From an uncultured Verrucomicrobiota bacterium (GTDB lineage: Bacteria; Verrucomicrobiota; Verrucomicrobiia; Limisphaerales; UBA9464), in assembly GCA_903907925.1 (NCBI GenBank), contig CAIVQB010000106.1, positions 24,990 to 88,989 on the forward strand: a stretch of 64,000 bases of DNA, given 5' to 3'. Positions 1-64,000 of this stretch are shown here, piece by piece. Position 1 is the first letter of the stretch. Every line of letters begins with the position of its first letter. The notes under the pieces were generated by a model. The model was not told the origin of the DNA, did not search any database, and saw nothing but the letters and a program-made list of their open reading frames with translations. Made by a program: the position numbers and the translations under genes.

Positions 1-1456
1 CAAGGCTGTAGAGCTGGATCGATGGAAACCGGCGGGCCTCAGGTCGGGTAAAGGCGATCCACAGGCTGTCCGGTGACCAGGTGAAGTCGTGCATCTCCCA
101 GCTCGCCGTGTCGACCAGGGTCACCTGTTTGGATGCGACGTCCACAAACTGCAGCCGGTTCTTCTTGTCCGACCACAGGATGCGTTTGGAATCCGGCGAC
201 CACGCCAGTTCGTATTTATAGGTGTCGGCACCGGTGGTGAGCTGGGTGGGGATTCCGCTGCCGTCCTGGGGGCGGATATAGATTTCATCCTCTCCGCTGG
301 CATCGCTGATATAGGCGATGGTTTTGCCGTCCGGCGACCACACCGCGTTGCGATCATGGACGCCCGGTGACTGCGTGAGGTTGCGGGTGGGACCGTTCTT
401 GGCGGGAACCGTAAAGACATCGCCCCGTGCGCCCAGCAATGCCCGCGAACCGTCGGGGGCGATGTCGTATTCCGTGACCAATTTGCTGACGTCCTTCATC
501 GAAGTGCGACCACCGGCAAAGTCCTCGTGGATTTCGATTGGGATCTTCGTGGCCCTCTCGGAGGCCAGATCGAAGCGGTAAATGTAGCCGCCATTCTCAA
601 ACACGATGCCCGTATCTCCCAGCGACGGGAATTTCACGGCGAATTCGGTGAATTTCGTGAGCTGCCGCGTTTGTTTGCCCTTGAGATCGTAGACGAACAG
701 GTTCGCCTGCCGGTTCTCATCCCGTTCGGAAACGAAGTAGATCCGGTCGCCGACCCACATCGGGTACATATCCTGAGCCCCGTCGGTCGTGACCCGCTCG
801 GTCTGTTTTGTTTCGAAATCGTAGATCCAGATCTCATCCGCCTGACCGCCCCGGTAGCGTTTCCAGGTCCGGAATTCCCGGAAGACGCGGTTGTACGCCA
901 ACTTCTTCTTGTCGGGCGAATACGAGCACCAACCGCCGCGGGGCAGGGGTAGTTCCTCGGGAACTCCGCCGTCGAGATGGGCCAAGGTCAGGCGACCCTT
1001 GAACGGGTTCCACTCATTGCGCCGGGAGCGATAGATGATGGTCGTGTCGTCACGCCAGGTCATCACGATGTTGTTGGGCCCCATCCGATCCGAGACGTCA
1101 TCGCGTTCCAGCGTGGCGGTGTAGGTCAGGCGCTTGGGCTCCCCGCCGGCGGCGGGCATGAGATAGACTTCGGTGTTGCCGTCGTATTGAGCGGTGAAGG
1201 CGATCTGTTTTCCGTCGGGCGAAAAGCGTGGGAACATCTCGAAACCCACATGGCTGGTCAGGCGCCGCGCCACACCGCCGCCGGCGGACACCGTGAACAG
1301 ATCACCCGCGTAGGTGAAGACCACCTGGTCGCCGTGGAGCGCCGGGAAGCGCAGGAGGCGGGCTTCTTCGGCGACCGTCGGTGTGAGGAGCGCGGTTAGG
1401 ACTACGACGGCGAACCCGAGCGTTTGTGGCCACCGGAGAATTGAGGTGCGAATCAT
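1..1456 (-). CDS. Tricorn protease homolog / S41-family peptidase, N-terminal beta-propeller part (gene continues beyond window start)
   Basis: Not in the ORF track because it runs off the window. Manual reverse translation from ATG at 1456-1454 gives MIRTSILRWPQTLGFAVVVLTALL (signal peptide), then LLRFPALHGDQVVFTYAGDLFTVSAGGGVARRLTSHVGFEMFPRFSPDGKQIAFTAQYDGNTEVYLMPAAGGEPKRLTY. This is the characteristic tricorn-homolog N-terminus. The frame is open to position 1. Confidence 0.75.
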   Translation of the reverse strand, partial: MIRTSILRWPQTLGFAVVVLTALLTPTVAEEARLLRFPALHGDQVVFTYAGDLFTVSAGGGVARRLTSHVGFEMFPRFSPDGKQIAFTAQYDGNTEVYLMPAAGGEPKRLTYTATLERDDVSDRMGPNNIVMTWRDDTTIIYRSRRNEWNPFKGRLTLAHLDGGVPEELPLPRGGWCSYSPDKKKLAYNRVFREFRTWKRYRGGQADEIWIYDFETKQTERVTTDGAQDMYPMWVGDRIYFVSERDENRQANLFVYDLKGKQTRQLTKFTEFAVKFPSLGDTGIVFENGGYIYRFDLASERATKIPIEIHEDFAGGRTSMKDVSKLVTEYDIAPDGSRALLGARGDVFTVPAKNGPTRNLTQSPGVHDRNAVWSPDGKTIAYISDASGEDEIYIRPQDGSGIPTQLTTGADTYKYELAWSPDSKRILWSDKKNRLQFVDVASKQVTLVDTASWEMHDFTWSPDSLWIAFTRPEARRFPSIQLYSL

Positions 1457-1507
1457 GGGACGTGGTTGAATGGGATTGAACGGCGCCTGATCGCCCGACA
1501 ACCGGAT

Positions 1508-4195
1508 CTAGTGGCGTCGAAGGATCAGTTGATGATCCACCCGTTTGGTCTGGTGGTATTCCAGTGCGGGCAGATCGGTGTCGGTCGGTGACTCGGTTTG
1601 TTGCAGCAGGGTCTTGGCGAGCTTCTGCAGTCCCGTCCAGCGTTCCCATTCGAGCCGTGGCGCGTGCGCGATCTGGCGCAACAGGGAACGCCATTCGATG
1701 ATGATGCGGTCGATGTCGCCATCACCGAGGAAATCGGTGACGAACCGGTGCTTGCTGAACGGATCCTTGTGAACCGAACGCACCACAGTTTCGGCGCCGC
1801 TGCCGTACTTGGGCGGCACACCGTTCTCGATGTAGCCGGTGATGTTCTGGCTCCCGTACTTGGACCGGCAAACCATCGCCAGCCGTCCCTCCCACCGATC
1901 CCCCTGCGAACAGAACCGGAACCCGGCATCCAAATTGGCGAGATCGAACAGCAGATCATCGAGCGGGTAGCCGGGATCCTCCAGCGCGGCCGCGACCGCG
2001 AGACCGTCCCCGTTGGAAAAACAACTGACGACCCGACCCCGCCGTGTGGGAACACCGGCGGCATCGACCAGCGCAAGGCGCCGCCATAACAAAGCCGTGC
2101 CGGTGCCGGTCGGTAGACCGCGGCATTGTGTGACCCATTCGCAGGTGCCGCAATCGTCGGGAACCACCTCACGCTCCGGTGGGCGCCACAGAGGAACTCC
2201 GTGAACGTCGACGCAGGTTCGCACTGGTTGTTCGCCGAGACTGATCTGCACGAGAATCTTGTCCGCTTGTTCGACCACCCCGACGAGCGGCAAACCTTCC
2301 GCTTCCAGTTCGCGGCGGAGAATGGGGACCACCAGGTTTCTCCAGGCCTTGAGCGAGGCTTCCCGGCCATTCCAATTCGTCAGGCGACGCACCCATTTCG
2401 ACAGGATCACCGTGTCGTCGCCATGAAGATCACCGGCGACGCTTTCCCGGCCGTGGATCGGACCCTCGGGCGTCTCTTCCAGCACCACCAACTCTCCGTG
2501 ACCGACCTTGTCCAATGCGGTGGGATTCGTGAGAACTGGGCGGATCTTCCAATATTGGGGATCGGCTTTCGCTCGTGATTCCGATGGGCCGGTTGGCGAT
2601 GTCGACGGAGCTGCGGTCGATGCCGTGGAATCTTGCGAACTATTTTCCGTGTGGGTTGAAACCTGAGTGGTGCTTGAGCCGGGTGTGGTCACGGACGCCA
2701 CCGCCGCCTCGCCGCGGAGCCGTCCCATGGATTTCGCGCGGACCTTCGGGCGCGGCGTGATTGGGGCGATCGCGGGCTCGCCCGGGCGGCCGACCGGTCC
2801 TTCCCATACCACTTGTCGCACCTCCTTCATCGGATGCTCGGTCGGGGCGGGGATGGGCTGCCATTCGCCGCGTGAATTCAGGATCTCGCGGACACGGCGC
2901 CGGACGTGGCGGGCCCGTTCCGAGTCGGTCATCAACCCGCACGGAGCGTTTGGGTGTTTGAGCGAGAACTCGACCCCGAGAAAGATGGGCTTGGTGGTGA
3001 ACAACCGTTCCTGAACCCGGACCGCCTCGGCGAACGGTTCCTTTCCCTGTTCCGCCGCCGCCGCCATCAAGGTGAGCACGGCGCTCCAGTCGACCATGCC
3101 GCTGCGGGCGAGTTGTGCCGCGTGGCCATCGCGCAGTCGCACTTCGTTCGCACTGACCAGAACGTAGCCGAATTCATCGAGACCGCGGCGGCCGGCGCGG
3201 CCGAACATCTGAAGGATTTCATCCGGACGCAGTGGAATCTCCGCTCCATCCCGACGATAGGTGCCCGCGGTCAACGCGACGCTGCGCAGCGAAAAGTTGA
3301 TGCCGGCGGCCAGGCCCATGGTGGCTACCACCACCCGGAGTTGACCGGCCTTGGCCAGGGGCTCAATGACCCCGGCGCGGGCGGCGTAGCTGAGGCCGCT
3401 GTGATGATAGGCGACGCGGGATTTGAGCAGGCGGGCCAGATGATCCCCGACGATGCGCCGCTGGGGTTCGCTGAGTTGAAGCGGATTGGGGTTCGGGAGT
3501 TCGCGGGCGAGTTCCGCGGCGATGGCCTCGGCGTTGGCGCGGCGCGGCGCGAAAAGAAGGACGGGTCCGAGGCTTTCGGCAAGCGCCTTGGCGCAGAACT
3601 TCGGCCAGTAACCCTTGATTCCCGGCGGCAGGTGATAGCTCAACTGGCTGCCGTACACCTCCTCCAGCGGCACCGGCCGGATTTCGTGCCGCACCAGAAC
3701 CGCCGGCCGACCGAGCCGGTTCAGCCATTGGACGATGTGATGCGGATTGGCCACCGATCCGCTGAGCATCAGCAGCCGAGTTGTGTCCGGTGCCAGCGCC
3801 ATGGCCAGCTCGTAGTTCAATCCCCGGTCGGGGTCCGCGAGCATCTGGTATTCGTCGATGACCAGCAGAGTCGGTCCATCGCCGCGGATCAGCCGGTTCT
3901 TCTGCGTTTCGAGCGTGGCAACGATGACCGGTGCATCGAGATTCTCGGAGAGATCGCCGGTGGCGATGCCGACGTTCCAGCCGCGGCTGCGCCATTCGGC
4001 CAGTTTGTCGTTGGCGAGGGCGCGGGTGGGAACAGTGTAGATGGCCTGGCCGCGGTTTTTTCCACCGTTGGACCACAACTCGAAGATCAACGTCTTGCCG
4101 CTGCCGGTGGGGGCCTGAACCACGACGTCCTTGCCGGCCCGGAGCGCGGAAACCGCCTGCTGCTGCCACAGGTCGGGCACGGTGACCGACCCCAT
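1508..4195 (-). CDS. DEAD/DEAH-box helicase, Ski2/HelY-like
   Basis: 926-aa ORF (GTG at 4288). Likely start is ATG at 4195 (MGSVTVPDLWQQQAV). Motif I is APTGSGKT, motif II is DEYQ, motif VI-like is GRAGRRG. Carries a long C-terminal extension with a Ser/Thr/Pro-rich linker. Confidence 0.8.
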   Translation of the reverse strand: MGSVTVPDLWQQQAVSALRAGKDVVVQAPTGSGKTLIFELWSNGGKNRGQAIYTVPTRALANDKLAEWRSRGWNVGIATGDLSENLDAPVIVATLETQKNRLIRGDGPTLLVIDEYQMLADPDRGLNYELAMALAPDTTRLLMLSGSVANPHHIVQWLNRLGRPAVLVRHEIRPVPLEEVYGSQLSYHLPPGIKGYWPKFCAKALAESLGPVLLFAPRRANAEAIAAELARELPNPNPLQLSEPQRRIVGDHLARLLKSRVAYHHSGLSYAARAGVIEPLAKAGQLRVVVATMGLAAGINFSLRSVALTAGTYRRDGAEIPLRPDEILQMFGRAGRRGLDEFGYVLVSANEVRLRDGHAAQLARSGMVDWSAVLTLMAAAAEQGKEPFAEAVRVQERLFTTKPIFLGVEFSLKHPNAPCGLMTDSERARHVRRRVREILNSRGEWQPIPAPTEHPMKEVRQVVWEGPVGRPGEPAIAPITPRPKVRAKSMGRLRGEAAVASVTTPGSSTTQVSTHTENSSQDSTASTAAPSTSPTGPSESRAKADPQYWKIRPVLTNPTALDKVGHGELVVLEETPEGPIHGRESVAGDLHGDDTVILSKWVRRLTNWNGREASLKAWRNLVVPILRRELEAEGLPLVGVVEQADKILVQISLGEQPVRTCVDVHGVPLWRPPEREVVPDDCGTCEWVTQCRGLPTGTGTALLWRRLALVDAAGVPTRRGRVVSCFSNGDGLAVAAALEDPGYPLDDLLFDLANLDAGFRFCSQGDRWEGRLAMVCRSKYGSQNITGYIENGVPPKYGSGAETVVRSVHKDPFSKHRFVTDFLGDGDIDRIIIEWRSLLRQIAHAPRLEWERWTGLQKLAKTLLQQTESPTDTDLPALEYHQTKRVDHQLILRRH

Positions 4196-4320
4196 GGCGG
4201 CGGACAGCGGGGAGTCCGGTGAACGGTCTTTGGCGTCAGACACGCGGTAAAGGTAGACCGGATCGGAAAAAGCGGAACGCGCAAACACCCGGCGGCGGCG
4301 GAAAAATTTCCACCCCGTTC

Positions 4321-5274
4321 CTACTTCGCCTTGCGCAATTGGCGCTGGAGATCACGGATCGCACGATAGCCGACCAGATGAACGTGTTCCCGCGCGAGGA
4401 TGGCCCGGATCTCGGGATCGTGGGTGAAGGTCTCGAATTCGGCGGAACGGATGGCCCAACTGCCGGTGATGGCCTTCAATTCGTCGGTGGGATGTCCGGC
4501 GTGGATGAAGAGTTCGGTGATGCCGGGCTTGAGATGGGCGAGCCGGTTCCTCCACGCGGGTGCGACGTCCTCCGGCTTGGAATACTGGAACTCGTCGTAA
4601 ACGAAATCGTCGGTGAACAGAATTCCCTCCGCGGCGAACTTCTCGCGCCACCCGGGCTGCCCGCCCTTGTCGAAGGTCGCCTGGGACGCCATGCGGACCG
4701 GCAGATCGAACTCAACGGCGAGCTGCAGGTATTTTGCGAGATAGGCGGGATGCAATTGCAGCACACCCATGTGGGAATCGATGTGGGTGACGTCGACGCC
4801 AGCGGCGATCGCCTTTCGGATCTGGGCCTTCGCCTCAATGTAGGCCTCGTCGGGCGTGCCCTTGGCATAGACCTGCGGCGTCTCCTGCCAGAGGTAATCG
4901 TCGGGATCCAGCAGCCCCGGCACTTCATTGCGAGAGGCGACGGGTCCCCATCGGTACAATCGCCATTCGCTCGTCTGGCAGAGATGAACCCCGAAATCCA
5001 TCTTCGGATGGGCAGTCGCGTACTGGGCGATCTCGGTGAACCAGGGGCAGGGGACCAGAATGGTGGCCGAGGTCATCACGCCTTGTTCGAGGCATTCGAT
5101 GGTCGCGAGATTCGCCGTGTGACACATGCCGACGTCATCGCCGTTCACGATGAGCAGTTTGTCGGTGGCCGAGTAGCCAAGACGCTCGGCCAGGGTGGGA
5201 GCGGCGACGACGGATCCAGAAGCGAACAGCGACAGGGCCGTGAAGAGGGGGATCAGTCGGCGGAGCATCGACAC
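4321..5274 (-). CDS. ChbG/HpnK (YdjC) family carbohydrate deacetylase, exported
   Basis: 317 aa. N-terminal signal peptide MSMLRRLIPLFTALSLFASGSVVA. YdjC-like LIVNGDDVGMCHTAN ... FGVHL ... HIDSHMG motifs. Confidence 0.7.
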   Translation of the reverse strand: MSMLRRLIPLFTALSLFASGSVVAAPTLAERLGYSATDKLLIVNGDDVGMCHTANLATIECLEQGVMTSATILVPCPWFTEIAQYATAHPKMDFGVHLCQTSEWRLYRWGPVASRNEVPGLLDPDDYLWQETPQVYAKGTPDEAYIEAKAQIRKAIAAGVDVTHIDSHMGVLQLHPAYLAKYLQLAVEFDLPVRMASQATFDKGGQPGWREKFAAEGILFTDDFVYDEFQYSKPEDVAPAWRNRLAHLKPGITELFIHAGHPTDELKAITGSWAIRSAEFETFTHDPEIRAILAREHVHLVGYRAIRDLQRQLRKAK

Positions 5275-5437
5275 CGGATAGCTGGAATTCCGGACCTAGG
5301 AAACCGGAAACTCTACTGCCGGAATGTGGACACGAATTTCACGAATTATCACGGATTCCTGAAGAGCCGATCGGACCGGGTTCGTTCTGCCTCAATCCGT
5401 GTAAATCCGTGAAATCCGTGTCGCTCTTCCTCGCTTT

Positions 5438-6793
5438 CTACTCGTATCGCAACGCTTGGATGGGATCGAGGCGGGCGGCTTTGAGGGCGGGGATGAGGCC
5501 GGCGATGACGCCGACGGCCGCGCTGAAGGCGACCCCGATGATCATGGCCATCGGCGTGATGATGGGCGTGTTGGCGGATGGGGTCACCAGTTGGAGGCCT
5601 TCCACGAATCCATAGCTCGCGAACACACCCAGCAAGGCTCCGATGAGCGAGACAACGAGGCTCTCGACGAGGATCTGGATGAAAATGGCCGCCGGGGTGG
5701 CACCGATCGCCTTGCAGATGCCGATCGCCCGGATGCGTTCGTTGATGCTGGCCAGCATGATGTTCATGATGCCGATACCGCCGACGAGCAGGCTGATGGC
5801 GGCGATGATCCCGCCGCTCAGGCGTGCGTTCTGGATCTGCTTGTTGATGTTCTCGAGCTGGTTTTCCTGGGTTTGGAAGGTGAAATCCTCAATGCCGTGA
5901 TGGGTGACCAGCAGGACATTCCGGGCCTGCTGGAGCGCGGGTTCGAGTTGATCCAGGCTGGCCACCTTGAGATTGATATCGGTCAGGCGGGGATCCGGTA
6001 CGCCGTTGAGATCGCCGACCGCGCGGAACTTCACCCAGGCGGTGTAGAGCGGGATGTAAATGGTGTTATTCTTCGACCAAAATGCCCAGCCGCCCTTGCG
6101 TCCCCAGCCTTTTTGACGCTTCGGTCCGACCTGTTTCTGCGGGCCTTCGCGGGCCTTGAGCGCGGCCTCCTTGGCGTCCTGTTCACTCATGTACTTGGTG
6201 AACATTCCGATGATGGTGAACGGCTGCCCGTTGATCTGGATTTCCTCGCCGATGGGAATGATCTCGTGCCCGACATCCTCGGGCTTGCCGAACAGTTCAT
6301 CGCGAATGCCGGTGCCGATGACGCAGACACTGCGCGCTTCTTCTTCGTCGATTTCGTTGAAAAACCGTCCATGCGCCAGCGTGTGAAGATTCATGTCGAG
6401 GATCTCCTTCCACACGCCGCTGCAGTATTCGGGTCTGAAGCTTTTCCCGGCCCGGGAAACGGTGACGTCTTCGATTCCCATCTCGGGTGAGACCAGTCGG
6501 ATCAGTGGCGCGCTTTTCCGCAGGGCCTGGACGTCGTCCATGGTGCGGCCGGGGGCCTGGTCGGCCAGGTGATCCTGCCAAGCGGGAACCGGTTGGACCC
6601 GCAACAACACCTTGTCGACACCGCCCATTGCGACCATCGCCTCCTTCATGCCGTTCTCCATCCCCTTGACGATGGCGGCCATCCCGACCAACGAGGCCAC
6701 GCCGAGGATGATGCCGAGCATCGTCAAAACGCTCCGGAACTTGTGGGACCAGATCTCCTTGAGGCCGATGACGATGGTGTTGAAGAGGTTCAT
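5438..6793 (-). CDS. ABC transporter permease, MacB/FtsX-like (paralog 2)
   Basis: Real start is MNLFNTIVIGLKEIWSHKFRSVLTMLGIILGV at ATG 6793, overlapping the upstream stop (ATGA). The longer 592-aa ORF is only an open-frame extension. One TM, a large periplasmic domain, then a C-terminal FtsX 3-TM bundle ending LKAARLDPIQALRYE. Confidence 0.85.
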   Translation of the reverse strand: MNLFNTIVIGLKEIWSHKFRSVLTMLGIILGVASLVGMAAIVKGMENGMKEAMVAMGGVDKVLLRVQPVPAWQDHLADQAPGRTMDDVQALRKSAPLIRLVSPEMGIEDVTVSRAGKSFRPEYCSGVWKEILDMNLHTLAHGRFFNEIDEEEARSVCVIGTGIRDELFGKPEDVGHEIIPIGEEIQINGQPFTIIGMFTKYMSEQDAKEAALKAREGPQKQVGPKRQKGWGRKGGWAFWSKNNTIYIPLYTAWVKFRAVGDLNGVPDPRLTDINLKVASLDQLEPALQQARNVLLVTHHGIEDFTFQTQENQLENINKQIQNARLSGGIIAAISLLVGGIGIMNIMLASINERIRAIGICKAIGATPAAIFIQILVESLVVSLIGALLGVFASYGFVEGLQLVTPSANTPIITPMAMIIGVAFSAAVGVIAGLIPALKAARLDPIQALRYE

Positions 6794-8178
6794 CAGTCGT
6801 AGCGGAGGGACTGAATGACATTCATGCGCGCGGCCTTCAGGGCGGGGAAAAGGCCGGCGAGGACGCCGATCAGGGCACTCGCACCGAAGGCCATGGCCAT
6901 GGCACCGATCGTGAGAATGGGGGCGTTGTCGGTGGGGGTGAGGGCGACGATGAGCTGGATCAGGCCGTAACTGGCCACCAGGCCGGCGAGGCCTCCGGTG
7001 ATGGCGATGACGGTACTCTCGACGACGATTTGAATGAAAATGTCGAAGGCACCGGCGCCGACGGCCTTGCGGATGCCGATCTCGCGGATGCGCTCGCTGA
7101 TGCTGGCGAGCATGATGTTCATGATGCCGATGCCGCCGACCAGCAGGCTGATGCCGGCGATGATGCCGCCACTGAGCCGGGCGTTCTGGATGAAGGTGTT
7201 GATCTGTTCCGCCCAATCCTCTTGGGTGCGGAAATTGAAATCCTCGATGCCGCGGTGACGGACCATCATCACGTTTCGAATTTCGCTGAGGGCGAGATCC
7301 AGTTTGGTCACGTCACGCACCTTGATTTCCATCTCACTCAGGCGCTGGTCGGAGGGGGCGTTGGTTTGTCCCGACATCAGTTTGATCCACATCGTGTTCA
7401 GAGGCATGTACACGGTGTTGTTCTTCATCCAGAAGGCGAATCCACCGCGCCGGTTGCCGCCCCAACCCCGCATGCGTTTGGGTCCGGTCACGACGTTGGT
7501 GAGGCCCTTTTCCTTGCGGGCCAGGTCCTCGGCCTTTCGGAGCAAACGAACCTTTCGGTCCTGGTCGCTCTCGTAGTGCTCGAACATTCCGATGATGGTG
7601 AAGGGGTAGCCGTTGATGGTCAGCGACTGGCCGATAGGGATGATTTCCTCGCCGGTTTCCTCGGGATTTCCGAACAATTCATCGCGGATGCCGGTGCCGA
7701 TGACGCAGACCGACCGGGCCAGTTCATCATCCACCTCATTGAAACACCGCCCGTGCTCGATGGAATGTTCCATCAACTCCAGTTGAACGGGCCAGACGCC
7801 CGCGGTGGACCAGGTGCGAAACGTTTTTCCGTTCGCGGCTAGCGTTGGCGACATCTCCAGGCGCATCTCGGGCGAGACCTTCAATGCTTCCGGGGCGTTG
7901 TTCTGGATGGCGTAGACGTCGCCCAGGGTGACTCCAGTGGCGAAATCGCGGAGATGGCGTTGCTCGACCGGGACCGGCTGGGTTTCGATGCGGAACTTTT
8001 GGAGTCCACCGACAGCGACGAGGGCTTCGCGGGATCCTTTTTCCATGCCTTCCACCAGCGCGCTCATGGCGATGAGCGAGGAGACGCCGAGGATGATTCC
8101 TAGCATGGTGAGCAGGCTGCGGAACTTGTGGGCCCAGATTTCCTTGAACCCGACGGTGATGGCGTTCCAGAGCCCCAT
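6793..8178 (-). CDS. ABC transporter permease, MacB/FtsX-like (paralog 1)
   Basis: 461 aa. Starts MGLWNAITVGFKEIWAHKFRSLLTMLGIILGV, ends LKAARMNVIQSLRYD. Same architecture as the downstream paralog. Confidence 0.85.
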   Translation of the reverse strand: MGLWNAITVGFKEIWAHKFRSLLTMLGIILGVSSLIAMSALVEGMEKGSREALVAVGGLQKFRIETQPVPVEQRHLRDFATGVTLGDVYAIQNNAPEALKVSPEMRLEMSPTLAANGKTFRTWSTAGVWPVQLELMEHSIEHGRCFNEVDDELARSVCVIGTGIRDELFGNPEETGEEIIPIGQSLTINGYPFTIIGMFEHYESDQDRKVRLLRKAEDLARKEKGLTNVVTGPKRMRGWGGNRRGGFAFWMKNNTVYMPLNTMWIKLMSGQTNAPSDQRLSEMEIKVRDVTKLDLALSEIRNVMMVRHRGIEDFNFRTQEDWAEQINTFIQNARLSGGIIAGISLLVGGIGIMNIMLASISERIREIGIRKAVGAGAFDIFIQIVVESTVIAITGGLAGLVASYGLIQLIVALTPTDNAPILTIGAMAMAFGASALIGVLAGLFPALKAARMNVIQSLRYD

Positions 8179-8185
8179 GGTCGGT

Positions 8186-8911
8186 TCAGTGCGCCGGGAC
8201 GACGGCCGATTTGCGGTCGAGACCGGCGAGCCGGGTGTCGACCTTGTCGGCGATCTTGCCGTTGCGGATTTCGATCCGGCGCGGCGTGACGGCGGCGATT
8301 TCCGGATTGTGGGTCACCAGCATGACCGTCCGTCCTTCCCGGCTGAGATTGCGGAACAATTCCAAAATGATCTCGCCGGTGTGGGTGTCGAGGTTGCCGG
8401 TGGGTTCGTCGGCGAAGATGATTTTGGGATCGTTGACCAGCGCACGGGCGATGGCGACCCGCTGCTGTTGTCCGCCCGAAAGCTGCGAGGGACGGTTCTT
8501 GAGGCGGTTGCCCAATTCGACCATTTCCAGAGCGCGGAGGGCGCGTTCGCGGCGTTCCTTGCCGCTGACGCCGGAATAGATCATCGGCAGCTCGACGTTC
8601 TGTACCACGTTGAGCTTGGGCAGCAGGTTGAAGAACTGGAACACGAAGCCGATCTTGCGGTTCCGGATGTGGGCGAGCTCGCCGGTGGAGGCCTTCTGGA
8701 TTTCGACGCCATCGAGCTTGATGGTGCCGAGGCTGGGCGAATCCAGGCAGCCGAGAATGTGCATCAGCGTCGACTTGCCACTGCCGGACGGTCCGATGAT
8801 GGAGCAGAACTCGCCGGCGTCGATGTCGAGGGTGACGTCGTCGAGGGCGCGGATTTCCTCACCACCGAGGTGATAGATTTTGCTGACGTTGCGGAGTTCG
8901 AGCAGGGCCAC
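8186..8911 (-). CDS. ABC transporter ATP-binding protein (MacB/LolD-type)
   Basis: 241 aa. Walker A GPSGSGKST, signature LSGGQQQRVAIARAL, Walker B IIFADEPT, H-loop TH. Confidence 0.9.
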   Translation of the reverse strand: MALLELRNVSKIYHLGGEEIRALDDVTLDIDAGEFCSIIGPSGSGKSTLMHILGCLDSPSLGTIKLDGVEIQKASTGELAHIRNRKIGFVFQFFNLLPKLNVVQNVELPMIYSGVSGKERRERALRALEMVELGNRLKNRPSQLSGGQQQRVAIARALVNDPKIIFADEPTGNLDTHTGEIILELFRNLSREGRTVMLVTHNPEIAAVTPRRIEIRNGKIADKVDTRLAGLDRKSAVVPAH

Positions 8912-8986
8912 GGGAGCGGGAGAGCGGGGCGTTGTTGGGCGCGAGTTCGGGTTCGAATCGGAGGTTTCACCCCCGGCGATTCGACG

Positions 8987-10177
8987 TCAGCGAGTGGTCG
9001 ATTGCGGCCGCGGGTTGGCCGGACTCGCCGGCTTGGGCAGGACGCTGGCGACGGCGGGATTTGCGGGTGCTGCCTTGGCGTTCTTCGATTTGTCCTCGAA
9101 CGCCACCACTTCGCCGGCCTTGAGGCCACTGGTGACCTCGGCAAAAAAGTAATCGCTGACGCCGATCGAGATCATGCGGCGTTCCCATTCCTCGCCGGAT
9201 TTGACCCAGGCGAACCGTTCCTGCTGCTTGGTTTCCGGATTGTATTCGGTGAAGACGGCCGCCAGCGGGGAGGCCACCACGTTGTCAGCGCTGGCGACGG
9301 GGATGGAGATGTTGGCGGTCATGCCCGGCCGAACCCGTTTGTCGACGTCCTTGAGAAGGATGCGGGCGGCGAATCCCTTGATGTTGTTCTTGATGGTGGC
9401 CTGGGGGGCGACGCGTTCGACTTTTCCGATGATCTTGAGGCCGGGAACCGCCTCCACTGTGACCTCGACGTCCTGATTCATGTGGAGCCGGGTAACGTCC
9501 GCCTGGTTGATGTGGGCGTTGATGATGAGGTCGTTGAGATTGGCGATGGTGAGGATTTCGGTGCCGGAATTGAATCCGCCCGATCCGCTGACCGCCTGGC
9601 CGACGGAGACCGGGCGGGTGAGGACCGTGCAATCGAACGGCGCGGTGACCCGGGTCTTGAGGAGCTGATATTCGATCAGGTCGAGGGCCTTCTGGGCGTT
9701 GCTGAGGCTGTTTTTGGCCAATTCGAAGGAAGTCTTGGAATCGTCAAACACCTCTTGGGCGACCAGATGAGCCTTAAAGAGTTCCTCGGCCCGCCGGAAA
9801 TTCCGTTCCGCCTGCTGGAGTTCGAGCTGGGAGCGTTCGATGGCATTTTTCTGGGATCCCTGCTGGATGCGCAAATCGCGGTCATCGAGTTGGAACATTA
9901 ATTCTCCGTTTTTCACGGCATCGCCGACGTCGACCGGGAGCTTTTCCAGCTTGCCGTTGACCTCGGGACGAACGCTGACCTGGTCGGCCGGGACGATTTC
10001 GCCCGCGGCGCTGACGGCGAACCGAATGCTCCGGGTCTCGACCGTGGCTTCGACCGGACGGCTGTTCGCGGCGGCGACGGCGGAACGGGAGACCTGCTCC
10101 TGCTGCCATCGCTTCCAGCCGAACCAACCCCCGCCGCCCAGCAAAAGGACGGCCAGCAATATCCCCAGAGACTTCAT
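8987..10177 (-). CDS. Efflux transporter periplasmic adaptor subunit (HlyD/MacA family)
   Basis: 396 aa. N-terminal TM anchor MKSLGILLAVLLLGGGGWFGW, coiled-coil hairpin region, and beta-barrel/lipoyl-like segments typical of membrane fusion proteins. First gene of the ABC operon. Confidence 0.85.
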   Translation of the reverse strand: MKSLGILLAVLLLGGGGWFGWKRWQQEQVSRSAVAAANSRPVEATVETRSIRFAVSAAGEIVPADQVSVRPEVNGKLEKLPVDVGDAVKNGELMFQLDDRDLRIQQGSQKNAIERSQLELQQAERNFRRAEELFKAHLVAQEVFDDSKTSFELAKNSLSNAQKALDLIEYQLLKTRVTAPFDCTVLTRPVSVGQAVSGSGGFNSGTEILTIANLNDLIINAHINQADVTRLHMNQDVEVTVEAVPGLKIIGKVERVAPQATIKNNIKGFAARILLKDVDKRVRPGMTANISIPVASADNVVASPLAAVFTEYNPETKQQERFAWVKSGEEWERRMISIGVSDYFFAEVTSGLKAGEVVAFEDKSKNAKAAPANPAVASVLPKPASPANPRPQSTTR

Positions 10178-10225
10178 GCGTAGTTCGAAAAACCTACCAT
10201 TGATACGTAGACGTGCAATTCATGT

Positions 10226-11593
10226 TTGCGACTGGAGATTGTATTTCAACGTTCCGGTCGCGATCGTTCTTCGACCGCAATGCGTTCAACGGAATTCATC
10301 CCCATTTTTGCCGGTGCCCTGGTCGTCGTGCGCTGGGCCGCCGAGTCCGGACTTTCATGGCTCAACCGCCGCCATGTTCGGCTCCATTCTCACGCCGTTC
10401 CCGCCGCATTTCGCGACTCTATGGATGCGGAGACCTTTCAGAAGTCGGTGGCGTACACGCTCGAAAAGTCACGGTTCGCCGCCTGGGAAGACGCCTGGAG
10501 CAGTGGGATTCTCCTGCTGGCCCTGTTCACGCCCGTGTTGCCGCTGTTGTTGTCGCGCTTCCGCGGTGGGTGGGGTCCTGGTGCCTGGGTGGATGCGCTC
10601 TGGTTGTTCGCTGCCGGAATTCTGCTCGCGATTCCGTCCCTGCCGTTCGAATGGTGGCAGCAGTTCCGGATCGAGGCGCGGTTTGGCTTCAATCAGAGCG
10701 ATCAACACACCTGGTGGATGGACCGGGTGAAGGGGTTCCTGCTCGGGGCGGTTTTGGGATATCCGCTGTTGGTGCTGATTCTCAAACTGGTGGGCTGGCT
10801 TGGCGACCGCTGGTGGATCGCCGCCTGGGCCGTTTTGCTGGGGTTTCAGTTGGTGATGACCGTGCTGGCACCGATTTTGATCCTGCCGCTGTTCAACAAG
10901 CTGACCCCGCTGTCGGACGGAACGCTGCGCGACCGGCTCCTGCGCCTGGGTGCGCGGACCGGTTTCTCCGCCCGATCGATCCTGGTGATGGACGGCAGTA
11001 AGCGGTCGTCGCATTCCAACGCTTTTTTCACCGGGTTCGGTTCGTTCCGAAAGATCGTCCTCTTCGACACCCTGATCGCCCAATTGACCGAACCGGAATT
11101 GGAAGCCGTCCTGGCTCATGAAGTCGGTCACTACAAACGGGGCCACATTCCGCGGATGCTGGCGGTTTCAGCGGTGTCGACGCTGGTGGCGTTTGGCGTC
11201 ATCGCCTTTCTGGCCGCGAAGCCTTGGTTCACCGCTGCGTTTGGTTTTCCTGCCGGGTCGGGACTGGCACCGGCGCTTCTGTGTTTCGCCCTGCTGAGTG
11301 GAACGGTGACCTTTTGGAGCGGGCCACTGATGAACTACTGGTCCCGTCGCCATGAATACGAGGCGGACCGTTACGCCGCCGAAGCGATGGGGGAGATCAC
11401 TTCCCTCACCGGTGCGCTACGGAAACTGGCGGGGAAGAACCTCTCCAACCTTACGCCACGCCCGCTGTTCAGCGCCTGGCATTATTCGCATCCGACCCTG
11501 GTGGAACGGGAATCCGCACTGGCCGGCCTTCCCCAGGGGCAGGCCGCCAACGGAGCCGGATCCCCGGTGTTGGAAGCACCGCCAGCGTCCTGA
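10226..11593 (+). CDS. M48 family metallopeptidase, Ste24/CAAX-prenyl-protease type
   Basis: 455-aa ORF with an alternative start at 10280 (MRSTEF). Multi-TM N-terminal domain, HEVGHYKRGH zinc motif (HEXXH), downstream EYEADRYA glutamate motif. Confidence 0.85.
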   Translation: MRLEIVFQRSGRDRSSTAMRSTEFIPIFAGALVVVRWAAESGLSWLNRRHVRLHSHAVPAAFRDSMDAETFQKSVAYTLEKSRFAAWEDAWSSGILLLALFTPVLPLLLSRFRGGWGPGAWVDALWLFAAGILLAIPSLPFEWWQQFRIEARFGFNQSDQHTWWMDRVKGFLLGAVLGYPLLVLILKLVGWLGDRWWIAAWAVLLGFQLVMTVLAPILILPLFNKLTPLSDGTLRDRLLRLGARTGFSARSILVMDGSKRSSHSNAFFTGFGSFRKIVLFDTLIAQLTEPELEAVLAHEVGHYKRGHIPRMLAVSAVSTLVAFGVIAFLAAKPWFTAAFGFPAGSGLAPALLCFALLSGTVTFWSGPLMNYWSRRHEYEADRYAAEAMGEITSLTGALRKLAGKNLSNLTPRPLFSAWHYSHPTLVERESALAGLPQGQAANGAGSPVLEAPPAS

Positions 11594-11816
11594 CGACGAT
11601 GCGGCGCGTCCCGGGCGTGGGTTCGCTGGAGGCCAGAAGATGGTCGGCCGAGAGCGTGGCGAGAACCGGATCGGAGGACGCCAGTTGGGTTGGGTCAAAG
11701 ACCACATCGAACTGGACCGCCACCACCGGGACATCGCTGGAAAAGGCCACCGGAACGGCGGACGGAATCGGGCCGTCGCCCGAACCGTGGCCGATCGTCA
11801 GTTGGAGAACGTTGGA
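11590..11816 (-). pseudogene. Possible cohesin-like domain fragment (gene remnant)
   Basis: Minus-strand translation reads LQLTIGHGSGDGPIPSAVPVAFSSDVPVVAVQFDVVFDPTQLASSDPVLATLSADHLLASSEPTPGTRRIVV. It resembles the first strands of cohesin-type domains. There is no credible start or full-length ORF. It abuts the stop of the M48 gene. Confidence 0.25.
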
Positions 11817-11827
11817 ATCTTCGGGGC

Positions 11828-12988
11828 ATGCTGGTGATTCTGCAGATTGCATTGTCGCTTCTCGTGCTCGTCGGTGCCGGCCTCTGCACGCGGAGTCTGC
11901 GGAAACTCCAACAGGTGGACCCGGGCATTGAGCCGTCGAAGGTGGTGCTGATTTCGTTCGATCTCGCTCTGAACAATTACTCTTCTCCGCGGACCGGGGA
12001 GTTCTACGACCGATTGCTGGAGCGGGCCCGTACTCTGCCCGGGGTGGAGTCCGCGGGATTGGCCCTGGTCACTCCGTTGAGCGGGTGGGCACCTCAGACC
12101 AGCGTCGAACGGGTCGAGGGATTTCAGTCCGGACCGCGGGAGCATCCCGTCGGCGAGTTCAATCTCGTGTCCGCCGATTATTTCCGCACGTTGAACCTGG
12201 CGGTGTTGCGCGGACGCGACTTCGATTCCACGGATGACTCCAAAGCCGTGAGTCGGGTCATCATCAACGACGCCTTCGTGAACCGCTACTGGCCCGGACA
12301 GGATCCAATCGGAAAACGCATCTTCCAACACGGACCCGATGGAGGGATTCCGACCGAGGTCGTCGGGGTTGTGAAGAGCAGCAGCAGCCGCGCACTCACC
12401 GATGGGCCGCGGCCCGCGTTGTATTTCCCGCTGACCCAGCGACCCGACCCGGCCCTGACCCTCGCGGTGCGGACCGGCCTGGATCCGGCCATGACAATCG
12501 CAGCGCTGCGCGAAGTGGCGAAAGCGTTGGATGCCAATGTTCCGATATTTCGGGTTCGGACCCTGGCTCAACAGAAGGATGGTTCCCTCGCGTTGCAACG
12601 CATGGTGGCGACGCTGCTGGGCGGTTTCGGGGTGCTGGCACTGCTGCTGGCATCATTGGGAATCTACGGCGTGCTGGCCTACTCGGTGAGCCGCCGCACC
12701 CGGGAGATCGGAGTCCGCATGGCCTTGGGCGCTCAGATTTCCGACATTCTTCGCGTTGTGATGAAGCAGGGATTGAGTCTGGCGGCCGTCGGCTTGGGAA
12801 TGGGTCTGATGGGTTCCATTGGTGCGACCCGCTGGCTTCGGAGTTTTCTCTATCAAATCGAACCTCTCGATCCGGTGACCTTCATCGTCTCCATCGGAGT
12901 CTTGGGTGCAGTGATCCTGCTCGCCTGCTGGCTGCCCGCGCGCAGAGCCGCCCGGGTGGACCCGATGGTGGCATTGAGGAATGAATGA
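11828..12988 (+). CDS. ABC transporter permease, C-terminal module of an ADOP-type duplicated permease (apparently 5'-truncated)
   Basis: From ATG 11828 the protein starts directly inside a TM helix: MLVILQIALSLLVLVGAGLCTRSLRKLQQVDPGIEP. I recognise this as the mid-protein TM5 motif of ADOP permeases. It ends REIGVRMALGA...PARRAARVDPMVALRNE. The ~400 aa of the first module are missing. Confidence 0.65.
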   Translation: MLVILQIALSLLVLVGAGLCTRSLRKLQQVDPGIEPSKVVLISFDLALNNYSSPRTGEFYDRLLERARTLPGVESAGLALVTPLSGWAPQTSVERVEGFQSGPREHPVGEFNLVSADYFRTLNLAVLRGRDFDSTDDSKAVSRVIINDAFVNRYWPGQDPIGKRIFQHGPDGGIPTEVVGVVKSSSSRALTDGPRPALYFPLTQRPDPALTLAVRTGLDPAMTIAALREVAKALDANVPIFRVRTLAQQKDGSLALQRMVATLLGGFGVLALLLASLGIYGVLAYSVSRRTREIGVRMALGAQISDILRVVMKQGLSLAAVGLGMGLMGSIGATRWLRSFLYQIEPLDPVTFIVSIGVLGAVILLACWLPARRAARVDPMVALRNE

Positions 12989-13068
12989 GCTCCGCTGAAT
13001 CTTCGCGGTGGCATGCGCTGAACGGAATATCCCCGCTGCAAATGGCAGAGAGCGCGTCTGAGGACGGC

Positions 13069-13479
13069 TCAGCCCTTCGGCTCAACGCGCTTGACGTCCT
13101 TTAACTTGTCGAGGTCGCGGTCGAACGAGGCGATGCCATAACCCAGATGCGCCGCACGGGCCGCGAGCCAGGCATCGGTAAAATCCACGTCGGTGGCTGC
13201 AAAACGTCGCAAGGCGTCGGTGACCACTGCGCCATCGGCCCTCTCCACGCCGGCGTTCTGGATAAGAGTGAGCAGGGCACTCACCACATAATTGCGGGGC
13301 CGGCGATACCGCCCGACCAGCACATAGACTGCTTCGGCCACGGCCAGACTATCGAGGTGCAGACGACATTCCCGTCGTTCCGCCCGCTCAAAAAGCGTCG
13401 TGGCCGCCGGGCTTTTTCTGGGGTCGTCCTAGACGAGGAATCGGGCCAGCACGTTGGCATCCAGCAGCAGATCTTTCAT
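13069..13479 (-). pseudogene. vapC: PIN-domain toxin (VapC-like) interrupted by an in-frame TAG at codon 17
   Basis: Manual translation from ATG 13479 gives MKDLLLDANVLARFLV*DDPRKSPAATTLFERAERRECRLHLDSLAVAEAVYVLVGRY..., continuing into the 90-aa ORF 13069-13341. The stop is cta at 13429-13431 on the plus strand. The start overlaps the antitoxin stop (ATGA). Confidence 0.7.
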
Positions 13480-13742
13480 GGCTTTTGCCTGGAGATGCGG
13501 TCATAGCGGGCGAGAACTGCATTGTCGAAAGCTCCCTGGTCATCGTCGCTGTCGGCCGGCAATGCGCCCGATTTCAGGCATCCGGCGAGTTCACTGATGG
13601 AACGGATTCGCCGCCCGACCAGCTTGTCACCCTCGATTTCCCAGGAAATCTTCTGTCCCACCTTGAAGGGAAGATCCTTTCGAACCTCTTCTGGTATGGT
13701 GACCTGCCACTTGGAGGTGATTGTGGATATCGCGGTTGTCAT
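13476..13742 (-). CDS. AbrB/MazE/SpoVT family antitoxin
   Basis: 88 aa. SKWQVTIPEEVRKDLPFKVGQKISWEIEGDKLV is a SpoVT/AbrB swapped-hairpin motif. Sits immediately upstream of, and overlapping, the PIN gene. Confidence 0.75.
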   Translation of the reverse strand: MTTAISTITSKWQVTIPEEVRKDLPFKVGQKISWEIEGDKLVGRRIRSISELAGCLKSGALPADSDDDQGAFDNAVLARYDRISRQKP

Positions 13743-13817
13743 TTGCCGACGGTATGCCGCAGAGCATCCGCCTTACGCAAGCGGCCTGTCCTTTCTAAGG
13801 CCCCCATCGGCGAGGAA

Positions 13818-14636
13818 CTACCCTCCGGTCGTCTCCTCCACGAAGGGGCGCATTTTGCGGAATCCTTCGCGGGCGACGTCGAGGGGGTCGCGGGACCAGA
13901 GATCCGGGCGGAAGAGTTCCAGCGAGAGCCAGCCGCGGTAGCCGGTGGAGCGGAGGAGGTCGCAGTATCGATGAAGATCAAAGGTGCCGTCGCCAGGCAT
14001 GACCCGGTCGCTGTCGCCCTGTTGCTTGCGTGGTGGCTCGGAGGGGATGTCGTTGAAGTGCGAGATGGCGATTTGATCCGCCCGCAGTTGGGTGATGGAT
14101 TCGATCGAACCGCCTCCGCGAAAAACGTGGAAGGGATCGAGCACCGTGGTCCCTCCTCCGGCCAGGGTGAGCACCTCGAGCGCGGATTCGATGGTGCAGT
14201 GCTGCTTCACAAAGCCGAGGAACTCGAAGATGGGGGTGACCCCGGTCTCCTTCCCCAGGTTCAGGAGTTCGCGGTACCGTTGCGCTCCGGTCGCGAGGTT
14301 AGCCAGGCCTTCGGGTGGGCTGCAAATGAGGTGTTTCGCACCGAGGATCGACGCTTGCACCATGCGACGGGCGCAGGCGTCCTTGATGCGGGGCCACTCC
14401 GTGGACGGGGCTTCGAACCATCCTGAAAAATAGATCAGCGTCGGTACTTCCAGGCCTGCATCGTCCAATGCACGGTGGATTTCCCGGAGCGATCCACCGG
14501 CGGCGACGTGGGCGTCGGTGTCGGCAAACCAGAGTTCGATGGCACCGAATCCCGCGGCTGCGGCCGCCTCAATCTGGCGCAGCACCGGCGTGCCGCGGAG
14601 CGTGCTGGCGTTGAGGCAGTATCCGAACGAGTTCAC
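13818..14636 (-). CDS. Sugar phosphate isomerase/epimerase (xylose isomerase-like TIM barrel)
   Basis: 272 aa. AAGFGAIELW... and ISHFND motifs typical of AP_endonuc_2/xylose-isomerase-like barrels. 4-nt overlap with the upstream gene. Confidence 0.75.
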   Translation of the reverse strand: MNSFGYCLNASTLRGTPVLRQIEAAAAAGFGAIELWFADTDAHVAAGGSLREIHRALDDAGLEVPTLIYFSGWFEAPSTEWPRIKDACARRMVQASILGAKHLICSPPEGLANLATGAQRYRELLNLGKETGVTPIFEFLGFVKQHCTIESALEVLTLAGGGTTVLDPFHVFRGGGSIESITQLRADQIAISHFNDIPSEPPRKQQGDSDRVMPGDGTFDLHRYCDLLRSTGYRGWLSLELFRPDLWSRDPLDVAREGFRKMRPFVEETTGG

Positions 14637-15583
14637 GAGACGACGTTTTTCGGGGTGCCGTTCAGGAAGGCGCGAACGTTTTCCACCATGACCGCCATCA
14701 ATCGAACGCGTGCGGCGCGGGTGGCCCAGGCCAGGTGCGGAGTGATGATGCAGTTGCGGGCCGTCAGGAGCGGATTGTCCGCGGCCGGCGGCTCGGTGGA
14801 CAGAACGTCCAGGCCGGCACCTGCGATTCGGCCGGTGTTCAACGCCTGGGCGAGGGCGGCCTCGTCCACCAGCGGTCCACGGGCGGTGTTGATGAGGAAC
14901 GCAGTGGATTTCATCGAACGGAGCCGGGCTTCGTTGACCAGACCGCGGGTTTCCGGTGTCAGCGGGCAGTGGAGGCTGATCACGTCACTCCGGGAAAAAA
15001 TCTCATCAATTGATGCCGCCTCAACGTCGGGAAGCAGCGGACGGGTGCGGGGCGGGGTGGCGATCACGCGCATGCCCATTGCGGCACCGATCGCGCCGAC
15101 CGCGGCGCCGATGCGGCCGTAGCCCACGATCCCCAGGGTGAGTCCGTCGAGTTCTAGCAGTGGATGGTCTGAATACGACCAATCCGGGGCGCTCGACCAG
15201 CGGCCGGCCCGCACGCCGTCGGAGTGGCCGCCGGTATGGTGGGTGAATTCCAGAATAAGGGCGAACACCTGTTGGGCGACCGAGCGGGTGCTGTAAGCCG
15301 GGACATTGGTGACCACGATTCCGTGTTCGCGGGCGGCGACGACGTCCACGTTGTTGTAGCCGGTCGCCGTGACACCGATGTAGCGCAGCGCCGGAAGGGC
15401 GGTGATGTGCTCGCGGTTGAGAATTACCTTGTTGGAGATCAACACCTCCGCCCCGGCGGCGACGTCAACCGTGTCCGTCGGTGCGGTTCGCGGATGAATC
15501 GCGCATTCCCCGAGGGCTTGGAGGGCGGCCCAGTCGAGGTCGCCGGGATTCAGCGTGTGGCCGTCGAGGACGACAATCTTCAT
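14633..15583 (-). CDS. D-isomer-specific 2-hydroxyacid dehydrogenase (glycerate/hydroxypyruvate reductase-like)
   Basis: 316 aa. NAD-binding GIVGYGRIGAAVG, plus the catalytic region ...NTARGPLVDEAAL... and TPHLAW. Confidence 0.85.
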   Translation of the reverse strand: MKIVVLDGHTLNPGDLDWAALQALGECAIHPRTAPTDTVDVAAGAEVLISNKVILNREHITALPALRYIGVTATGYNNVDVVAAREHGIVVTNVPAYSTRSVAQQVFALILEFTHHTGGHSDGVRAGRWSSAPDWSYSDHPLLELDGLTLGIVGYGRIGAAVGAIGAAMGMRVIATPPRTRPLLPDVEAASIDEIFSRSDVISLHCPLTPETRGLVNEARLRSMKSTAFLINTARGPLVDEAALAQALNTGRIAGAGLDVLSTEPPAADNPLLTARNCIITPHLAWATRAARVRLMAVMVENVRAFLNGTPKNVVS

Positions 15584-15596
15584 GGGCGGCGGCGGA

Positions 15597-16391
15597 TTAA
15601 TACTTCACGGCGGCGGTTCCCGCTCCGAGTCCGAGCTCCTTCACCACCTCGGCGGTTTTGGAGAGCATCAGGCCGGCCTCGCTCGAAATGGCGACGAACT
15701 GCCAGCCCTCCGCGATGCGACGCTTGGCCTGGGCGGCATCGGGCGTGTGGATGCCGGGGGCCACTCCGTGCCGTTTGGCGCTGGCGAGGATCTTTGCCAG
15801 GGCGTCGTTGAAGGCGGGCAACGCGCTGTCGAAGGCCGGGGCGGCACCCAGGGAGGCGTGGAGATCGTTCGGGCCGACGAACACCACGTCGATCCCCGGC
15901 ACGCTGAGGATCTCGTCGATGTTGGTCACCGACTCGGCGGTCTCGGCCATGACCACGACGAGCAGTTCATCATTGGCGCGGGCGAAGTAGGTCGCGGAAT
16001 CGGTCGCGAAGTTCACCGGTCCGAGCTGGCCGCCAATGGTGCGCCGTCCCAGCGGACGGTACCGCGCCGCCTTCACCACCGCCTCGCATTCGGCGCGGGT
16101 GTTCACCAGCGGGACCACGATGCCCCAGGCGCCGTTGTCGAGGACTCGTTTGATGTTCTCGGTGGTGTTGAACGGCACGCGGGCCAGGGGAACGCAACCG
16201 CTGGCGGCGATGATGGCGAAGGCTCGCGCCGCGTGATCGAAGGTGAGGTGGGAGTGTTCGAGCTCGACGTTGAGCCAGTCGAGACCGGTGCCCGCCATGA
16301 GTTGGGCGGAGACGGAATCGGAGAGGGTGAGCCAGGTGCCGACAGCGGGTTCGCCGCGTTTGAGTTTGGCGCGGACAGGATTGGTTTTCAT
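15597..16391 (-). CDS. HpcH/HpaI family 2-keto-3-deoxy-acid aldolase
   Basis: Real start is MKTNPVRAKLKRGEPAVGTWLTLSD at ATG 16391 (ATGA overlap with the upstream stop). LDWLNVELEHS and VMAETAESV motifs of the HpcH/HpaI fold. Confidence 0.85.
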   Translation of the reverse strand: MKTNPVRAKLKRGEPAVGTWLTLSDSVSAQLMAGTGLDWLNVELEHSHLTFDHAARAFAIIAASGCVPLARVPFNTTENIKRVLDNGAWGIVVPLVNTRAECEAVVKAARYRPLGRRTIGGQLGPVNFATDSATYFARANDELLVVVMAETAESVTNIDEILSVPGIDVVFVGPNDLHASLGAAPAFDSALPAFNDALAKILASAKRHGVAPGIHTPDAAQAKRRIAEGWQFVAISSEAGLMLSKTAEVVKELGLGAGTAAVKY

Positions 16392-17389
16392 CGGGAAAGG
16401 CGGAGGGCAGGCGAATCGTACACTTCGGGATTCACGATCCATCGCGGTCGGCGACCGGCATGGCAGTCGACGATGGCCTGCGCGGCGGCCTCGCTGACCC
16501 GCGAACCCGTGTCGAATCCGAACGACGCCTGGTGCGGCGTCAGCAGCAGGTTCGGCACGTTGAGCAGTGGATGGCCGGCGGGAAGGGGTTCGGTGATGAA
16601 TGCATCGAGGGCGGCACCGGCGATCCATCCTTCGTTCAAGGCGCGGATCAGCGCGGCCTCATCGATCACCGCGCCGCGGGCGGTATTGACCACGTACGCG
16701 GTGGGTTTCATCCGGCGAAACTGCGCCTCACCCATCAGACCGCGCGTTTCGGGCGTGAGGGCGGCGTGGAGCGAAACGAAGTCCGACTCGGCCAGAAGCA
16801 TTTCCAGAGGAACGAATTCGATGCCGAGGTTCCGGGCTTCGGCGTTCGGAAGGGGATCGAAGGCGAGCAGGCGCATGCCGAAGCCCGCGGCGCGTTTGGC
16901 CACCGCCTGGCCGATGCGGCCACAGCCGACCAGTCCGAGCGTCTTTCCGGCGATGTCGTGTCCCCAGGTGGGTGCCCATTGGCCCGCGCGCATCGAGACA
17001 TGACCGTCATGAATGCGCCGGGCGATGGCGAACAGCAGCGCCATGGCGTAGTCCGCCACCGCTTCGTTCAGCAGTCCGGGAGTGTAGGCGATCACGATGC
17101 CTTCGCGGGTGGCCGCGGCGATGTCGATCGAATCGTAGCCCACGCCCCAGCGCGAAATGACCTTTAACCGCGCCGCCTCCGGTGAGGCCAGGACGGCGGC
17201 GGTGTAGCGGTCGACACTGGAGTACACCGCATCCATCCCGTCCAACAGGGGACGAATCTCAACCTCTGGCAGCGGACCATATTTCGGTGGATGCAGAAGC
17301 GAGAATTCCGGGCCGCCGAGGAGGGTCCGGGCGGTGGCGCCGACGGCGGCCGCCAGCGGCGATGCGGTGATGAGGACGTTCCAATTCAT
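16388..17389 (-). CDS. D-2-hydroxyacid dehydrogenase / phosphoglycerate dehydrogenase-like
   Basis: 333 aa. GLVGCGRIGQAVAKRA Rossmann motif, NTARGAVIDEAAL, TPHQAS. Confidence 0.8.
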   Translation of the reverse strand: MNWNVLITASPLAAAVGATARTLLGGPEFSLLHPPKYGPLPEVEIRPLLDGMDAVYSSVDRYTAAVLASPEAARLKVISRWGVGYDSIDIAAATREGIVIAYTPGLLNEAVADYAMALLFAIARRIHDGHVSMRAGQWAPTWGHDIAGKTLGLVGCGRIGQAVAKRAAGFGMRLLAFDPLPNAEARNLGIEFVPLEMLLAESDFVSLHAALTPETRGLMGEAQFRRMKPTAYVVNTARGAVIDEAALIRALNEGWIAGAALDAFITEPLPAGHPLLNVPNLLLTPHQASFGFDTGSRVSEAAAQAIVDCHAGRRPRWIVNPEVYDSPALRLSR

Positions 17390-17474
17390 CGGGGAGATGG
17401 GAGTCTAGGAGCGGGTTCCATTTGGAACAAGCGCAGTGATGGACACCCGGACCCGTCTGGATAGGCTGCGGCGC

Positions 17475-18203
17475 ATGAGTCAGAAGATTCTCGTCACCGG
17501 ATCCTCCGGCAAGGTTGGCCGAGCGGTGGTTGCCGAATTACAGCGGCGCGGGCACGACGTTCGTGGTTTTGATCGCATTCCGTCGGCCGAGCTTCCCTCG
17601 ACGCTGCTCGGCAATCTCTCTGATCGCCCGGCATTGGATCGGGCCCTTTCAGGTGTCCAATGTCTGGTGCATCTCGCCGCAACGCCAGATGACGCTGATT
17701 TCCTGAGCGAGCTTCTCCCGAACAATGTGGTCGGGCTCTATCACGTTTTGGAAGCCGCAAGGGTGACGGGTGTCCGGCGGATTGTTCTGGCGAGCAGCGG
17801 CCAGGTGAATTGGTGGCAGCAGATCGGGGGCGATATTCCTGTCTATGAACATCAACCGATCAGCCCGCGCGGATGGTATGCGGCCACCAAGATGTTCCTG
17901 GAGGCCGCAGGTCGTGGATACTGCGAGCTCCACGGGATCAGCGTGATCGTCACGCGCCTGGGCTGGTGTCCGCGACCGGGTCAGGAGGAGGAGATCCGTG
18001 CGACGGAGTGGGCGCATGATGTTTACCTGAGTCCCATCGATGCGGGCCGTTTCTTCGCGCATTGCGTCGAGGCTCCCGAAGCGGTTCGTTTCCTGATCGT
18101 CAACGGCACGAGCAAACCCGTTTGTGAGACCCGGCTCGACATGACCGTCGCCCGCACCGTCCTCGACTACGAGCCTCTCGAGCAGTGGCCCGAGGGGATG
18201 TGA
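17475..18203 (+). CDS. NAD-dependent epimerase/dehydratase family protein
   Basis: Start MSQKILVTGSSGKVGRAVVAEL (GxxGxxG Rossmann). YAATK (YxxxK) catalytic motif. The ORF track start at 17436 is less likely. Confidence 0.75.
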   Translation: MSQKILVTGSSGKVGRAVVAELQRRGHDVRGFDRIPSAELPSTLLGNLSDRPALDRALSGVQCLVHLAATPDDADFLSELLPNNVVGLYHVLEAARVTGVRRIVLASSGQVNWWQQIGGDIPVYEHQPISPRGWYAATKMFLEAAGRGYCELHGISVIVTRLGWCPRPGQEEEIRATEWAHDVYLSPIDAGRFFAHCVEAPEAVRFLIVNGTSKPVCETRLDMTVARTVLDYEPLEQWPEGM

Positions 18204-18390
18204 AATCGTAGACCCAGCCCCCCGAGGCAGGGCCGCTGGCTCGTTTTCAAGTCTTCCCGTTTTCCCGTCTTCGCTCCATCCGCCGATCCCTTCCTGCTTC
18301 CCTGCTTTCCAGATTTAGCGCTCTGAAGTCATCGCTCCCGAGTGTGGTTTTGCTTCGCCCCGTGGCGCGGGCCGTGGTTGCCTCTCGTTC

Positions 18391-18921
18391 GTGAAACTTT
18401 TTGATCTGCACATCGGCATGAACGTGGTGCATCCGCGCTACGGTTCAGGCGTGGTGAAGGCCCTCAATGAACATGCGGCGGAGGTGTTATTCTCCGACGG
18501 ACTCAAGCCCGTGGACCCGGAATCCAGCGGCCTGGCACCGGCGGAACCGCAGGCCGGGCTGACCGGATTGAGCCTGCCGCTGTCGCAGTTGATCACACAG
18601 ACCGTGGAGGCGCTGGCGGATCGGCTCGGGCTCGAGAAGCCGGATGCGCGGGTGAAGGAGCTCGCGCCCAAGTGGCGGGGCGGGAAACTGGTGCTGCATC
18701 CCCATGATCCGGCCCTCGCGACCAAGGAGCTTGAGCTTGAGGTGCTGTTCCACAAGGTGGTGATGGTGCGCAACAATCTTCGGGTGCTGGAGCAAAAGAT
18801 CAACGGCAGTGAAACACTGACCAGCGCCGAGAAGTTCGACTGGCAGCAATACATCACCCGCTGCTACGGCTCGTTGACCACCTTCAACCTGCTGTTCAAG
18901 GAGAAGGAAGATCAGTTCTGA
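18391..18921 (+). CDS. Hypothetical protein
   Basis: 176-aa ORF with normal-looking composition. The N-terminal GMNVVHPRYGSGVVKAL resembles small Tudor/SH3-like G-x-V-x-H-x-x-F/Y-G-x-G-x-V modules. No family assigned. Confidence 0.45.
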   Translation: MKLFDLHIGMNVVHPRYGSGVVKALNEHAAEVLFSDGLKPVDPESSGLAPAEPQAGLTGLSLPLSQLITQTVEALADRLGLEKPDARVKELAPKWRGGKLVLHPHDPALATKELELEVLFHKVVMVRNNLRVLEQKINGSETLTSAEKFDWQQYITRCYGSLTTFNLLFKEKEDQF

Positions 18922-19471
18922 GCGGTGCCCGCGGAACGGAAGGTGCCCGGACGGGGGCATGGGAAAGTCGGAAATTGGAAGGCCGGCGGACAGTTTTTCC
19001 GGAGAGCTTTGGAGCCTTGCTTGGGCGTCGTTTTCGGGAGTGCGCGTCCGAAAAGTGGGAGCGAGATCCTTTTGAATTCTCAGACGCGCTCTGAGGAATC
19101 CTGAGAGAAAAACCCGGGCGATTCCCGCGCGGAAACTGTCCGGTGACACTCACATTGGCGGCTCACGCCAACTCCTCTCCACGCGGTTGATACCCGCTCC
19201 TTGCGGGCCTTCGGCAACATCCGCCGCACCTCCTGGGAGCGTTCGGTTGGCGCGAGTCTTGCGAATCCAAGTGAACCTAACCGGTCTCGAGGACATGCGA
19301 TCTCAAAATACCTGCGAAGCGCACGGGTGCGTCGATCAAGAGTTTCGTTCGCTCGTGGTGCAGTCACCCATATCAGAAACTCTTTTGGGGAAGGTTCCCC
19401 ATTCGACACTCGCCATCACCGGCGGCTCGTTTTTTCGAAACCCCCATGGGGCCGATTGCGTCGTGAGTTGC

Positions 19472-21280
19472 ATGTTGTCCTCCGCTCGTCCCGTCGCTGT
19501 ATTGCGTTTGCTGTGGGTTGCTGCGATTGCGTCCTGGACCCTGACGATGCCCGCCCGGGCACTGTCGTTTGTGAGCGGCCCCGCGTTTACGCCCGCCACC
19601 AATGCCCCTCTTGCCGGTAGCCTGGAGTTGATGACGGATGTTGAATCGCGGGTTGGGGCCACCATCGACGACGGCGAATCGGTGCGGACCCTTTACTTCC
19701 CAGCGTACGCCACCAATCACTCAATTCCTCTTCTGGGCTTCAAGCCGAGTCGAACCAATGCGATCACGGTGACCGTTTACGACCGGGCGCGGAATGTGGT
19801 GAATGCCGCCGCACCACTGCTCTTCGTCACTGATCCACTACCGTCGAGTTTTCCGAAGATCACGTTGCTTCCCGCTGATCTGGGCGCGATGGAGCCGGGG
19901 TACTCGCTGTTCATCTGGGAGACGTCCGGTCCCGGGAGCGCAGCCGCCTACACCACCATTGTGGACTCACTCGGCGAAGTGGTTTGGTACGCGCCGGCGG
20001 GAGGTTTCGACATTCGCCAACTGCCGAATGGCAATCTGTTCGCAACGCTCACCGCGAGTTTCGTTGAGACCGATCTGCTCGGCCAGACGGTTCGAACCTG
20101 GCAGCCGCCGGTGCTGCCGCTGGATCCGCACGACGGCGTTCCGACCGATCACGGTACGATTCTCTACCTCGCCGACGCGCTCCGGACGGTCACCGATTTC
20201 GCGACCGATCCCTACGATCCGGACCCAGCCCGCAGCACCGCCGATGTTCTCTATCAGAAGGTGGTGGAGATGTCCTCGGACAAGGACACCCTCGTCAATA
20301 CCTGGTCGCCCATCGACGTGCTGGATCCGCGGCGGATCAGTTATCTGCTGACGTTGTTGAGCGACGGACTGCCCACGGCGGGATGGGATACCGAGCACGC
20401 CAATGCAGTGATCGAGGATCCGAGCGACGATTCCCTCATCATTTCGATGCGCAATCAAAACGCCGTAATCAAATTCGCGCGCGCCACGGGGCAGGTGAAG
20501 TGGATCCTGGGCCCGCCCGAGAATTGGGGTCCGCAGTGGCAACCCTACCTCCTGAAACCGGTGGGTTTCCCGTTCGCCTGGCAGTACGGCCAGCACGCGC
20601 CGGTTCTTACATCTCGGGGGACGCTGATGCTTTATGACGACGGGAACTTCCGGGCGAGTCCGTTGCAGGCAGCGGTCATAGATGGGGATAACTACAGCCG
20701 GGCTGTGGAGTACCGCATCAATGAGCAAACGATGGAGGTCTCCCAAGAATGGGAATATGGGAGTACGAACCTCGGCGAGTGGCTCTATACGGGATACATG
20801 GGCTCTGCAGAACCCGAGCCCAAGACCGGAAATGTCCTGATCGATTTTTCGGCGGTTTCCTACGTCGACGGAGCCTATTCCGTCCTGGCGAACCCTGGAA
20901 CGGTGATGGCTCGCTTCAGGGAAGTGACGCATGATCCGGTCCCGCAGGTGGTGTTCGATCTGACCCTGTCAAAGTATGATCCGGCATCCGCCAATTTTCT
21001 GAACTGCACCGCCTACCGGGTCCACCGGATCCCCGACCTTTACGCTCACCCTGCGCTTCCGGTGAGCGATCTCTCAGTCCAGTGGGCCGGCGGTGTCGCG
21101 CACCTGTCCTTCTCGGGTGACGCGGCGAGAACCTATTCCATCGAAACCTCCGTGAACCTGCTGGACTGGCAGACGGTTGGGACCTCGTCCAATGCGACCT
21201 ACTACGCGGGAGTGTTCAGCTTTCAGGATCCGCAGGCCGAGGGCGAACCCGCGCGGTACTATCGCGTTGTTACCGAGTGA
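19472..21280 (+). CDS. Arylsulfotransferase (ASST) family beta-propeller protein, exported
   Basis: Start chosen at MLSSARPVAVLRLLWVAAIASWTLTMPARA (signal peptide). WDTEHANAVIEDPSDDSLIISMRNQNAVIKFARATGQVKWILG is a typical ASST motif. Ends in a C-terminal ~70-aa module ...ARYYRVVTE. Confidence 0.6.
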   Translation: MLSSARPVAVLRLLWVAAIASWTLTMPARALSFVSGPAFTPATNAPLAGSLELMTDVESRVGATIDDGESVRTLYFPAYATNHSIPLLGFKPSRTNAITVTVYDRARNVVNAAAPLLFVTDPLPSSFPKITLLPADLGAMEPGYSLFIWETSGPGSAAAYTTIVDSLGEVVWYAPAGGFDIRQLPNGNLFATLTASFVETDLLGQTVRTWQPPVLPLDPHDGVPTDHGTILYLADALRTVTDFATDPYDPDPARSTADVLYQKVVEMSSDKDTLVNTWSPIDVLDPRRISYLLTLLSDGLPTAGWDTEHANAVIEDPSDDSLIISMRNQNAVIKFARATGQVKWILGPPENWGPQWQPYLLKPVGFPFAWQYGQHAPVLTSRGTLMLYDDGNFRASPLQAAVIDGDNYSRAVEYRINEQTMEVSQEWEYGSTNLGEWLYTGYMGSAEPEPKTGNVLIDFSAVSYVDGAYSVLANPGTVMARFREVTHDPVPQVVFDLTLSKYDPASANFLNCTAYRVHRIPDLYAHPALPVSDLSVQWAGGVAHLSFSGDAARTYSIETSVNLLDWQTVGTSSNATYYAGVFSFQDPQAEGEPARYYRVVTE

Positions 21281-21305
21281 GACGGTTGTTCCCGTTTGAA
21301 CAGGG

Positions 21306-22052
21306 CTAAAAGTCGTCGTTTTCGCCGAACATGTTGTCTCTGTTTTGGCGGAAGTCGATGTACCGAAGTGTTTCAACGTGGCCATCCACGAACGTCACGT
21401 TCCCACGCTGGTTGTGGCGGCAGGCGGGTTGTTTCTGCGGATTCCACAGCGTCCAGCCCGCCGTCTTGTCCGGAGGGAAGGTGACAATCTCGGTCAAATA
21501 GCTGTCCGGAGGATTCTTGCCTGTAGTTCTGGGTACGCCGGTATCGCCCATCAACCAGACCTGGCTCGGCCTCCGTACGTCGGTCAGTTTGCGGCTGCCC
21601 AGGCGGCCCACACCACCCGCCGATTCAAAGGCGTAGCGGATCAGAGTGCTCTCCACCGGGCCGTATCCCTCCCAACGTGCGCCGAAGACTGATTGAATGT
21701 CCTTTTCTTTGACTGCAGGACACCGCCAGACGGCGTTGGATGTGGTATTGGCTGTCAGATACCGCCATTTGGAAAGGGTCTGGAACCACCAATCCCCGCC
21801 GGCTTCCACTCCGTTTCCGGTCCAGGCTTTGGAGTACAAATCGGGGAGGTGCTGGACGTTGTCTTCAGCGTAGAGAAGGAAGGCCACGCCGAGCTGCCGG
21901 CTGTTGCTGGCGCATCGGATGGAATTGGCGCGGATCTTGGATCGCGCCAGTGCCGGCAGGAGCATCCCGGCAAGAATCGCGATGATGGCGATCACCACCA
22001 ACAATTCGATCAGCGTGAATCCACGGCGGACTGGATTTCTGGCAAGCTGCAT
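21306..22052 (-). CDS. Prepilin-type N-terminal cleavage/methylation domain protein with H-X9-DG C-terminal motif
   Basis: Start [35 protein letters not shown] (type IV pilin-like leader). C-terminal [15 protein letters not shown]. The 343-aa ORF is an upstream extension. Confidence 0.8.
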
Positions 22053-22219
22053 GGGAACAGGGCGGAGGTTGGTGACCTCCCGTGCGGAAAACAAGGCCGC
22101 TTCTGTCCGTGTCGAGACTCTTCCCAGTGACTCGGGCTGCCCGCGAATCACCGCTTTTGAAAGATGTATCGAGCGGCGACATTGAGACTGTTCAGGTGTC
22201 GATGGGATCCGTGATCGGG

Positions 22220-24856
22220 CTATGGAATGACGCGGACTCGCCAGAATCGAGTCGCAGAAGCGGTCGACGGGGCTCCGAGTGGAATGATGACCGGCTGATC
22301 CGGCCCGAGCCCGACGAACTGTCCGAGGGAGAACCATTCACCGAGATCCGATGTTTCCTCCACCACCACATTCATGCCGGCGCTGACGACAATCTCCAGT
22401 GCCGAAGACCCGGTGGAACCGGTACCGGGAAGCTTCACGGCGAGTCCGGGAATCACGTCGAAACTCTGGCTGACGCCCGGTGCCGATTGGTAGTTGTCGT
22501 CACCCGGTTGGTTCGCAGTGACTTGAACCGTTCCAATCCCCGTGGATCGGACCTGGTTTCCATTCAACACGGCCGGACCAGTGGTGAGGGTGAAGGCGAC
22601 CGGCAACCCGGAACTCGCGGAAGCCGACAACGTCAACAGAGGCCCGCCCAGGGGCTGGCGGTCCAGCGGCTCGAAGTGAATCGTCTGTGTCCCTTTGGCG
22701 ACGATCAGGGTGCGAGTGACGGGATCCGCCGTTGCAAACGTAGCGTCGCCGGGTTGCCGCGCGGTGATTTGAAGCGTCCCCGCACCGGTCAGGGTAAGTT
22801 GATTTCCGTTGAGGGTTCCCGGACCGCTGATCAGGGCAAAAGATACCGGCAGACCGCTGCTCGCCGTCGCCTCAAGTGGAACGACCTTGTTGGCTTCATA
22901 GGTCACCGTCGTCGGTTGCGCAAAGGTGATCATTTGGCCGCGCGGGTTGACGACGATCGTTTGCGTCACCGTTGTTGCCGGCAGAAAGTTTCCGTCCCCG
23001 GCTTGCGAAGCTGAGATCACAATGGACCCCACTCCATGCACGCCGAGAAGGGTGCCCGACAACCCTCCCGGGCCACTCACGACGGTCAGTGTCACCGGCA
23101 GGCCGGAGCTGGAAGTCGCCGCCAGCGAAACCGTTTCGCCGTCGAAATAGTCGAGGGCGGAGGGTGCCGGGAAGATGATGGTTTGCCGGCCCCGGTCCAC
23201 CTGGAGCGATTGCATCACCGGTGCGGCCGCCGCAAAGTTGCCGTCTCCCGCTTGATTGGCCGTGACGACGACGGTTCCGGCACCGCTGATGGTTAATTGA
23301 TTGCCGGCAACACTGGCGGGTCCGCTCGCCACGGAATAGGTGATGTGCAGGCCTCCACTGGAGGATGCGTTGAGCGGAATCTTCAACTGCGGGGCGAATT
23401 CAACAGTGGCAAGGCCGCCAAAGGAGATCATCTGCGAGCCGCGGTTCACCTGCAGCGCTTGAGTCACCGTCGGGGCGGGCGAGTAGGTGGCACTTCCGAT
23501 CTGATTTGCCGAAATAACGACGAGGCCTGTCCCGGTCACGATCAACGTGTTGTCCGAAAGGGTCGCTGGGCCGCTCGCCACGCTGAAACTCACCGGAAGG
23601 CCGGAGCTGGCAGTGGCGAACAAGGGAACGCTCAATCCGGTCGAGTAGTTCAGCGGTGCGAGTGCCGCGAAAGTGATGGCTTGGGGTGCGGCCGAAACGA
23701 TCAACGACTGTGAGATCGGCGCTGCTGGCAGGTAGAGATCGTTACCGGCCTGGCTGGCAACCAGGATAACCGTGCCTACACCTTGGATTGTTAGAAGATT
23801 CCCCGCGACTGTCGCCGGGCCTGAGACCACCCCGTAGTTGACTGTCTGGCCGGCACTGGAAACGGCGTTGAGAGCCACCGTTTTTCCGGCGGCATAGACG
23901 ACGGGATCCATGGGGCCGAAGCTCAAAGTTTGAGGAGCACGACTGACCGCAAGGGTTTGGATCACCGTTGTCGCTGTTGAATAGGCGGAACTTCCGATCT
24001 GATTCGCCGCAATCACCACGACACCGGTTCCCGTCACGCTCAGGGTGTTGTTCGAAAGCGTTGCCTGACCAAAGAGAATACTGAAGCTCACCGGCAAACC
24101 GGAGCTGGCGGTGGCGGACAACGGGACGCTCAGTCCGGCCGAATAGCTCAGGGGCGCGAGTGGTGCGAAGTTGATGGATTGTTCTGCCGGTCCTGTCGGT
24201 ATCGTTGCTGCGGTTCCGAGGACGGCGAGTGCAAATTCTGGCGCAGCGGCGATGGATACCGCGTTTCCTTGCACTACCAGTGGGATGGGTCTTTGGTTGT
24301 TTTCGGTAACTCCCCAAGCGATGACAGATCCGTCCGATCTCCTTGCCAGAGTGTATGTGCTTCCCACTTTGATTTCAGCGACCCCAGAGTTGGCTGTGTC
24401 CGGAATGTCACTCTGCGTTCTGGAATTGTTTCCCCAAGCGACCGCGGATCCATCGTCTTTAAGAGCGGTGGTGAAATCGGACTGGGTAGAAATTGCTGCC
24501 ACGTGGTCCAGCACAACTCCATTGAGTGTGACTGGATCAGCGACGGCTGAATCGGGCAGTGTAAGCGGACGAGTCCCGGTGATCTGTCCCGCATTGTTGT
24601 AACCCCAACCCACCACAGTCCCGTCGGATTTGATGGCAAAGCTCGTTGAAGCACCCGCAGAAATGGCCCGGATTCCAAAGGTGGCGGATGGTGGCACGAT
24701 GGTTTCGCCGGAGAAGTTGCTTCCCCATGCGACCACCCGGCCGTCAGAGCGAAGAGCCAGGCTGTGTGCCAATCCGGCGGCGACAGCAATGACTCCCTGC
24801 CGCGCATCATCGGGAATTGCTAATTGGCCGTAGCTGTTTCCTCCCCAGACCACCAC
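22220..24856 (-). CDS. RCC1-repeat / tandem Ig-like-repeat surface protein, C-terminal segment (continuation of 24820-27402 after a frameshift)
   Basis: 878-aa ORF. Begins mid-RCC1 blade ([15 protein letters not shown]), has about 4 more RCC1 blades, then 7 tandem ~83-aa Ig-like repeats, then a C-terminal module ending RFWRVRVIP. Confidence 0.8.
22447..24190 (-). repeat. Seven tandem ~250-nt (about 83-aa) coding repeats (Ig-like modules)
   Basis: Repeat units all follow Q-x-I-x-F ... L-x-A-x-A-S-S-G-L-P-V-x-F ... SGP-x-x-L-x-G-N-x-L-x-x-x-G-x-G-x-V-x-I-x-A-x-Q-x-G. Example: [35 protein letters not shown]... Confidence 0.8.
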
Positions 24857-27402
24857 ACTGCCGTCGGTTTTTTTAATGCCACAAAGTGTTCAAGTCCGGC
24901 AGAAACCGAGGAGACTCCCGACCGAACTGAATCCGGAATGGGATAGGGAAAAATCGAGGTCCAAGTCGCCACGCTACCATCGGATTTTAGGGCCGCGACC
25001 GAGTACCCCACGGACGATATGGAACGGACTCCACTCTTGAATTCTGCCGGCATGGGTCCCATTTGGAGAACGCCATCGCCCCATCCGATGACCGCACCTT
25101 GGGCCGGACTGACATCCACGCGCGTGGGCGGCGCGCTGATGGCTGTGCCGGCGTCGTTGCTGACCACCAGTTCGTAATTGCCAGCCTGGTTCTCCTGGAT
25201 CAGACCCAAGTTGAGCGTCCGATCCGTCGCGCCCGGAACCGGAACACCGTCCTTGCGCCATTGGTAGGCCTTGGGGTTGCCGCTTGCGGCGGCAGTGAGA
25301 ATAACAGAGTCACCCTCCGTCGCAGAAACGCTGACGGATTGAGTGACGATTTGCGGCAGCGTTGGTTTCAAAATGGCACCAACGAGTGGCGCGGAGATGG
25401 AAGTATTTCCGGCTATAAGGCGAGTCCCGTCCCGGACGGCTTCGGGTGGGTAGACGTTCTCGCGCACGTCAATGTGGCTGAGCACAGAAAGGCGTCCGCT
25501 GCTGTCGCGAAGCGCCAGGTAGGAGGAGTTCGCGGCGACCGAGCTGATGCCAGTCGTGAGTGTGGCTGGCAGTGGTGGACTTGTCGGCCATTGGACCAGA
25601 GTACCGTCGGTCTTGATCGCGGCGGCGCCATTGCCCGCAAACACCTCTGCGACGTCAGCCAAAGCATCGGTTGGCACAGAGACGATAGAACCGCCGGCCA
25701 CGACGGAACCGTCGTTCTTAAGAAATAAGGAAAAACCGGATCCGGCCGCCACTGCTTTGACGGCCGAACGTGCATTGCCCGGGATGTTGGTTTGCCCAAA
25801 CCCGTTCGAACCCCAGGCTACAGTCGTGCCATCCTCCTTCAGCGCCACAATGTGGGACGGACCGGCGGAAATCGCGACAACACCTGATTGGGCATTCACC
25901 GGAACATTCGTGACACCCGTCACATTGCTTCCCCATACCAACACACCGCCATCGTCTTTAACCGCGCAGGAGAATTGGCCCCCGGCACAAACACGCCGGA
26001 CGCCGGTGAGTGCCGCGGCCGGAACGTTCGTTTGTCCAAACTTGTTGTCTCCCCAGGCGATCACCGTGCCTTCTGCGGTCAGCGCCAAAACATGATCATA
26101 GCCGACTGAAAGATCCCGGATCCTGCTCTTTGCGGCTGTTGGAATGGCGTCGAACGAGGATGACGAGTAGCCCCACGCAATCAGTGAGCCACTGAGCAGC
26201 GGGTCATCCGCATTCAAGAGTTTCAAATCAACCGGAGTGCTGGTTGCGGATCCGGAATCATTGCTTACGGTCACTGAATATGAACCCACCATGGTCTCGG
26301 TTGCCGGGCCGAGATTCAGCGCCGATCCGGTTGCGCTTGGAATGTTCATGCCATCTTTCATCCATTGGTAGCGCAGCGGGAATCCAGTGGCCGCAACGGT
26401 GAAGTGAACCGAATCTCCTGTGGCACCCAGCCAAGCTTCAGGAGGGCGTTTGATTGCGGGCGCCGCCGTCTCTGAAAGCACTGCGGTGAACCGTCGACCG
26501 AGTGCCATTTTCGAAATTGAGTAGAGCACGGTGGCCGGGAGGTCCCATTGGGACGCCGTATCATCTCCCCAGATTACAGCTGAGCCCGTGGTGCGGATGG
26601 CCATGCAGTTCGCACCGCCAGCGGCGATACCTGTAACGCCGAACGCGGTCTCCGAGGGCACATTTGTTTGGCCATTATCGTTGCTTCCCCAGACCACGAC
26701 CGACCCGTCAAATCGCAACGCCATGGAGTGACGTTCTCCAGCCGCGATCGCAGCGATGCCGGAACGCGCAAGCACGGGAACCGATCGCTGCAACGCGTAG
26801 TTTTCTCCCCACGCAATCACGTGGCCCTGGCGCGTCACCGCAAGGGTGTGATTGGCACCGGCCGCGATGGCGATGACGTCGTGGCTCGCCTCCGGCGGAA
26901 CATTGGTCTGGCCAACGGAGTTGTCGCCCCAGACCGTGACTGAGCCATCCGATTTCAGCGCCACAGAGTGGCTTATGCCGGCGGCAATCGCGGTCACGCC
27001 GCTTTGGCAACTCGGGGGAATCGAGATTTGGCCCCAAAAATTGTTCCCCCATCCGATGACCGCCCCGGATTGTGTCACAGCGAGGCTGTGGCTTGCCCCA
27101 GCCGCGATGGCAATGATTCCTGAATTGGCAACGGCCGGAACGTCGACTTGCCCCGCGTCATTCTTTCCCCAGGCGATCACCGAGCCGTCGCCTTTCAGGG
27201 CGAGAATATGGTCGAATCCTGCGGTAATTGCCTGAACCCCAGCTTGGGCCGCCGGCGGCACATTGGTGATGCCGTAGGTGGAATCGCCCCAAACGAAGAC
27301 GGTGCCAAGTCCCTGTGCGTACATCCCGACCCGCCCTGTGAGGCATAGTCCGAGGAGAAGGATTCTTAAAACGGCGCAGTGTTGAATATATCGATGCTGC
27401 AT
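24820..27402 (-). CDS. RCC1-repeat protein with two I-set Ig domains, N-terminal segment of the giant protein
   Basis: Start chosen at MQHRYIQHCAVLRILLLGLCLTGRVGMYA (signal peptide, ATG 27402). Many blades of type HxLALKxDGSVxxWGxNxxGQxxVP. Two Ig units: YQWMKDG...GSYSVTVSNDSG and YQWRKDG...GNYELVVSNDAG. Ends in out-of-frame ...[19 protein letters not shown]. Confidence 0.8.
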   Translation of the reverse strand: MQHRYIQHCAVLRILLLGLCLTGRVGMYAQGLGTVFVWGDSTYGITNVPPAAQAGVQAITAGFDHILALKGDGSVIAWGKNDAGQVDVPAVANSGIIAIAAGASHSLAVTQSGAVIGWGNNFWGQISIPPSCQSGVTAIAAGISHSVALKSDGSVTVWGDNSVGQTNVPPEASHDVIAIAAGANHTLAVTRQGHVIAWGENYALQRSVPVLARSGIAAIAAGERHSMALRFDGSVVVWGSNDNGQTNVPSETAFGVTGIAAGGANCMAIRTTGSAVIWGDDTASQWDLPATVLYSISKMALGRRFTAVLSETAAPAIKRPPEAWLGATGDSVHFTVAATGFPLRYQWMKDGMNIPSATGSALNLGPATETMVGSYSVTVSNDSGSATSTPVDLKLLNADDPLLSGSLIAWGYSSSSFDAIPTAAKSRIRDLSVGYDHVLALTAEGTVIAWGDNKFGQTNVPAAALTGVRRVCAGGQFSCAVKDDGGVLVWGSNVTGVTNVPVNAQSGVVAISAGPSHIVALKEDGTTVAWGSNGFGQTNIPGNARSAVKAVAAGSGFSLFLKNDGSVVAGGSIVSVPTDALADVAEVFAGNGAAAIKTDGTLVQWPTSPPLPATLTTGISSVAANSSYLALRDSSGRLSVLSHIDVRENVYPPEAVRDGTRLIAGNTSISAPLVGAILKPTLPQIVTQSVSVSATEGDSVILTAAASGNPKAYQWRKDGVPVPGATDRTLNLGLIQENQAGNYELVVSNDAGTAISAPPTRVDVSPAQGAVIGWGDGVLQMGPMPAEFKSGVRSISSVGYSVAALKSDGSVATWTSIFPYPIPDSVRSGVSSVSAGLEHFVALKKPTAVWWSGEETATAN

Positions 27403-27926
27403 AGGCTCCTGACCATTTGAAGTGTCGTGTTCGGCGATCAAGGCTTCACTCATAGCCGAACCCCCGATTGCATGGATTCGGCTGAGAACGTAGAGGATAC
27501 CGCACCGCAAGGTCTCGAGCCTCGACGTCAACTCGGCGGATATACCTGCCTTTCTTTGGATTCTCAAAAGTGGACGACCTCCGTTGTTCTTCGAAACCCC
27601 GGTCCGGTGGCGGACCTCTGATTCTCGCCACCGGACCCACTACCCTCAAGCAATTTGCATTGGCTACCAAGAGAGGCCTCAGAATGCCATTCCAAAGGAA
27701 GCGGGTGCAAATGCTGGCCGCGCGGTCCTGTTCTTCGTCAAACTTCAATCACTCCCAAGCCGTAGATCTCGGGTGGCTCCCGGAATGTCCATGTTCTATC
27801 AACAATGGAGCGAGGCCTGAGCGCCTCCGCAGCGGGTTGTTGGGGCCGGGTCAACGAAGGGAGAAGAAGTAGTCGCTTGCATCAGGACTCTTCCCTATTC
27901 TCAGACGCGCTCGTAGCCTGCCAGCG

Positions 27927-28763
27927 ATGACCACTGACCCGGCCCGAATGAACGACAGGCGGACAGGGGGCTTCACGCTGATCGAATTGCTGGTCGTCAT
28001 CGCCATCATCGCGATCCTGGCGGGAATGCTGTTGCCGGCTCTGGGTAAGGCCAAGAGCAAGGCGCAGGGCATTCAATGCATGAGCAATCAGCGGCAATTG
28101 ACGCTGGCCTGGATTCTCTACGCCGGGGATCACTCCGACAATCTGGTGTGGAACGATCTCACCGCCGATGGATCCGGCTGGGTTCGGGGGATCCTCGACT
28201 ACAATGGTGCGAATCCGCACAACACTAACGTCGCGAACCTGCTCGATCCCAATTACGCCAAGCTCGCCCCCTACACCCAATCGGCGGGGATTTACAAATG
28301 TCCGGCGGACCGCAGCTACGTGATTTCAGGGGGACACCACTTTCCGCGGGTTCGGAGTCTTTCCCTGAGTCAGGCGATGAATTCCCGGGATGACTGGCTG
28401 AGTTTTCTGATCAAGAAGAAATACATGGTGTTCCGGAAACTGACCGATCTCAGCCTGATGGGCGCATCGCAGGCGTTTGTGTTCATCGATGAACATCCGG
28501 ACAGCCTGAACTACGGCGATTTTGCGGTGACTATGAACGACGGCGTCGCAGCTTCGGCGATCTACATCATCGACTACCCGGCGAGCAGCCACAACGGCGC
28601 GGGCGGAATGAGCTTCGGCGATGGACACGCCGAGGTTCATAAATGGGTGGATCCGCGGACGGTGAAGCCGGTGTTGATGAAATCGATGACCCTCGTGGTG
28701 CCCTCGCCGGGGAATCGCGACATGGTCTTTATGTCCGAACACGCCTCGATCCGCGCGGACTGA
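27927..28763 (+). CDS. Prepilin-type N-terminal cleavage/methylation domain protein with H-X9-DG motif
   Basis: 278 aa. [30 protein letters not shown] leader. C-terminal [19 protein letters not shown]. Confidence 0.85.
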
Positions 28764-28834
28764 GTCCCCACTGGGACGCGGTCAGGACGGAAGGCGCATT
28801 GACGGCCGATGCCCGCCACGAGGATGTTCCAGTC

Positions 28835-29914
28835 ATGACCTCCCTCCGAATCTGCCTCGGGCTGTTTTGGGTGCTCGCCTCGCTGGCATGGGCGGAAGAC
28901 GATGCGGTGCACCGCTATCTTTATCTCGCCACTCCCGACGGTGCGCAGACGGAAAGTGGTTCCGGCCAGGGATTGCTCGTCTTCGACATCGATGCCGGAT
29001 TCAAGTTTGTCCGGCGCATTCCGGGTCTCAACCTGGCCGGCGGCGCGCGCGGCCTGACCGGCTGTCGGGCCACCCATTCGCTCTATTATTCCACGACCTC
29101 GCGGCGGATGGGTCGCTTCGATCTGGAGACTGATCACGTCGTGTGGGAACAGCAGTACACCGGCGGTTGCGATCGGTCTTCAGTGATGCTGGATGGCAGC
29201 AAGGTCTTTGCTCCGACGGGTTGGTGGGAAGGTTCCGACAACGGAGGCATGGTAGTGATCGACGGCGCCACCGGCGCAGAATTGCGGCGCATCAAGGTGG
29301 GAACCGGGGCGCACAACAGCATCGTGAGCCTGGACGGAAAACGCCTGTATCTGGGTACCACCACCACCCTGACGGTTTTCGACGCGGCGACCGAGCGGGT
29401 GATCCGGACCATTCCGAATGTCGGCGAATTCGGCGTCTTCCCCTACACCATCGACCACCGGCAGCGATATGCCTTCGTCTGCCTCGGCAAGCATGTGGGC
29501 TTCGATGTGGTCGATTTGGAGCAGGGCAGGGCCATTCACCGGGTGTTGGCGGGAGAAAATCCGATCGAACATCGAACCCACGGCGCAGCGTTGACCCCGG
29601 ATGAACGCGAACTCTGGATCAGTGATCAGGATGGAAAACAGTTGTTCATTTTTGATGCCACTCAGATGCCGCCGAAGCCCAAGGGTCGGGTGGAACTGAG
29701 CGTGACCGGACACGGCTGGGTCAATTTCAGTCTCGATGGAAAATATGCCTGGTGCCACACCCCCGATGTGTTCGATGCGATCACAAAAAAGCAGATCGCA
29801 ATCCTCCGCGACGAAAACGGGAAGCGGGTGGGCAGCTCGAAACTCATCGAAGTTCATCTGCAGCGCGGCAAGGTCGTGAGGATGAGCAGCGAATTCGGAT
29901 TGGGCCGGGAGTAG
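28835..29914 (+). CDS. Exported beta-propeller protein (YncE/YVTN-like)
   Basis: Start MTSLRICLGLFWVLASLAWA (signal peptide, ATG 28835). Repeated short blade-like segments. No catalytic motif recognised. Confidence 0.55.
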   Translation: MTSLRICLGLFWVLASLAWAEDDAVHRYLYLATPDGAQTESGSGQGLLVFDIDAGFKFVRRIPGLNLAGGARGLTGCRATHSLYYSTTSRRMGRFDLETDHVVWEQQYTGGCDRSSVMLDGSKVFAPTGWWEGSDNGGMVVIDGATGAELRRIKVGTGAHNSIVSLDGKRLYLGTTTTLTVFDAATERVIRTIPNVGEFGVFPYTIDHRQRYAFVCLGKHVGFDVVDLEQGRAIHRVLAGENPIEHRTHGAALTPDERELWISDQDGKQLFIFDATQMPPKPKGRVELSVTGHGWVNFSLDGKYAWCHTPDVFDAITKKQIAILRDENGKRVGSSKLIEVHLQRGKVVRMSSEFGLGRE

Positions 29915-29979
29915 TTCCCTGGGGACATCAGTGCGGATTGCAGGCGTGACGTGGGCGGGAGTTCTGGTAGGCAAGACGT

Positions 29980-30906
29980 GTGTTGCATCCCCGGTTCAGG
30001 TCCATCGCCGTCTTGGCGTTGTTCTCGATGGTGTCGACGTCGCTGGCGATGTCCGCTGAGACTTTGTTCGTCGCCACGCCGCTGACCTCGGGGGACTTCA
30101 CGGGCGGCATCGAGGGTCCCGCCTGCGACCGTGACGGCAACATCTACTGCGTCAGTTTTCGCGAGGCCCGCAATGTGGCGCGGGTCACTCCCGATGGGCG
30201 CGCGGAGTTATTCGTGGCGTTGCCGGAGAGGAGCGCGGGCAACGGGATCCGGTTTGATTCCGGCGGGACCATGTTTGTGGCTGATTACACCGGCCACAAC
30301 GTCCTGCGGGTGGACATGAAGTCCCGCGCCGTCACCGTATTCGTCCACGAGCCGGCGATGAATCAACCCAACGATCTGGCGATGGCGGAAGACGGCACGC
30401 TCTACGCCAGTGATCCGAACTGGAAGGACGGCACCGGCCAGCTCTGGCGCATCACCCTCGACGGGCGCACCCATCTCGAAGCGCGGGATATGGGAACCAG
30501 CAACGGCATTGAGGTGAGCCCGGACGGACGGAAGGTCTATGTGAACGAAAGCATCCAGCGCAACCTGTGGGTGTTCGATCGCGATGCCGACGGTTCGCTG
30601 AAGAACAAGCGGTTGCTGAAGCGATTCGAGGACCATGGATTCGACGGCATGCGCTGCGATGTGGACGGAAATCTCTACATCACCCGTCCGGGCAAGGGGA
30701 CCGTCGTGAAGCTTTCTCCGGCGGGCAGGGTGTTGCGCGAGGTGGATGTCCTGGGACCGCATCCGTCCAACCTCTGCTTTGGCGGTCCGGACGGCTGCAC
30801 GGTCTACGTGACCGAGGCCAAGACGATGCGGCTGGTACAGTTTCGCGTGGATCGTCCGGGACTCGAATGGGCACGCTCGCACGGCCCGAAGACTCCCTCC
30901 CGATGA
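29980..30906 (+). CDS. SMP-30/gluconolactonase/LRE family protein (sugar lactonase)
   Basis: 308 aa. Signal peptide. NGIRFDSGG, PNDLAMAEDGTLYASD, SNGIEVSPDG and DGMRCDVDGNLYI blades typical of SMP-30 lactonases. Confidence 0.8.
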   Translation: MLHPRFRSIAVLALFSMVSTSLAMSAETLFVATPLTSGDFTGGIEGPACDRDGNIYCVSFREARNVARVTPDGRAELFVALPERSAGNGIRFDSGGTMFVADYTGHNVLRVDMKSRAVTVFVHEPAMNQPNDLAMAEDGTLYASDPNWKDGTGQLWRITLDGRTHLEARDMGTSNGIEVSPDGRKVYVNESIQRNLWVFDRDADGSLKNKRLLKRFEDHGFDGMRCDVDGNLYITRPGKGTVVKLSPAGRVLREVDVLGPHPSNLCFGGPDGCTVYVTEAKTMRLVQFRVDRPGLEWARSHGPKTPSR

Positions 30907-31802
30907 ACTTTGTCAGTTGCGACTGGGGAACATCGAGCTTCCGCCTGCGCGTCGTGGGCGGCACCGCGACCACCGAGGTTCGGACCGACGAAGGTGCGGC
31001 GAAACTTGCCGCCCTCGGTGGTGATCGTGCGACGGCGTTTCGCGAGACGCTGGACCGTGGCCTGCTTCAACTTGGTGCACCGGACGACTGGCCGGTGATC
31101 ATTTCCGGCATGGCCAGTTCGACGATCGGTTGGCGGGAGCTGCCTTACGCACGGTTGCCGTTTGCCTTGGAGGGTCGGGATGCGGTGTGGGAGCGGATCG
31201 ACGACCGCGTTTGTCTGATCTCCGGCTTTCGCGGCGACACCGACATGCTGCGCGGCGAAGAAACACAGGCGATCGGCCTGGCCGCTACTCTCGGATCCGA
31301 ACTTCCGGAACGGGTCACGCTGGTGTTTCCTGGAACACATTCGAAACACCTCGAAGTGAACGGAGGTGTCATCACCGAGGTGCGAACCTTCATGACCGGG
31401 GAATTGTTCGATCTTCTGGTCCATCACAGCGTGTTGCGGCATTCGACTGAATTCGAAGCCGCCTTCGATTCCGTTGCGTTCGCCCAGGGTGTCGCGGAAA
31501 CCCGCCGGCAGCCGCTCATCGCCGCCCTGTTTCGCGTTCGAACTCGCCAGGTCCTGGATCGTCAACCGGCCGCCGCCAATACCGCGTTTCTCAGCGGTCT
31601 GTTGATCGGTGCCGAGCTTCTCACGCTCGCAGAATCCGGGTTGCCGGTGATCGTGGCTGCCGGGTCGGCGGTCCGAAATGCCTGCGCCGCCGCCGGGGAG
31701 GTTCTCGGATTCGGTTCCCGTTTGCGGATCGTGGATGCCGATCCGCTTTCGGCGCTGGGGCAGGAGGTTCTCCTGCACCGGATTTTGAAGGCTCCACGCT
31801 GA
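30903..31802 (+). CDS. dgoK: 2-dehydro-3-deoxygalactonokinase
   Basis: Start MNFVSCDWGTSSFRL at ATG 30903 (ATGA overlap with the lactonase stop). MLRGEETQAIG, FPGTHSKH, MTGELFDLL and FLSGLLIGAEL match DgoK motifs as I recall them from the E. coli enzyme. Confidence 0.8.
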   Translation: MNFVSCDWGTSSFRLRVVGGTATTEVRTDEGAAKLAALGGDRATAFRETLDRGLLQLGAPDDWPVIISGMASSTIGWRELPYARLPFALEGRDAVWERIDDRVCLISGFRGDTDMLRGEETQAIGLAATLGSELPERVTLVFPGTHSKHLEVNGGVITEVRTFMTGELFDLLVHHSVLRHSTEFEAAFDSVAFAQGVAETRRQPLIAALFRVRTRQVLDRQPAAANTAFLSGLLIGAELLTLAESGLPVIVAAGSAVRNACAAAGEVLGFGSRLRIVDADPLSALGQEVLLHRILKAPR

Positions 31803-31824
31803 TCCCCGGGCTCTCCAAGGTTAC

Positions 31825-32475
31825 ATGTCCTCATCCTTCAACGACGCTCTGTTCCGCGAGACGCCGGTCGTGGGCATCCTGCGGTTCTTTCCGCGCGAAC
31901 AGGTGGAGAAACTGGTGCCGGCAGTCCTAGCCGGTGGCGTGTGCCACCTTGAAGTGACGATGAACTCCGCGGGTGCCGAGGATCTGATCCGCCTGGCGCG
32001 TGAACTCGTCGGCGAAGGCGGCAATGTCGGAGCCGGCACAGTGACCACGCTGGATGAACTCCGTCGCGCTCTCGGAGCGGGAGCGTCGTTCATCGTCACT
32101 CCAATCGTTGTGCCGGAAGTGATCCGCGCCTGCGTCGCGCTCGGGGTGCCTGTGATGCCGGGTGCGATGACGCCGACGGAGATTTTCACCGCGTGGGAAC
32201 TCGGAGCGACGTTGGTAAAAGTGTTTCCCGCCGATTCCCTTGGACCGGGCTTCATCAAGGCGGTGAAGGCGCCATTGCCCCAAGTCCGGCTCATGCCGAC
32301 AGGCGGCGTGACCGTGGAAACATTGCCGGCGTTTCAGCGGGCGGGTGCGGACGCCTTTGGTGTGGGTGGACCCCTCTTCGATCCCCGACAGGCGGCGGCC
32401 GGCAACTGGGACTGGTTCCAGCATCAGGCTTCCCGCTTTGCCGCGGCCTATCGCGCGGGCCTCCCAAGTCGATGA
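31825..32475 (+). CDS. eda: KDPG/KDPGal (4-hydroxy-2-oxoglutarate) aldolase
   Basis: 216 aa. VVGILRFF... EVTMNS ... GAGTV ... VKVFPA ... MPTGGV, a class I Eda/DgoA aldolase pattern. Confidence 0.85.
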   Translation: MSSSFNDALFRETPVVGILRFFPREQVEKLVPAVLAGGVCHLEVTMNSAGAEDLIRLARELVGEGGNVGAGTVTTLDELRRALGAGASFIVTPIVVPEVIRACVALGVPVMPGAMTPTEIFTAWELGATLVKVFPADSLGPGFIKAVKAPLPQVRLMPTGGVTVETLPAFQRAGADAFGVGGPLFDPRQAAAGNWDWFQHQASRFAAAYRAGLPSR

Positions 32476-32491
32476 ACTTTGTCGGTGCCAA

Positions 32492-33994
32492 CTACCCGGC
32501 CAGCGCGGCGCGGGTACGTTGAACCAGCGGATTATCGGCTTCGCCCGAACCGCGCAGATTGAAAACGCTCGCGGCCAATACACGGTTGCGCCACGGAGGA
32601 GCCATGCGGACGGAATCCTCCAGAACGGCGGCGCTGAACTTGTAGTCATGCGCGTCGCGGCCTTTGAGAAAAATCAGCCGGCGCGCGGCCTGCGCAAATG
32701 GAGCCGGATCCGGGTTGGATTCCAGCCATGCCAGGGTCTTGCGCGAGGCCGAAAGCGTGTCCTTGCCGATGGCGGCGAACAGCTCCGGCAATGCCTCGTC
32801 GCCGCTGCCCTTGAGCGGCTCTGCTGCGAGTTCGTCGAGGAGCACTCCGTCCTTCTTCGGTTGGCCGCGGTACAGCGGAAGAAACGCCGCGTTCTGGACG
32901 AGCAGCAGGCGGCGCAGGCCGTCGTCGTGGATGCGGTCCCACGCGTAGCGTACCGCGTTGGTGAAGGTGGTGGCGTGCAGCGAGGCAATCCCTGGCGCGC
33001 GCATCAACAATTCGCCGGTCGCACCATGCAGGGCCTCAAAGAGGGCCCGTGCTGCGACACCGCGGTTCAGGAGTTCAATCGCCCGCGCGCTGGTGTCGAG
33101 CGCGGAGCCCTGCCGACAGGCGATGAGCAATTCCTTGCCGCCGTCGGGCTGGCCGGTGAGCCAGTCGGTGCGGATGCCTTTGACTGCTTCGAGATTGCGC
33201 CGAAAGGGGCGGTCTGCGGGCAGATCGTTCTGGGACGGATTGGGGTCACCGACACGATCCAGAATCGAATAGACGAGCGACCGCAGCACGGGTTCCGCAT
33301 GCTGCCAGCCGATGACTTCCAGCAGACGGAAGCTGTTCGCGATATAAATCTGCTTGTGACCCAGCTCGCGAAAATCCCGAACCCCAAACCGGCAGAGCAG
33401 TTCGAAAATCTCATGCGCCCCGGCGGTGCGGAGCAGTCCGACGATCGCGGCGTCCGCAGCGGCTTCGTCCCAGTTCTCCAACGCCTCCACCAACGCCGCC
33501 TTGGCCCGATGCGCCGGCGGTACCGCTTTTTGGTCGACCGCGGACAGCGTCCAGTTTCCCTCCCGAACATTAGCGGCCTGGGAACTCTTGAATTGGTCGA
33601 GCGCCCAAAAGATGGGCAGCCAGCGGTCGGTGTCCGGAGAGGCGAGGCTGGCGAGATGGGCCGAGTTCACCACCAGCACGGCGTGGAACTTGAAGCCGAT
33701 CGGCCGGGGTTGGATATTGCGCACCGCGGCGAGAAACAAGGCGGTCAGTACTTCACGATAGGCCAGTCCGTGGCGCAGACGGGCGCCGATCTCTTCCAAC
33801 AGCCGTTCGCGCGGCGTGTCCTCGATCAGGCGGACCAGCGGTTCTATTCCCGGATCGAACCGGACCGCGCTGGCCGGCAGGGTGGCTTCCGCGGCGGTCA
33901 CGCGCGGCAAGCCGGCGAGGAATCCGAGATCGCCGAGTCCGGCGACCAGGCTGACCTTGGCGCTGGTGGTGAGGAAGGTGCGACGAGTGGCCAT
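32492..33994 (-). CDS. Hypothetical Tat-signal exported protein
   Basis: Start chosen at MATRRTFLTTSAKVSLVAGLGDLGFLAGLP (twin-arginine-like leader). 500 aa, helical-looking, no family recognised. Confidence 0.55.
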   Translation of the reverse strand: MATRRTFLTTSAKVSLVAGLGDLGFLAGLPRVTAAEATLPASAVRFDPGIEPLVRLIEDTPRERLLEEIGARLRHGLAYREVLTALFLAAVRNIQPRPIGFKFHAVLVVNSAHLASLASPDTDRWLPIFWALDQFKSSQAANVREGNWTLSAVDQKAVPPAHRAKAALVEALENWDEAAADAAIVGLLRTAGAHEIFELLCRFGVRDFRELGHKQIYIANSFRLLEVIGWQHAEPVLRSLVYSILDRVGDPNPSQNDLPADRPFRRNLEAVKGIRTDWLTGQPDGGKELLIACRQGSALDTSARAIELLNRGVAARALFEALHGATGELLMRAPGIASLHATTFTNAVRYAWDRIHDDGLRRLLLVQNAAFLPLYRGQPKKDGVLLDELAAEPLKGSGDEALPELFAAIGKDTLSASRKTLAWLESNPDPAPFAQAARRLIFLKGRDAHDYKFSAAVLEDSVRMAPPWRNRVLAASVFNLRGSGEADNPLVQRTRAALAG

Positions 33995-34161
33995 GGGAGT
34001 GGTCGAGTTATGGCCTCGCCCGCGGAAAACGGAAGAACGCATTCACGCTGACCCTTCTTCCGACCGACGGGATGATTTCGACGCCGCGCAAGCTCGACTG
34101 TCATGGCCCCGATGCCATCGTTTGAATCGTTCGTCGTCCGTGTCGTCCATCACTTCATTCC

Positions 34162-36633
34162 ATGACTCCACTGCCGCGCCGTTGTTTCGTTGTCACTCTG
34201 CTGTTGTTGAAGTTTTGCCTCGCCGCCGGGGCGGACGGAATCCTGAAATTGCGCACTGATTCAGCGGTGTTTGTGATCCAGTCCGATGGGTCACTGGGTT
34301 CGATTTCGCGGTCCAAGGGTTCCAGTAACTACCTCGCCGCCGGTCAGCCGGCACCGCTCCTGAGCCTGCGGTTCAACGGCGCATTGCACGCGCCGGATCG
34401 CGCGAGCTGGGACGCGGCGAAAGGCCGACTGACCTTGCAGTACGGCGCGGCACACGCCACCGCCGTGTTGACCGCTGTGGCCAGGCCGACCCACGTGGTG
34501 TTTGAAATCGTCGAGGTGAATCCCGCCGAACGGGTCGAGCTGGCGCTCTGGGGGCCCTATCCGCTTCGGGTCGGCGGAACGGTGGGCGAAATCATCGGCG
34601 TGGTTCGGGATCGCGAGGTCGCCATTGGAATTCAGGTGTTGAACGCGAAGACACTCGGAGGGTACCCGGCGCGGGAGAATGACATCGACACCGAATATGG
34701 CGCGGATGATCCGGGATTCTATCCGAACCTCGCGCCCGAATTGCAGAAGGGACAGTCGTTCCGCGGCGACGCGGCGCGGGCGGCCTCGTTTGGGAGCGTT
34801 CTGCAGGCGTTCTGTCGCAACCGCAATCAGGAGCGCGTCATTCCCAACTGGGGTCACGAAAAATACCACGTTCCGGCCTTTCGGGATGGTGGAGTGATGG
34901 GCAGCCGGATCGCCCTCTTTGCCGTGCCGGAACCGAAGGCTCTGGCGACGCTGGGAGCGATTGAAGTGGCGGAAGGGCTGCCGCATCCGCTGATCGACGG
35001 CGTCTGGGGCAAGGTTTCGCCGGGGGCGACGGCGTCCTACCTGATTGTGGATTTTGGGGAGAGCACTGTGGATCGGGCGATTGAGATGACCCGGCGGGCC
35101 GGGTTGAAATATCTGTATCACAGCTCACCGTTCGCAACCTGGGGACATTTCCAGCTCAAGCCGGAACTGTTTCCCAACGGCTGGGAGGGATTCCGGATCT
35201 GTGTGGAAAAAGCCCGGCGCGCCGGCATTCGGATCGGGTTCCACAATCTCTCAAATTTCATCACACCGAACGATGCCTACGTGACGCCACGGCCCGATCC
35301 GCGGCTGGCGATCATCGGCGGCAGCGGGCTGGTGGCGGACGTGGATGCCGGTGCCCGGGAACTGGCGGTGGCCGATCCGGAGTATTTCACCAAAAAAACC
35401 ATCCTGAACACCGTGCGGATCGGCGATGAGTTGATCCGTTTCGAATCCGTTTCCACGGCGGCACCGTGGCGGCTGTTGGGATGTCAACGCGGGGCCTTTG
35501 GAACCGCGGCCACGGCTCATGCCGCGGGCGCGCCGGTGGCGCGGCTGCTGGATCATGACTACAAGGTCTTCCTGTCTGATGCCGATCTTGCCCAGGAGAT
35601 CGCGCGCAACATTGCCGATTTCTGCAATCGAACCGGCGCACTGCAGCTTTCCTTCGATGGTTTGGAGGGGAATTGGTCGACGGGATATGGGCAGTACGGA
35701 CGGACGCTGTTCACAAAAGCGTGGTACGACGCGCTGAATCCGCGAATGCGTGGGCAGGTCATCAACGACGCAAGTAATCCGGGTCATTTTAACTGGCACA
35801 TCTATACCCGCATGAACTGGGGCGAGCCGTGGTATGCGGGATTCCGGGAGAGTCAGACCCTGTATCGCTTCAAGAACCAGGTGTTGTTCGAACGCAATTT
35901 CATGCCCCACATGCTGGGCTGGTTTGCCCTGCGGCCGGGCACCAGCATCGAGGACGCGGAATGGCTGCTCGCACGGGCTGCGGGATTCGACGCCGGCTTC
36001 ACGCTGGCCACCAGCCTGGCGAGTACCGCGCAGTTGGCGGCGGATCCGGCGTCGGCCGACACCGCCCGCCAGTTCGGCGCGACCACTGCCATCCTGGTGT
36101 CGATCGCGCAGTGGGAGACGGCACGGATGTCCGGAGCGTTTCCGCCAACGGTCAAAGCTCTGCTGCGCGACAACACCCGCGAATTCCACCTGCAACCCGT
36201 GTCTCGTGGTCGTTGGGATTTGCACGAGGTGCACGTCGACCGGGGCGTTCTCGAGGCCGGAAAAACGGGTTCGGCCGTCGTGGAATTTCAGAATCCCTCG
36301 GCGTCACAATCCGTTCAATGGATCCTACGTTCGACCGCCAAGACCCCGCTCAATGGCATCACGGTGGAGCTAAACGGCCACCCGATCCTGGATGCGAAAG
36401 ACGTTTCGATTCCGGCGGGAGGAAGTCTGAAATACACCGGCGGCGATGCCGTGGTGGTGGCGGACACCGGTTGGAAGGAAGTCAACCGCCTGCCGATTCG
36501 AGCCGACGCAGCCCGCGTCGAAACCGGCGGTTCGCGAATGAAAATCGCTGCGGCGCTTCCGGAGGGATCGAGTCTCCGAATCGAACTGCGCACGGTCGGT
36601 CCGGCGATGCACTTGAGAGCAGGGCATCGTTGA
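34162..36633 (+). CDS. Hypothetical exported protein (823 aa)
   Basis: Signal peptide MTPLPRRCFVVTLLLLKFCLAAGA. Long ORF with coding-like composition. The central part could be a TIM-barrel hydrolase, but no motif was confidently recognised. Confidence 0.55.
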   Translation: MTPLPRRCFVVTLLLLKFCLAAGADGILKLRTDSAVFVIQSDGSLGSISRSKGSSNYLAAGQPAPLLSLRFNGALHAPDRASWDAAKGRLTLQYGAAHATAVLTAVARPTHVVFEIVEVNPAERVELALWGPYPLRVGGTVGEIIGVVRDREVAIGIQVLNAKTLGGYPARENDIDTEYGADDPGFYPNLAPELQKGQSFRGDAARAASFGSVLQAFCRNRNQERVIPNWGHEKYHVPAFRDGGVMGSRIALFAVPEPKALATLGAIEVAEGLPHPLIDGVWGKVSPGATASYLIVDFGESTVDRAIEMTRRAGLKYLYHSSPFATWGHFQLKPELFPNGWEGFRICVEKARRAGIRIGFHNLSNFITPNDAYVTPRPDPRLAIIGGSGLVADVDAGARELAVADPEYFTKKTILNTVRIGDELIRFESVSTAAPWRLLGCQRGAFGTAATAHAAGAPVARLLDHDYKVFLSDADLAQEIARNIADFCNRTGALQLSFDGLEGNWSTGYGQYGRTLFTKAWYDALNPRMRGQVINDASNPGHFNWHIYTRMNWGEPWYAGFRESQTLYRFKNQVLFERNFMPHMLGWFALRPGTSIEDAEWLLARAAGFDAGFTLATSLASTAQLAADPASADTARQFGATTAILVSIAQWETARMSGAFPPTVKALLRDNTREFHLQPVSRGRWDLHEVHVDRGVLEAGKTGSAVVEFQNPSASQSVQWILRSTAKTPLNGITVELNGHPILDAKDVSIPAGGSLKYTGGDAVVVADTGWKEVNRLPIRADAARVETGGSRMKIAAALPEGSSLRIELRTVGPAMHLRAGHR

Positions 36634-36751
36634 ACCCGGTGGGATTGTCGTCCGTGCGAATCCGCGATCCATGGCGGCCGGGGACTTGTTGCAGTGAAAC
36701 TGCAGATCGGGCGGACCGGAAGTCGATGAGAAGACTCCGTGCAGAGGCGCT

Positions 36752-37159
36752 CTAAAGCCAGCCGAGTTCGACCAGTTTCTCGGCGAGCATCTTGGGCGAT
36801 ACCACTTTCACGCCCTCCACGGTCTTTCCAAACAGGTGCCCGAAATCCGTTTGGTCACCTGTCATCAGGTGCGTCGCCCTTCCTGCCATCGCACCGGCCA
36901 GGATGGGTTGATCCTTCTCCTTCAACGGCACTGGCAATTCAGCCGGGAAGGACGAGGTCAGCTCGCACTTCTTCGCCAGCATCTCGAAGTGGGGAAGGAT
37001 CTCCGGGCATTTAACTCCGAGATTTCGCCGCACCTCCTCCAACGCGTAGGAGTTGGTCAGGCAGACCGCCCGCTTGAAGAGGATCTGCAAAAGGGCGCGC
37101 ATCCGGGAATGCGGTTGCGCGCCTGAAAACAAGACGTTGGCGTCCAGGAAGACCCTCAT
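36752..37159 (-). CDS. PIN-domain toxin (PIN_3-like)
   Basis: 135 aa. MRVFLDANVLFSG ... KDQPILAGAMAGRATHLMTGDQTDF. 4-nt overlap with the upstream antitoxin. Confidence 0.75.
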   Translation of the reverse strand: MRVFLDANVLFSGAQPHSRMRALLQILFKRAVCLTNSYALEEVRRNLGVKCPEILPHFEMLAKKCELTSSFPAELPVPLKEKDQPILAGAMAGRATHLMTGDQTDFGHLFGKTVEGVKVVSPKMLAEKLVELGWL

Positions 37160-37386
37160 CGCTTGAGCTTGAAGCCGGCGAGAGCCGAGTCGTTGTTGCG
37201 CTCGAATTCCGCCAGCCGCTTGGGTGAGTAAATCTCGACCGGAACCGTGACCCCGGGACGCAGCAAAAGGCCGCCGTCGGTTTCCTCGACGACTACCTGG
37301 CCGCTGGCCGTGATGCCCAACCGCTGCCGCAGATCCTTGGGCAAGGTGAGCGTTCCACGCTCGTTGATGCTGACAACTTTGGTCAT
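37156..37386 (-). CDS. AbrB/MazE/SpoVT family antitoxin
   Basis: 76 aa. INERGTLTLPKDLRQRLGITASGQVVVEE, a SpoVT/AbrB motif. Confidence 0.75.
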   Translation of the reverse strand: MTKVVSINERGTLTLPKDLRQRLGITASGQVVVEETDGGLLLRPGVTVPVEIYSPKRLAEFERNNDSALAGFKLKR

Positions 37387-37561
37387 GGATTCATCTTCTC
37401 ACACTTTCAGTATTTCAGCAAGAAGTGCCCTGTGGACCATGATTCCAAGAGCGATTCAGCCTCGCGCGCGTGCGCCGTCTCGAAATGAAACGAGGTCTCG
37501 TCCAATCATTTCGTCAATCGGAGCCGGACGCACCTGGCTCGGAGCCTTGCCAAATCTCAAG

Positions 37562-38839
37562 TCACCGCTTTTCCGAATGACTGACGAAAACAATGTGTGT
37601 TCCGTCCGGTGACCAGCAGGGGGATTCCAAGCTCCCCGCGCCGCCGAACAGGTACGCAAGGGTTCGAGGAGCACCCCCGGCCACGGGAACAACCTTCAGT
37701 GTGACTCGCTGAAACGCTGGAGGGGTCTTGGGGTTGGTGTCGTGCGGATAGGCGAGGTAGGCCAGAGATTGTCCGTCCGGCGAAGGATGCACCGAACGAG
37801 CGTGGTCCAGATCGAAGGTCAGTTGTCGGGCCTCCGATCCGTCGATCCGACTGCGCCAGATCTGGTGGGTCCCGCTCCGGCTGTCGCTGAAATAGCGGTA
37901 GGGTCCGGTGGAATTGGGTTCATTCGTCGAGCCCATCGCACTTGAGGGTTGCGGCGCACCACCGGCCGCGGAAATCACGTGCGGTCGTCCTGCCTTGAGA
38001 AACAGGATTTGCCGACCGTCCTGACCAAAGGTCGGTGAAGCCAATCGGCCGTCGTCTTCAAGTAGAACTCTCCGTTTGCCGGTCGAAACTTCCACCGTCT
38101 CCAACTTGCTTCCCAGAATGACGCCGGCGTGACTGACCGTTTTGACGAGCCGGTTGGGATGCCAGTCCGGCGGTACCGGCGTGGAAATGCGGACATTCCA
38201 AATCCGGGCCTCCTGCAGGCCGTCCGGGTCGTGAGCGAGGTCATACGGTCCAATGAGGACCTCGTCCTTGAGTTCAGGCAGGGTGACCGAGCCCATTTCC
38301 TCCAAGGGCTCACCTGGATGGGCGATCCGCATCGTGATCGTCTTTCCGACCCGCTCGAGCTGGAGGATCGCCTCCCCGAGATACGATTTCGGGAAGAAGA
38401 TCTCCTCCTGCGGATCCCGCATGTAGGCACCGCGCATGAGCCGCCATTGCAACACCGCCAGACCGTCTCCGTGCAGGCAGGTGTTGATGCTGACGGCATC
38501 GTGGTCCGTGCTTTCGCGGATCATCCATCCGGTTTTGCGATGACCGTTTCCGCCCTCGTTGCCGATGAGTTGGAAATGGGCGCTGAGAAGAAAGTCGCCC
38601 TTGATCTTCCGGTGCAGGAAATGGAATTCGTCATGGTTGAACCAGATGTTGTAGCCGCCGCCTTTCAGCGTGTAGGTCTGGGAGGCTTCGTCATAGGCGG
38701 ATGAGCCCTTGACCTTGGGAGCACCGACGTCCACCGCTGCTTCGAACTCGCCGACCTGGGCTGCCAGGCTCATCCAGCAGATGCTGGAGAGGATCGTTCG
38801 AAGAAGTGCTTTCAGGATGGGTTTCATTGAAATGAGCAC
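37562..38839 (-). CDS. Exported protein with N-terminal beta-sandwich (lectin/LamG-like) domain and C-terminal TolB-like PD40 beta-propeller
   Basis: 425 aa. Signal peptide. C-terminal YFSDSRSGTHQIWRSRIDGSEARQLTF...HPSPDGQSLAYLAY...SPDGTHIVFVS are PD40 repeats. Its start overlaps the DUF1501 stop by 1 nt. Confidence 0.6.
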   Translation of the reverse strand: MLISMKPILKALLRTILSSICWMSLAAQVGEFEAAVDVGAPKVKGSSAYDEASQTYTLKGGGYNIWFNHDEFHFLHRKIKGDFLLSAHFQLIGNEGGNGHRKTGWMIRESTDHDAVSINTCLHGDGLAVLQWRLMRGAYMRDPQEEIFFPKSYLGEAILQLERVGKTITMRIAHPGEPLEEMGSVTLPELKDEVLIGPYDLAHDPDGLQEARIWNVRISTPVPPDWHPNRLVKTVSHAGVILGSKLETVEVSTGKRRVLLEDDGRLASPTFGQDGRQILFLKAGRPHVISAAGGAPQPSSAMGSTNEPNSTGPYRYFSDSRSGTHQIWRSRIDGSEARQLTFDLDHARSVHPSPDGQSLAYLAYPHDTNPKTPPAFQRVTLKVVPVAGGAPRTLAYLFGGAGSLESPCWSPDGTHIVFVSHSEKR

Positions 38840-40269
38840 TAGGCCAGCACGCCCCGGATCACCGAGCCGTAGACGTCGGTCAGTCGGAAATCCCGCCCTG
38901 AGTAGCGGTAGGTGAGGCGTTCGTGGTCGAATCCGAGCAGGTGTAGAATCGTGGCGTGTAGATCGTGCACGTGGACCTTGTTCTCGACCGCGCGAAACCC
39001 GAATTCATCGGTGGCACCAAAGATAGTCCCACCCTTGACCCCGGCGCCGGCAAGCCACATGGAAAAGCCGTAGGCATTGTGGTCGCGACCGTTTGAACCC
39101 TGTGTGGTTGGGGTGCGACCGAATTCACCGCCCCAGATGATGAGGGTGTCTTCAAACATGCCGCGTTGTTTCAAATCGGTCAGCAGGGCGGCGATCGGCT
39201 GATCAATGTCGTGGGCGTATTTGCGATGATCGGCCTCCAGGTTGGCGTGGCTGTCCCAGGGTTGTCCGGCGCCGTGCCAGAGTTGGACATAGCGGACACC
39301 GCGTTCGAGAAGGCGTCGGGCAATCAGTGTCTGTCGCGCGTGAACGCCGTCGCCGTAGAGCTTGCGGATGGATTCCGGTTCATTGGCGATGTCGAAGGCG
39401 TCGGTGGCCTCCATTTGCATGCGGTAGGCCAGTTCAAAGGATTCGATCCGCGATTCCAATTGCCCGTCCGGATCGGGGCTCGGTCGGTGTTCGGTTTCCA
39501 GCGCCCGGAGAAGATCCAGTTGCCGGCGTTGTTGATCCCGCGAAAGGCGGGGGTTCCGGATGTGGGCGATCAGCTTCTCGATCTGGGTATGCTGGGTGTC
39601 GATGTAGGTGCCCTGATAAACTGCGGGCAGAAATCCGGCCTGCCAGTTCTCGCTCTCCTTCACCGGCAGACCATTCGGACACATGGCGATGAACGCGGGG
39701 AGATTCTGGTTTTCAGCGCCGAGTCCGTAGGTCACCCAGGATCCGACACTGGGACGCACCTGGATGGCGTCGCCGCAGTTCATCAGCATCAGTGACGGTT
39801 CATGATTGGGCAGATCGGCAGTCATCGAACGGATGACGGCGAGGTCATCGGCATGCTCCCCGGTTCGTGCGAACAACTCGCTGATCTCCATCCCGCATTG
39901 ACCATAGCGGCGGAAGGAGAACGGCGATGGAAAGGCACCGGTCGTGACATTTTCGGTGGCCAGATTGCCCGTCGGCAACGGCTTTCCGACCCGCCGGGCC
40001 AGGGCGGGTTTCGGGTCAAACGTGTCCACCTGGGACGGACCGCCGTTGAGAAAGAAATGGATCACCCGTTTCGCCTTCGCAGGGAAATGCGGGGCGCGGG
40101 CACCCAGCGGGTGGGTGAAGGATTCGGCGCGTGCGACGGAGCGGGCAACGTCGGTTCCCAGCAAGCCCGCGAACGCGAGCGATCCCATCCCCATCCCGGT
40201 ACGCCGAAAAAACCGGCGTCGGCTGAGAACGGCGTCGTGGCGGAGGTTGGGTGGAAGAGGCCGGTTCAT
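38839..40269 (-). CDS. DUF1501 domain-containing protein (sulfatase-fold, Tat signal)
   Basis: 476 aa. RRRFFRRTGMGMGSLAFAGLL Tat leader. VIHFFLNGGPSQVDTFDPKP, GRDHN and the C-terminal DLHATILHLLG motif typical of DUF1501. Confidence 0.9.
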   Translation of the reverse strand: MNRPLPPNLRHDAVLSRRRFFRRTGMGMGSLAFAGLLGTDVARSVARAESFTHPLGARAPHFPAKAKRVIHFFLNGGPSQVDTFDPKPALARRVGKPLPTGNLATENVTTGAFPSPFSFRRYGQCGMEISELFARTGEHADDLAVIRSMTADLPNHEPSLMLMNCGDAIQVRPSVGSWVTYGLGAENQNLPAFIAMCPNGLPVKESENWQAGFLPAVYQGTYIDTQHTQIEKLIAHIRNPRLSRDQQRRQLDLLRALETEHRPSPDPDGQLESRIESFELAYRMQMEATDAFDIANEPESIRKLYGDGVHARQTLIARRLLERGVRYVQLWHGAGQPWDSHANLEADHRKYAHDIDQPIAALLTDLKQRGMFEDTLIIWGGEFGRTPTTQGSNGRDHNAYGFSMWLAGAGVKGGTIFGATDEFGFRAVENKVHVHDLHATILHLLGFDHERLTYRYSGRDFRLTDVYGSVIRGVLA

Positions 40270-43226
40270 TCGACGAAGGAGAACTCGTTGGAGAACAACA
40301 GGACCTGGGCCAATTGTTCAAGTGTGGGCACCGTCGAATCCGGATCCGCGCCCCCCGGGTTGAGAAAGGCCAATCCCAAGGCCTGCTCGCGGTCGCTCGG
40401 CGGGCGTTGATGCACGAAGGAATAGAGTCGGGTCACCCGTTCCGCGGCGCCGGGCGAGTCGCCTGCGGCCAAAACACGGTGCGCCACCGCCTTCGCCCTA
40501 TCCATGATCCAGTCGCTGTTCAGGAGATAGAGTGCCTGCTGGGGAACGGTGGTCGTGTGGCGTTGCGGCGCATGGGTGTCCGGGTTTGCGAAGTCGAAGG
40601 CCCGGAGTGCGGCTGGCACGAACTTTCGATCGACTCGACCGTAAATCGTTCGCCTTGGAACCACGGGATTCGTTTCGAGATCAAAGGAACGTCCCCCGGC
40701 CGCGAGATCCAGCTCGCCGCTGGCGGCCAGCATGGAATCCCGCAGCACTTCGAAGTCGAGCCGCTGACGAGGGAAATGTCCCAGGAGCCGGTTGCCTGGA
40801 TCGACCCGGGCTACGGTGGTGGGATCACTGGCCGGAGTTGCCGCCTGTTGATAGGTGGAACTCAGGAGAATCAGTCGATGGAGCTGCTTCAGCGACCAAC
40901 CCTCGTGGACGAAACGGCAGGCCAGCCAGTCGAGTAATTCTGAATGGCTGGGTGGTTCCGAGCGGACGCCGAAATCGCTGGGAGTGGCCACCAATCCGAC
41001 ACCGAAATGATGCGCCCAAACCCGATTGACCATCACCCGCGCGGTCAAGGGATTCATGGGGTCGGTGATGGCGTGGGCCAGATCCAGCCGGCCGCTTCCA
41101 CCCGAAAACACCGGAGTCTGCGAGTTCGACACTGCCTGAAGAAAACGATGAGGAACCTCGTCCTGCGGTTTTGCGGGATCGCCCCGTTTGAAAATACGGG
41201 CGTTGGCGGGAGTCGGCCGGTCGGCGAGGATCAACGCCAAGGGTGGTGCACCAGGTGCACCGTTGGCCCATTGTTCCACCTCCATCTGAAGTCGCGACAG
41301 GGCGACGCGGTTCGGATCGTCGAAGTACAGGTGCACGTCGAGTTCAACGATCGAACCGGCTGGTACGAGCACGGGCGCGTCGGTGCCGTACAACACCTGA
41401 CGTAACTCCTCGGCGGCGGGATCGGCCAGACGGGTGGGTGCGGATGCCTTCCGGGAATTTGCGTCGTCCACAGCGGCACGCCATTCCTGATGAACACCGG
41501 CCAGGAGCCGGCCATAGCGTTCGGCCACCTCATCCAGGGACGCGGGAGTATTGGTGAACAGACTGGCGACGCGCGGATTGACGGACGGACCCTGGGCCTG
41601 GGCTGAGGCAAACCGATGTGCCAACGCGGGCGAGTCCTGTTCCCAGCGATTACCATCGAGATCCATGAATGCGAACAACGGCGTGAAGACCGGATGAAAT
41701 TGCCGGCGTTTCGTGGACAGGTAGTGGTCCCATTGCCGGACGTTGTAGGGATTGATGTCGTCTGGAGCCGGGCGGACGTTCGCACCCACCGCGCCCAAGG
41801 CATCCTGATGGACGACCCGCTTCAAGTACTCGCCGGATTTTGCACGGAGACGATCCGCCACCTGATCGCTTGCGGCTTTGAATGTCGTCTCCAATTTTTG
41901 CACCCGGGCCTGCAGTTCCCGTTCGAATTCGAGATACTCCCGGGCCTGGCCAAAGGTGGTTGCCGAGTCGGGCGAGGGCCGCGCGACCAGTGGTACCACC
42001 TGTTCCCGTGAGCTTTGGAAAATCCCGTAAAGTGCGTAGTAATCCGCGGTGGGAATCGGGTCGAATTTATGGTCGTGGCAACGCGCGCAGCCAATGGTGA
42101 GTCCCTGGGTGCCGCGGATCACCACGTCCAGTTGATCGTCGATGATATCATGGGGGTTCCCCAAAAACCGCCGACCCAGGGTGAGGAATCCCATCGCGGC
42201 GACGTCAGGGGCGCCACCCGCGGCGTCCGGATCCACGGTGGAGGCGTGGAGGTGTTCCGCGCGCGGATGTCCGTCGTCCACGAGCCGGTCAGCGGCGATC
42301 TGGAGTTCGAGGAACCGGTTGTAGGGCAGGTCGCGATTCAATGCATCGACCACCCAATCCCGGTAGTGATGCGGTTGCACGAACTGGCTCTCTTCATAGT
42401 AGAACACGTAGCCCTTGGTGTCGGAATAGCGCGCCACGTCGAGCCAGTGGCGGCCCCATCGTTCGCCGTACCGCGGTGATGCGAGCAACCGGTCGACGAC
42501 CCGGGCAAAGGCATCGGGCGAGTCGTCGTGAAGGAAGGCCTCGCATTCCTCGTTCGACGGCGGAAGGCCGGTGAGATCGAGGGTCGCACGGCGGAGCAGT
42601 GTTCGACGGTCGGCGGGTGCCGCCGGTTTGAGTCCGTGGGATTCCAGCGCGGCGAGAACGAAGCGATCCACTGGAGACCGCGGCCAACCCGTGTCGCGAA
42701 CCGGCGGTAGTGGAGGATTCTTCGGTGGACGAAACGCCCAATGCCCGGCGGCGGCGTGTAGGGCTGGCGGCGGGTTCCCGGCGAGTCCGCGGGGATCCGC
42801 TGCCCCCGCCCGAATCCAGTCGGCAAATCCAACGAGTTCATTCGCCGAGAGCCGGCACTGAACCGGCAACGGGACGGCACCGTTCGGTGTCGGATCCAGA
42901 CTCCCGGTGATCAATCGACTCTTCCTGGGTTCGCCGGGTACAATCGTTCCACCGAGCCCTTCGCGAGTGTCGAGACGAAGGGTGGTGCGCGGCGGAGTTG
43001 AAGCGGATCCATGACACGTCACGCAACGTCCGACGAGGACCGGACGCACCGCGCGCTCGAAGCTGTCGAAATCATCGGCCGCGGTACTCACGATCCCCAA
43101 CATCCAGACGCCGATCCACGCCGCCACCCGTCGAGCGAGGAGGATGGAATGCGGTACGGAACGTCCGGCGACGGGCATGGCTGTCCAGATTTGATACGTC
43201 GGGGCGCAGAACCCGACAAGACTCAT
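40266..43226 (-). CDS. PSCyt (planctomycete cytochrome c) + DUF1549 + DUF1553 (PSD1) domain protein
   Basis: 986 aa. CVTCHG heme-binding motif near the N-terminus. C-terminal ...LAQVLLFSNEFSFVE is the typical DUF1553 ending. 4-nt overlap with DUF1501. Alternative start at 43178. Confidence 0.9.
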   Translation of the reverse strand: MSLVGFCAPTYQIWTAMPVAGRSVPHSILLARRVAAWIGVWMLGIVSTAADDFDSFERAVRPVLVGRCVTCHGSASTPPRTTLRLDTREGLGGTIVPGEPRKSRLITGSLDPTPNGAVPLPVQCRLSANELVGFADWIRAGAADPRGLAGNPPPALHAAAGHWAFRPPKNPPLPPVRDTGWPRSPVDRFVLAALESHGLKPAAPADRRTLLRRATLDLTGLPPSNEECEAFLHDDSPDAFARVVDRLLASPRYGERWGRHWLDVARYSDTKGYVFYYEESQFVQPHHYRDWVVDALNRDLPYNRFLELQIAADRLVDDGHPRAEHLHASTVDPDAAGGAPDVAAMGFLTLGRRFLGNPHDIIDDQLDVVIRGTQGLTIGCARCHDHKFDPIPTADYYALYGIFQSSREQVVPLVARPSPDSATTFGQAREYLEFERELQARVQKLETTFKAASDQVADRLRAKSGEYLKRVVHQDALGAVGANVRPAPDDINPYNVRQWDHYLSTKRRQFHPVFTPLFAFMDLDGNRWEQDSPALAHRFASAQAQGPSVNPRVASLFTNTPASLDEVAERYGRLLAGVHQEWRAAVDDANSRKASAPTRLADPAAEELRQVLYGTDAPVLVPAGSIVELDVHLYFDDPNRVALSRLQMEVEQWANGAPGAPPLALILADRPTPANARIFKRGDPAKPQDEVPHRFLQAVSNSQTPVFSGGSGRLDLAHAITDPMNPLTARVMVNRVWAHHFGVGLVATPSDFGVRSEPPSHSELLDWLACRFVHEGWSLKQLHRLILLSSTYQQAATPASDPTTVARVDPGNRLLGHFPRQRLDFEVLRDSMLAASGELDLAAGGRSFDLETNPVVPRRTIYGRVDRKFVPAALRAFDFANPDTHAPQRHTTTVPQQALYLLNSDWIMDRAKAVAHRVLAAGDSPGAAERVTRLYSFVHQRPPSDREQALGLAFLNPGGADPDSTVPTLEQLAQVLLFSNEFSFVE

Positions 43227-43289
43227 TCCCGGTGGGAGTCGGTCGAAAGGCTGTTCAACACCCGGAGATCCGCGCGCTTGAACCAGGGA

Positions 43290-45083
43290 TCATCGTGAAG
43301 CGGAACTGTCCGCGAGCCAGGGTGAGATCAGGTCCAACTCCGAGGGGCTGAGCTTCAAGACATCGATGCCTTCCGCGACCCGTCGGGCGAAGGATCGCTG
43401 GCTGCTGATTCCGAGCGCCGCGACGCGGACGACACGCCAGGCCAGCGGGGCGGCCTTCCAATCGATTGCCGGCCGGCTGATCCAGTCGGCCGCGGCGTCG
43501 GGCGAACTCGCGCGGACCGCGGCCAGGGCGGCGGTAACGCAATACAACGGTTCCTCCCGGAGGACGGGCTCCAGTTCCTTCAGGGTCACGCGGGCGTCGT
43601 TCTCATCGTGTCCCAACAGAAGCTGGGAGAGAGCCAACTGCAATCGGAACCGGGGCTCCAGCGGATGCAATTGACTGACGCGTCGGAGAGCGACGGAGGT
43701 GGCGGGAAGATGGTGCCAGAGCGCGCCCAGGCGCAGGAGCTCGCGGGCGGCGTGGGCGGCTTGAAGCGGTTCGTCCAGAAGTTCCTCCCAGGCGGCGATG
43801 GCGGGTTCGCGGGCACCCCATTCCTCGGCGCGGACGGCGAGTAATTCCGTGTATTGCGCGTTCCCGCGGACCGCATTGGCGGCCAGTTGCCAGAGGCGGG
43901 GGGCGTCGTGTGTCTGACGGGCGTATTGTGCCACACCCGCGCGGAAAATCGCCTTCACCGCAATCGGCAACGGAAGATCGGGAACATCCAGCAATTGATC
44001 CATTTCATCCCACCGACCGCACGCGGCGAGCCCGCCGAGACGGAGCAGGGTCAATGAACGGTCGCGGACGGCACTCGTCTTCGGTATCAGCTCCACCACG
44101 GCGCGGTTGAGATCCAGCGCGCCCAGCAACCGCCCGGCCTCCACGGCGACCTCGACGCTGCGGGGAACGGGGAGAAATTCCTCCATGGCGGCCTTGATCT
44201 GGGTGGGATCGTGCCGGACCTGCATCGCAAAGCGCACCAGATCCTCTCCCGGCGCGTTCGGCCGGGACGGGCCGAGGAGTTGCCCGAACAGCCGTTCTTC
44301 ATCGGCGTTCAAGTGGCCTTCAATCAGCATCAACCGGGCGATCGGGCCCCGATCTTCCGCGACGTGGGTCATCAGCGCGAAGAGCCGTGCTTTTCCCGCG
44401 GTCTGCTCGCCGGGAACAGAACTGCGGACCTCGAGGGTGGCCAATTGAACCTCATAGTGCCGGTTGGACGGATCACGGGTCAGCGCGTCGCGAATCGCGC
44501 TGATGGCCTGCTCATCGTCGCCGTCGAGTTCGAAGATTTCGGAAATCAAGGCGAGCACTTCGGGATCGTTCGGATCGGCGAGATGCAACGGCTTGAGAAC
44601 CTGCCGGGCAATATCCGTGCGCAAACAGGCGAGGGCGAGGCGGGCGTAGGAAATGTGATCCGCACGGGCGGCGAGCGCTCCACTCTCCTCCCAGCGACGC
44701 CAGTAGGGGAGGCCATGGGGATCGTGGTAATGAGAGTAGAATTGGGCCTGCGCTCGTAGGACAGCCGGCCGGTCCAGACTCAGCCGGGCGGCGGTGGCGA
44801 TGTCCGATGATGCGGCGTCGTAATCCCCTTTCGCCATGGAAGCCGTCGCGGTGCGCGCGATCCGGTCGGCCCGCCATCCGTTGACGTGCGGGGCCATGGC
44901 ATGCCACGTCAGGTACGCCACGTAGGCGATGAAGCCGGCGACGACGTGTACCATCACCACACTCGCGAACCAGCCGGAGTCGGTTTTTCTGGCCTCACTC
45001 TCCTCGTCGAATGCCGTCGGGTCGGCGGACTCCGGGTAAGCCAGCGCAAACGTGCCGGGGGCATCCGTTTTTTTGCGCTTCAT
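43290..45083 (-). CDS. Membrane-anchored TPR-like/helical repeat protein (hypothetical)
   Basis: Start chosen at MKRKKTDAPGTF (ATG 45083). One TM helix (WFASVVMVHVVAGFIAYVAYLTW), then an alpha-helical, Ala/Leu/Arg-rich repeat region. Confidence 0.5.
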   Translation of the reverse strand: MKRKKTDAPGTFALAYPESADPTAFDEESEARKTDSGWFASVVMVHVVAGFIAYVAYLTWHAMAPHVNGWRADRIARTATASMAKGDYDAASSDIATAARLSLDRPAVLRAQAQFYSHYHDPHGLPYWRRWEESGALAARADHISYARLALACLRTDIARQVLKPLHLADPNDPEVLALISEIFELDGDDEQAISAIRDALTRDPSNRHYEVQLATLEVRSSVPGEQTAGKARLFALMTHVAEDRGPIARLMLIEGHLNADEERLFGQLLGPSRPNAPGEDLVRFAMQVRHDPTQIKAAMEEFLPVPRSVEVAVEAGRLLGALDLNRAVVELIPKTSAVRDRSLTLLRLGGLAACGRWDEMDQLLDVPDLPLPIAVKAIFRAGVAQYARQTHDAPRLWQLAANAVRGNAQYTELLAVRAEEWGAREPAIAAWEELLDEPLQAAHAARELLRLGALWHHLPATSVALRRVSQLHPLEPRFRLQLALSQLLLGHDENDARVTLKELEPVLREEPLYCVTAALAAVRASSPDAAADWISRPAIDWKAAPLAWRVVRVAALGISSQRSFARRVAEGIDVLKLSPSELDLISPWLADSSASR

Positions 45084-45413
45084 CGGTATCACCCTAGGGG
45101 ACGCTGATCGGAATTCCAAGTCATCCGTGGCGGTCGATTTCGCGTCGCCGGCGGCGCGTTTCCGGGGGCTGTCGGTGACGGATGTTGGGATCGAATGACA
45201 CCGTACTGGCGCTGTATCTAGCATGTTATAAGCATATTGCAAACGAGCTAGTCGGCACCGAAGTGGCATTCGGTGATGTTTCCCCCCCGGGGGCTGGCCA
45301 ACGGGTCGTCACCGGGATTTTGCGGATCATTCGTCCGATTCGGAGCGCCGCGCCGCGCCGCGTCCTAGGGGCGGAGTTTTTCGATTTGCCGATCAGGTGT
45401 ATTCTGCGCCGGG

Positions 45414-46718
45414 ATGTCCCGCCAACGGATCGCCATAATCGGTACCGGAATCGCCGGTCTCGGCTGTGCCTATTTCCTGCACGACCGCCATGACCTGACT
45501 CTGTTTGAACAGGCGGACTATGCGGGCGGCCACACGAATACGATCGATGTGGGGCGCGGTACCGGCGCCGTGGCCTTCGACACCGGATTCATGGTGTTCA
45601 ACCGGGTCACCTATCCGCATCTCTGCCGGTTGTTCGACGAGCTGAAAGTTTCGGTGAAACCCACCGACATGAGCTTCAGCGTCCAGCATCGGGGCGAGAA
45701 TCTCGAGTTCTGCGGTTCCAGCCTCAATCACCTGTTTGCCCAGCGTCGGAATCTGTTCCGACCCCGGTTTTATCGGATGTTGATGGCGGTGAATCGTTTC
45801 AATACCGAGGCGGTGACGGCGCTCGACGATCCGGAATGCGCATCTGTTTCGGTCGCCGACTACGTTCGACGACGGGGTTACGGCGATGACTTTCTGAAGT
45901 GGTACCTGGTTCCCATGAGCAGCGCGGTTTGGAGCACGCCTCCCGCGGCGATGATGGAGTTTCCCGCACTGACTTTGCTGCGTTTTTTCCACAACCACGG
46001 CTTCCTCGGACTCAATACCCAGCACGCCTGGTGGACGGTGGAGGGCGGCGCGCGGGAATATGTTCGGCGGCTTCAACGTCAGTTCGGGGCCTGCATCCGC
46101 CTGAATTCACCGGTCAGGAGTGTGATTCGGCTCGCCGCGGGTGGAGCCCGGATTCGGTGGGGTGGGGATCGTGCCGAGGATTTCGACCGGGTGATCCTGG
46201 CCTGCCATGCCGACCAGAGTCTGAAACTGCTGGAGAATGCCGACCATCAGGAACGCAGTCTGCTGGGCGAATTTCGCTATCAGCCGAACCTCGCCACGAT
46301 CCATACCGACGAGCGGGTTATGCCCCGGACCCGGCTGGCGTGGTCGGCGTGGAACTACCGGACGGAAGAGACCGGACCCGGAGTTTTGAACGCGCCGCAG
46401 ACCGTTTATTGGATGAACCGGCTGCAGGGACTCCAGAGCGAACGTGACTTTTTCGTGTCGATCAATGCCGGCGACACGGTGGATCCCAGCCAAGTTCTCC
46501 GTGAAATCCGCTATGAACACCCGTTGTTCCATCAACGGGCCATCCAGGCGCAGGCCGGGCTTCCCGGATTGAACCACAGATCGCCGGATCAGGCGGTTTA
46601 CTTCGCAGGTAGCTATTTTCGCTATGGATTCCACGAGGACGCCTTCACCTCGGCCCTGGAATGCGCCCGCGCAGTCACCGGGGAACCGATTTGGGGGGCG
46701 CTTCCAGGATGGGGCTGA
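45414..46718 (+). CDS. NAD(P)/FAD-dependent oxidoreductase (amine-oxidase fold, COG2907-like)
   Basis: 434 aa. RIAIIGTGIAGLGCAYFL dinucleotide-binding motif, C-terminal FAGSYFRYGFHEDA. Confidence 0.8.
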   Translation: MSRQRIAIIGTGIAGLGCAYFLHDRHDLTLFEQADYAGGHTNTIDVGRGTGAVAFDTGFMVFNRVTYPHLCRLFDELKVSVKPTDMSFSVQHRGENLEFCGSSLNHLFAQRRNLFRPRFYRMLMAVNRFNTEAVTALDDPECASVSVADYVRRRGYGDDFLKWYLVPMSSAVWSTPPAAMMEFPALTLLRFFHNHGFLGLNTQHAWWTVEGGAREYVRRLQRQFGACIRLNSPVRSVIRLAAGGARIRWGGDRAEDFDRVILACHADQSLKLLENADHQERSLLGEFRYQPNLATIHTDERVMPRTRLAWSAWNYRTEETGPGVLNAPQTVYWMNRLQGLQSERDFFVSINAGDTVDPSQVLREIRYEHPLFHQRAIQAQAGLPGLNHRSPDQAVYFAGSYFRYGFHEDAFTSALECARAVTGEPIWGALPGWG

Positions 46719-46814
46719 ATTTTCGTGAAACTGGATGCGTCCGGTGAGGGTCTTCCGCTCTGTGCCAAAGTCGGGTTTGACCCGTCCCTTCAAAAAGACC
46801 ACGATTAAACGATC

Positions 46815-48311
46815 ATGAAGTTGAGCCCGTTGCTGGCGGCTGCCGTCCTTTCGGCGGCCCCTTTTTCCGTTGATGCCGAGATCACGCAAAAACCGATTTC
46901 CCTCGAGGATTGCATCCAGTTGGCGCTGCAACACAACTTCGACATCCGGCTCCAGCGGTACGGACCCCGGCTGTCCACCCTCGACCTGAGCACCTCGTAC
47001 GCGCCGTACGATCCGACCTTCTTCGCCAGTGCCGGACAACGTTTCAACCGGAATGAGTCCCTCGCCGTCCCCTCGGCCACCTTTAATCCGCCGTCCAACG
47101 AGTCCTGGGGCGACACGTACAGCACCGGTCTCGGTGGCTACCTGCCGACCGGCCTTCGCTACGACTTTTACGGGGATGTCCGGCGCAATCAGACAACCAT
47201 TCTCCCGGGCGGCCAGACCGGTTCGTTTGATTATTCGCCGGACGCCGGAGTCCAGTTGACCCAACCGTTGCTGAAAAACGCGTGGACCGACACGACCCGT
47301 TGGACGATCGCGCTGAACCGGCTGGTGCTGAAGAGCAATGTCGAGGTGGTGCGGGGGCAGATCATCGACACGCTCCGCGACGTTGAAGTCGGCTACTACA
47401 ATTTGATCAGCGCCTCGGAAAACGTGCAGGTCGAGATCAAGGCAATGGAGGTGGCCGAGCGGTTCCTGTTTGAGACCCGCAAACGGGTGGAGGTTGGTGC
47501 GATGGCGCCGCTGGAAGCCAAGTCGGCGGAGGCCGAAGTGGCTCGCCGCCAGGCGGACTTGGTCACCGGGCGTCAGAGCCTGGGCGATGCCGAGCGCGCG
47601 CTGAAGAAACTGTTGGACGAGGATTTTGCCGTGTCGGCGGACACCATGCTGGTGCCGTCAGCCAAGCTCGGAATTCCGACCGTGGTCGTGAATCGAAAGG
47701 ACAGTTGGGGACGGGCCTTTGAAAAACGTCCGGACTACCAGCAGCAAAAGCTGGCTCTCGAACAGCAGAAAATCACCGTGAAGTATAATCGGAACCAACT
47801 GTTTCCGCAGTTGGATCTTTCCGGCAGCTACGGCGTGACCGGCCGCAGCACAGAAGTGGGGCCGTCGATCAATGAACTCGGTAACCGCAGCAACCCCAAT
47901 TATTCGTGGGGCATCAAGCTGACCATCCCGTTGGACAATCTGGCGGCCCGCAACAATCTCAAGAAAGCCAAGCTCCAGGTCGAACAGCAGTTGGTGAAGT
48001 TCAAGCAGACCGAGCAGTCGATCATGATCCAGATCGACATCGACATCCGGGCCGTGGAAAGCGCCGCGGAGAAAATCAAGGCGACCCGACAGGCCCGGGA
48101 ATACGCCGAGGCGGCTCTGGATGCCGAACAGAAGAAGCTGGAGAGCGGCAAGAGCACCAATTATCAGGTCCTGCAGTTCCAGCGCGATTTGACCACCGCC
48201 CAGACGGCGGAGATCAGTGCCTTGGCGGACTACAACAAGGCCCTGACCCAGTTGTCCCACGACGAAGGCTCCACCTTCGAACGCCACTCGATCAAGGTCG
48301 ACCTGCGGTGA
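46815..48311 (+). CDS. TolC family outer membrane efflux protein
   Basis: 498 aa. Signal peptide, LEDCIQLALQHNFDIR start, two coiled-coil repeat halves typical of OEP/TolC. Confidence 0.85.
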   Translation: MKLSPLLAAAVLSAAPFSVDAEITQKPISLEDCIQLALQHNFDIRLQRYGPRLSTLDLSTSYAPYDPTFFASAGQRFNRNESLAVPSATFNPPSNESWGDTYSTGLGGYLPTGLRYDFYGDVRRNQTTILPGGQTGSFDYSPDAGVQLTQPLLKNAWTDTTRWTIALNRLVLKSNVEVVRGQIIDTLRDVEVGYYNLISASENVQVEIKAMEVAERFLFETRKRVEVGAMAPLEAKSAEAEVARRQADLVTGRQSLGDAERALKKLLDEDFAVSADTMLVPSAKLGIPTVVVNRKDSWGRAFEKRPDYQQQKLALEQQKITVKYNRNQLFPQLDLSGSYGVTGRSTEVGPSINELGNRSNPNYSWGIKLTIPLDNLAARNNLKKAKLQVEQQLVKFKQTEQSIMIQIDIDIRAVESAAEKIKATRQAREYAEAALDAEQKKLESGKSTNYQVLQFQRDLTTAQTAEISALADYNKALTQLSHDEGSTFERHSIKVDLR

Positions 48312-48330
48312 GAGCGCCGCGGGCGGAGTG

Positions 48331-48429
48331 GGTTGAAGAGATGAAGTGTTAAAAAGTTAAAGAGTCGCTGAGTTAAAGCATGGAACCGTTTTCACCTCTT
48401 TAACTCTTCAACACTTCATCTCTTCAACC
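48331..48429. terminator. Long AT-rich imperfect inverted repeat (34-nt arms, 31-nt loop) between convergent tolC and glmM; candidate bidirectional terminator or REP/MITE-like element
   Basis: Left arm is GGTTGAAGAGATGAAGTGTTAAAAAGTTAAAGAG (48331-48364). The reverse complement of the right arm (48396-48429) is GGTTGAAGAGATGAAGTGTTGAAGAGTTAAAGAG, matching at 32/34. No flanking U-tracts. Confidence 0.4.
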
Positions 48430-48439
48430 TTCCGCCCCC

Positions 48440-49829
48440 TCACGACGTCGCCCCGACCTGCCGTTGGATCGAGGCGCAGATTTCTACCGACCACCGTTCC
48501 ATCACTGAGGTGTCGGGGCCTTCGATCAGGAGGCGGGCCTTCGGTTCGGTGCCGGAATAGCGCAGGAGGACGCGACCCCCGTGGGGGGTGACGGCCGCCT
48601 CGGCGCGTTTGACGAGATCCTGAACCTCGTCGAGTTCCTCGAAGGGCGTTTTCATCCGCACCTTCACGTTGCGGACCAACTGCGGATAGCGGGTCCAACA
48701 ACGTCCCAGGTTTGGACAGCGCCTGACCGCGGGTCTTCATGGCGCTCAGGATTTGGAGCGCGGCGACCAGTCCGTCGCCGGTGGTGCTGTGATCGCGGAA
48801 GATCAGGTGCCCGCTTTGCTCCCCACCGAAATTCAGGTCGTGTTCCAGCATGGCGTCGATGACATGACGGTCGCCGACCGGTGTGACCAAAACCTGCCCA
48901 CCGGCCGCCTCAACGGCCACGCGGAGTCCGGCATTACTCATCACCGTGGTGACCAGGGTCCGGTTGCGCAGCGTGCCCTCGGCGAGCATCTGGATCGAGG
49001 CGATGGCCATGATGTCGTCGCCGTCGATCAGTTGGCCGTTTTCGTCGCAGAGCAGCACCCGGTCGGCATCACCGTCGTGCGCGATCCCGATGTCGGCCCG
49101 GTATTCGCGGACCTTCTGACAGAGGTTCTCCGGGTGCATCGATCCGCATTCGTGATTGATGTTGGTGCCGTTCGGCTGGGCCCCGAAGACGATCAGTTCC
49201 GCGCCCAGTTCCTGAAGGACGGCGGGTGTCGTCTTGTACGCGGCTCCGTGACCGCAATCGGCCACGATGCGCAATCCCTCCAGCGTCATGCCGCGCGGGA
49301 AGCTGGCCTTGGCGTGTTCCACATACCGGCCGATGGCGTCCTCGATGCGGTACGCCTTCCCGATTTCATTGGCGGTGGGACGGATGTTCTCGATCTCGCC
49401 ACCGAACACGAGGTCCTCAATCTGCTTTTCAACGACGTCGTCCAGTTTGAATCCGTCGGGACGGAAGAATTTGATCCCGTTGTCGTCATAGGGATTGTGC
49501 GAGGCGGTGATGACGATCCCGGCATCGGCACGCAGAGAGCGGGTGACATAGGCGACTCCGGGCGTGGGGAGCGGTCCGATGAACACCACATCGACCCCCA
49601 TCGAAAGAATGCCCGAGGAAATGGCGTTCTCCAGCATGTAGCCCGAGAGGCGGGTATCCTTGCCAATGACGATCCGGTAGCGGACGCGGTTCCGGGCCTG
49701 GCCGTGCAGGTTTTTGAAGACGTGGGCCGCGGCCCGGCCGAGACGCAGGGCGGTCTCCGCCGTGACCGGTTCAATATTGGCACGGCCGCGGACACCGTCG
49801 GTTCCGAAAATGCGTTTGGAGTGAGGCAT
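48440..49829 (-). pseudogene. glmM: Phosphoglucosamine mutase GlmM, frameshifted as assembled (one extra base near 48711)
   Basis: N-terminal [15 protein letters not shown] and the SHNP phosphoserine loop lie in the 473-aa ORF. The true C-terminus ([11 protein letters not shown]...[20 protein letters not shown]) lies in the +1 frame (79-aa ORF 48440-48679). Total length is 1390 nt, which is 3n+1. Confidence 0.85.
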
Positions 49830-49861
49830 GGAGAGGAAGGGCGTGGAGGATTCCGATGCAG

Positions 49862-50281
49862 TCAGCGGGCCGGGCCGGGGGCGATTCCCTGCCGCTCAAT
49901 CAGGACCTCCCTGGGCTGGAGGTCTGCGATTTGAACGCCGGGCGGGACATTCACATGGATCCGTCGGGTCATATGGACGGGGGAATGATCGATGAGATTG
50001 ACGTACACCTCCAGCTCGGAAGATTGCAGCCGGTCCAGGGTGACGGGATCGCCCTTGAGCGTAACCGTGACGGAGGCGGGGGCGACCTGATAGCGGCCGA
50101 GATCGGAGGCGGTCATCAAGACCGTGATCGGAAGCCCCTTGAACGTGCGGAGATTTCCGTTCGATTCGTCGTTCCGGGAATCCTGTCCGATGCCATACCG
50201 AACAGTGAACCAGATCAATCCGGCCAGGAGCAGCGAGAAGAATTTCTGCCACGGATTGTGGGTGATGAGGGAGCGCAACAT
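49862..50281 (-). CDS. cdaR: YbbR-like domain protein (CdaR-type regulator of diadenylate cyclase), single-domain
   Basis: 139 aa. N-terminal TM ([15 protein letters not shown]), then one YbbR-like beta domain (LPITVLM...[20 protein letters not shown]...LEVYVNL). Located between cdaA and glmM. Confidence 0.65.
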
Positions 50282-50284
50282 GGC

Positions 50285-51121
50285 TCAGGCGGTCCCGGGC
50301 GGGCGGGAGTGGTTGGGCCGGGTGGTGACGGCCCGAAGGCGGGACCAGCGTCCCCGCGATTCCGGTTTTCGAACGATCACCGAGGTCAGGAAGGCGCGGA
50401 GTTCCTCGATCGAGATGCCTTTGACTAACGTTCCACGGTGCGCATAGGAGATCGCACCGGTTTCTTCGGAGACCACCACCACAATCGCATCGGTCTCCTC
50501 GGTCAGGCCGATGGCCGCCCGGTGACGGGTTCCGACCGATTTCGCCAGATCCTGGCGTTGGGTCAGCGGGAAGATGCAGGCGGCCTTCAGGATCCGACCA
50601 TCGTGAACGATCACTCCGCCGTCGTGGATGGCGTTGTTCGGAAAGAAGATCGTTTCCATCATCTCCGGCGTCAGCTCGCAGTTCACCGAGATGCCACCCT
50701 CGACCACATCCGCCAGTTGCTGGTTTTGTTCGAGCGCGATCAACGCGCCAATATGGACCGGGGCAAGACGATCGACCGTCTCGATGATTTCCTCGACGTA
50801 TTCGCGCTGTTCACGTGCCGAGTTGAACAAGGGCAGGTTGCCCAATTCGGCGAGAATCCGGCGGAGCTCCGGTTGGAACAGGACGACGACCGCGATGGCG
50901 AGAACGCCGAAGAATTGATTCAGCAGGACGTTCACCACCTTGAGGTCGAGCACCCGGGTGAGAAGGGTGAGTGAGAGTAACAACGCGAGAAACCCGGTCA
51001 CCACCGGCGCCCCGCGGGTGCCGCGCACGAACATGAACGCGGTGTAGATCCCCATCGCCAGAATGGTGATTTCGAGACCGGGCCGCCAAATCTGCTCCAA
51101 GATGGGGAGGAGGTGATTCAC
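50285..51121 (-). CDS. cdaA: Diadenylate cyclase CdaA (DisA_N/DAC domain, membrane-anchored)
   Basis: GTG start at 51121 (GTGA overlap with the folP stop). Three N-terminal TM helices. DAC motifs DGGVIV, GTRHRAAIGLTEETDAIVVVVSEETGAIS. Confidence 0.85.
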   Translation of the reverse strand: MNHLLPILEQIWRPGLEITILAMGIYTAFMFVRGTRGAPVVTGFLALLLSLTLLTRVLDLKVVNVLLNQFFGVLAIAVVVLFQPELRRILAELGNLPLFNSAREQREYVEEIIETVDRLAPVHIGALIALEQNQQLADVVEGGISVNCELTPEMMETIFFPNNAIHDGGVIVHDGRILKAACIFPLTQRQDLAKSVGTRHRAAIGLTEETDAIVVVVSEETGAISYAHRGTLVKGISIEELRAFLTSVIVRKPESRGRWSRLRAVTTRPNHSRPPGTA

Positions 51122-51972
51122 GCGGGTTGGGAGGACTGCGAACGGGCCAGGAGTGCCTCGGTCATCCGGAGACCTTGAACAGTGGCGCTGACATCGTGGG
51201 TCCGGAAGATGGAGGCCCCTTCGCGCAAGGCCCAATGTGTGCAGGCGAGACCGGCGGAAAGCCGTTGGGACGCTTCAATCCCCAACAGCGTTCCCATGAA
51301 CGATTTTCGGGAAACCCCGATGAGAAGGGGCCGGCCCGGGCTTTTCAGCGTGTGGAGGTGGGCGAGCAAATCGAGATTGTGTCCCAGATTTTTGCCAAAG
51401 CCGATGCCAGGATCCAGGACCACCTGATCTGGGTTCACGCCGGCGGCGGCGAGCCCTTGCAGACGATCCTTGAAAAAACCGAGCACCGTGGTGACGACGT
51501 CATCGTACTGAGGCGCGTCCTGCATGGAAGCGGGATCGCCCTGCAGATGCATGGCGATGTATCCGGCACCGGCGGCGGCCACGCAGTTCCAGAGTTCCGA
51601 ATCCGAACGGGCGGCCCCGACGTCGTTGACGATGCTGGCACCGGCGGCCAGGGCGGCGCGGGCGACCTCCGGTTTTCGGGTGTCGACGGATATGGGCACC
51701 GAAACCTGGCTTACAAGCGCTTCGATGACCGGCAGGACGCGGTCCAATTCCTCAGCGACGGAGACCGGTTGGGCTCCGGGGCGGGTGGATTCGCCGCCGA
51801 TGTCGAGGAGATCGGCACCATCCCCGACCAGTTCGAGGGCATGGCGCACGGCGTGGGAGGCCTCGCGGAAATGCCCGCCGTCCCAAAACGAATCCGGGGT
51901 CACATTGACGATCCCCATCACCAGAGCGGGTCTGGGGAACGAAAACGTGAATTGGCGGCAACGCCAGAGCAT
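51118..51972 (-). CDS. folP: Dihydropteroate synthase
   Basis: 284 aa. MGIVNVTPDSFWDGG, DIGGESTRPGA, SVDT and DPGIGFGK motifs. Confidence 0.9.
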   Translation of the reverse strand: MLWRCRQFTFSFPRPALVMGIVNVTPDSFWDGGHFREASHAVRHALELVGDGADLLDIGGESTRPGAQPVSVAEELDRVLPVIEALVSQVSVPISVDTRKPEVARAALAAGASIVNDVGAARSDSELWNCVAAAGAGYIAMHLQGDPASMQDAPQYDDVVTTVLGFFKDRLQGLAAAGVNPDQVVLDPGIGFGKNLGHNLDLLAHLHTLKSPGRPLLIGVSRKSFMGTLLGIEASQRLSAGLACTHWALREGASIFRTHDVSATVQGLRMTEALLARSQSSQPA

Positions 51973-52007
51973 GGGTGGGGCGGGAAACGACGGGGAGGTC
52001 CCAAGTC

Positions 52008-52421
52008 CTAGTACGTCTGATTCCCGGTCGAAGCCGCCGGGCTGCGCTGGATCAGTTCGATTTCGTAGCCTTCCGGCGCGTCGACAAAGGCGAATCCACC
52101 GGAACCATCAGGCTTCATCGTCGGGCCATCCGAGTAGCGGAGTCCGAGGCTGGCAAGATGCGCGCCGAAGGCCTCCAACGACTCCACCTCGAAGGCGAGA
52201 TGAGTCAAATCGGCCTGCACTTCAACCGGGCCGGAATTTGGAAAGTGACAGAGCTCGATGGTTTCTTCGCTCAACGGCGCCTTGAGGAAAACCAACTCGG
52301 ATCCGCGCGGAGACTTGTGTCGGCGGACCTCCTCCAGCCCCAGGACTTCCTTGTAGAATCGGACCGACCGTTCCAGATCGTTCAGGCGGTAACGGGTATG
52401 AAGGAGTCTTGAAACACGCAT
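52008..52421 (-). CDS. VOC family protein (glyoxalase I-like)
   Basis: Start MRVSRLLHTRYRLNDLERSVRFYKEVLGLE (ATG 52421). 137 aa, with the paired beta-alpha-beta-beta-beta glyoxalase pattern HLAFEV... Confidence 0.7.
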   Translation of the reverse strand: MRVSRLLHTRYRLNDLERSVRFYKEVLGLEEVRRHKSPRGSELVFLKAPLSEETIELCHFPNSGPVEVQADLTHLAFEVESLEAFGAHLASLGLRYSDGPTMKPDGSGGFAFVDAPEGYEIELIQRSPAASTGNQTY

Positions 52422-52489
52422 GATGGGAGAAAGTGTAGCGACTCCGACACCAGGCGCAACGGCCGGGCCATTTCGTTTTGGTGCGAGGC

Positions 52490-53365
52490 TCAGGTTGGCG
52501 ATGCCACCGTGATCGGCCGGCTTGGCTGACACGCCGGACAAAAATAGGTGCTGCGGCCGGCCTGCACCGTCCGGCGAATCGGCGTGCCGCAAACGGGGCA
52601 GGGCAGTCCGGCCCGGTCATACACTTGGAAGCGGGATTCGTTCCCGGCCGACCCGCCTCCTTCACCATAGTAGAACTCCGTCGTCGTTCCGTCGCTGGCC
52701 CGCGATTTTCCGCGACGGAACGACGCGTGGATCGCTTCCCGCAGCGTCTGCCGAATGGCCTGGTGCAGTCGCTTGATTTCAGCCGGTTTCAGCAGGCCGG
52801 CCGGCCGATCGGGAGGGGTTCCCGCCCGAAACAAGGCTTCGCTGGCGTAGATATTCCCAAGACCGGCGATGCGTGATTGATCCATCAGGCAGACCTTCAC
52901 CGCGCTGCGGGATCCAGCCATGGCGTCGCCCAGGAGTGCCGGGGTGAAGTTTCGGGACAACGGTTCAGGTCCCAATTCTTTGAGGGCGGTGGGGTCGAGA
53001 CTGAACCGGCCGAAAATTCGAGGGTCGGAAAAATCGAATCGGCCAGAGTCCAGTTCCAGAGTGACGACAGAATGCTTGGGGCGCGGCGCGGATTCCCGAG
53101 CCACCTGCATCCGTCCTGTCATGCCCAGATGCGCCACGACGAGGAACCGCTCGTTCCCCGCGGGCCGGCGGAGGTGGAACACCAGATACTTGCCACGCCT
53201 CCGAACGCTTTCGAAACGCGCGCCGGTCAGTTGCTGGATCACCCCTGCAGGCGAATCCGGTCGCACGGTCCGGCTGCGGTGAATCTCGACCGATCGAATG
53301 GTCCGGCCGGGAAGCTGGCGGTTGAGGGTCCGGACGACCGACTCGACCTCGGGCAATTCAGGCAT
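52490..53365 (-). CDS. mutM: Formamidopyrimidine-DNA glycosylase (Fpg)
   Basis: MPELPEVE N-terminus. H2TH region. C-terminal zinc finger CPVCGTPIRRTVQAGRSTYFCPACQ. Confidence 0.9.
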   Translation of the reverse strand: MPELPEVESVVRTLNRQLPGRTIRSVEIHRSRTVRPDSPAGVIQQLTGARFESVRRRGKYLVFHLRRPAGNERFLVVAHLGMTGRMQVARESAPRPKHSVVTLELDSGRFDFSDPRIFGRFSLDPTALKELGPEPLSRNFTPALLGDAMAGSRSAVKVCLMDQSRIAGLGNIYASEALFRAGTPPDRPAGLLKPAEIKRLHQAIRQTLREAIHASFRRGKSRASDGTTTEFYYGEGGGSAGNESRFQVYDRAGLPCPVCGTPIRRTVQAGRSTYFCPACQPSRPITVASPT

Positions 53366-53401
53366 CGGAAACGGGGCAGGGCGGTCGCGTCCGACGGGCG
53401 A

Positions 53402-54223
53402 CTACTTCTTGGTGGTGGCGTGCCGCTGAAGCCAGGCGAGGTCGAGATCGCCGACGATGGTGGTGAACTGTTCCTTCACGCCCGGCTTGTAGGGCGGCGT
53501 GGTCCGCGGATCAATCCATCGGTGAATCTCCGCATGACCGTCGGCAAAGGTGAGTCCCCCGGCCCGGTTGTGAAATCCCCCGGGGAAATTCACCATCTCC
53601 GACCCCACCATGTTCACCGCGAAATAGCCGTCATCCAGGCTGTCTTCGCGCTCATCCAGATAGACGAGCGCATCGGAGGGCGAAGGCGTCACGATCTGCG
53701 AAACCTTGGCAAAGACGGTAAACCCGTCGTTCCAGGCCGGGGAATTGGGTCCCATCCAGCCGCTCATCGAGATACTGCGAACCCGCGGCCGCAACTGCCC
53801 CCCGTTTTTCACCCGCACCCGGTCCGCCGGGCATTTGTACGAACCCGCCGCCTGAACATAGCTGCCGAGCTGCGCGAACTTCGGATCCAGGATCATCTGC
53901 AGGTTGGTGTTGTCGGAATTGTTGTCCGCGAAATCCAGCCAGCCGGAGACCCAGTTCATCGGCCCCTTCACCGACCACAGATTTCCGGGGATGAAGTCGG
54001 AATAGTCGTGGGAATACATCAACCACGCGGTCTGGACCGTGCGGAGGTTGTTGAGGCAATAGATTCCCTGGGCCTTGGTCTTCGATTTCGACAGGGCCGG
54101 CAGGAGCATGCCGGCCAAAATGGCGATGATCGCGATGACGACGAGCAGCTCGATCAATGTGAATCCTCGCGCGTCGTGACCGGTACACGACGGCGTTCGG
54201 CGACGGGAAAAAGCGGGGTTCAT
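53402..54223 (-). CDS. Prepilin-type N-terminal cleavage/methylation domain protein with H-X9-DG motif
   Basis: Start [44 protein letters not shown] (ATG 54223). C-terminal HNRAGGLTFADGHAEIHRW. Confidence 0.85.
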   Translation of the reverse strand: MNPAFSRRRTPSCTGHDARGFTLIELLVVIAIIAILAGMLLPALSKSKTKAQGIYCLNNLRTVQTAWLMYSHDYSDFIPGNLWSVKGPMNWVSGWLDFADNNSDNTNLQMILDPKFAQLGSYVQAAGSYKCPADRVRVKNGGQLRPRVRSISMSGWMGPNSPAWNDGFTVFAKVSQIVTPSPSDALVYLDEREDSLDDGYFAVNMVGSEMVNFPGGFHNRAGGLTFADGHAEIHRWIDPRTTPPYKPGVKEQFTTIVGDLDLAWLQRHATTKK

Positions 54224-54341
54224 CGCCCGCAGCCTAGGCCGGGGTCGGGCCGACTCAAGTGAGAATTGAGAGCCAATCGCAACGACGGTTTGCTTCCGGC
54301 GGCCGGCTCGGCTACCTCTCCCCGCACTCTTAACCAGTCCT

Positions 54342-55928
54342 ATGGCCGCACCTGCCGCTGATACCCGCATTCCTGTCACTGTCCTCACCGGATTTCTCGG
54401 TGCGGGCAAGACCACCCTGCTCAATCACATCCTCACCCGCCAGCACGGCAAACGCATCGCCGTCATCGAAAATGAGTTCGGTGAAATCGGCATCGACAAC
54501 GCCCTGGTGATCGGTGCCGACGAGGAGATCTTCGAGATGAACAATGGATGCATCTGCTGCACCGTTCGCGGCGATCTCATCCGCATCCTCGGCCAGTTGC
54601 TCAAGCGCCGTGACCGGTTTGACTACATCCTCGTGGAAACAACCGGCCTCGCCGATCCGGGGCCGGTGGCGCAGACCTTTTTCAGCGACGAGGAGATCAA
54701 GGAGAGCTTCCGGCTGGATGGTATCGTGACCGTGGTCGATGCCCGGCACATTCTCCTTCATCTCGACGACGCACCGGAAGCGAAGGGGCAGATTGCATTT
54801 GCCGATCGCATCCTCCTGAACAAAACCGACCTCGTCACACCGGTGGAGCTCGAGGAGCTCGAGGAACAGATCCGGGGCATCAACGCCGTGGCACAAATCT
54901 TCCGGACCACCCAAGCGGACCTGGACGCCGACAAGGTCCTTCACCTGCACGCCTTCGATCTGGACCAAAAGATGTCATTGGAAGGTGATTTCCTGGAGCG
55001 CGAACTGCCCTTCGAATGGAGCGGTACCTACGATCTGGATGCGGGCGAATACCTGCTCCGGCTGGAGGGCGGACCCGATCCGGCGATGGGAGCCGTGTTG
55101 ACCCAGCTCGACGTTCACGAAGCGGGTCATGAGGAATGTCACGCCGCCGATCACGACCACGGGCATTCGCACGGCCATGACGAAGGTAAGGGCCACACGC
55201 ACGAGCCCGCGCATGGGGAAGCCCACGACCATGAGCACGGTCCCGATTGCGGGCATGATCACAAGGACGGCCACGATCACGACCATGACTGTGGACATGA
55301 CCATGCCCACGATCATGATCATGAAGAGTGTTCGGGCGGCCTGCATGACGCGTTGCATCAAGCGGAAGACGGGGCGATCACGCTCTTCAGTTTTCCCGCG
55401 TCGACGGTTCGCGCTGGTGGAGAGCTCAAGCCTGGAAAGAAGTTCTACAAGTTGATGATCGGTGAGGATGGCGCCTCGTTCCGGGTCACCATTCCGGCGC
55501 ATGGGAATTACGCTCTGTTCACCCAGCACGGGCTTCAGGAATTCTCCGGCCGGCTGGAAAAAGCCGGGGAAACCATCGAACCGTCCCACGTACACGATCA
55601 CGCGGGACACGCCCACGAGCATCGCCATGACGAATCCGTCACCAGCGTCGGGATCGAGGAAAAGCGCGAGGTCGATGCCAAGAAGTTGAACAACTGGCTG
55701 GGCGAGCTGTTGCAAAACAAGGGTGCCGACATCTTCCGGATGAAGGGCATTCTCAACATCCGCGGGACGCCCAATCGCTTCGTGTTCCAGGGAGTTCACA
55801 TGACCTTCGAGGGCAAATCCGACCGGCTTTGGAAGGATGAGACGGAACGGAAGAGCCAGCTCGTGTTCATCGGCCGCAACCTGGACCGCGAAGCTTTGAA
55901 CGCGGGGTTCCGACGCTGTCTGGCCTGA
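54342..55928 (+). CDS. COG0523/CobW-family GTPase metallochaperone with a ~230-aa His-rich insertion
   Basis: 528 aa. P-loop [14 protein letters not shown] (CxCC) metal motif, [12 protein letters not shown]. CobW_C domain at the C-terminus (NWLGELL...FRMKGIL...VFQGVH). His/Asp-rich tracts at aa 259-330 and 415-430. Confidence 0.85.
55116..55331 (+). other. His/Asp/Cys-rich low-complexity coding tract (24 His and 4 Cys in 72 aa)
   Basis: [72 protein letters not shown], counted directly from the translation. Confidence 0.9.
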
Positions 55929-56003
55929 CCAAAACAGGACGGGTTCGCGGTTCAATGCCGCAACCCGATCCGGCCCGTTGACCGCATCTGTTCCCATTTC
56001 TCG

Positions 56004-57029
56004 ATGAATTCATCTGTCCCCGTGCGATCCGTCGACTGGTCTGCATCCCTCGGTGAACCGGTCGCGCAGGTGTCGTGGTCACCCGATGGAACGATCATTG
56101 CCGCCGGGTTGATGGACGGTCGCGTCGCGCTCCTGGGTGCGGCTGCGGGTGCCGTGCAGAAATCCTGGGCCGCTCATCAGGACGGCTTGTTTCGGTCCGC
56201 GTTTTCGCCGGGTGCCGACCGCCTTGCCACCGCGGGTCAGGACGGCAAGATCCGGATCTGGGGCGTCGACGGCGTGGTGATCCAGGAAATCGACGGCGGA
56301 ACGGCCTGGGCTGAACAATTGGTGTGGTCGCCCTCGGGGAATCGACTGGCGGCAGCGGCGGGCCGGCGGCTCTTCCTGTGGGATGCGGCATCGGGCGAAG
56401 TTCGGGAGACACCGGTGCATCGTAGCACGGTGGCGGGATTGTCATGGCGGGCCGATGGTCAGGTCGTCGCCGCGGCTTGTTATGCCGGGGTGGAATTGTG
56501 GAACGCCGCGGATGGATCGCCGCACGGCGCGCTCCCGTGGAAGACTTCGCTCATCTCGCTGGCCTGGTCACCGGATGGACGCTGGATGGTGGCGGGCACC
56601 CAGGAACAGAGCGTTCAGATTTGGGAATTGCCCTACCGCGCGGGTGAGGAACTCGCAATGTCGGGGTATCCGGCCAAGGTGCGTGAACTCGCCTGGCATT
56701 CCAACGGACGATATCTCGCCACCGGTGGCGGGGATGAAGTGATGGTGTGGGATTGCGGCGGCCGCGGGCCTGCGGGAACGACGCCCCGGATCCTCGAAGG
56801 CCACGCCGGCCGGATCAACGCCCTCGATTATCAACGCACCGGACATCTCCTGGCGAGCGGGGGACAGGATGCCCAAGTCCGATTGTGGAACGCCGGCAAA
56901 TCATCTCAAGCCCTGCGCCGGTTCGATCTGCCCTCACCGGTCACCGACGTGAAATGGTCCCCGACCGGAGACCGCGTGGCGATCGGAACGAAGGACGGCT
57001 CGGTGGCGGTGGGTCCTGCGCCGGGGTGA
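56004..57029 (+). CDS. WD40-repeat (7-bladed beta-propeller) protein
   Basis: 341 aa. Repeated SPDG.../LATAGQDGKIRIWG/LASGGQDAQVRLWN WD-like blades. Confidence 0.8.
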   Translation: MNSSVPVRSVDWSASLGEPVAQVSWSPDGTIIAAGLMDGRVALLGAAAGAVQKSWAAHQDGLFRSAFSPGADRLATAGQDGKIRIWGVDGVVIQEIDGGTAWAEQLVWSPSGNRLAAAAGRRLFLWDAASGEVRETPVHRSTVAGLSWRADGQVVAAACYAGVELWNAADGSPHGALPWKTSLISLAWSPDGRWMVAGTQEQSVQIWELPYRAGEELAMSGYPAKVRELAWHSNGRYLATGGGDEVMVWDCGGRGPAGTTPRILEGHAGRINALDYQRTGHLLASGGQDAQVRLWNAGKSSQALRRFDLPSPVTDVKWSPTGDRVAIGTKDGSVAVGPAPG

Positions 57030-57443
57030 ACCGTCTTGTAGTGTCGGACTTCGGAGGCGGAATGGACGACACGAATTATCCGAAGTAGAAGGCATCGGGG
57101 CTTGAACGTTTGACATTTGAAGCGTGGAGCCGCGGAATCGCCCAATGGCAAGGGCGCAGAGGGTTCGTGCGAACCTATGGAGTCGGCTACCCGCCGCGCG
57201 TGGAGATCCGGGACGAGACGGAATCCCGCTCATTGCAATTCATTGCGCACAATTTCGCCTTGCAGAGATTGTAAGAGAGATGCCTGGAGTATGCTCCAGT
57301 GCCGTTGCCCAGCCGATCCGACGGTTTGGTAGGGCTGCCGCAAGCGACCCCAAGCGTTTTCAATTCGTCGAACGTTGTCGCCTCCCAATGGATCAGATGG
57401 CAAATGTTTAGCCCCCTTCACACGTTACGAAGAGAGATTGTTT

Positions 57444-58670
57444 ATGCCACAGCTTGAAGGAATCAGCATCCAGAACTACCGCGCCTTGAAGGAGGTTCGA
57501 ATGGGGAGAACCAAGGACACACGTGATCACACCCCACTGCCGAAAATGGCGGCTCTTGTGGGGCCGAACGGGGCCGGCAAATCCTCGTTTCTCGATGCGC
57601 TCGGCTTTTTAGGTGACTGTCTGATCGGGAACGTCGAGGAGGCGTGTGATCGCGAGCACCGCGGCGGGTTCGAGCGGATGCGAACGAGCGGTGCCAGCGG
57701 ACCGTTGGTGTTTGATTTGTATTATCGCGAGAGTTCGCAGGAGAGACCTATCAGTTACGAACTTCACATTGATTTGGACGCGCAGCGGCGCCCTTCAGTG
57801 GCGTACGAACGATTGAGGCAGAGAAACGAAAACCAAACTTGGGGGGCACCGCTTTCGTATCTCGAGCTTAGTCACGGGAAGGGATTCGCGTGGACAGGTG
57901 AAAAAGACAAAAAGACCAACAAAAACATCAAGGAGCGCGTTGAACTGGACGATGCGCGCAAGCTCGGGATCGTCAGCCTCGGCAATCTGTCGCAGCATCC
58001 GAACATCGTACGTTTTCGCAGGTTTCTTGAGGGTTGGTATCTCTCCTACTTCGAACCATCCAAGGCTCGCGCATTGCCTATGGCTGGTGCGCAGAAGCAT
58101 CTAAACCGGACTGGCGAAAATCTAGCTAACTATTTGCAATTCATGGAGCGCCAGCTTGGGAGTGTTGAATTCAACAAGCTGCTGGGAAAAGTGGCGAAAG
58201 GGATTCCAGGGATAGAAAAAATCCACTCGAAGCCATCGGACGACAAGCGACTGCTCATCCAGTTCAACGAACGCGGTTACAAGGATGCGTTCTATCAGGC
58301 GGATATGTCCGACGGCACGCTGAAGTTCCTTGCATACTTGTTGCTGCTCGAAGATCCGGAGCCAGCCCCTCTGATTGGAATCGAGGAGCCTGAGAATGGG
58401 CTGCACCATAAGCTGCTCGGACCGCTCGCGCAGACGATGAGGACCTACGCGCAGGGCACCGGTCCTCAGGTTTTCGTGACCACCCATTCGCCCTATTTCG
58501 TGGATGCACTGACACCACCCGAGGTGTGGACGATCGACAAAGCGGCGAATGGATTTAGCGAGATTCGCTGCGCGGCGGATGAAGATGTGGTTCGTGCAAT
58601 GTTCGACGAGGGCTTGCCTCTCGGTGGATTGTGGTTCAGCGGTCACTTTGGACACGGGAACCCAGCATGA
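57444..58670 (+). CDS. ABC/SMC-like AAA ATPase (AAA_15/AAA_21, OLD/AriA/PtuA-type N-terminal ATPase)
   Basis: Start MPQLEGISIQNYRALKEV (ATG 57444). Walker A GPNGAGKSS, signature-like MSDGTLKFLAYLLLL, Walker B/D-loop PLIGIEEPENGLH, H-loop TTHSPYF. Confidence 0.8.
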   Translation: MPQLEGISIQNYRALKEVRMGRTKDTRDHTPLPKMAALVGPNGAGKSSFLDALGFLGDCLIGNVEEACDREHRGGFERMRTSGASGPLVFDLYYRESSQERPISYELHIDLDAQRRPSVAYERLRQRNENQTWGAPLSYLELSHGKGFAWTGEKDKKTNKNIKERVELDDARKLGIVSLGNLSQHPNIVRFRRFLEGWYLSYFEPSKARALPMAGAQKHLNRTGENLANYLQFMERQLGSVEFNKLLGKVAKGIPGIEKIHSKPSDDKRLLIQFNERGYKDAFYQADMSDGTLKFLAYLLLLEDPEPAPLIGIEEPENGLHHKLLGPLAQTMRTYAQGTGPQVFVTTHSPYFVDALTPPEVWTIDKAANGFSEIRCAADEDVVRAMFDEGLPLGGLWFSGHFGHGNPA

Positions 58671-59290
58671 TTTTCCACGTTCTAGTCGAAGGCACTTCGG
58701 ACAAACCCACGGTGACGGAAATCCTCACTCGCCAGTTTGGGCTTATCCAAGGTTCGCAGTTTCAAATCCACCCACATGGTGGAAAAGGGAAACTGCCTGC
58801 CAACCCGGCGGCCAAGCCTTCTCCGACCGACAGGACGTTATTTGGGCAGTTGCCTGCCACGCTCCGTGCCTACGCGGTGAAAGGGAGGAATGTTTGCGTT
58901 GTCGTCTTGGTGGATCAGGACGATGACGACTGTACCCAATTACTGGCGGATCTGCACGCGATGCTGGCGGCTTTGAAGACGCGTCCGGCGAATGTACTTT
59001 TCCGAATTGCAATGGAGGAGATCGAAGCGTGGTTCCTCGCAGATCGCGCTGCGGTTCTCGCCGCTTATGGGCAAGCGAACTTCACCGGTGTTCCGACAAA
59101 GGGCACGGACTTGGTTGATGATCCTTCGGATGTTCTCGCCGACTGTCTTGGCGTGGTGCGTCCTTGCCCAGGGCAGATGAAAGCGGAATGGGCGGAGAAA
59201 ATCGCGCCTCATCTGGATTTAAAGAAACCGAAGTCACCGAGCCTCGCGAGATTCATCGATGGAATAGGTCGTTACTGGAAGATGGCGTAG
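58667..59290 (+). CDS. DUF4276-like (Toprim-like) protein, partner of the upstream ATPase
   Basis: Start MIFHVLVEGTSDKPTV at ATG 58667, overlapping the ATPase stop (ATGA). Acidic cluster VVLVDQDDDD. EEIEAWFLAD motif. 207 aa. Confidence 0.65.
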   Translation: MIFHVLVEGTSDKPTVTEILTRQFGLIQGSQFQIHPHGGKGKLPANPAAKPSPTDRTLFGQLPATLRAYAVKGRNVCVVVLVDQDDDDCTQLLADLHAMLAALKTRPANVLFRIAMEEIEAWFLADRAAVLAAYGQANFTGVPTKGTDLVDDPSDVLADCLGVVRPCPGQMKAEWAEKIAPHLDLKKPKSPSLARFIDGIGRYWKMA

Positions 59291-59473
59291 CTGAGGAACG
59301 AAATTGAATCGCGGCGGCGGTGTGAATGGGATGGTTGGGGCGGAGTCGGGGTCTCGAATGAACTGAATCCGATCCGCTCTCTAGAAATTCCGGGCGAATC
59401 TCGCGGTGAGCTGGGTGGACGTGGCTCCTGGAACCGCGTGAATGCGGAACTCCAGTCGACTTCCGACGCCGAC

Positions 59474-60514
59474 CTACTTTGCCGCCGCTGGCGCGGTTGC
59501 GGGCTTGGGTGGTCTCACTTCGTTGACCCAGTCCTGGTGGGAGAGATACCAGGCGACCGTTTCGCGGATGCCGGTTTCGAAGGTGTGGGCTGGCACCCAG
59601 CCGAGTTCGCGCTGGATCTTGGACGCGTCAATCGCGTACCGCCGGTCGTGTCCGGGCCGGTCCTTGACGAAATGGATCAGGCTGCGCGAGCCACCCCCGA
59701 GCTGGGGAGCGAGTTCATCGACCAGATCGCAGATGTGTTCCACGATGCGGAGATTGGCCCATTCGTTGTGGCCGCCCACGTTGTAGGTTTCACCGAGGTG
59801 TCCGCGCTGCAGGACCTGCCAGAGGGCTTCGCAATGGTCGCCGACATAGAGCCAGTCGCGCACGTTGAGACCGTCGCCGTACACTGGAACCGGCCGGCGG
59901 GCGATGAGGCTTTGGATCACCACCGGGATGAGCTTTTCCGGAAACTGGTAGGGCCCGTAATTGTTGGAACAATTGGTCACCACGGTGGGCAGGCCGTAGG
60001 TGTGATGATAGGCGCGAACGAGCAGATCGCTGGACGCCTTGCTGGCCGAGTAGGGTGAGTTGGGGGCGTACGGAGTGGTCTCGGTGAACAAGCCCTCCGC
60101 GCCGAGCGAACCGTAGACTTCATCCGTCGAGACATGATGAAAACGGTGTTCGCCGGGATTTTGATTCCAGGCATCACGGCAGGCTTCGAGCAGGTTGAAC
60201 GTTCCAACGATGTTCGTGGAAATGAAGTCACCGGGTCCGCTGATAGAACGATCGACGTGCGATTCCGCGGCCAGGTGGAGGACGTGGGTGATGTGATGCT
60301 GCCGAACAACGCGGACCACCTCCGGCTTGTCACGCAGATCGACCTTTTCGAACGTGTGGACTGGGTGTTGTTCAACTCCACGCAGGTTGGCGAGGTGCCC
60401 GGCGTAGGTGAGGCAGTCGAGGGTGACGAGATGTTGGATCCCCGGCCGATCCACGAGGAGACGGACGAGATTCGAACCGATGAAACCGGCGCCGCCGGTG
60501 ACCAGCAGATTCAT
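59474..60514 (-). CDS. rfbB: dTDP-glucose 4,6-dehydratase
   Basis: Start [17 protein letters not shown] (ATG 60514). [18 protein letters not shown] and YSASKASSD motifs. Confidence 0.9.
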
Positions 60515-60563
60515 GGAATGGATGAGAGCAGCGCGGTGGGAGGGACTGAGGAGCGGAACGACA

Positions 60564-61526
60564 TCACGATTTTTCCGGCCGCCAATGCTGGAGCGCATCG
60601 TCCAGAGCTTCGTCGACAGGCCGGATTTTGACTCCGGCGGCGAGGAGTTTGGAGGCGTCGAGGATGCAGTTCGAGCGGGGTGTCTTGGCGGCGGTGGCGT
60701 AGAATTCGGTGTCGTTCCGCCAGAACTCGAACGAACGGCCCGGACTCAACCGGGCCTGGATGCGTTCCACGACCTGGCGGGTGGTGATCCTGCCGGGATT
60801 GACGATGTTGTAGGTCCCGAACGGCGCGCGCTGGTTCCACAGGTCCAAGGCGGCCCGGACAAAATCCCCGCGATGGGAGATCGAGTTGACGTTGTCGTAG
60901 ACCCGGGGATAACGCTGCACCTTGCTGAGGTAGTTGCGACTGTTGTCCAGTTCATCGAAGGGAATGCGCAGGCGCCAGACGTAGTGGCTGCCGATGCCGG
61001 CGATCGCCTCTTCACCGAGGGCCTTGCTGCCGCTGTAGAAACTGCACGGGCCGTTCCGGAACGAAAAATTGGGTTCATCCGTTTCGGTGAACCCCTCGAA
61101 TCGTTCCGGAGCCGATTCGACCTGCTCACGGATGGCGGGTTCCATCAGATCGCGTTCGACGCGATGGCTGCCGTCGGGCTGCCGCATCTTCGCCCCGGAG
61201 AAGATGCATCCCGAGGAAATGTGGCCCCACGGAGTCCCGGTTTCGGCGCAGGCGTGGGCGATGGTCAGGGGCAGGGTGACGTTGCCGAGCAGGGTGTCGG
61301 CGCGCGCCAGTTCGCAGGCGTCCACATTCGGTTTGCCCGTGTAGCCGGCGCAGTTCACCAGCAGGTCGAAGCGTTCGCCGCGAAGAAGGTCCAACAAGAC
61401 CGGGAACCGTGTGTAATCCGCATCGCTTCTGCGGAGTACGCGGCACGGCCACTCGCGGCGGCGAAACTCATCGAGAAAGGCGGAGCCGATGTAGCCCGCG
61501 CCTCCGAGGATCAGGATGCGGGGCAT
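60564..61526 (-). CDS. NAD-dependent sugar-nucleotide epimerase/reductase resembling the bifunctional 4-keto-6-deoxyglucose 3,5-epimerase/4-reductase (NRS/ER-type) rather than classical RmlD
   Basis: Start [17 protein letters not shown] (ATG 61526, 1-nt overlap with the rfbA stop). [31 protein letters not shown] (YxxxK), [21 protein letters not shown] and [13 protein letters not shown] line up with my recollection of the plant NRS/ER sequence. Confidence 0.6.
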
Positions 61527-62410
61527 CAGCGCATGCCCTCCAGGCGCCGGTCCTCTTGAATCACGCCGGCCAGATAGTCTCGGTACTCGCACTTCGGGAG
61601 AGTCGTGACCAGGGCCTCCAACTGGGCCAGGCTGAGGAAACCGCGCCGGTAAGCCGCCTCTTCCGGGCAGCCGACCTTGACGCCCTGCCGTTTCTCGATG
61701 GTCTGCACGTAGGCGCTGGCGTCGTGAAGGCTGCTGCTGGTGCCGGCATCCAGCCAGGCAAAGCCCCGGCCCAGCCGGTGGACGTGCAACTGTCCGCGCC
61801 GCAGATACTCGAGATTCACATCGGTGATCTCCAGTTCGCCGCGGGCCGACGGCTTGAGGGCGGCGGCGATGGCCACCACCTCATTGTCGTATAGGTAAAG
61901 TCCGGGCACGGCGTAATTGCTTCGCGGCCGCTCTGGTTTTTCCTCGATGGAGATCGCTTTTCCGGCGGCGTCGAATTCCACCACGCCGTAGCGTTCCGGA
62001 TCGGTCACCTGGTATCCGAAGATGGTGGAACCCGTGGAAAATCCGGTGAAGGCCCGCTGAAAGGTGTCGCCGCCGTAAAAGATATTGTCCCCCAGAATCA
62101 GAGTCACGGAATCGGCGCCAATGAAACCGGCCGCGATCCGGAATGCCTGCGCGATGCCCTCCGGTCGGGCCTGCTCGAAGTACTCGATCGAAATCCCCCA
62201 GCGCTTTCCATCACCCAACAGACTGCGAAACCGCGGCAGGTCGTGTGGCGTGGAGATCAGACAGATTTCGCGAACCCCGCCCTCAATCAGGGTCGACAGC
62301 GGATAGTACACCATCGGTTTGTCGTAAACCGGTTGGAGTTGTTTGCTGGCGACCTGGGTCAGCGGATACAGCCGCGAACCCGCTCCGCCGGCGAGGATGA
62401 TGCCCTTCAT
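61526..62410 (-). CDS. rfbA: Glucose-1-phosphate thymidylyltransferase
   Basis: Start [18 protein letters not shown] (ATG 62410). 294 aa. [20 protein letters not shown] and [12 protein letters not shown] motifs. Confidence 0.9.
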
Positions 62411-62550
62411 TTTGCGGGTGAAAATCGCCGAGCACCGCCAACAAAGCAACGGGGAAGGTCCAAACCGGGCTCTTGAGTCCGTTGTGAACCCGGCGGACGC
62501 AGGGTGCCGCAGGGTTTTTGTTCGGACGCGATCTCTCCCGCGGACGAGTG

Positions 62551-64000
62551 TTAGCGCCCCTTGGGAAGCCAGTCGGCGATCAATTCCTGTTCGGCATTTC
62601 GGAGCCACATGCCGGCGAGCGGCGCCGCCAGTTCGCGGGCCCGAACCCGTTGTTGATTCGCGCCGAGCACGGCGACGCGAATCACCCGGTAGATCACCGC
62701 GTCTTCATAAGTCACCGGCAGGCGGTCCAGATGATCCAGTGCGCCGGCCGGATTGCGCAGCTTCAACTCGATCAGGGCCAGCGCGTGGAGCAGTCCGGCG
62801 TCGTTGGGTCGCTGTTTCAACAACGTCGCGAGAAGATCCCGGTTTTCCACGAGCCGGGAGCCGATCAACGCCTGCGTGAGGGCGAGGTCCCGTTGCAGGT
62901 CGAGGTTGGTGGGATCGAAGGTGAGCAGCTTCTGAAACGCCCGGACCGTCGACGGAAGATCATCCTGGGTGGCGAGCAGGCGCAGCATGGCCTGGCCGGC
63001 CTTGACCGCGAACGTGGGTGAATCGAGCAGGGCGCTCCACGCCCGGACCGCCGCTTCCGGACGACCGCAGCGCTCGGCGGCGGAGGCGATAAGAAACAAA
63101 CGGCGGGGCTCTCCGCCCGCGGAGGCGATGGCATGATCAAAGTAGACCAGGGCGTCATTGGTCCGTCCGGTTTGCGCCGCCGTCAAACCCTTGAAGGTGT
63201 CACGAAGGGTGGGATCGGTGTTGGATTCAGCATGAGCCAGGTCCGACTCGATTTCATCCCACCGCCGCAGGTTGGCGAGTGCCTGGAGCCGGTATTCGAG
63301 GGCGTTCAGATTGGTCCGGGCCACCGCGACCGGAAGAAGCTGGACGGCCTCGGCGTCCGCACCGTGGTTGGAAAGCCAATCGGCAATGCGGATGCGATCG
63401 GTGAGGTTGGAGGCGGCCTGGACCGATTCAAACTCGGTCCGAATCAATCCCGGATGACGGTCGGGATGCAGCTTCCAGTCGATCTCATCGATCAACAGCC
63501 GTTCTTCAACGGACGGATCCGGCTTCTTTTTCAACAGTGCGGCGAGCACCGCTTGATCGGCCGGGTTGGTTTTCGGGTTGAGCACCAGCATCCGGACGGC
63601 GTCGGTGGATTCACGTGCCGACCCGACCGCGAGAGACCACAGCAGCGCACGTCCGCGGGCTTCATCGTCCGGCGATTCCGGTTGGAGAAACAGCATCCGC
63701 CCGGCGGCCAGCACGAAGCGGGGATCCGACGGAAACCGGTTCAACGCCGCCCTCACGTTGGCCCGGGCGACGTCGAGATCGGCCCGCTGGGCGTCATGTC
63801 TCAACAGCAGGAGCCAAGATTCCGGCTCGCGAATGCTCATGGACCGCAGCTTGACGAGGGCCCGCCCGGCGACGTCGGTGCGTTGCAGGTCGAGGGCGAC
63901 CCCGATGTGTTGGCGGACATCGGCTTCGGTCGCGGCTCCGGTGGACTCCAGCATCTCCCAATACTGAAGGCTCTGCGGGAGGAGGAAATGGGTGCTGTAG
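62551..64000 (-). CDS. TPR-like helical repeat protein (hypothetical), possibly continuing beyond the window end
   Basis: 467-aa ORF from ATG 63954. The frame stays open upstream to position 64000 (..[16 protein letters not shown]), so the true start may lie outside the window. Ala/Leu/Arg-rich helical repeats. Confidence 0.5.

Follow-up and report, generated by a model that had tools for sequence, protein, structure and literature searches.

An ABC ATPase and DUF4276 gene pair in an uncultured Verrucomicrobiota bacterium as a probable, horizontally acquired member of the candidate anti-phage system HEC-01

Two overlapping genes within a 64,000-nucleotide stretch of DNA from an uncultured Verrucomicrobiota bacterium (referred to here as the window) probably form a two-gene operon of HEC-01, a candidate anti-phage system, that came in by horizontal transfer within an insertion of ~2.4 kb, a reading to which we assign a probability of about 70%. 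HEC-01 is a protein pair made up of an ABC ATPase with a TOPRIM partner, described by Payne et al. as sharing the conserved metal site of the OLD type (bioRxiv 10.1101/2024.01.29.577857). Gene A matched the PADLOC profile HEC-01A (PDLC04182) with an E-value of 4.5e-161 and 534 bits over residues 1-406, covering positions 1-404 of the 406 in the model, and gene B matched HEC-01B (PDLC04205) with an E-value of 2.3e-52 over residues 1-201, covering positions 1-210 of 213. The features by which HEC-01 is defined, namely a match to the ATPase profile, a match to the TOPRIM/DUF4276 profile and adjacency on the same strand, are all present in the pair.

A first-pass annotation made from the sequence had presented this pairing as one not known to have been studied by experiment or given a name among defence systems. 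It is in fact already listed in PADLOC as HEC-01 and has been tested once without effect and once with protection. With the representative of Payne et al., no protection was seen against any of the phages used, and its authors left an action on other mobile elements possible (10.1101/2024.01.29.577857). In contrast, E. coli B carrying an HEC-01 from a cold seep was protected from one or more of the phages T4, T5 and T7 (PMC12881386, Nat Commun 2026), a positive result that is sparsely detailed in that publication. The locus described here is a further HEC-01 copy and adds no new principle.

The ATPase and the DUF4276 protein

The two overlapping ORFs, of 408 and 207 aa, were found where the first-pass annotation had placed them, together with every motif that it had listed (GPNGAGKSS, MSDGTLKFL, PLIGIEEPENGLH and TTHSP in the first product, and VLVEGTSD, VVLVDQDDDD and EEIEAWFLAD in the second). 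Gene A (57444-58670, forward strand) runs from an ATG at 57444 to a TGA at 58668-58670. An earlier in-frame TTG lies at 57375; homologues of gene A, 405-408 aa in length, share the Met encoded at 57444 as their start, and the nearest related cassette is homologous at the DNA level from 57440 onwards. The claim that the product is an AAA_15/AAA_21 ATPase held up against Pfam, with AAA_21 matching over the full length (8e-34) and AAA_15 matching as well (1e-16). Among 51 homologues there is no variation in the Walker A, signature, Walker B, D-loop or H-loop, and the invariant positions in the family alignment are G40, G43, G45 and K46, S289 and G291, the run I313-E314-E315-P-E-N-G-L320, and T347-H348. 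The C-terminal tail of A, residues 390-407, is conserved as well. The AF2 model of A (pLDDT 87) found its best fold match in Thermus OLD (6P74, E 9e-12), followed by Rad50 and SMC heads, PtuA and GajA, and the insert in this model is a beta-rich domain with short helices. Gene A encodes an ABC ATPase of the SMC/Rad50/OLD type that is predicted to be catalytically intact and has no long coiled-coil arms.

Other sequence searches with A were less specific. At E <= 0.01, a phmmer search of PDB sequences returned SMC1A chains alone, matched in the P-loop region, and no AriA chain; weak RecF and SMC_N matches likewise fell around the P-loop. NCBIfam holds no specific model for the pair, with the MAD3, Eco8 effector, RecF and PtuA models all scoring far under their cut-offs, and PHROGs returned only unnamed families for A and no family for B.

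Gene B (58667-59290, forward strand) begins with an ATG at 58667 and ends with a TAG at 59288-59290. A GTG upstream at 58631 is not used in the homologues, which are ~207 aa long and start with MxFxVLVEG. As proposed in the first-pass annotation, the product belongs to DUF4276 (4.8e-9, its 37.2 bits exceeding the gathering score of 30.2), a family published as a member of the Toprim superfamily (PMC12065111) and included among the Pfam domains annotated on the AAA15/21 defence-protein tree of the PARIS paper (PMC11464382). The Pfam scan of B at E <= 1 returned only DUF4276 and DUF3226 (E 0.08), with no match to Toprim or Toprim_Old (PF20469), and no PADLOC model other than HEC-01 was matched. 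The profiles thus agree with the first-pass annotation on AAA_15/21 and DUF4276 and add HEC-01A and HEC-01B, while the Toprim models that it had also named went unmatched. So did DUF4435 and AriB, at E <= 1 in both Pfam and PADLOC, in keeping with its view that the effector is DUF4276-like rather than DUF4435.

When the B-family profile was run against PDB sequences, no match was obtained at E <= 10. Searches of this kind being uninformative, a comparison at the level of the fold was needed. The AF2 model of B (pLDDT 96.5, pTM 0.92) has a beta-alpha Toprim core with the order b1-a1-b2-a2-b3-a3-b4, followed by helices. Its top five Foldseek matches in the PDB are all C-terminal regions of OLD class 2 proteins (6NJX, 6NJV, 6NJW and 6NK8), the catalytic part of these nucleases, with probabilities of 0.98-0.99, moderate TM scores of 0.44-0.48, E-values of ~2e-3 and identities of 12-14% over 231-241 columns, whereas AriB (8UX9_A) was matched with a probability of 0.75 and a TM score of 0.33. 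The family alignment of B has E8, D83, D85, E118, E120, D148, K172 and S190 as invariant residues. Among these, E8, D83, D85, E118, E120 and K172 follow the order and spacing of the OLD catalytic residues, the putative counterparts in Burkholderia OLD, E400, D455, D457, T506/E508 and K562, being assigned from linear order and fold; the 52 residues from E120 to K172 compare with 54 from E508 to K562 in Burkholderia OLD. The best 150 representatives of the B family are stand-alone proteins, almost all shorter than 260 aa and none longer than 352 aa. As modelled, then, B corresponds to the catalytic C-terminal region of OLD, with its Toprim domain and helical domain, in size, in fold and in its set of acidic residues. 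The description of the pair as a split OLD/PARIS-like module accordingly stands as regards the ATPase and Toprim-like logic, which profiles, folds and synteny all support, and is refined in that B lies nearer to the OLD C-terminal region than to AriB.

Linkage of the two genes and their insertion site

The start codon of B overlaps the stop codon of A in an ATGA (58667-58670, forward strand), as read directly from the sequence. This -4 overlap recurs in 34 of 93 loci, and all junctions fall within -23 to +12 nt, a geometry suggesting that translation of A and B may be coupled. Synteny of the homologues, which had been proposed as a check on the pairing, turned out to be near-obligate. Searching from B, gene A was found directly upstream in 9/9 and 78/79 informative loci; searching from A, gene B was directly downstream in 75/76. 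Overall, the two genes are adjacent in ~99% of ~165 loci, whichever gene is used as the query. The two proteins also co-evolve (Mantel r = 0.87, a value reached by 0 of 2000 permutations). A and B are inherited, exchanged and evolving as one unit.

The pair lies between a WD40 gene and an rfbB-rmlD-rfbA cluster of the Verrucomicrobial chromosome. In two sister genomes (L098 and L099), the WD40 gene adjoins rfbB with no cassette between them, which places the pair within an insertion of ~2.4 kb. The WD40-rfbB spacer of L098 measures ~97 nt in total; the corresponding spacers in the window and in L099 fail to align with it or with each other, which leaves the edges of the insertion approximate. 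The pair has a GC content of 52-57% against 60-66% in the flanks, and its GC3 is also lower. Related cassettes are 72-89% identical and sit in unrelated flanks, with homology confined to the two genes and stopping at 59290.

The upstream non-coding part of the insert spans 414 nt (57030-57443, forward strand) between the stop of the WD40 gene at 57029 and the start of A. It is not common to the nearest cassettes, to which homology begins at 57440, and it is absent from both empty sites. This segment may act as a promoter, and no sigma-70-like consensus was found in it. The downstream non-coding part (59291-59473, forward strand) reaches the convergent rfbB-like gene at that gene's 3' end and contained no terminator-like site. 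The terminator-like scan gave 3 matches against 3.0 expected by chance, the one at the downstream end lying inside gene B on the minus strand (59246-59229). As for hallmarks of a mobile element around the pair, no direct or inverted repeats were found beyond chance-level 12-17-mers.

A defence island in the window was considered and rejected, the ten nearest genes being OEP, phosphoglucomutase, CdaA, glyoxalase, Fpg, prepilin-like, CobW, WD40, rfbB and TPR, with rmlD and rfbA also flanking the locus. Elsewhere in the window, the region at 22-28 kb, considered as possible rRNA or as a foreign block, is actually two RCC1-repeat ORFs, and a search of the whole window against Rfam returned no family at the gathering threshold.

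Distribution of HEC-01 and relation to known systems

PADLOC surveys place HEC-01 among the more abundant candidate systems. We counted at least 550 HEC-01 loci among species-representative genomes, with a patchy distribution over bacteria and archaea, and ~2,800 clusters of the nuclease B at 50% identity. Some loci adjoin BREX parts, Type III methyltransferases, SspH, CBASS cyclases or Wadjet JetD, and BREX-like embedding was seen in some loci of distant clades, whereas most loci of the clade to which the window pair belongs lie among housekeeping genes with no defence island. The proximity to defence genes that had been put forward as a check on a defence role is thus present at some loci of the family and absent from this locus and most of its clade. 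Seven A-B pairs were found on viral contigs in total, the searches including a pattern scan that gave six IMG/VR contigs. Among 50,697 phage records, 3 contained relatives of A, of which only one was close (with B adjacent and 44% identity), and a relative of B in 1 of 72,556 plasmid records; on these counts, carriage by phages or plasmids was rejected as the main habitat of the pair.

The window pair has the same two proteins as HEC-01, in the same gene order and with the same tight adjacency. HEC-01 takes its name (Hma-embedded candidate 01, PADLOC-DB v2) from its discovery inside Hma (helicase-methylase-ATPase) systems (10.1101/2024.01.29.577857). In contrast, the copy in the window stands alone among housekeeping genes in an uncultured Verrucomicrobium. 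As published, the description of the system does not make membership depend on embedding (10.1101/2024.01.29.577857).

Class 1 OLD proteins (P2 Old and Thermus OLD, 6P74) and class 2 OLD proteins (Burkholderia and Xanthomonas OLD, 6NK8 and 6NJX, and GajA) combine, like the pair, an ABC ATPase with a Toprim nuclease that has a helical domain. The putative catalytic set of B also comes in the order seen in OLD, namely a Glu, a DxD, two acidic residues following beta4 and a Lys. Each OLD protein is one polypeptide, however, while A and B are separate ORFs, and no UvrD-like or GajB-like helicase lies beside the pair, in contrast to Gabija with its fused GajA and its UvrD-like helicase GajB. PARIS (AriA/AriB), published as OLD class 4, resembles the pair in its division into two genes, one for an AAA_15/21 ABC ATPase and the other for a Toprim effector. 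Its effector AriB is, however, a DUF4435 protein with a chain of 306 aa, as compared with the 207 aa of B, which has no DUF4435 or AriB profile match. The generic AriA models of PADLOC did match A, at 2e-33 and 4e-19, far more weakly than HEC-01A. Of the tRNA targeting and the propeller-shaped AriA hexamer of PARIS, the genes and predicted models of the present pair give no sign.

Of the MADS proteins, Mad3 is an AAA_15/21 ATPase and Mad4 reportedly a homologue of DUF4276, and A does match mad3 models. However, the MAD3 model (NF047739) has a cut-off of 420 bits, of which A reaches 91, and no mad1, mad2 or mad5-8 genes flank the pair, MAD6-8 being mandatory in the definition of MADS. AbiL (AbiLi/AbiLii) and RloA/RloB are likewise two-gene modules of an ATPase and a Toprim-like protein. 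The AbiLi model matched A at 8e-23 with only part of the model covered, and an RloB-like phage protein appeared among the viral fold matches of B (probability 0.69, TM 0.43), but B has no AbiLii or RloB profile match.

Proposed mechanism and alternative explanations

In the mechanism that we propose, coupled translation would yield A and B as a stoichiometric complex, in which the ATPase would sense infection or a foreign element and would gate the nuclease by ATP binding or hydrolysis. B would cut nucleic acid by two-metal catalysis, with E8, D83 and D85 as putative ligands of metal A, E118 and E120 as those of metal B and K172 as the candidate catalytic lysine, all assigned by sequence position as in Burkholderia OLD. 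Because B is nearer to the OLD C-terminal region than to AriB, we favour nicking or degradation of DNA over cleavage of tRNA. The outcome may be phage restriction or abortive infection.

The same parts could work in the manner of PARIS, with an oligomer of the ATPase holding B inactive until a phage trigger leads to its ATP-dependent release, upon which B would cleave host tRNA or another RNA and halt translation. The separate encoding of ATPase and Toprim protein, as in AriA/AriB, is consistent with this reading, as are the place of PARIS as OLD class 4, the appearance of AriB among the fold matches of B, the AriA match of A at 2e-33 and the example of RNase M5, in which such a Toprim active site cuts RNA. 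The AriA match comes from a generic AAA_21-like model, though, and B is both shorter than the AriB chain and clearly closer in fold to OLD (TM 0.44-0.48 against 0.33), with no DUF4435 or AriB model matched, so that we regard a PARIS-like mode as doubtful, if a credible minority view. The pair could instead be mainly a selfish addiction cassette akin to a toxin-antitoxin system, in which B would be a toxic nuclease and A its ATP-dependent restraint, and which post-segregational killing, not phage defence, would keep in genomes. This would suit the small size of a cassette of just two genes that travels by itself among distant bacteria and archaea into housekeeping surroundings, as well as the strict coupling and strong co-evolution of its genes and the HEC-01 representative that gave no phage protection; the Pfam text for AAA_21 also reads 'putative AbiEii toxin, Type IV TA system'. 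Against it, another HEC-01 did protect, part of the family lies within or beside BREX, R-M and other defence genes, and only a single plasmid record was matched, though addiction modules are usually common on plasmids. We consider it unlikely as the explanation of the pair, addiction and defence being in any case mutually compatible roles.

The representative without a phage phenotype, whose authors allowed for other mobile elements, also bears on an anti-plasmid or anti-mobile-element system that would cut incoming circular DNA, not phage, in the manner of Wadjet, where an SMC-type ATPase works with the Toprim protein JetD. The pair shares the ABC ATPase and Toprim logic, and the best fold matches of A include SMC and Rad50 heads. 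However, loop extrusion by A is unlikely because its insert is a beta-rich domain with short helices and no long arms, homology stops at the two genes and thus leaves no conserved partner of the kleisin or JetA/B kind, and the cold-seep HEC-01 acted on phage, all of which leaves this explanation improbable. Least plausible of all is a housekeeping role in DNA repair, analogous to that of RecF (an ABC ATPase) with RecR (Toprim). RecF and RecR share the domain logic of the pair, A has its weak RecF/SMC_N matches at the P-loop region and the repair gene Fpg lies ~4 kb from the pair, but A scores only 19 bits against the RecF equivalog cut-off of 172, and in B the predicted catalytic set of the nuclease type is complete, down to the OLD-like lysine. 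Nor do the foreign composition of the pair, its variable presence in sister genomes at an otherwise conserved site, its patchy occurrence over bacteria and archaea and the near-identical cassettes in unrelated flanks fit such a role, which we take to be very improbable. We would also like to note a more speculative and rather unlikely reading of the stand-alone HEC-01 clade, not as conventional phage defence but as an autonomous, self-spreading cassette of an ATPase-gated nuclease with an addiction or anti-mobile-element function, which would hop between bacteria and archaea with nothing but its two genes, in effect a fifth, split OLD class with a trigger and substrate unlike those of OLD, Gabija and PARIS.

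Membership of HEC-01 remains the reading that we prefer, and its interest lies in the fact that the system is widespread while its two phage tests disagree. The locus offers a clean natural case of the gain of a bare two-gene cassette, with the empty site in sister genomes, and a hypothesis for mutagenesis at the level of individual residues, namely E8, D83/D85, E118/E120 and K172 in B and K46 and E315 in A. It also lends support to grouping HEC-01 with the OLD nucleases, as an additional split class of that family.

Two overlapping genes of the HEC-01 candidate system

The two same-strand open reading frames (ORFs) described in the first-pass annotation were both found in the window, namely gene A, encoding an ABC-type ATPase (57444-58670, +, 408 aa, ATG start), and gene B, encoding a DUF4276 Toprim-like protein (58667-59290, +, 207 aa, ATG start). 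The four bases ATGA are common to the end of A and the start of B, and all of the motifs originally quoted are present. A mechanical ORF list also offers longer versions, starting at TTG 57375 for A and GTG 58631 for B; we rejected these upstream starts because the homologs begin at the ATGs picked in the first pass. The nearest related cassette, i.e., the A-B two-gene unit, shows homology at the DNA level from 57440 onward, in agreement with the ATG of A.

In Pfam, A matches AAA_21 from end to end (8e-34) and AAA_15 (1e-16), and the assignment of B to DUF4276 was confirmed by a profile match of 37.2 bits against a gathering score of 30.2. Searches of PADLOC-DB retrieved full-length matches of A to HEC-01A (PDLC04182, 4.5e-161) and of B to HEC-01B (PDLC04205, 2.3e-52), with all 18 PADLOC matches of B being HEC-01 models. 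No specific model for the pair was found in NCBIfam, where MAD3 scored 91 bits against a cut-off of 420. We would like to note that the labels of two PADLOC models are swapped relative to the remaining HEC-01 models: the ATPase is the full-length match (2e-83) of PDLC04144, a model named "HEC-01B", and the DUF4276 protein is the match (3e-14) of PDLC04143, named "HEC-01A". A subtype with reverse gene order may lie behind this swap.

Payne et al. list HEC-01 among their nine "Hma-embedded candidates". In their description, an ABC ATPase is associated with a TOPRIM protein, the metal-binding site of which aligns with that of Burkholderia OLD, and none of the phages tested in E. coli was blocked by their representative (bioRxiv 10.1101/2024.01.29.577857). 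A randomly chosen HEC-01 from a cold seep was later reported to protect E. coli B from one or more of T4, T5, and T7 (PMC12881386). The pairing was thus wrongly taken to be unnamed and uncharacterised in the first pass, as it is already HEC-01, modelled in PADLOC and tested twice, and the locus in the window is a further member of this named candidate system. Elsewhere, DUF4276 has been placed in the Toprim superfamily as a new member, to which Mad4 of MADS is homologous (PMC12065111), and the PARIS paper includes DUF4276 among the Pfam domains annotating its tree of AAA15/21 defence proteins and names AbiL and MADS3-4 as further systems of an ABC ATPase with a TOPRIM protein (PMC11464382).

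Predicted structures and conserved residues

An alignment of 53 homologs of B (35-88% identity), in which E8, D83, D85, E118, E120, D148, K172, and S190 are invariant, was the basis of a very confident AlphaFold model (pLDDT 96.5, pTM 0.92). The model has a four-stranded beta-alpha core followed by a helical C-terminal half, with E8 placed after beta1, D83xD85 at the end of beta3, and E118/E120 after beta4. In each of its five best PDB matches (6NJX, 6NJV, 6NJW, and both chains of 6NK8), the matched structure is the catalytic C-terminal region of a class 2 OLD nuclease, with probabilities of 0.98-0.99 and TM scores of 0.44-0.48 across roughly 235 columns. PH0156 (2P62) is the next match of relevance, followed by the weaker match to the PARIS AriB chain 8UX9_A (probability 0.75, TM 0.33). 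In Burkholderia OLD, this C-terminal region consists of 205 residues forming a Toprim domain and a helical domain, with the active-site residues E400, E404, D455, D457, T506, E508, and K562 (PMC6755086). The 207 residues of B are close to this length, like kinds of active-site residue occur with their order kept, and the spacing from the glutamate after beta4 to the lysine is 52 residues in B and 54 in Burkholderia OLD. B is nuclease-like with what looks like a complete OLD-type residue set, and we infer that it probably represents an OLD-type nuclease region in the form of a separate protein with a two-metal site, the residue equivalences having been assigned from linear order and fold.

The ATPase is intact, with the residues of Walker A, the signature MSDGT, Walker B (IGIEE), the D-loop, and the H-loop all invariant across 51 homologs. 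The model of A (pLDDT 87) is an SMC/Rad50-type head in which an insert made of a beta-rich part and short helices stands in place of long coiled coils. Its best PDB match is 6P74, the full-length class 1 OLD of Thermus scotoductus (E 9e-12), followed by Rad50 and SMC heads, PtuA, and GajA at similar TM scores of 0.4-0.5. As such, the profiles, the fold matches, and the published description of HEC-01 all uphold the original structural reading of an OLD-like ATPase and Toprim-like pair. In the same 51 homologs, the C-terminal tail of A (GLPLGGLWFSGHFGHGNP, residues 390-407, 58611-58664) is nearly invariant across phyla. The end of this tail is poorly predicted (pLDDT 56 for the final block and below 50 for residues 405-408), and we consider that the tail may serve as a docking peptide, either for B or in oligomerisation.

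Co-inheritance, distribution, and horizontal gain

The homologs of A and B proved to be syntenic in other genomes, as the first pass had proposed to check. Searching from B, we found an A homolog directly upstream in 9 of 9 loci in a first scan and in 78 of 79 informative loci in a profile scan; searching from A, a B-family ORF lies directly downstream in 75 of 76. The distance from the stop of A to the start of B is always between -23 and +12 nt (93 loci), the 4-nt overlap being the commonest junction (34 of 93). The pairwise distance matrices of the two proteins show a strong correlation (Mantel r = 0.87, a value reached in 0 of 2000 permutations), and A evolves more slowly, with a mean distance of 0.41 versus 0.55 for B. 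Co-inheritance is thus obligate and the junctions are tight. The sole exception among the 79 loci, L053 (8935-10645), has a TPR-repeat ORF in place of A and looks like a recombined or decayed locus. This 353 aa ORF ends in about 24 residues (LVAEGLPLGSLWYSDYLDAR) that match the conserved C-terminal tail of A, a retention which hints at a functional link between the tail and B.

The family is large and extends over many bacterial phyla and methanogenic archaea, with at least 550 B loci and at least 585 A loci in species-representative genomes, more than 7,000 A homologs, and 2,803 B clusters at 50% identity, the best 150 of which are almost exclusively represented by stand-alone proteins with lengths of 200-230 aa. 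On plasmids, the pair is rare (1 match). Three phage records contain relatives of A, just one of these relatives being close (44% identity, B adjacent), and six IMG/VR contigs carry the A-B pair; on these viral contigs, A and B are always paired. Such occasional carriage on phages or prophages is reminiscent of OLD on P2 and PARIS on P4-like satellites. The viral pairs are those of L110 (MT836340.1, an unverified human-gut phage scaffold) and L104-L109 (IMG/VR), where A has 36-52% identity to A of the window and B is adjacent every time.

In the window, the pair was gained horizontally. GC content is 52-57% over the pair versus 60-66% in the flanks, and GC3 is 0.60-0.63 versus 0.70-0.80. The closest cassettes, in Spartobacteria and Verrucomicrobiaceae metagenome-assembled genomes (MAGs), have 72-89% DNA identity, with homology ending at 57440 and 59290 and unrelated flanks beyond. 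In L098 and L099, two sister Verrucomicrobia MAGs, the genes that flank the pair in the window are present with a nucleotide identity of about 75%, and at this site neither MAG contains A or B: WD40 directly adjoins the convergent rfbB, with spacers of about 97 nt and 470 nt, respectively. The pair therefore lies within an insertion of about 2.4 kb between 57029 and 59474, the exact boundaries of which are undefined because the WD40-rfbB spacers do not align. Neither an integrase nor a tRNA-like feature was found for this insertion, and there were no meaningful repeats in its flanks. Where the window has the insertion, the L099 spacer contains a short tandem GGGAGAT array (L099:9025-9075).

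Neighbourhoods and possible function

The ten genes nearest the pair in the window are housekeeping genes, and the neighbourhoods of three other pairs, two Verrucomicrobial ones from the window's clade and one from the more distant Methanoregula, are also of this kind. In a census of two ORFs on either side of the pair, the 15 loci with the B homologs closest to that of the window have mostly housekeeping neighbours, with a few defence genes among them (Type III methyltransferases, mad8, SspH, a CBASS cyclase, and PDC-S01). In 22 loci of a distant clade, several pairs are beside Wadjet JetD or BREX-like genes (PglX, PglZ, a BrxHI-type SNF2/PLD helicase, and DUF6079). The BREX-like neighbours, which the census gives for the clade as a whole, suggest that pairs of this clade are embedded in BREX-like systems. 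Same-strand genes of 900-1250 aa flank A-B in L084, L088, L090, L095, and L096 (about 2000-15700 in each). An association with defence genes is therefore seen for a minority of the family's loci, matching the embedding study, and the window locus is not among them.

Elsewhere in the window, a CobW-family GTPase (54342-55928, +) has a long His/Asp-rich insert between its CobW and CobW_C domains and looks like the zinc-metallochaperone type. Its ortholog in L099 aligns over residues 330-528 only, and the insert region there may be different or missing. Two giant ORFs lying next to each other (878 and 915 aa; 22220-27567, -) consist of RCC1 repeats, the second also having Ig domains; their codon-position GC pattern failed a filter that neighbouring genes passed, and they are flanked by proteins with prepilin-type N-methylation motifs at 21306-22337 and 27927-28763.

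As for function, A and B would form a complex in which A acts as sensor and gate, and after infection B would cut nucleic acid by two-metal catalysis. DNA is the favoured substrate, as the fold of B comes closest to that of the OLD C-terminal region. The main rival is a PARIS-like model, in which release would be followed by the cutting of tRNA. We consider it less likely that the pair is an addiction module, an anti-plasmid system, or a RecF/RecR-like repair system. The functional reading of the first-pass annotation, that of a split OLD/PARIS-like candidate defence module, was largely correct. Without adding a new principle, the window locus provides a tidy natural insertion together with a specific mutagenesis hypothesis for the mechanism of HEC-01.
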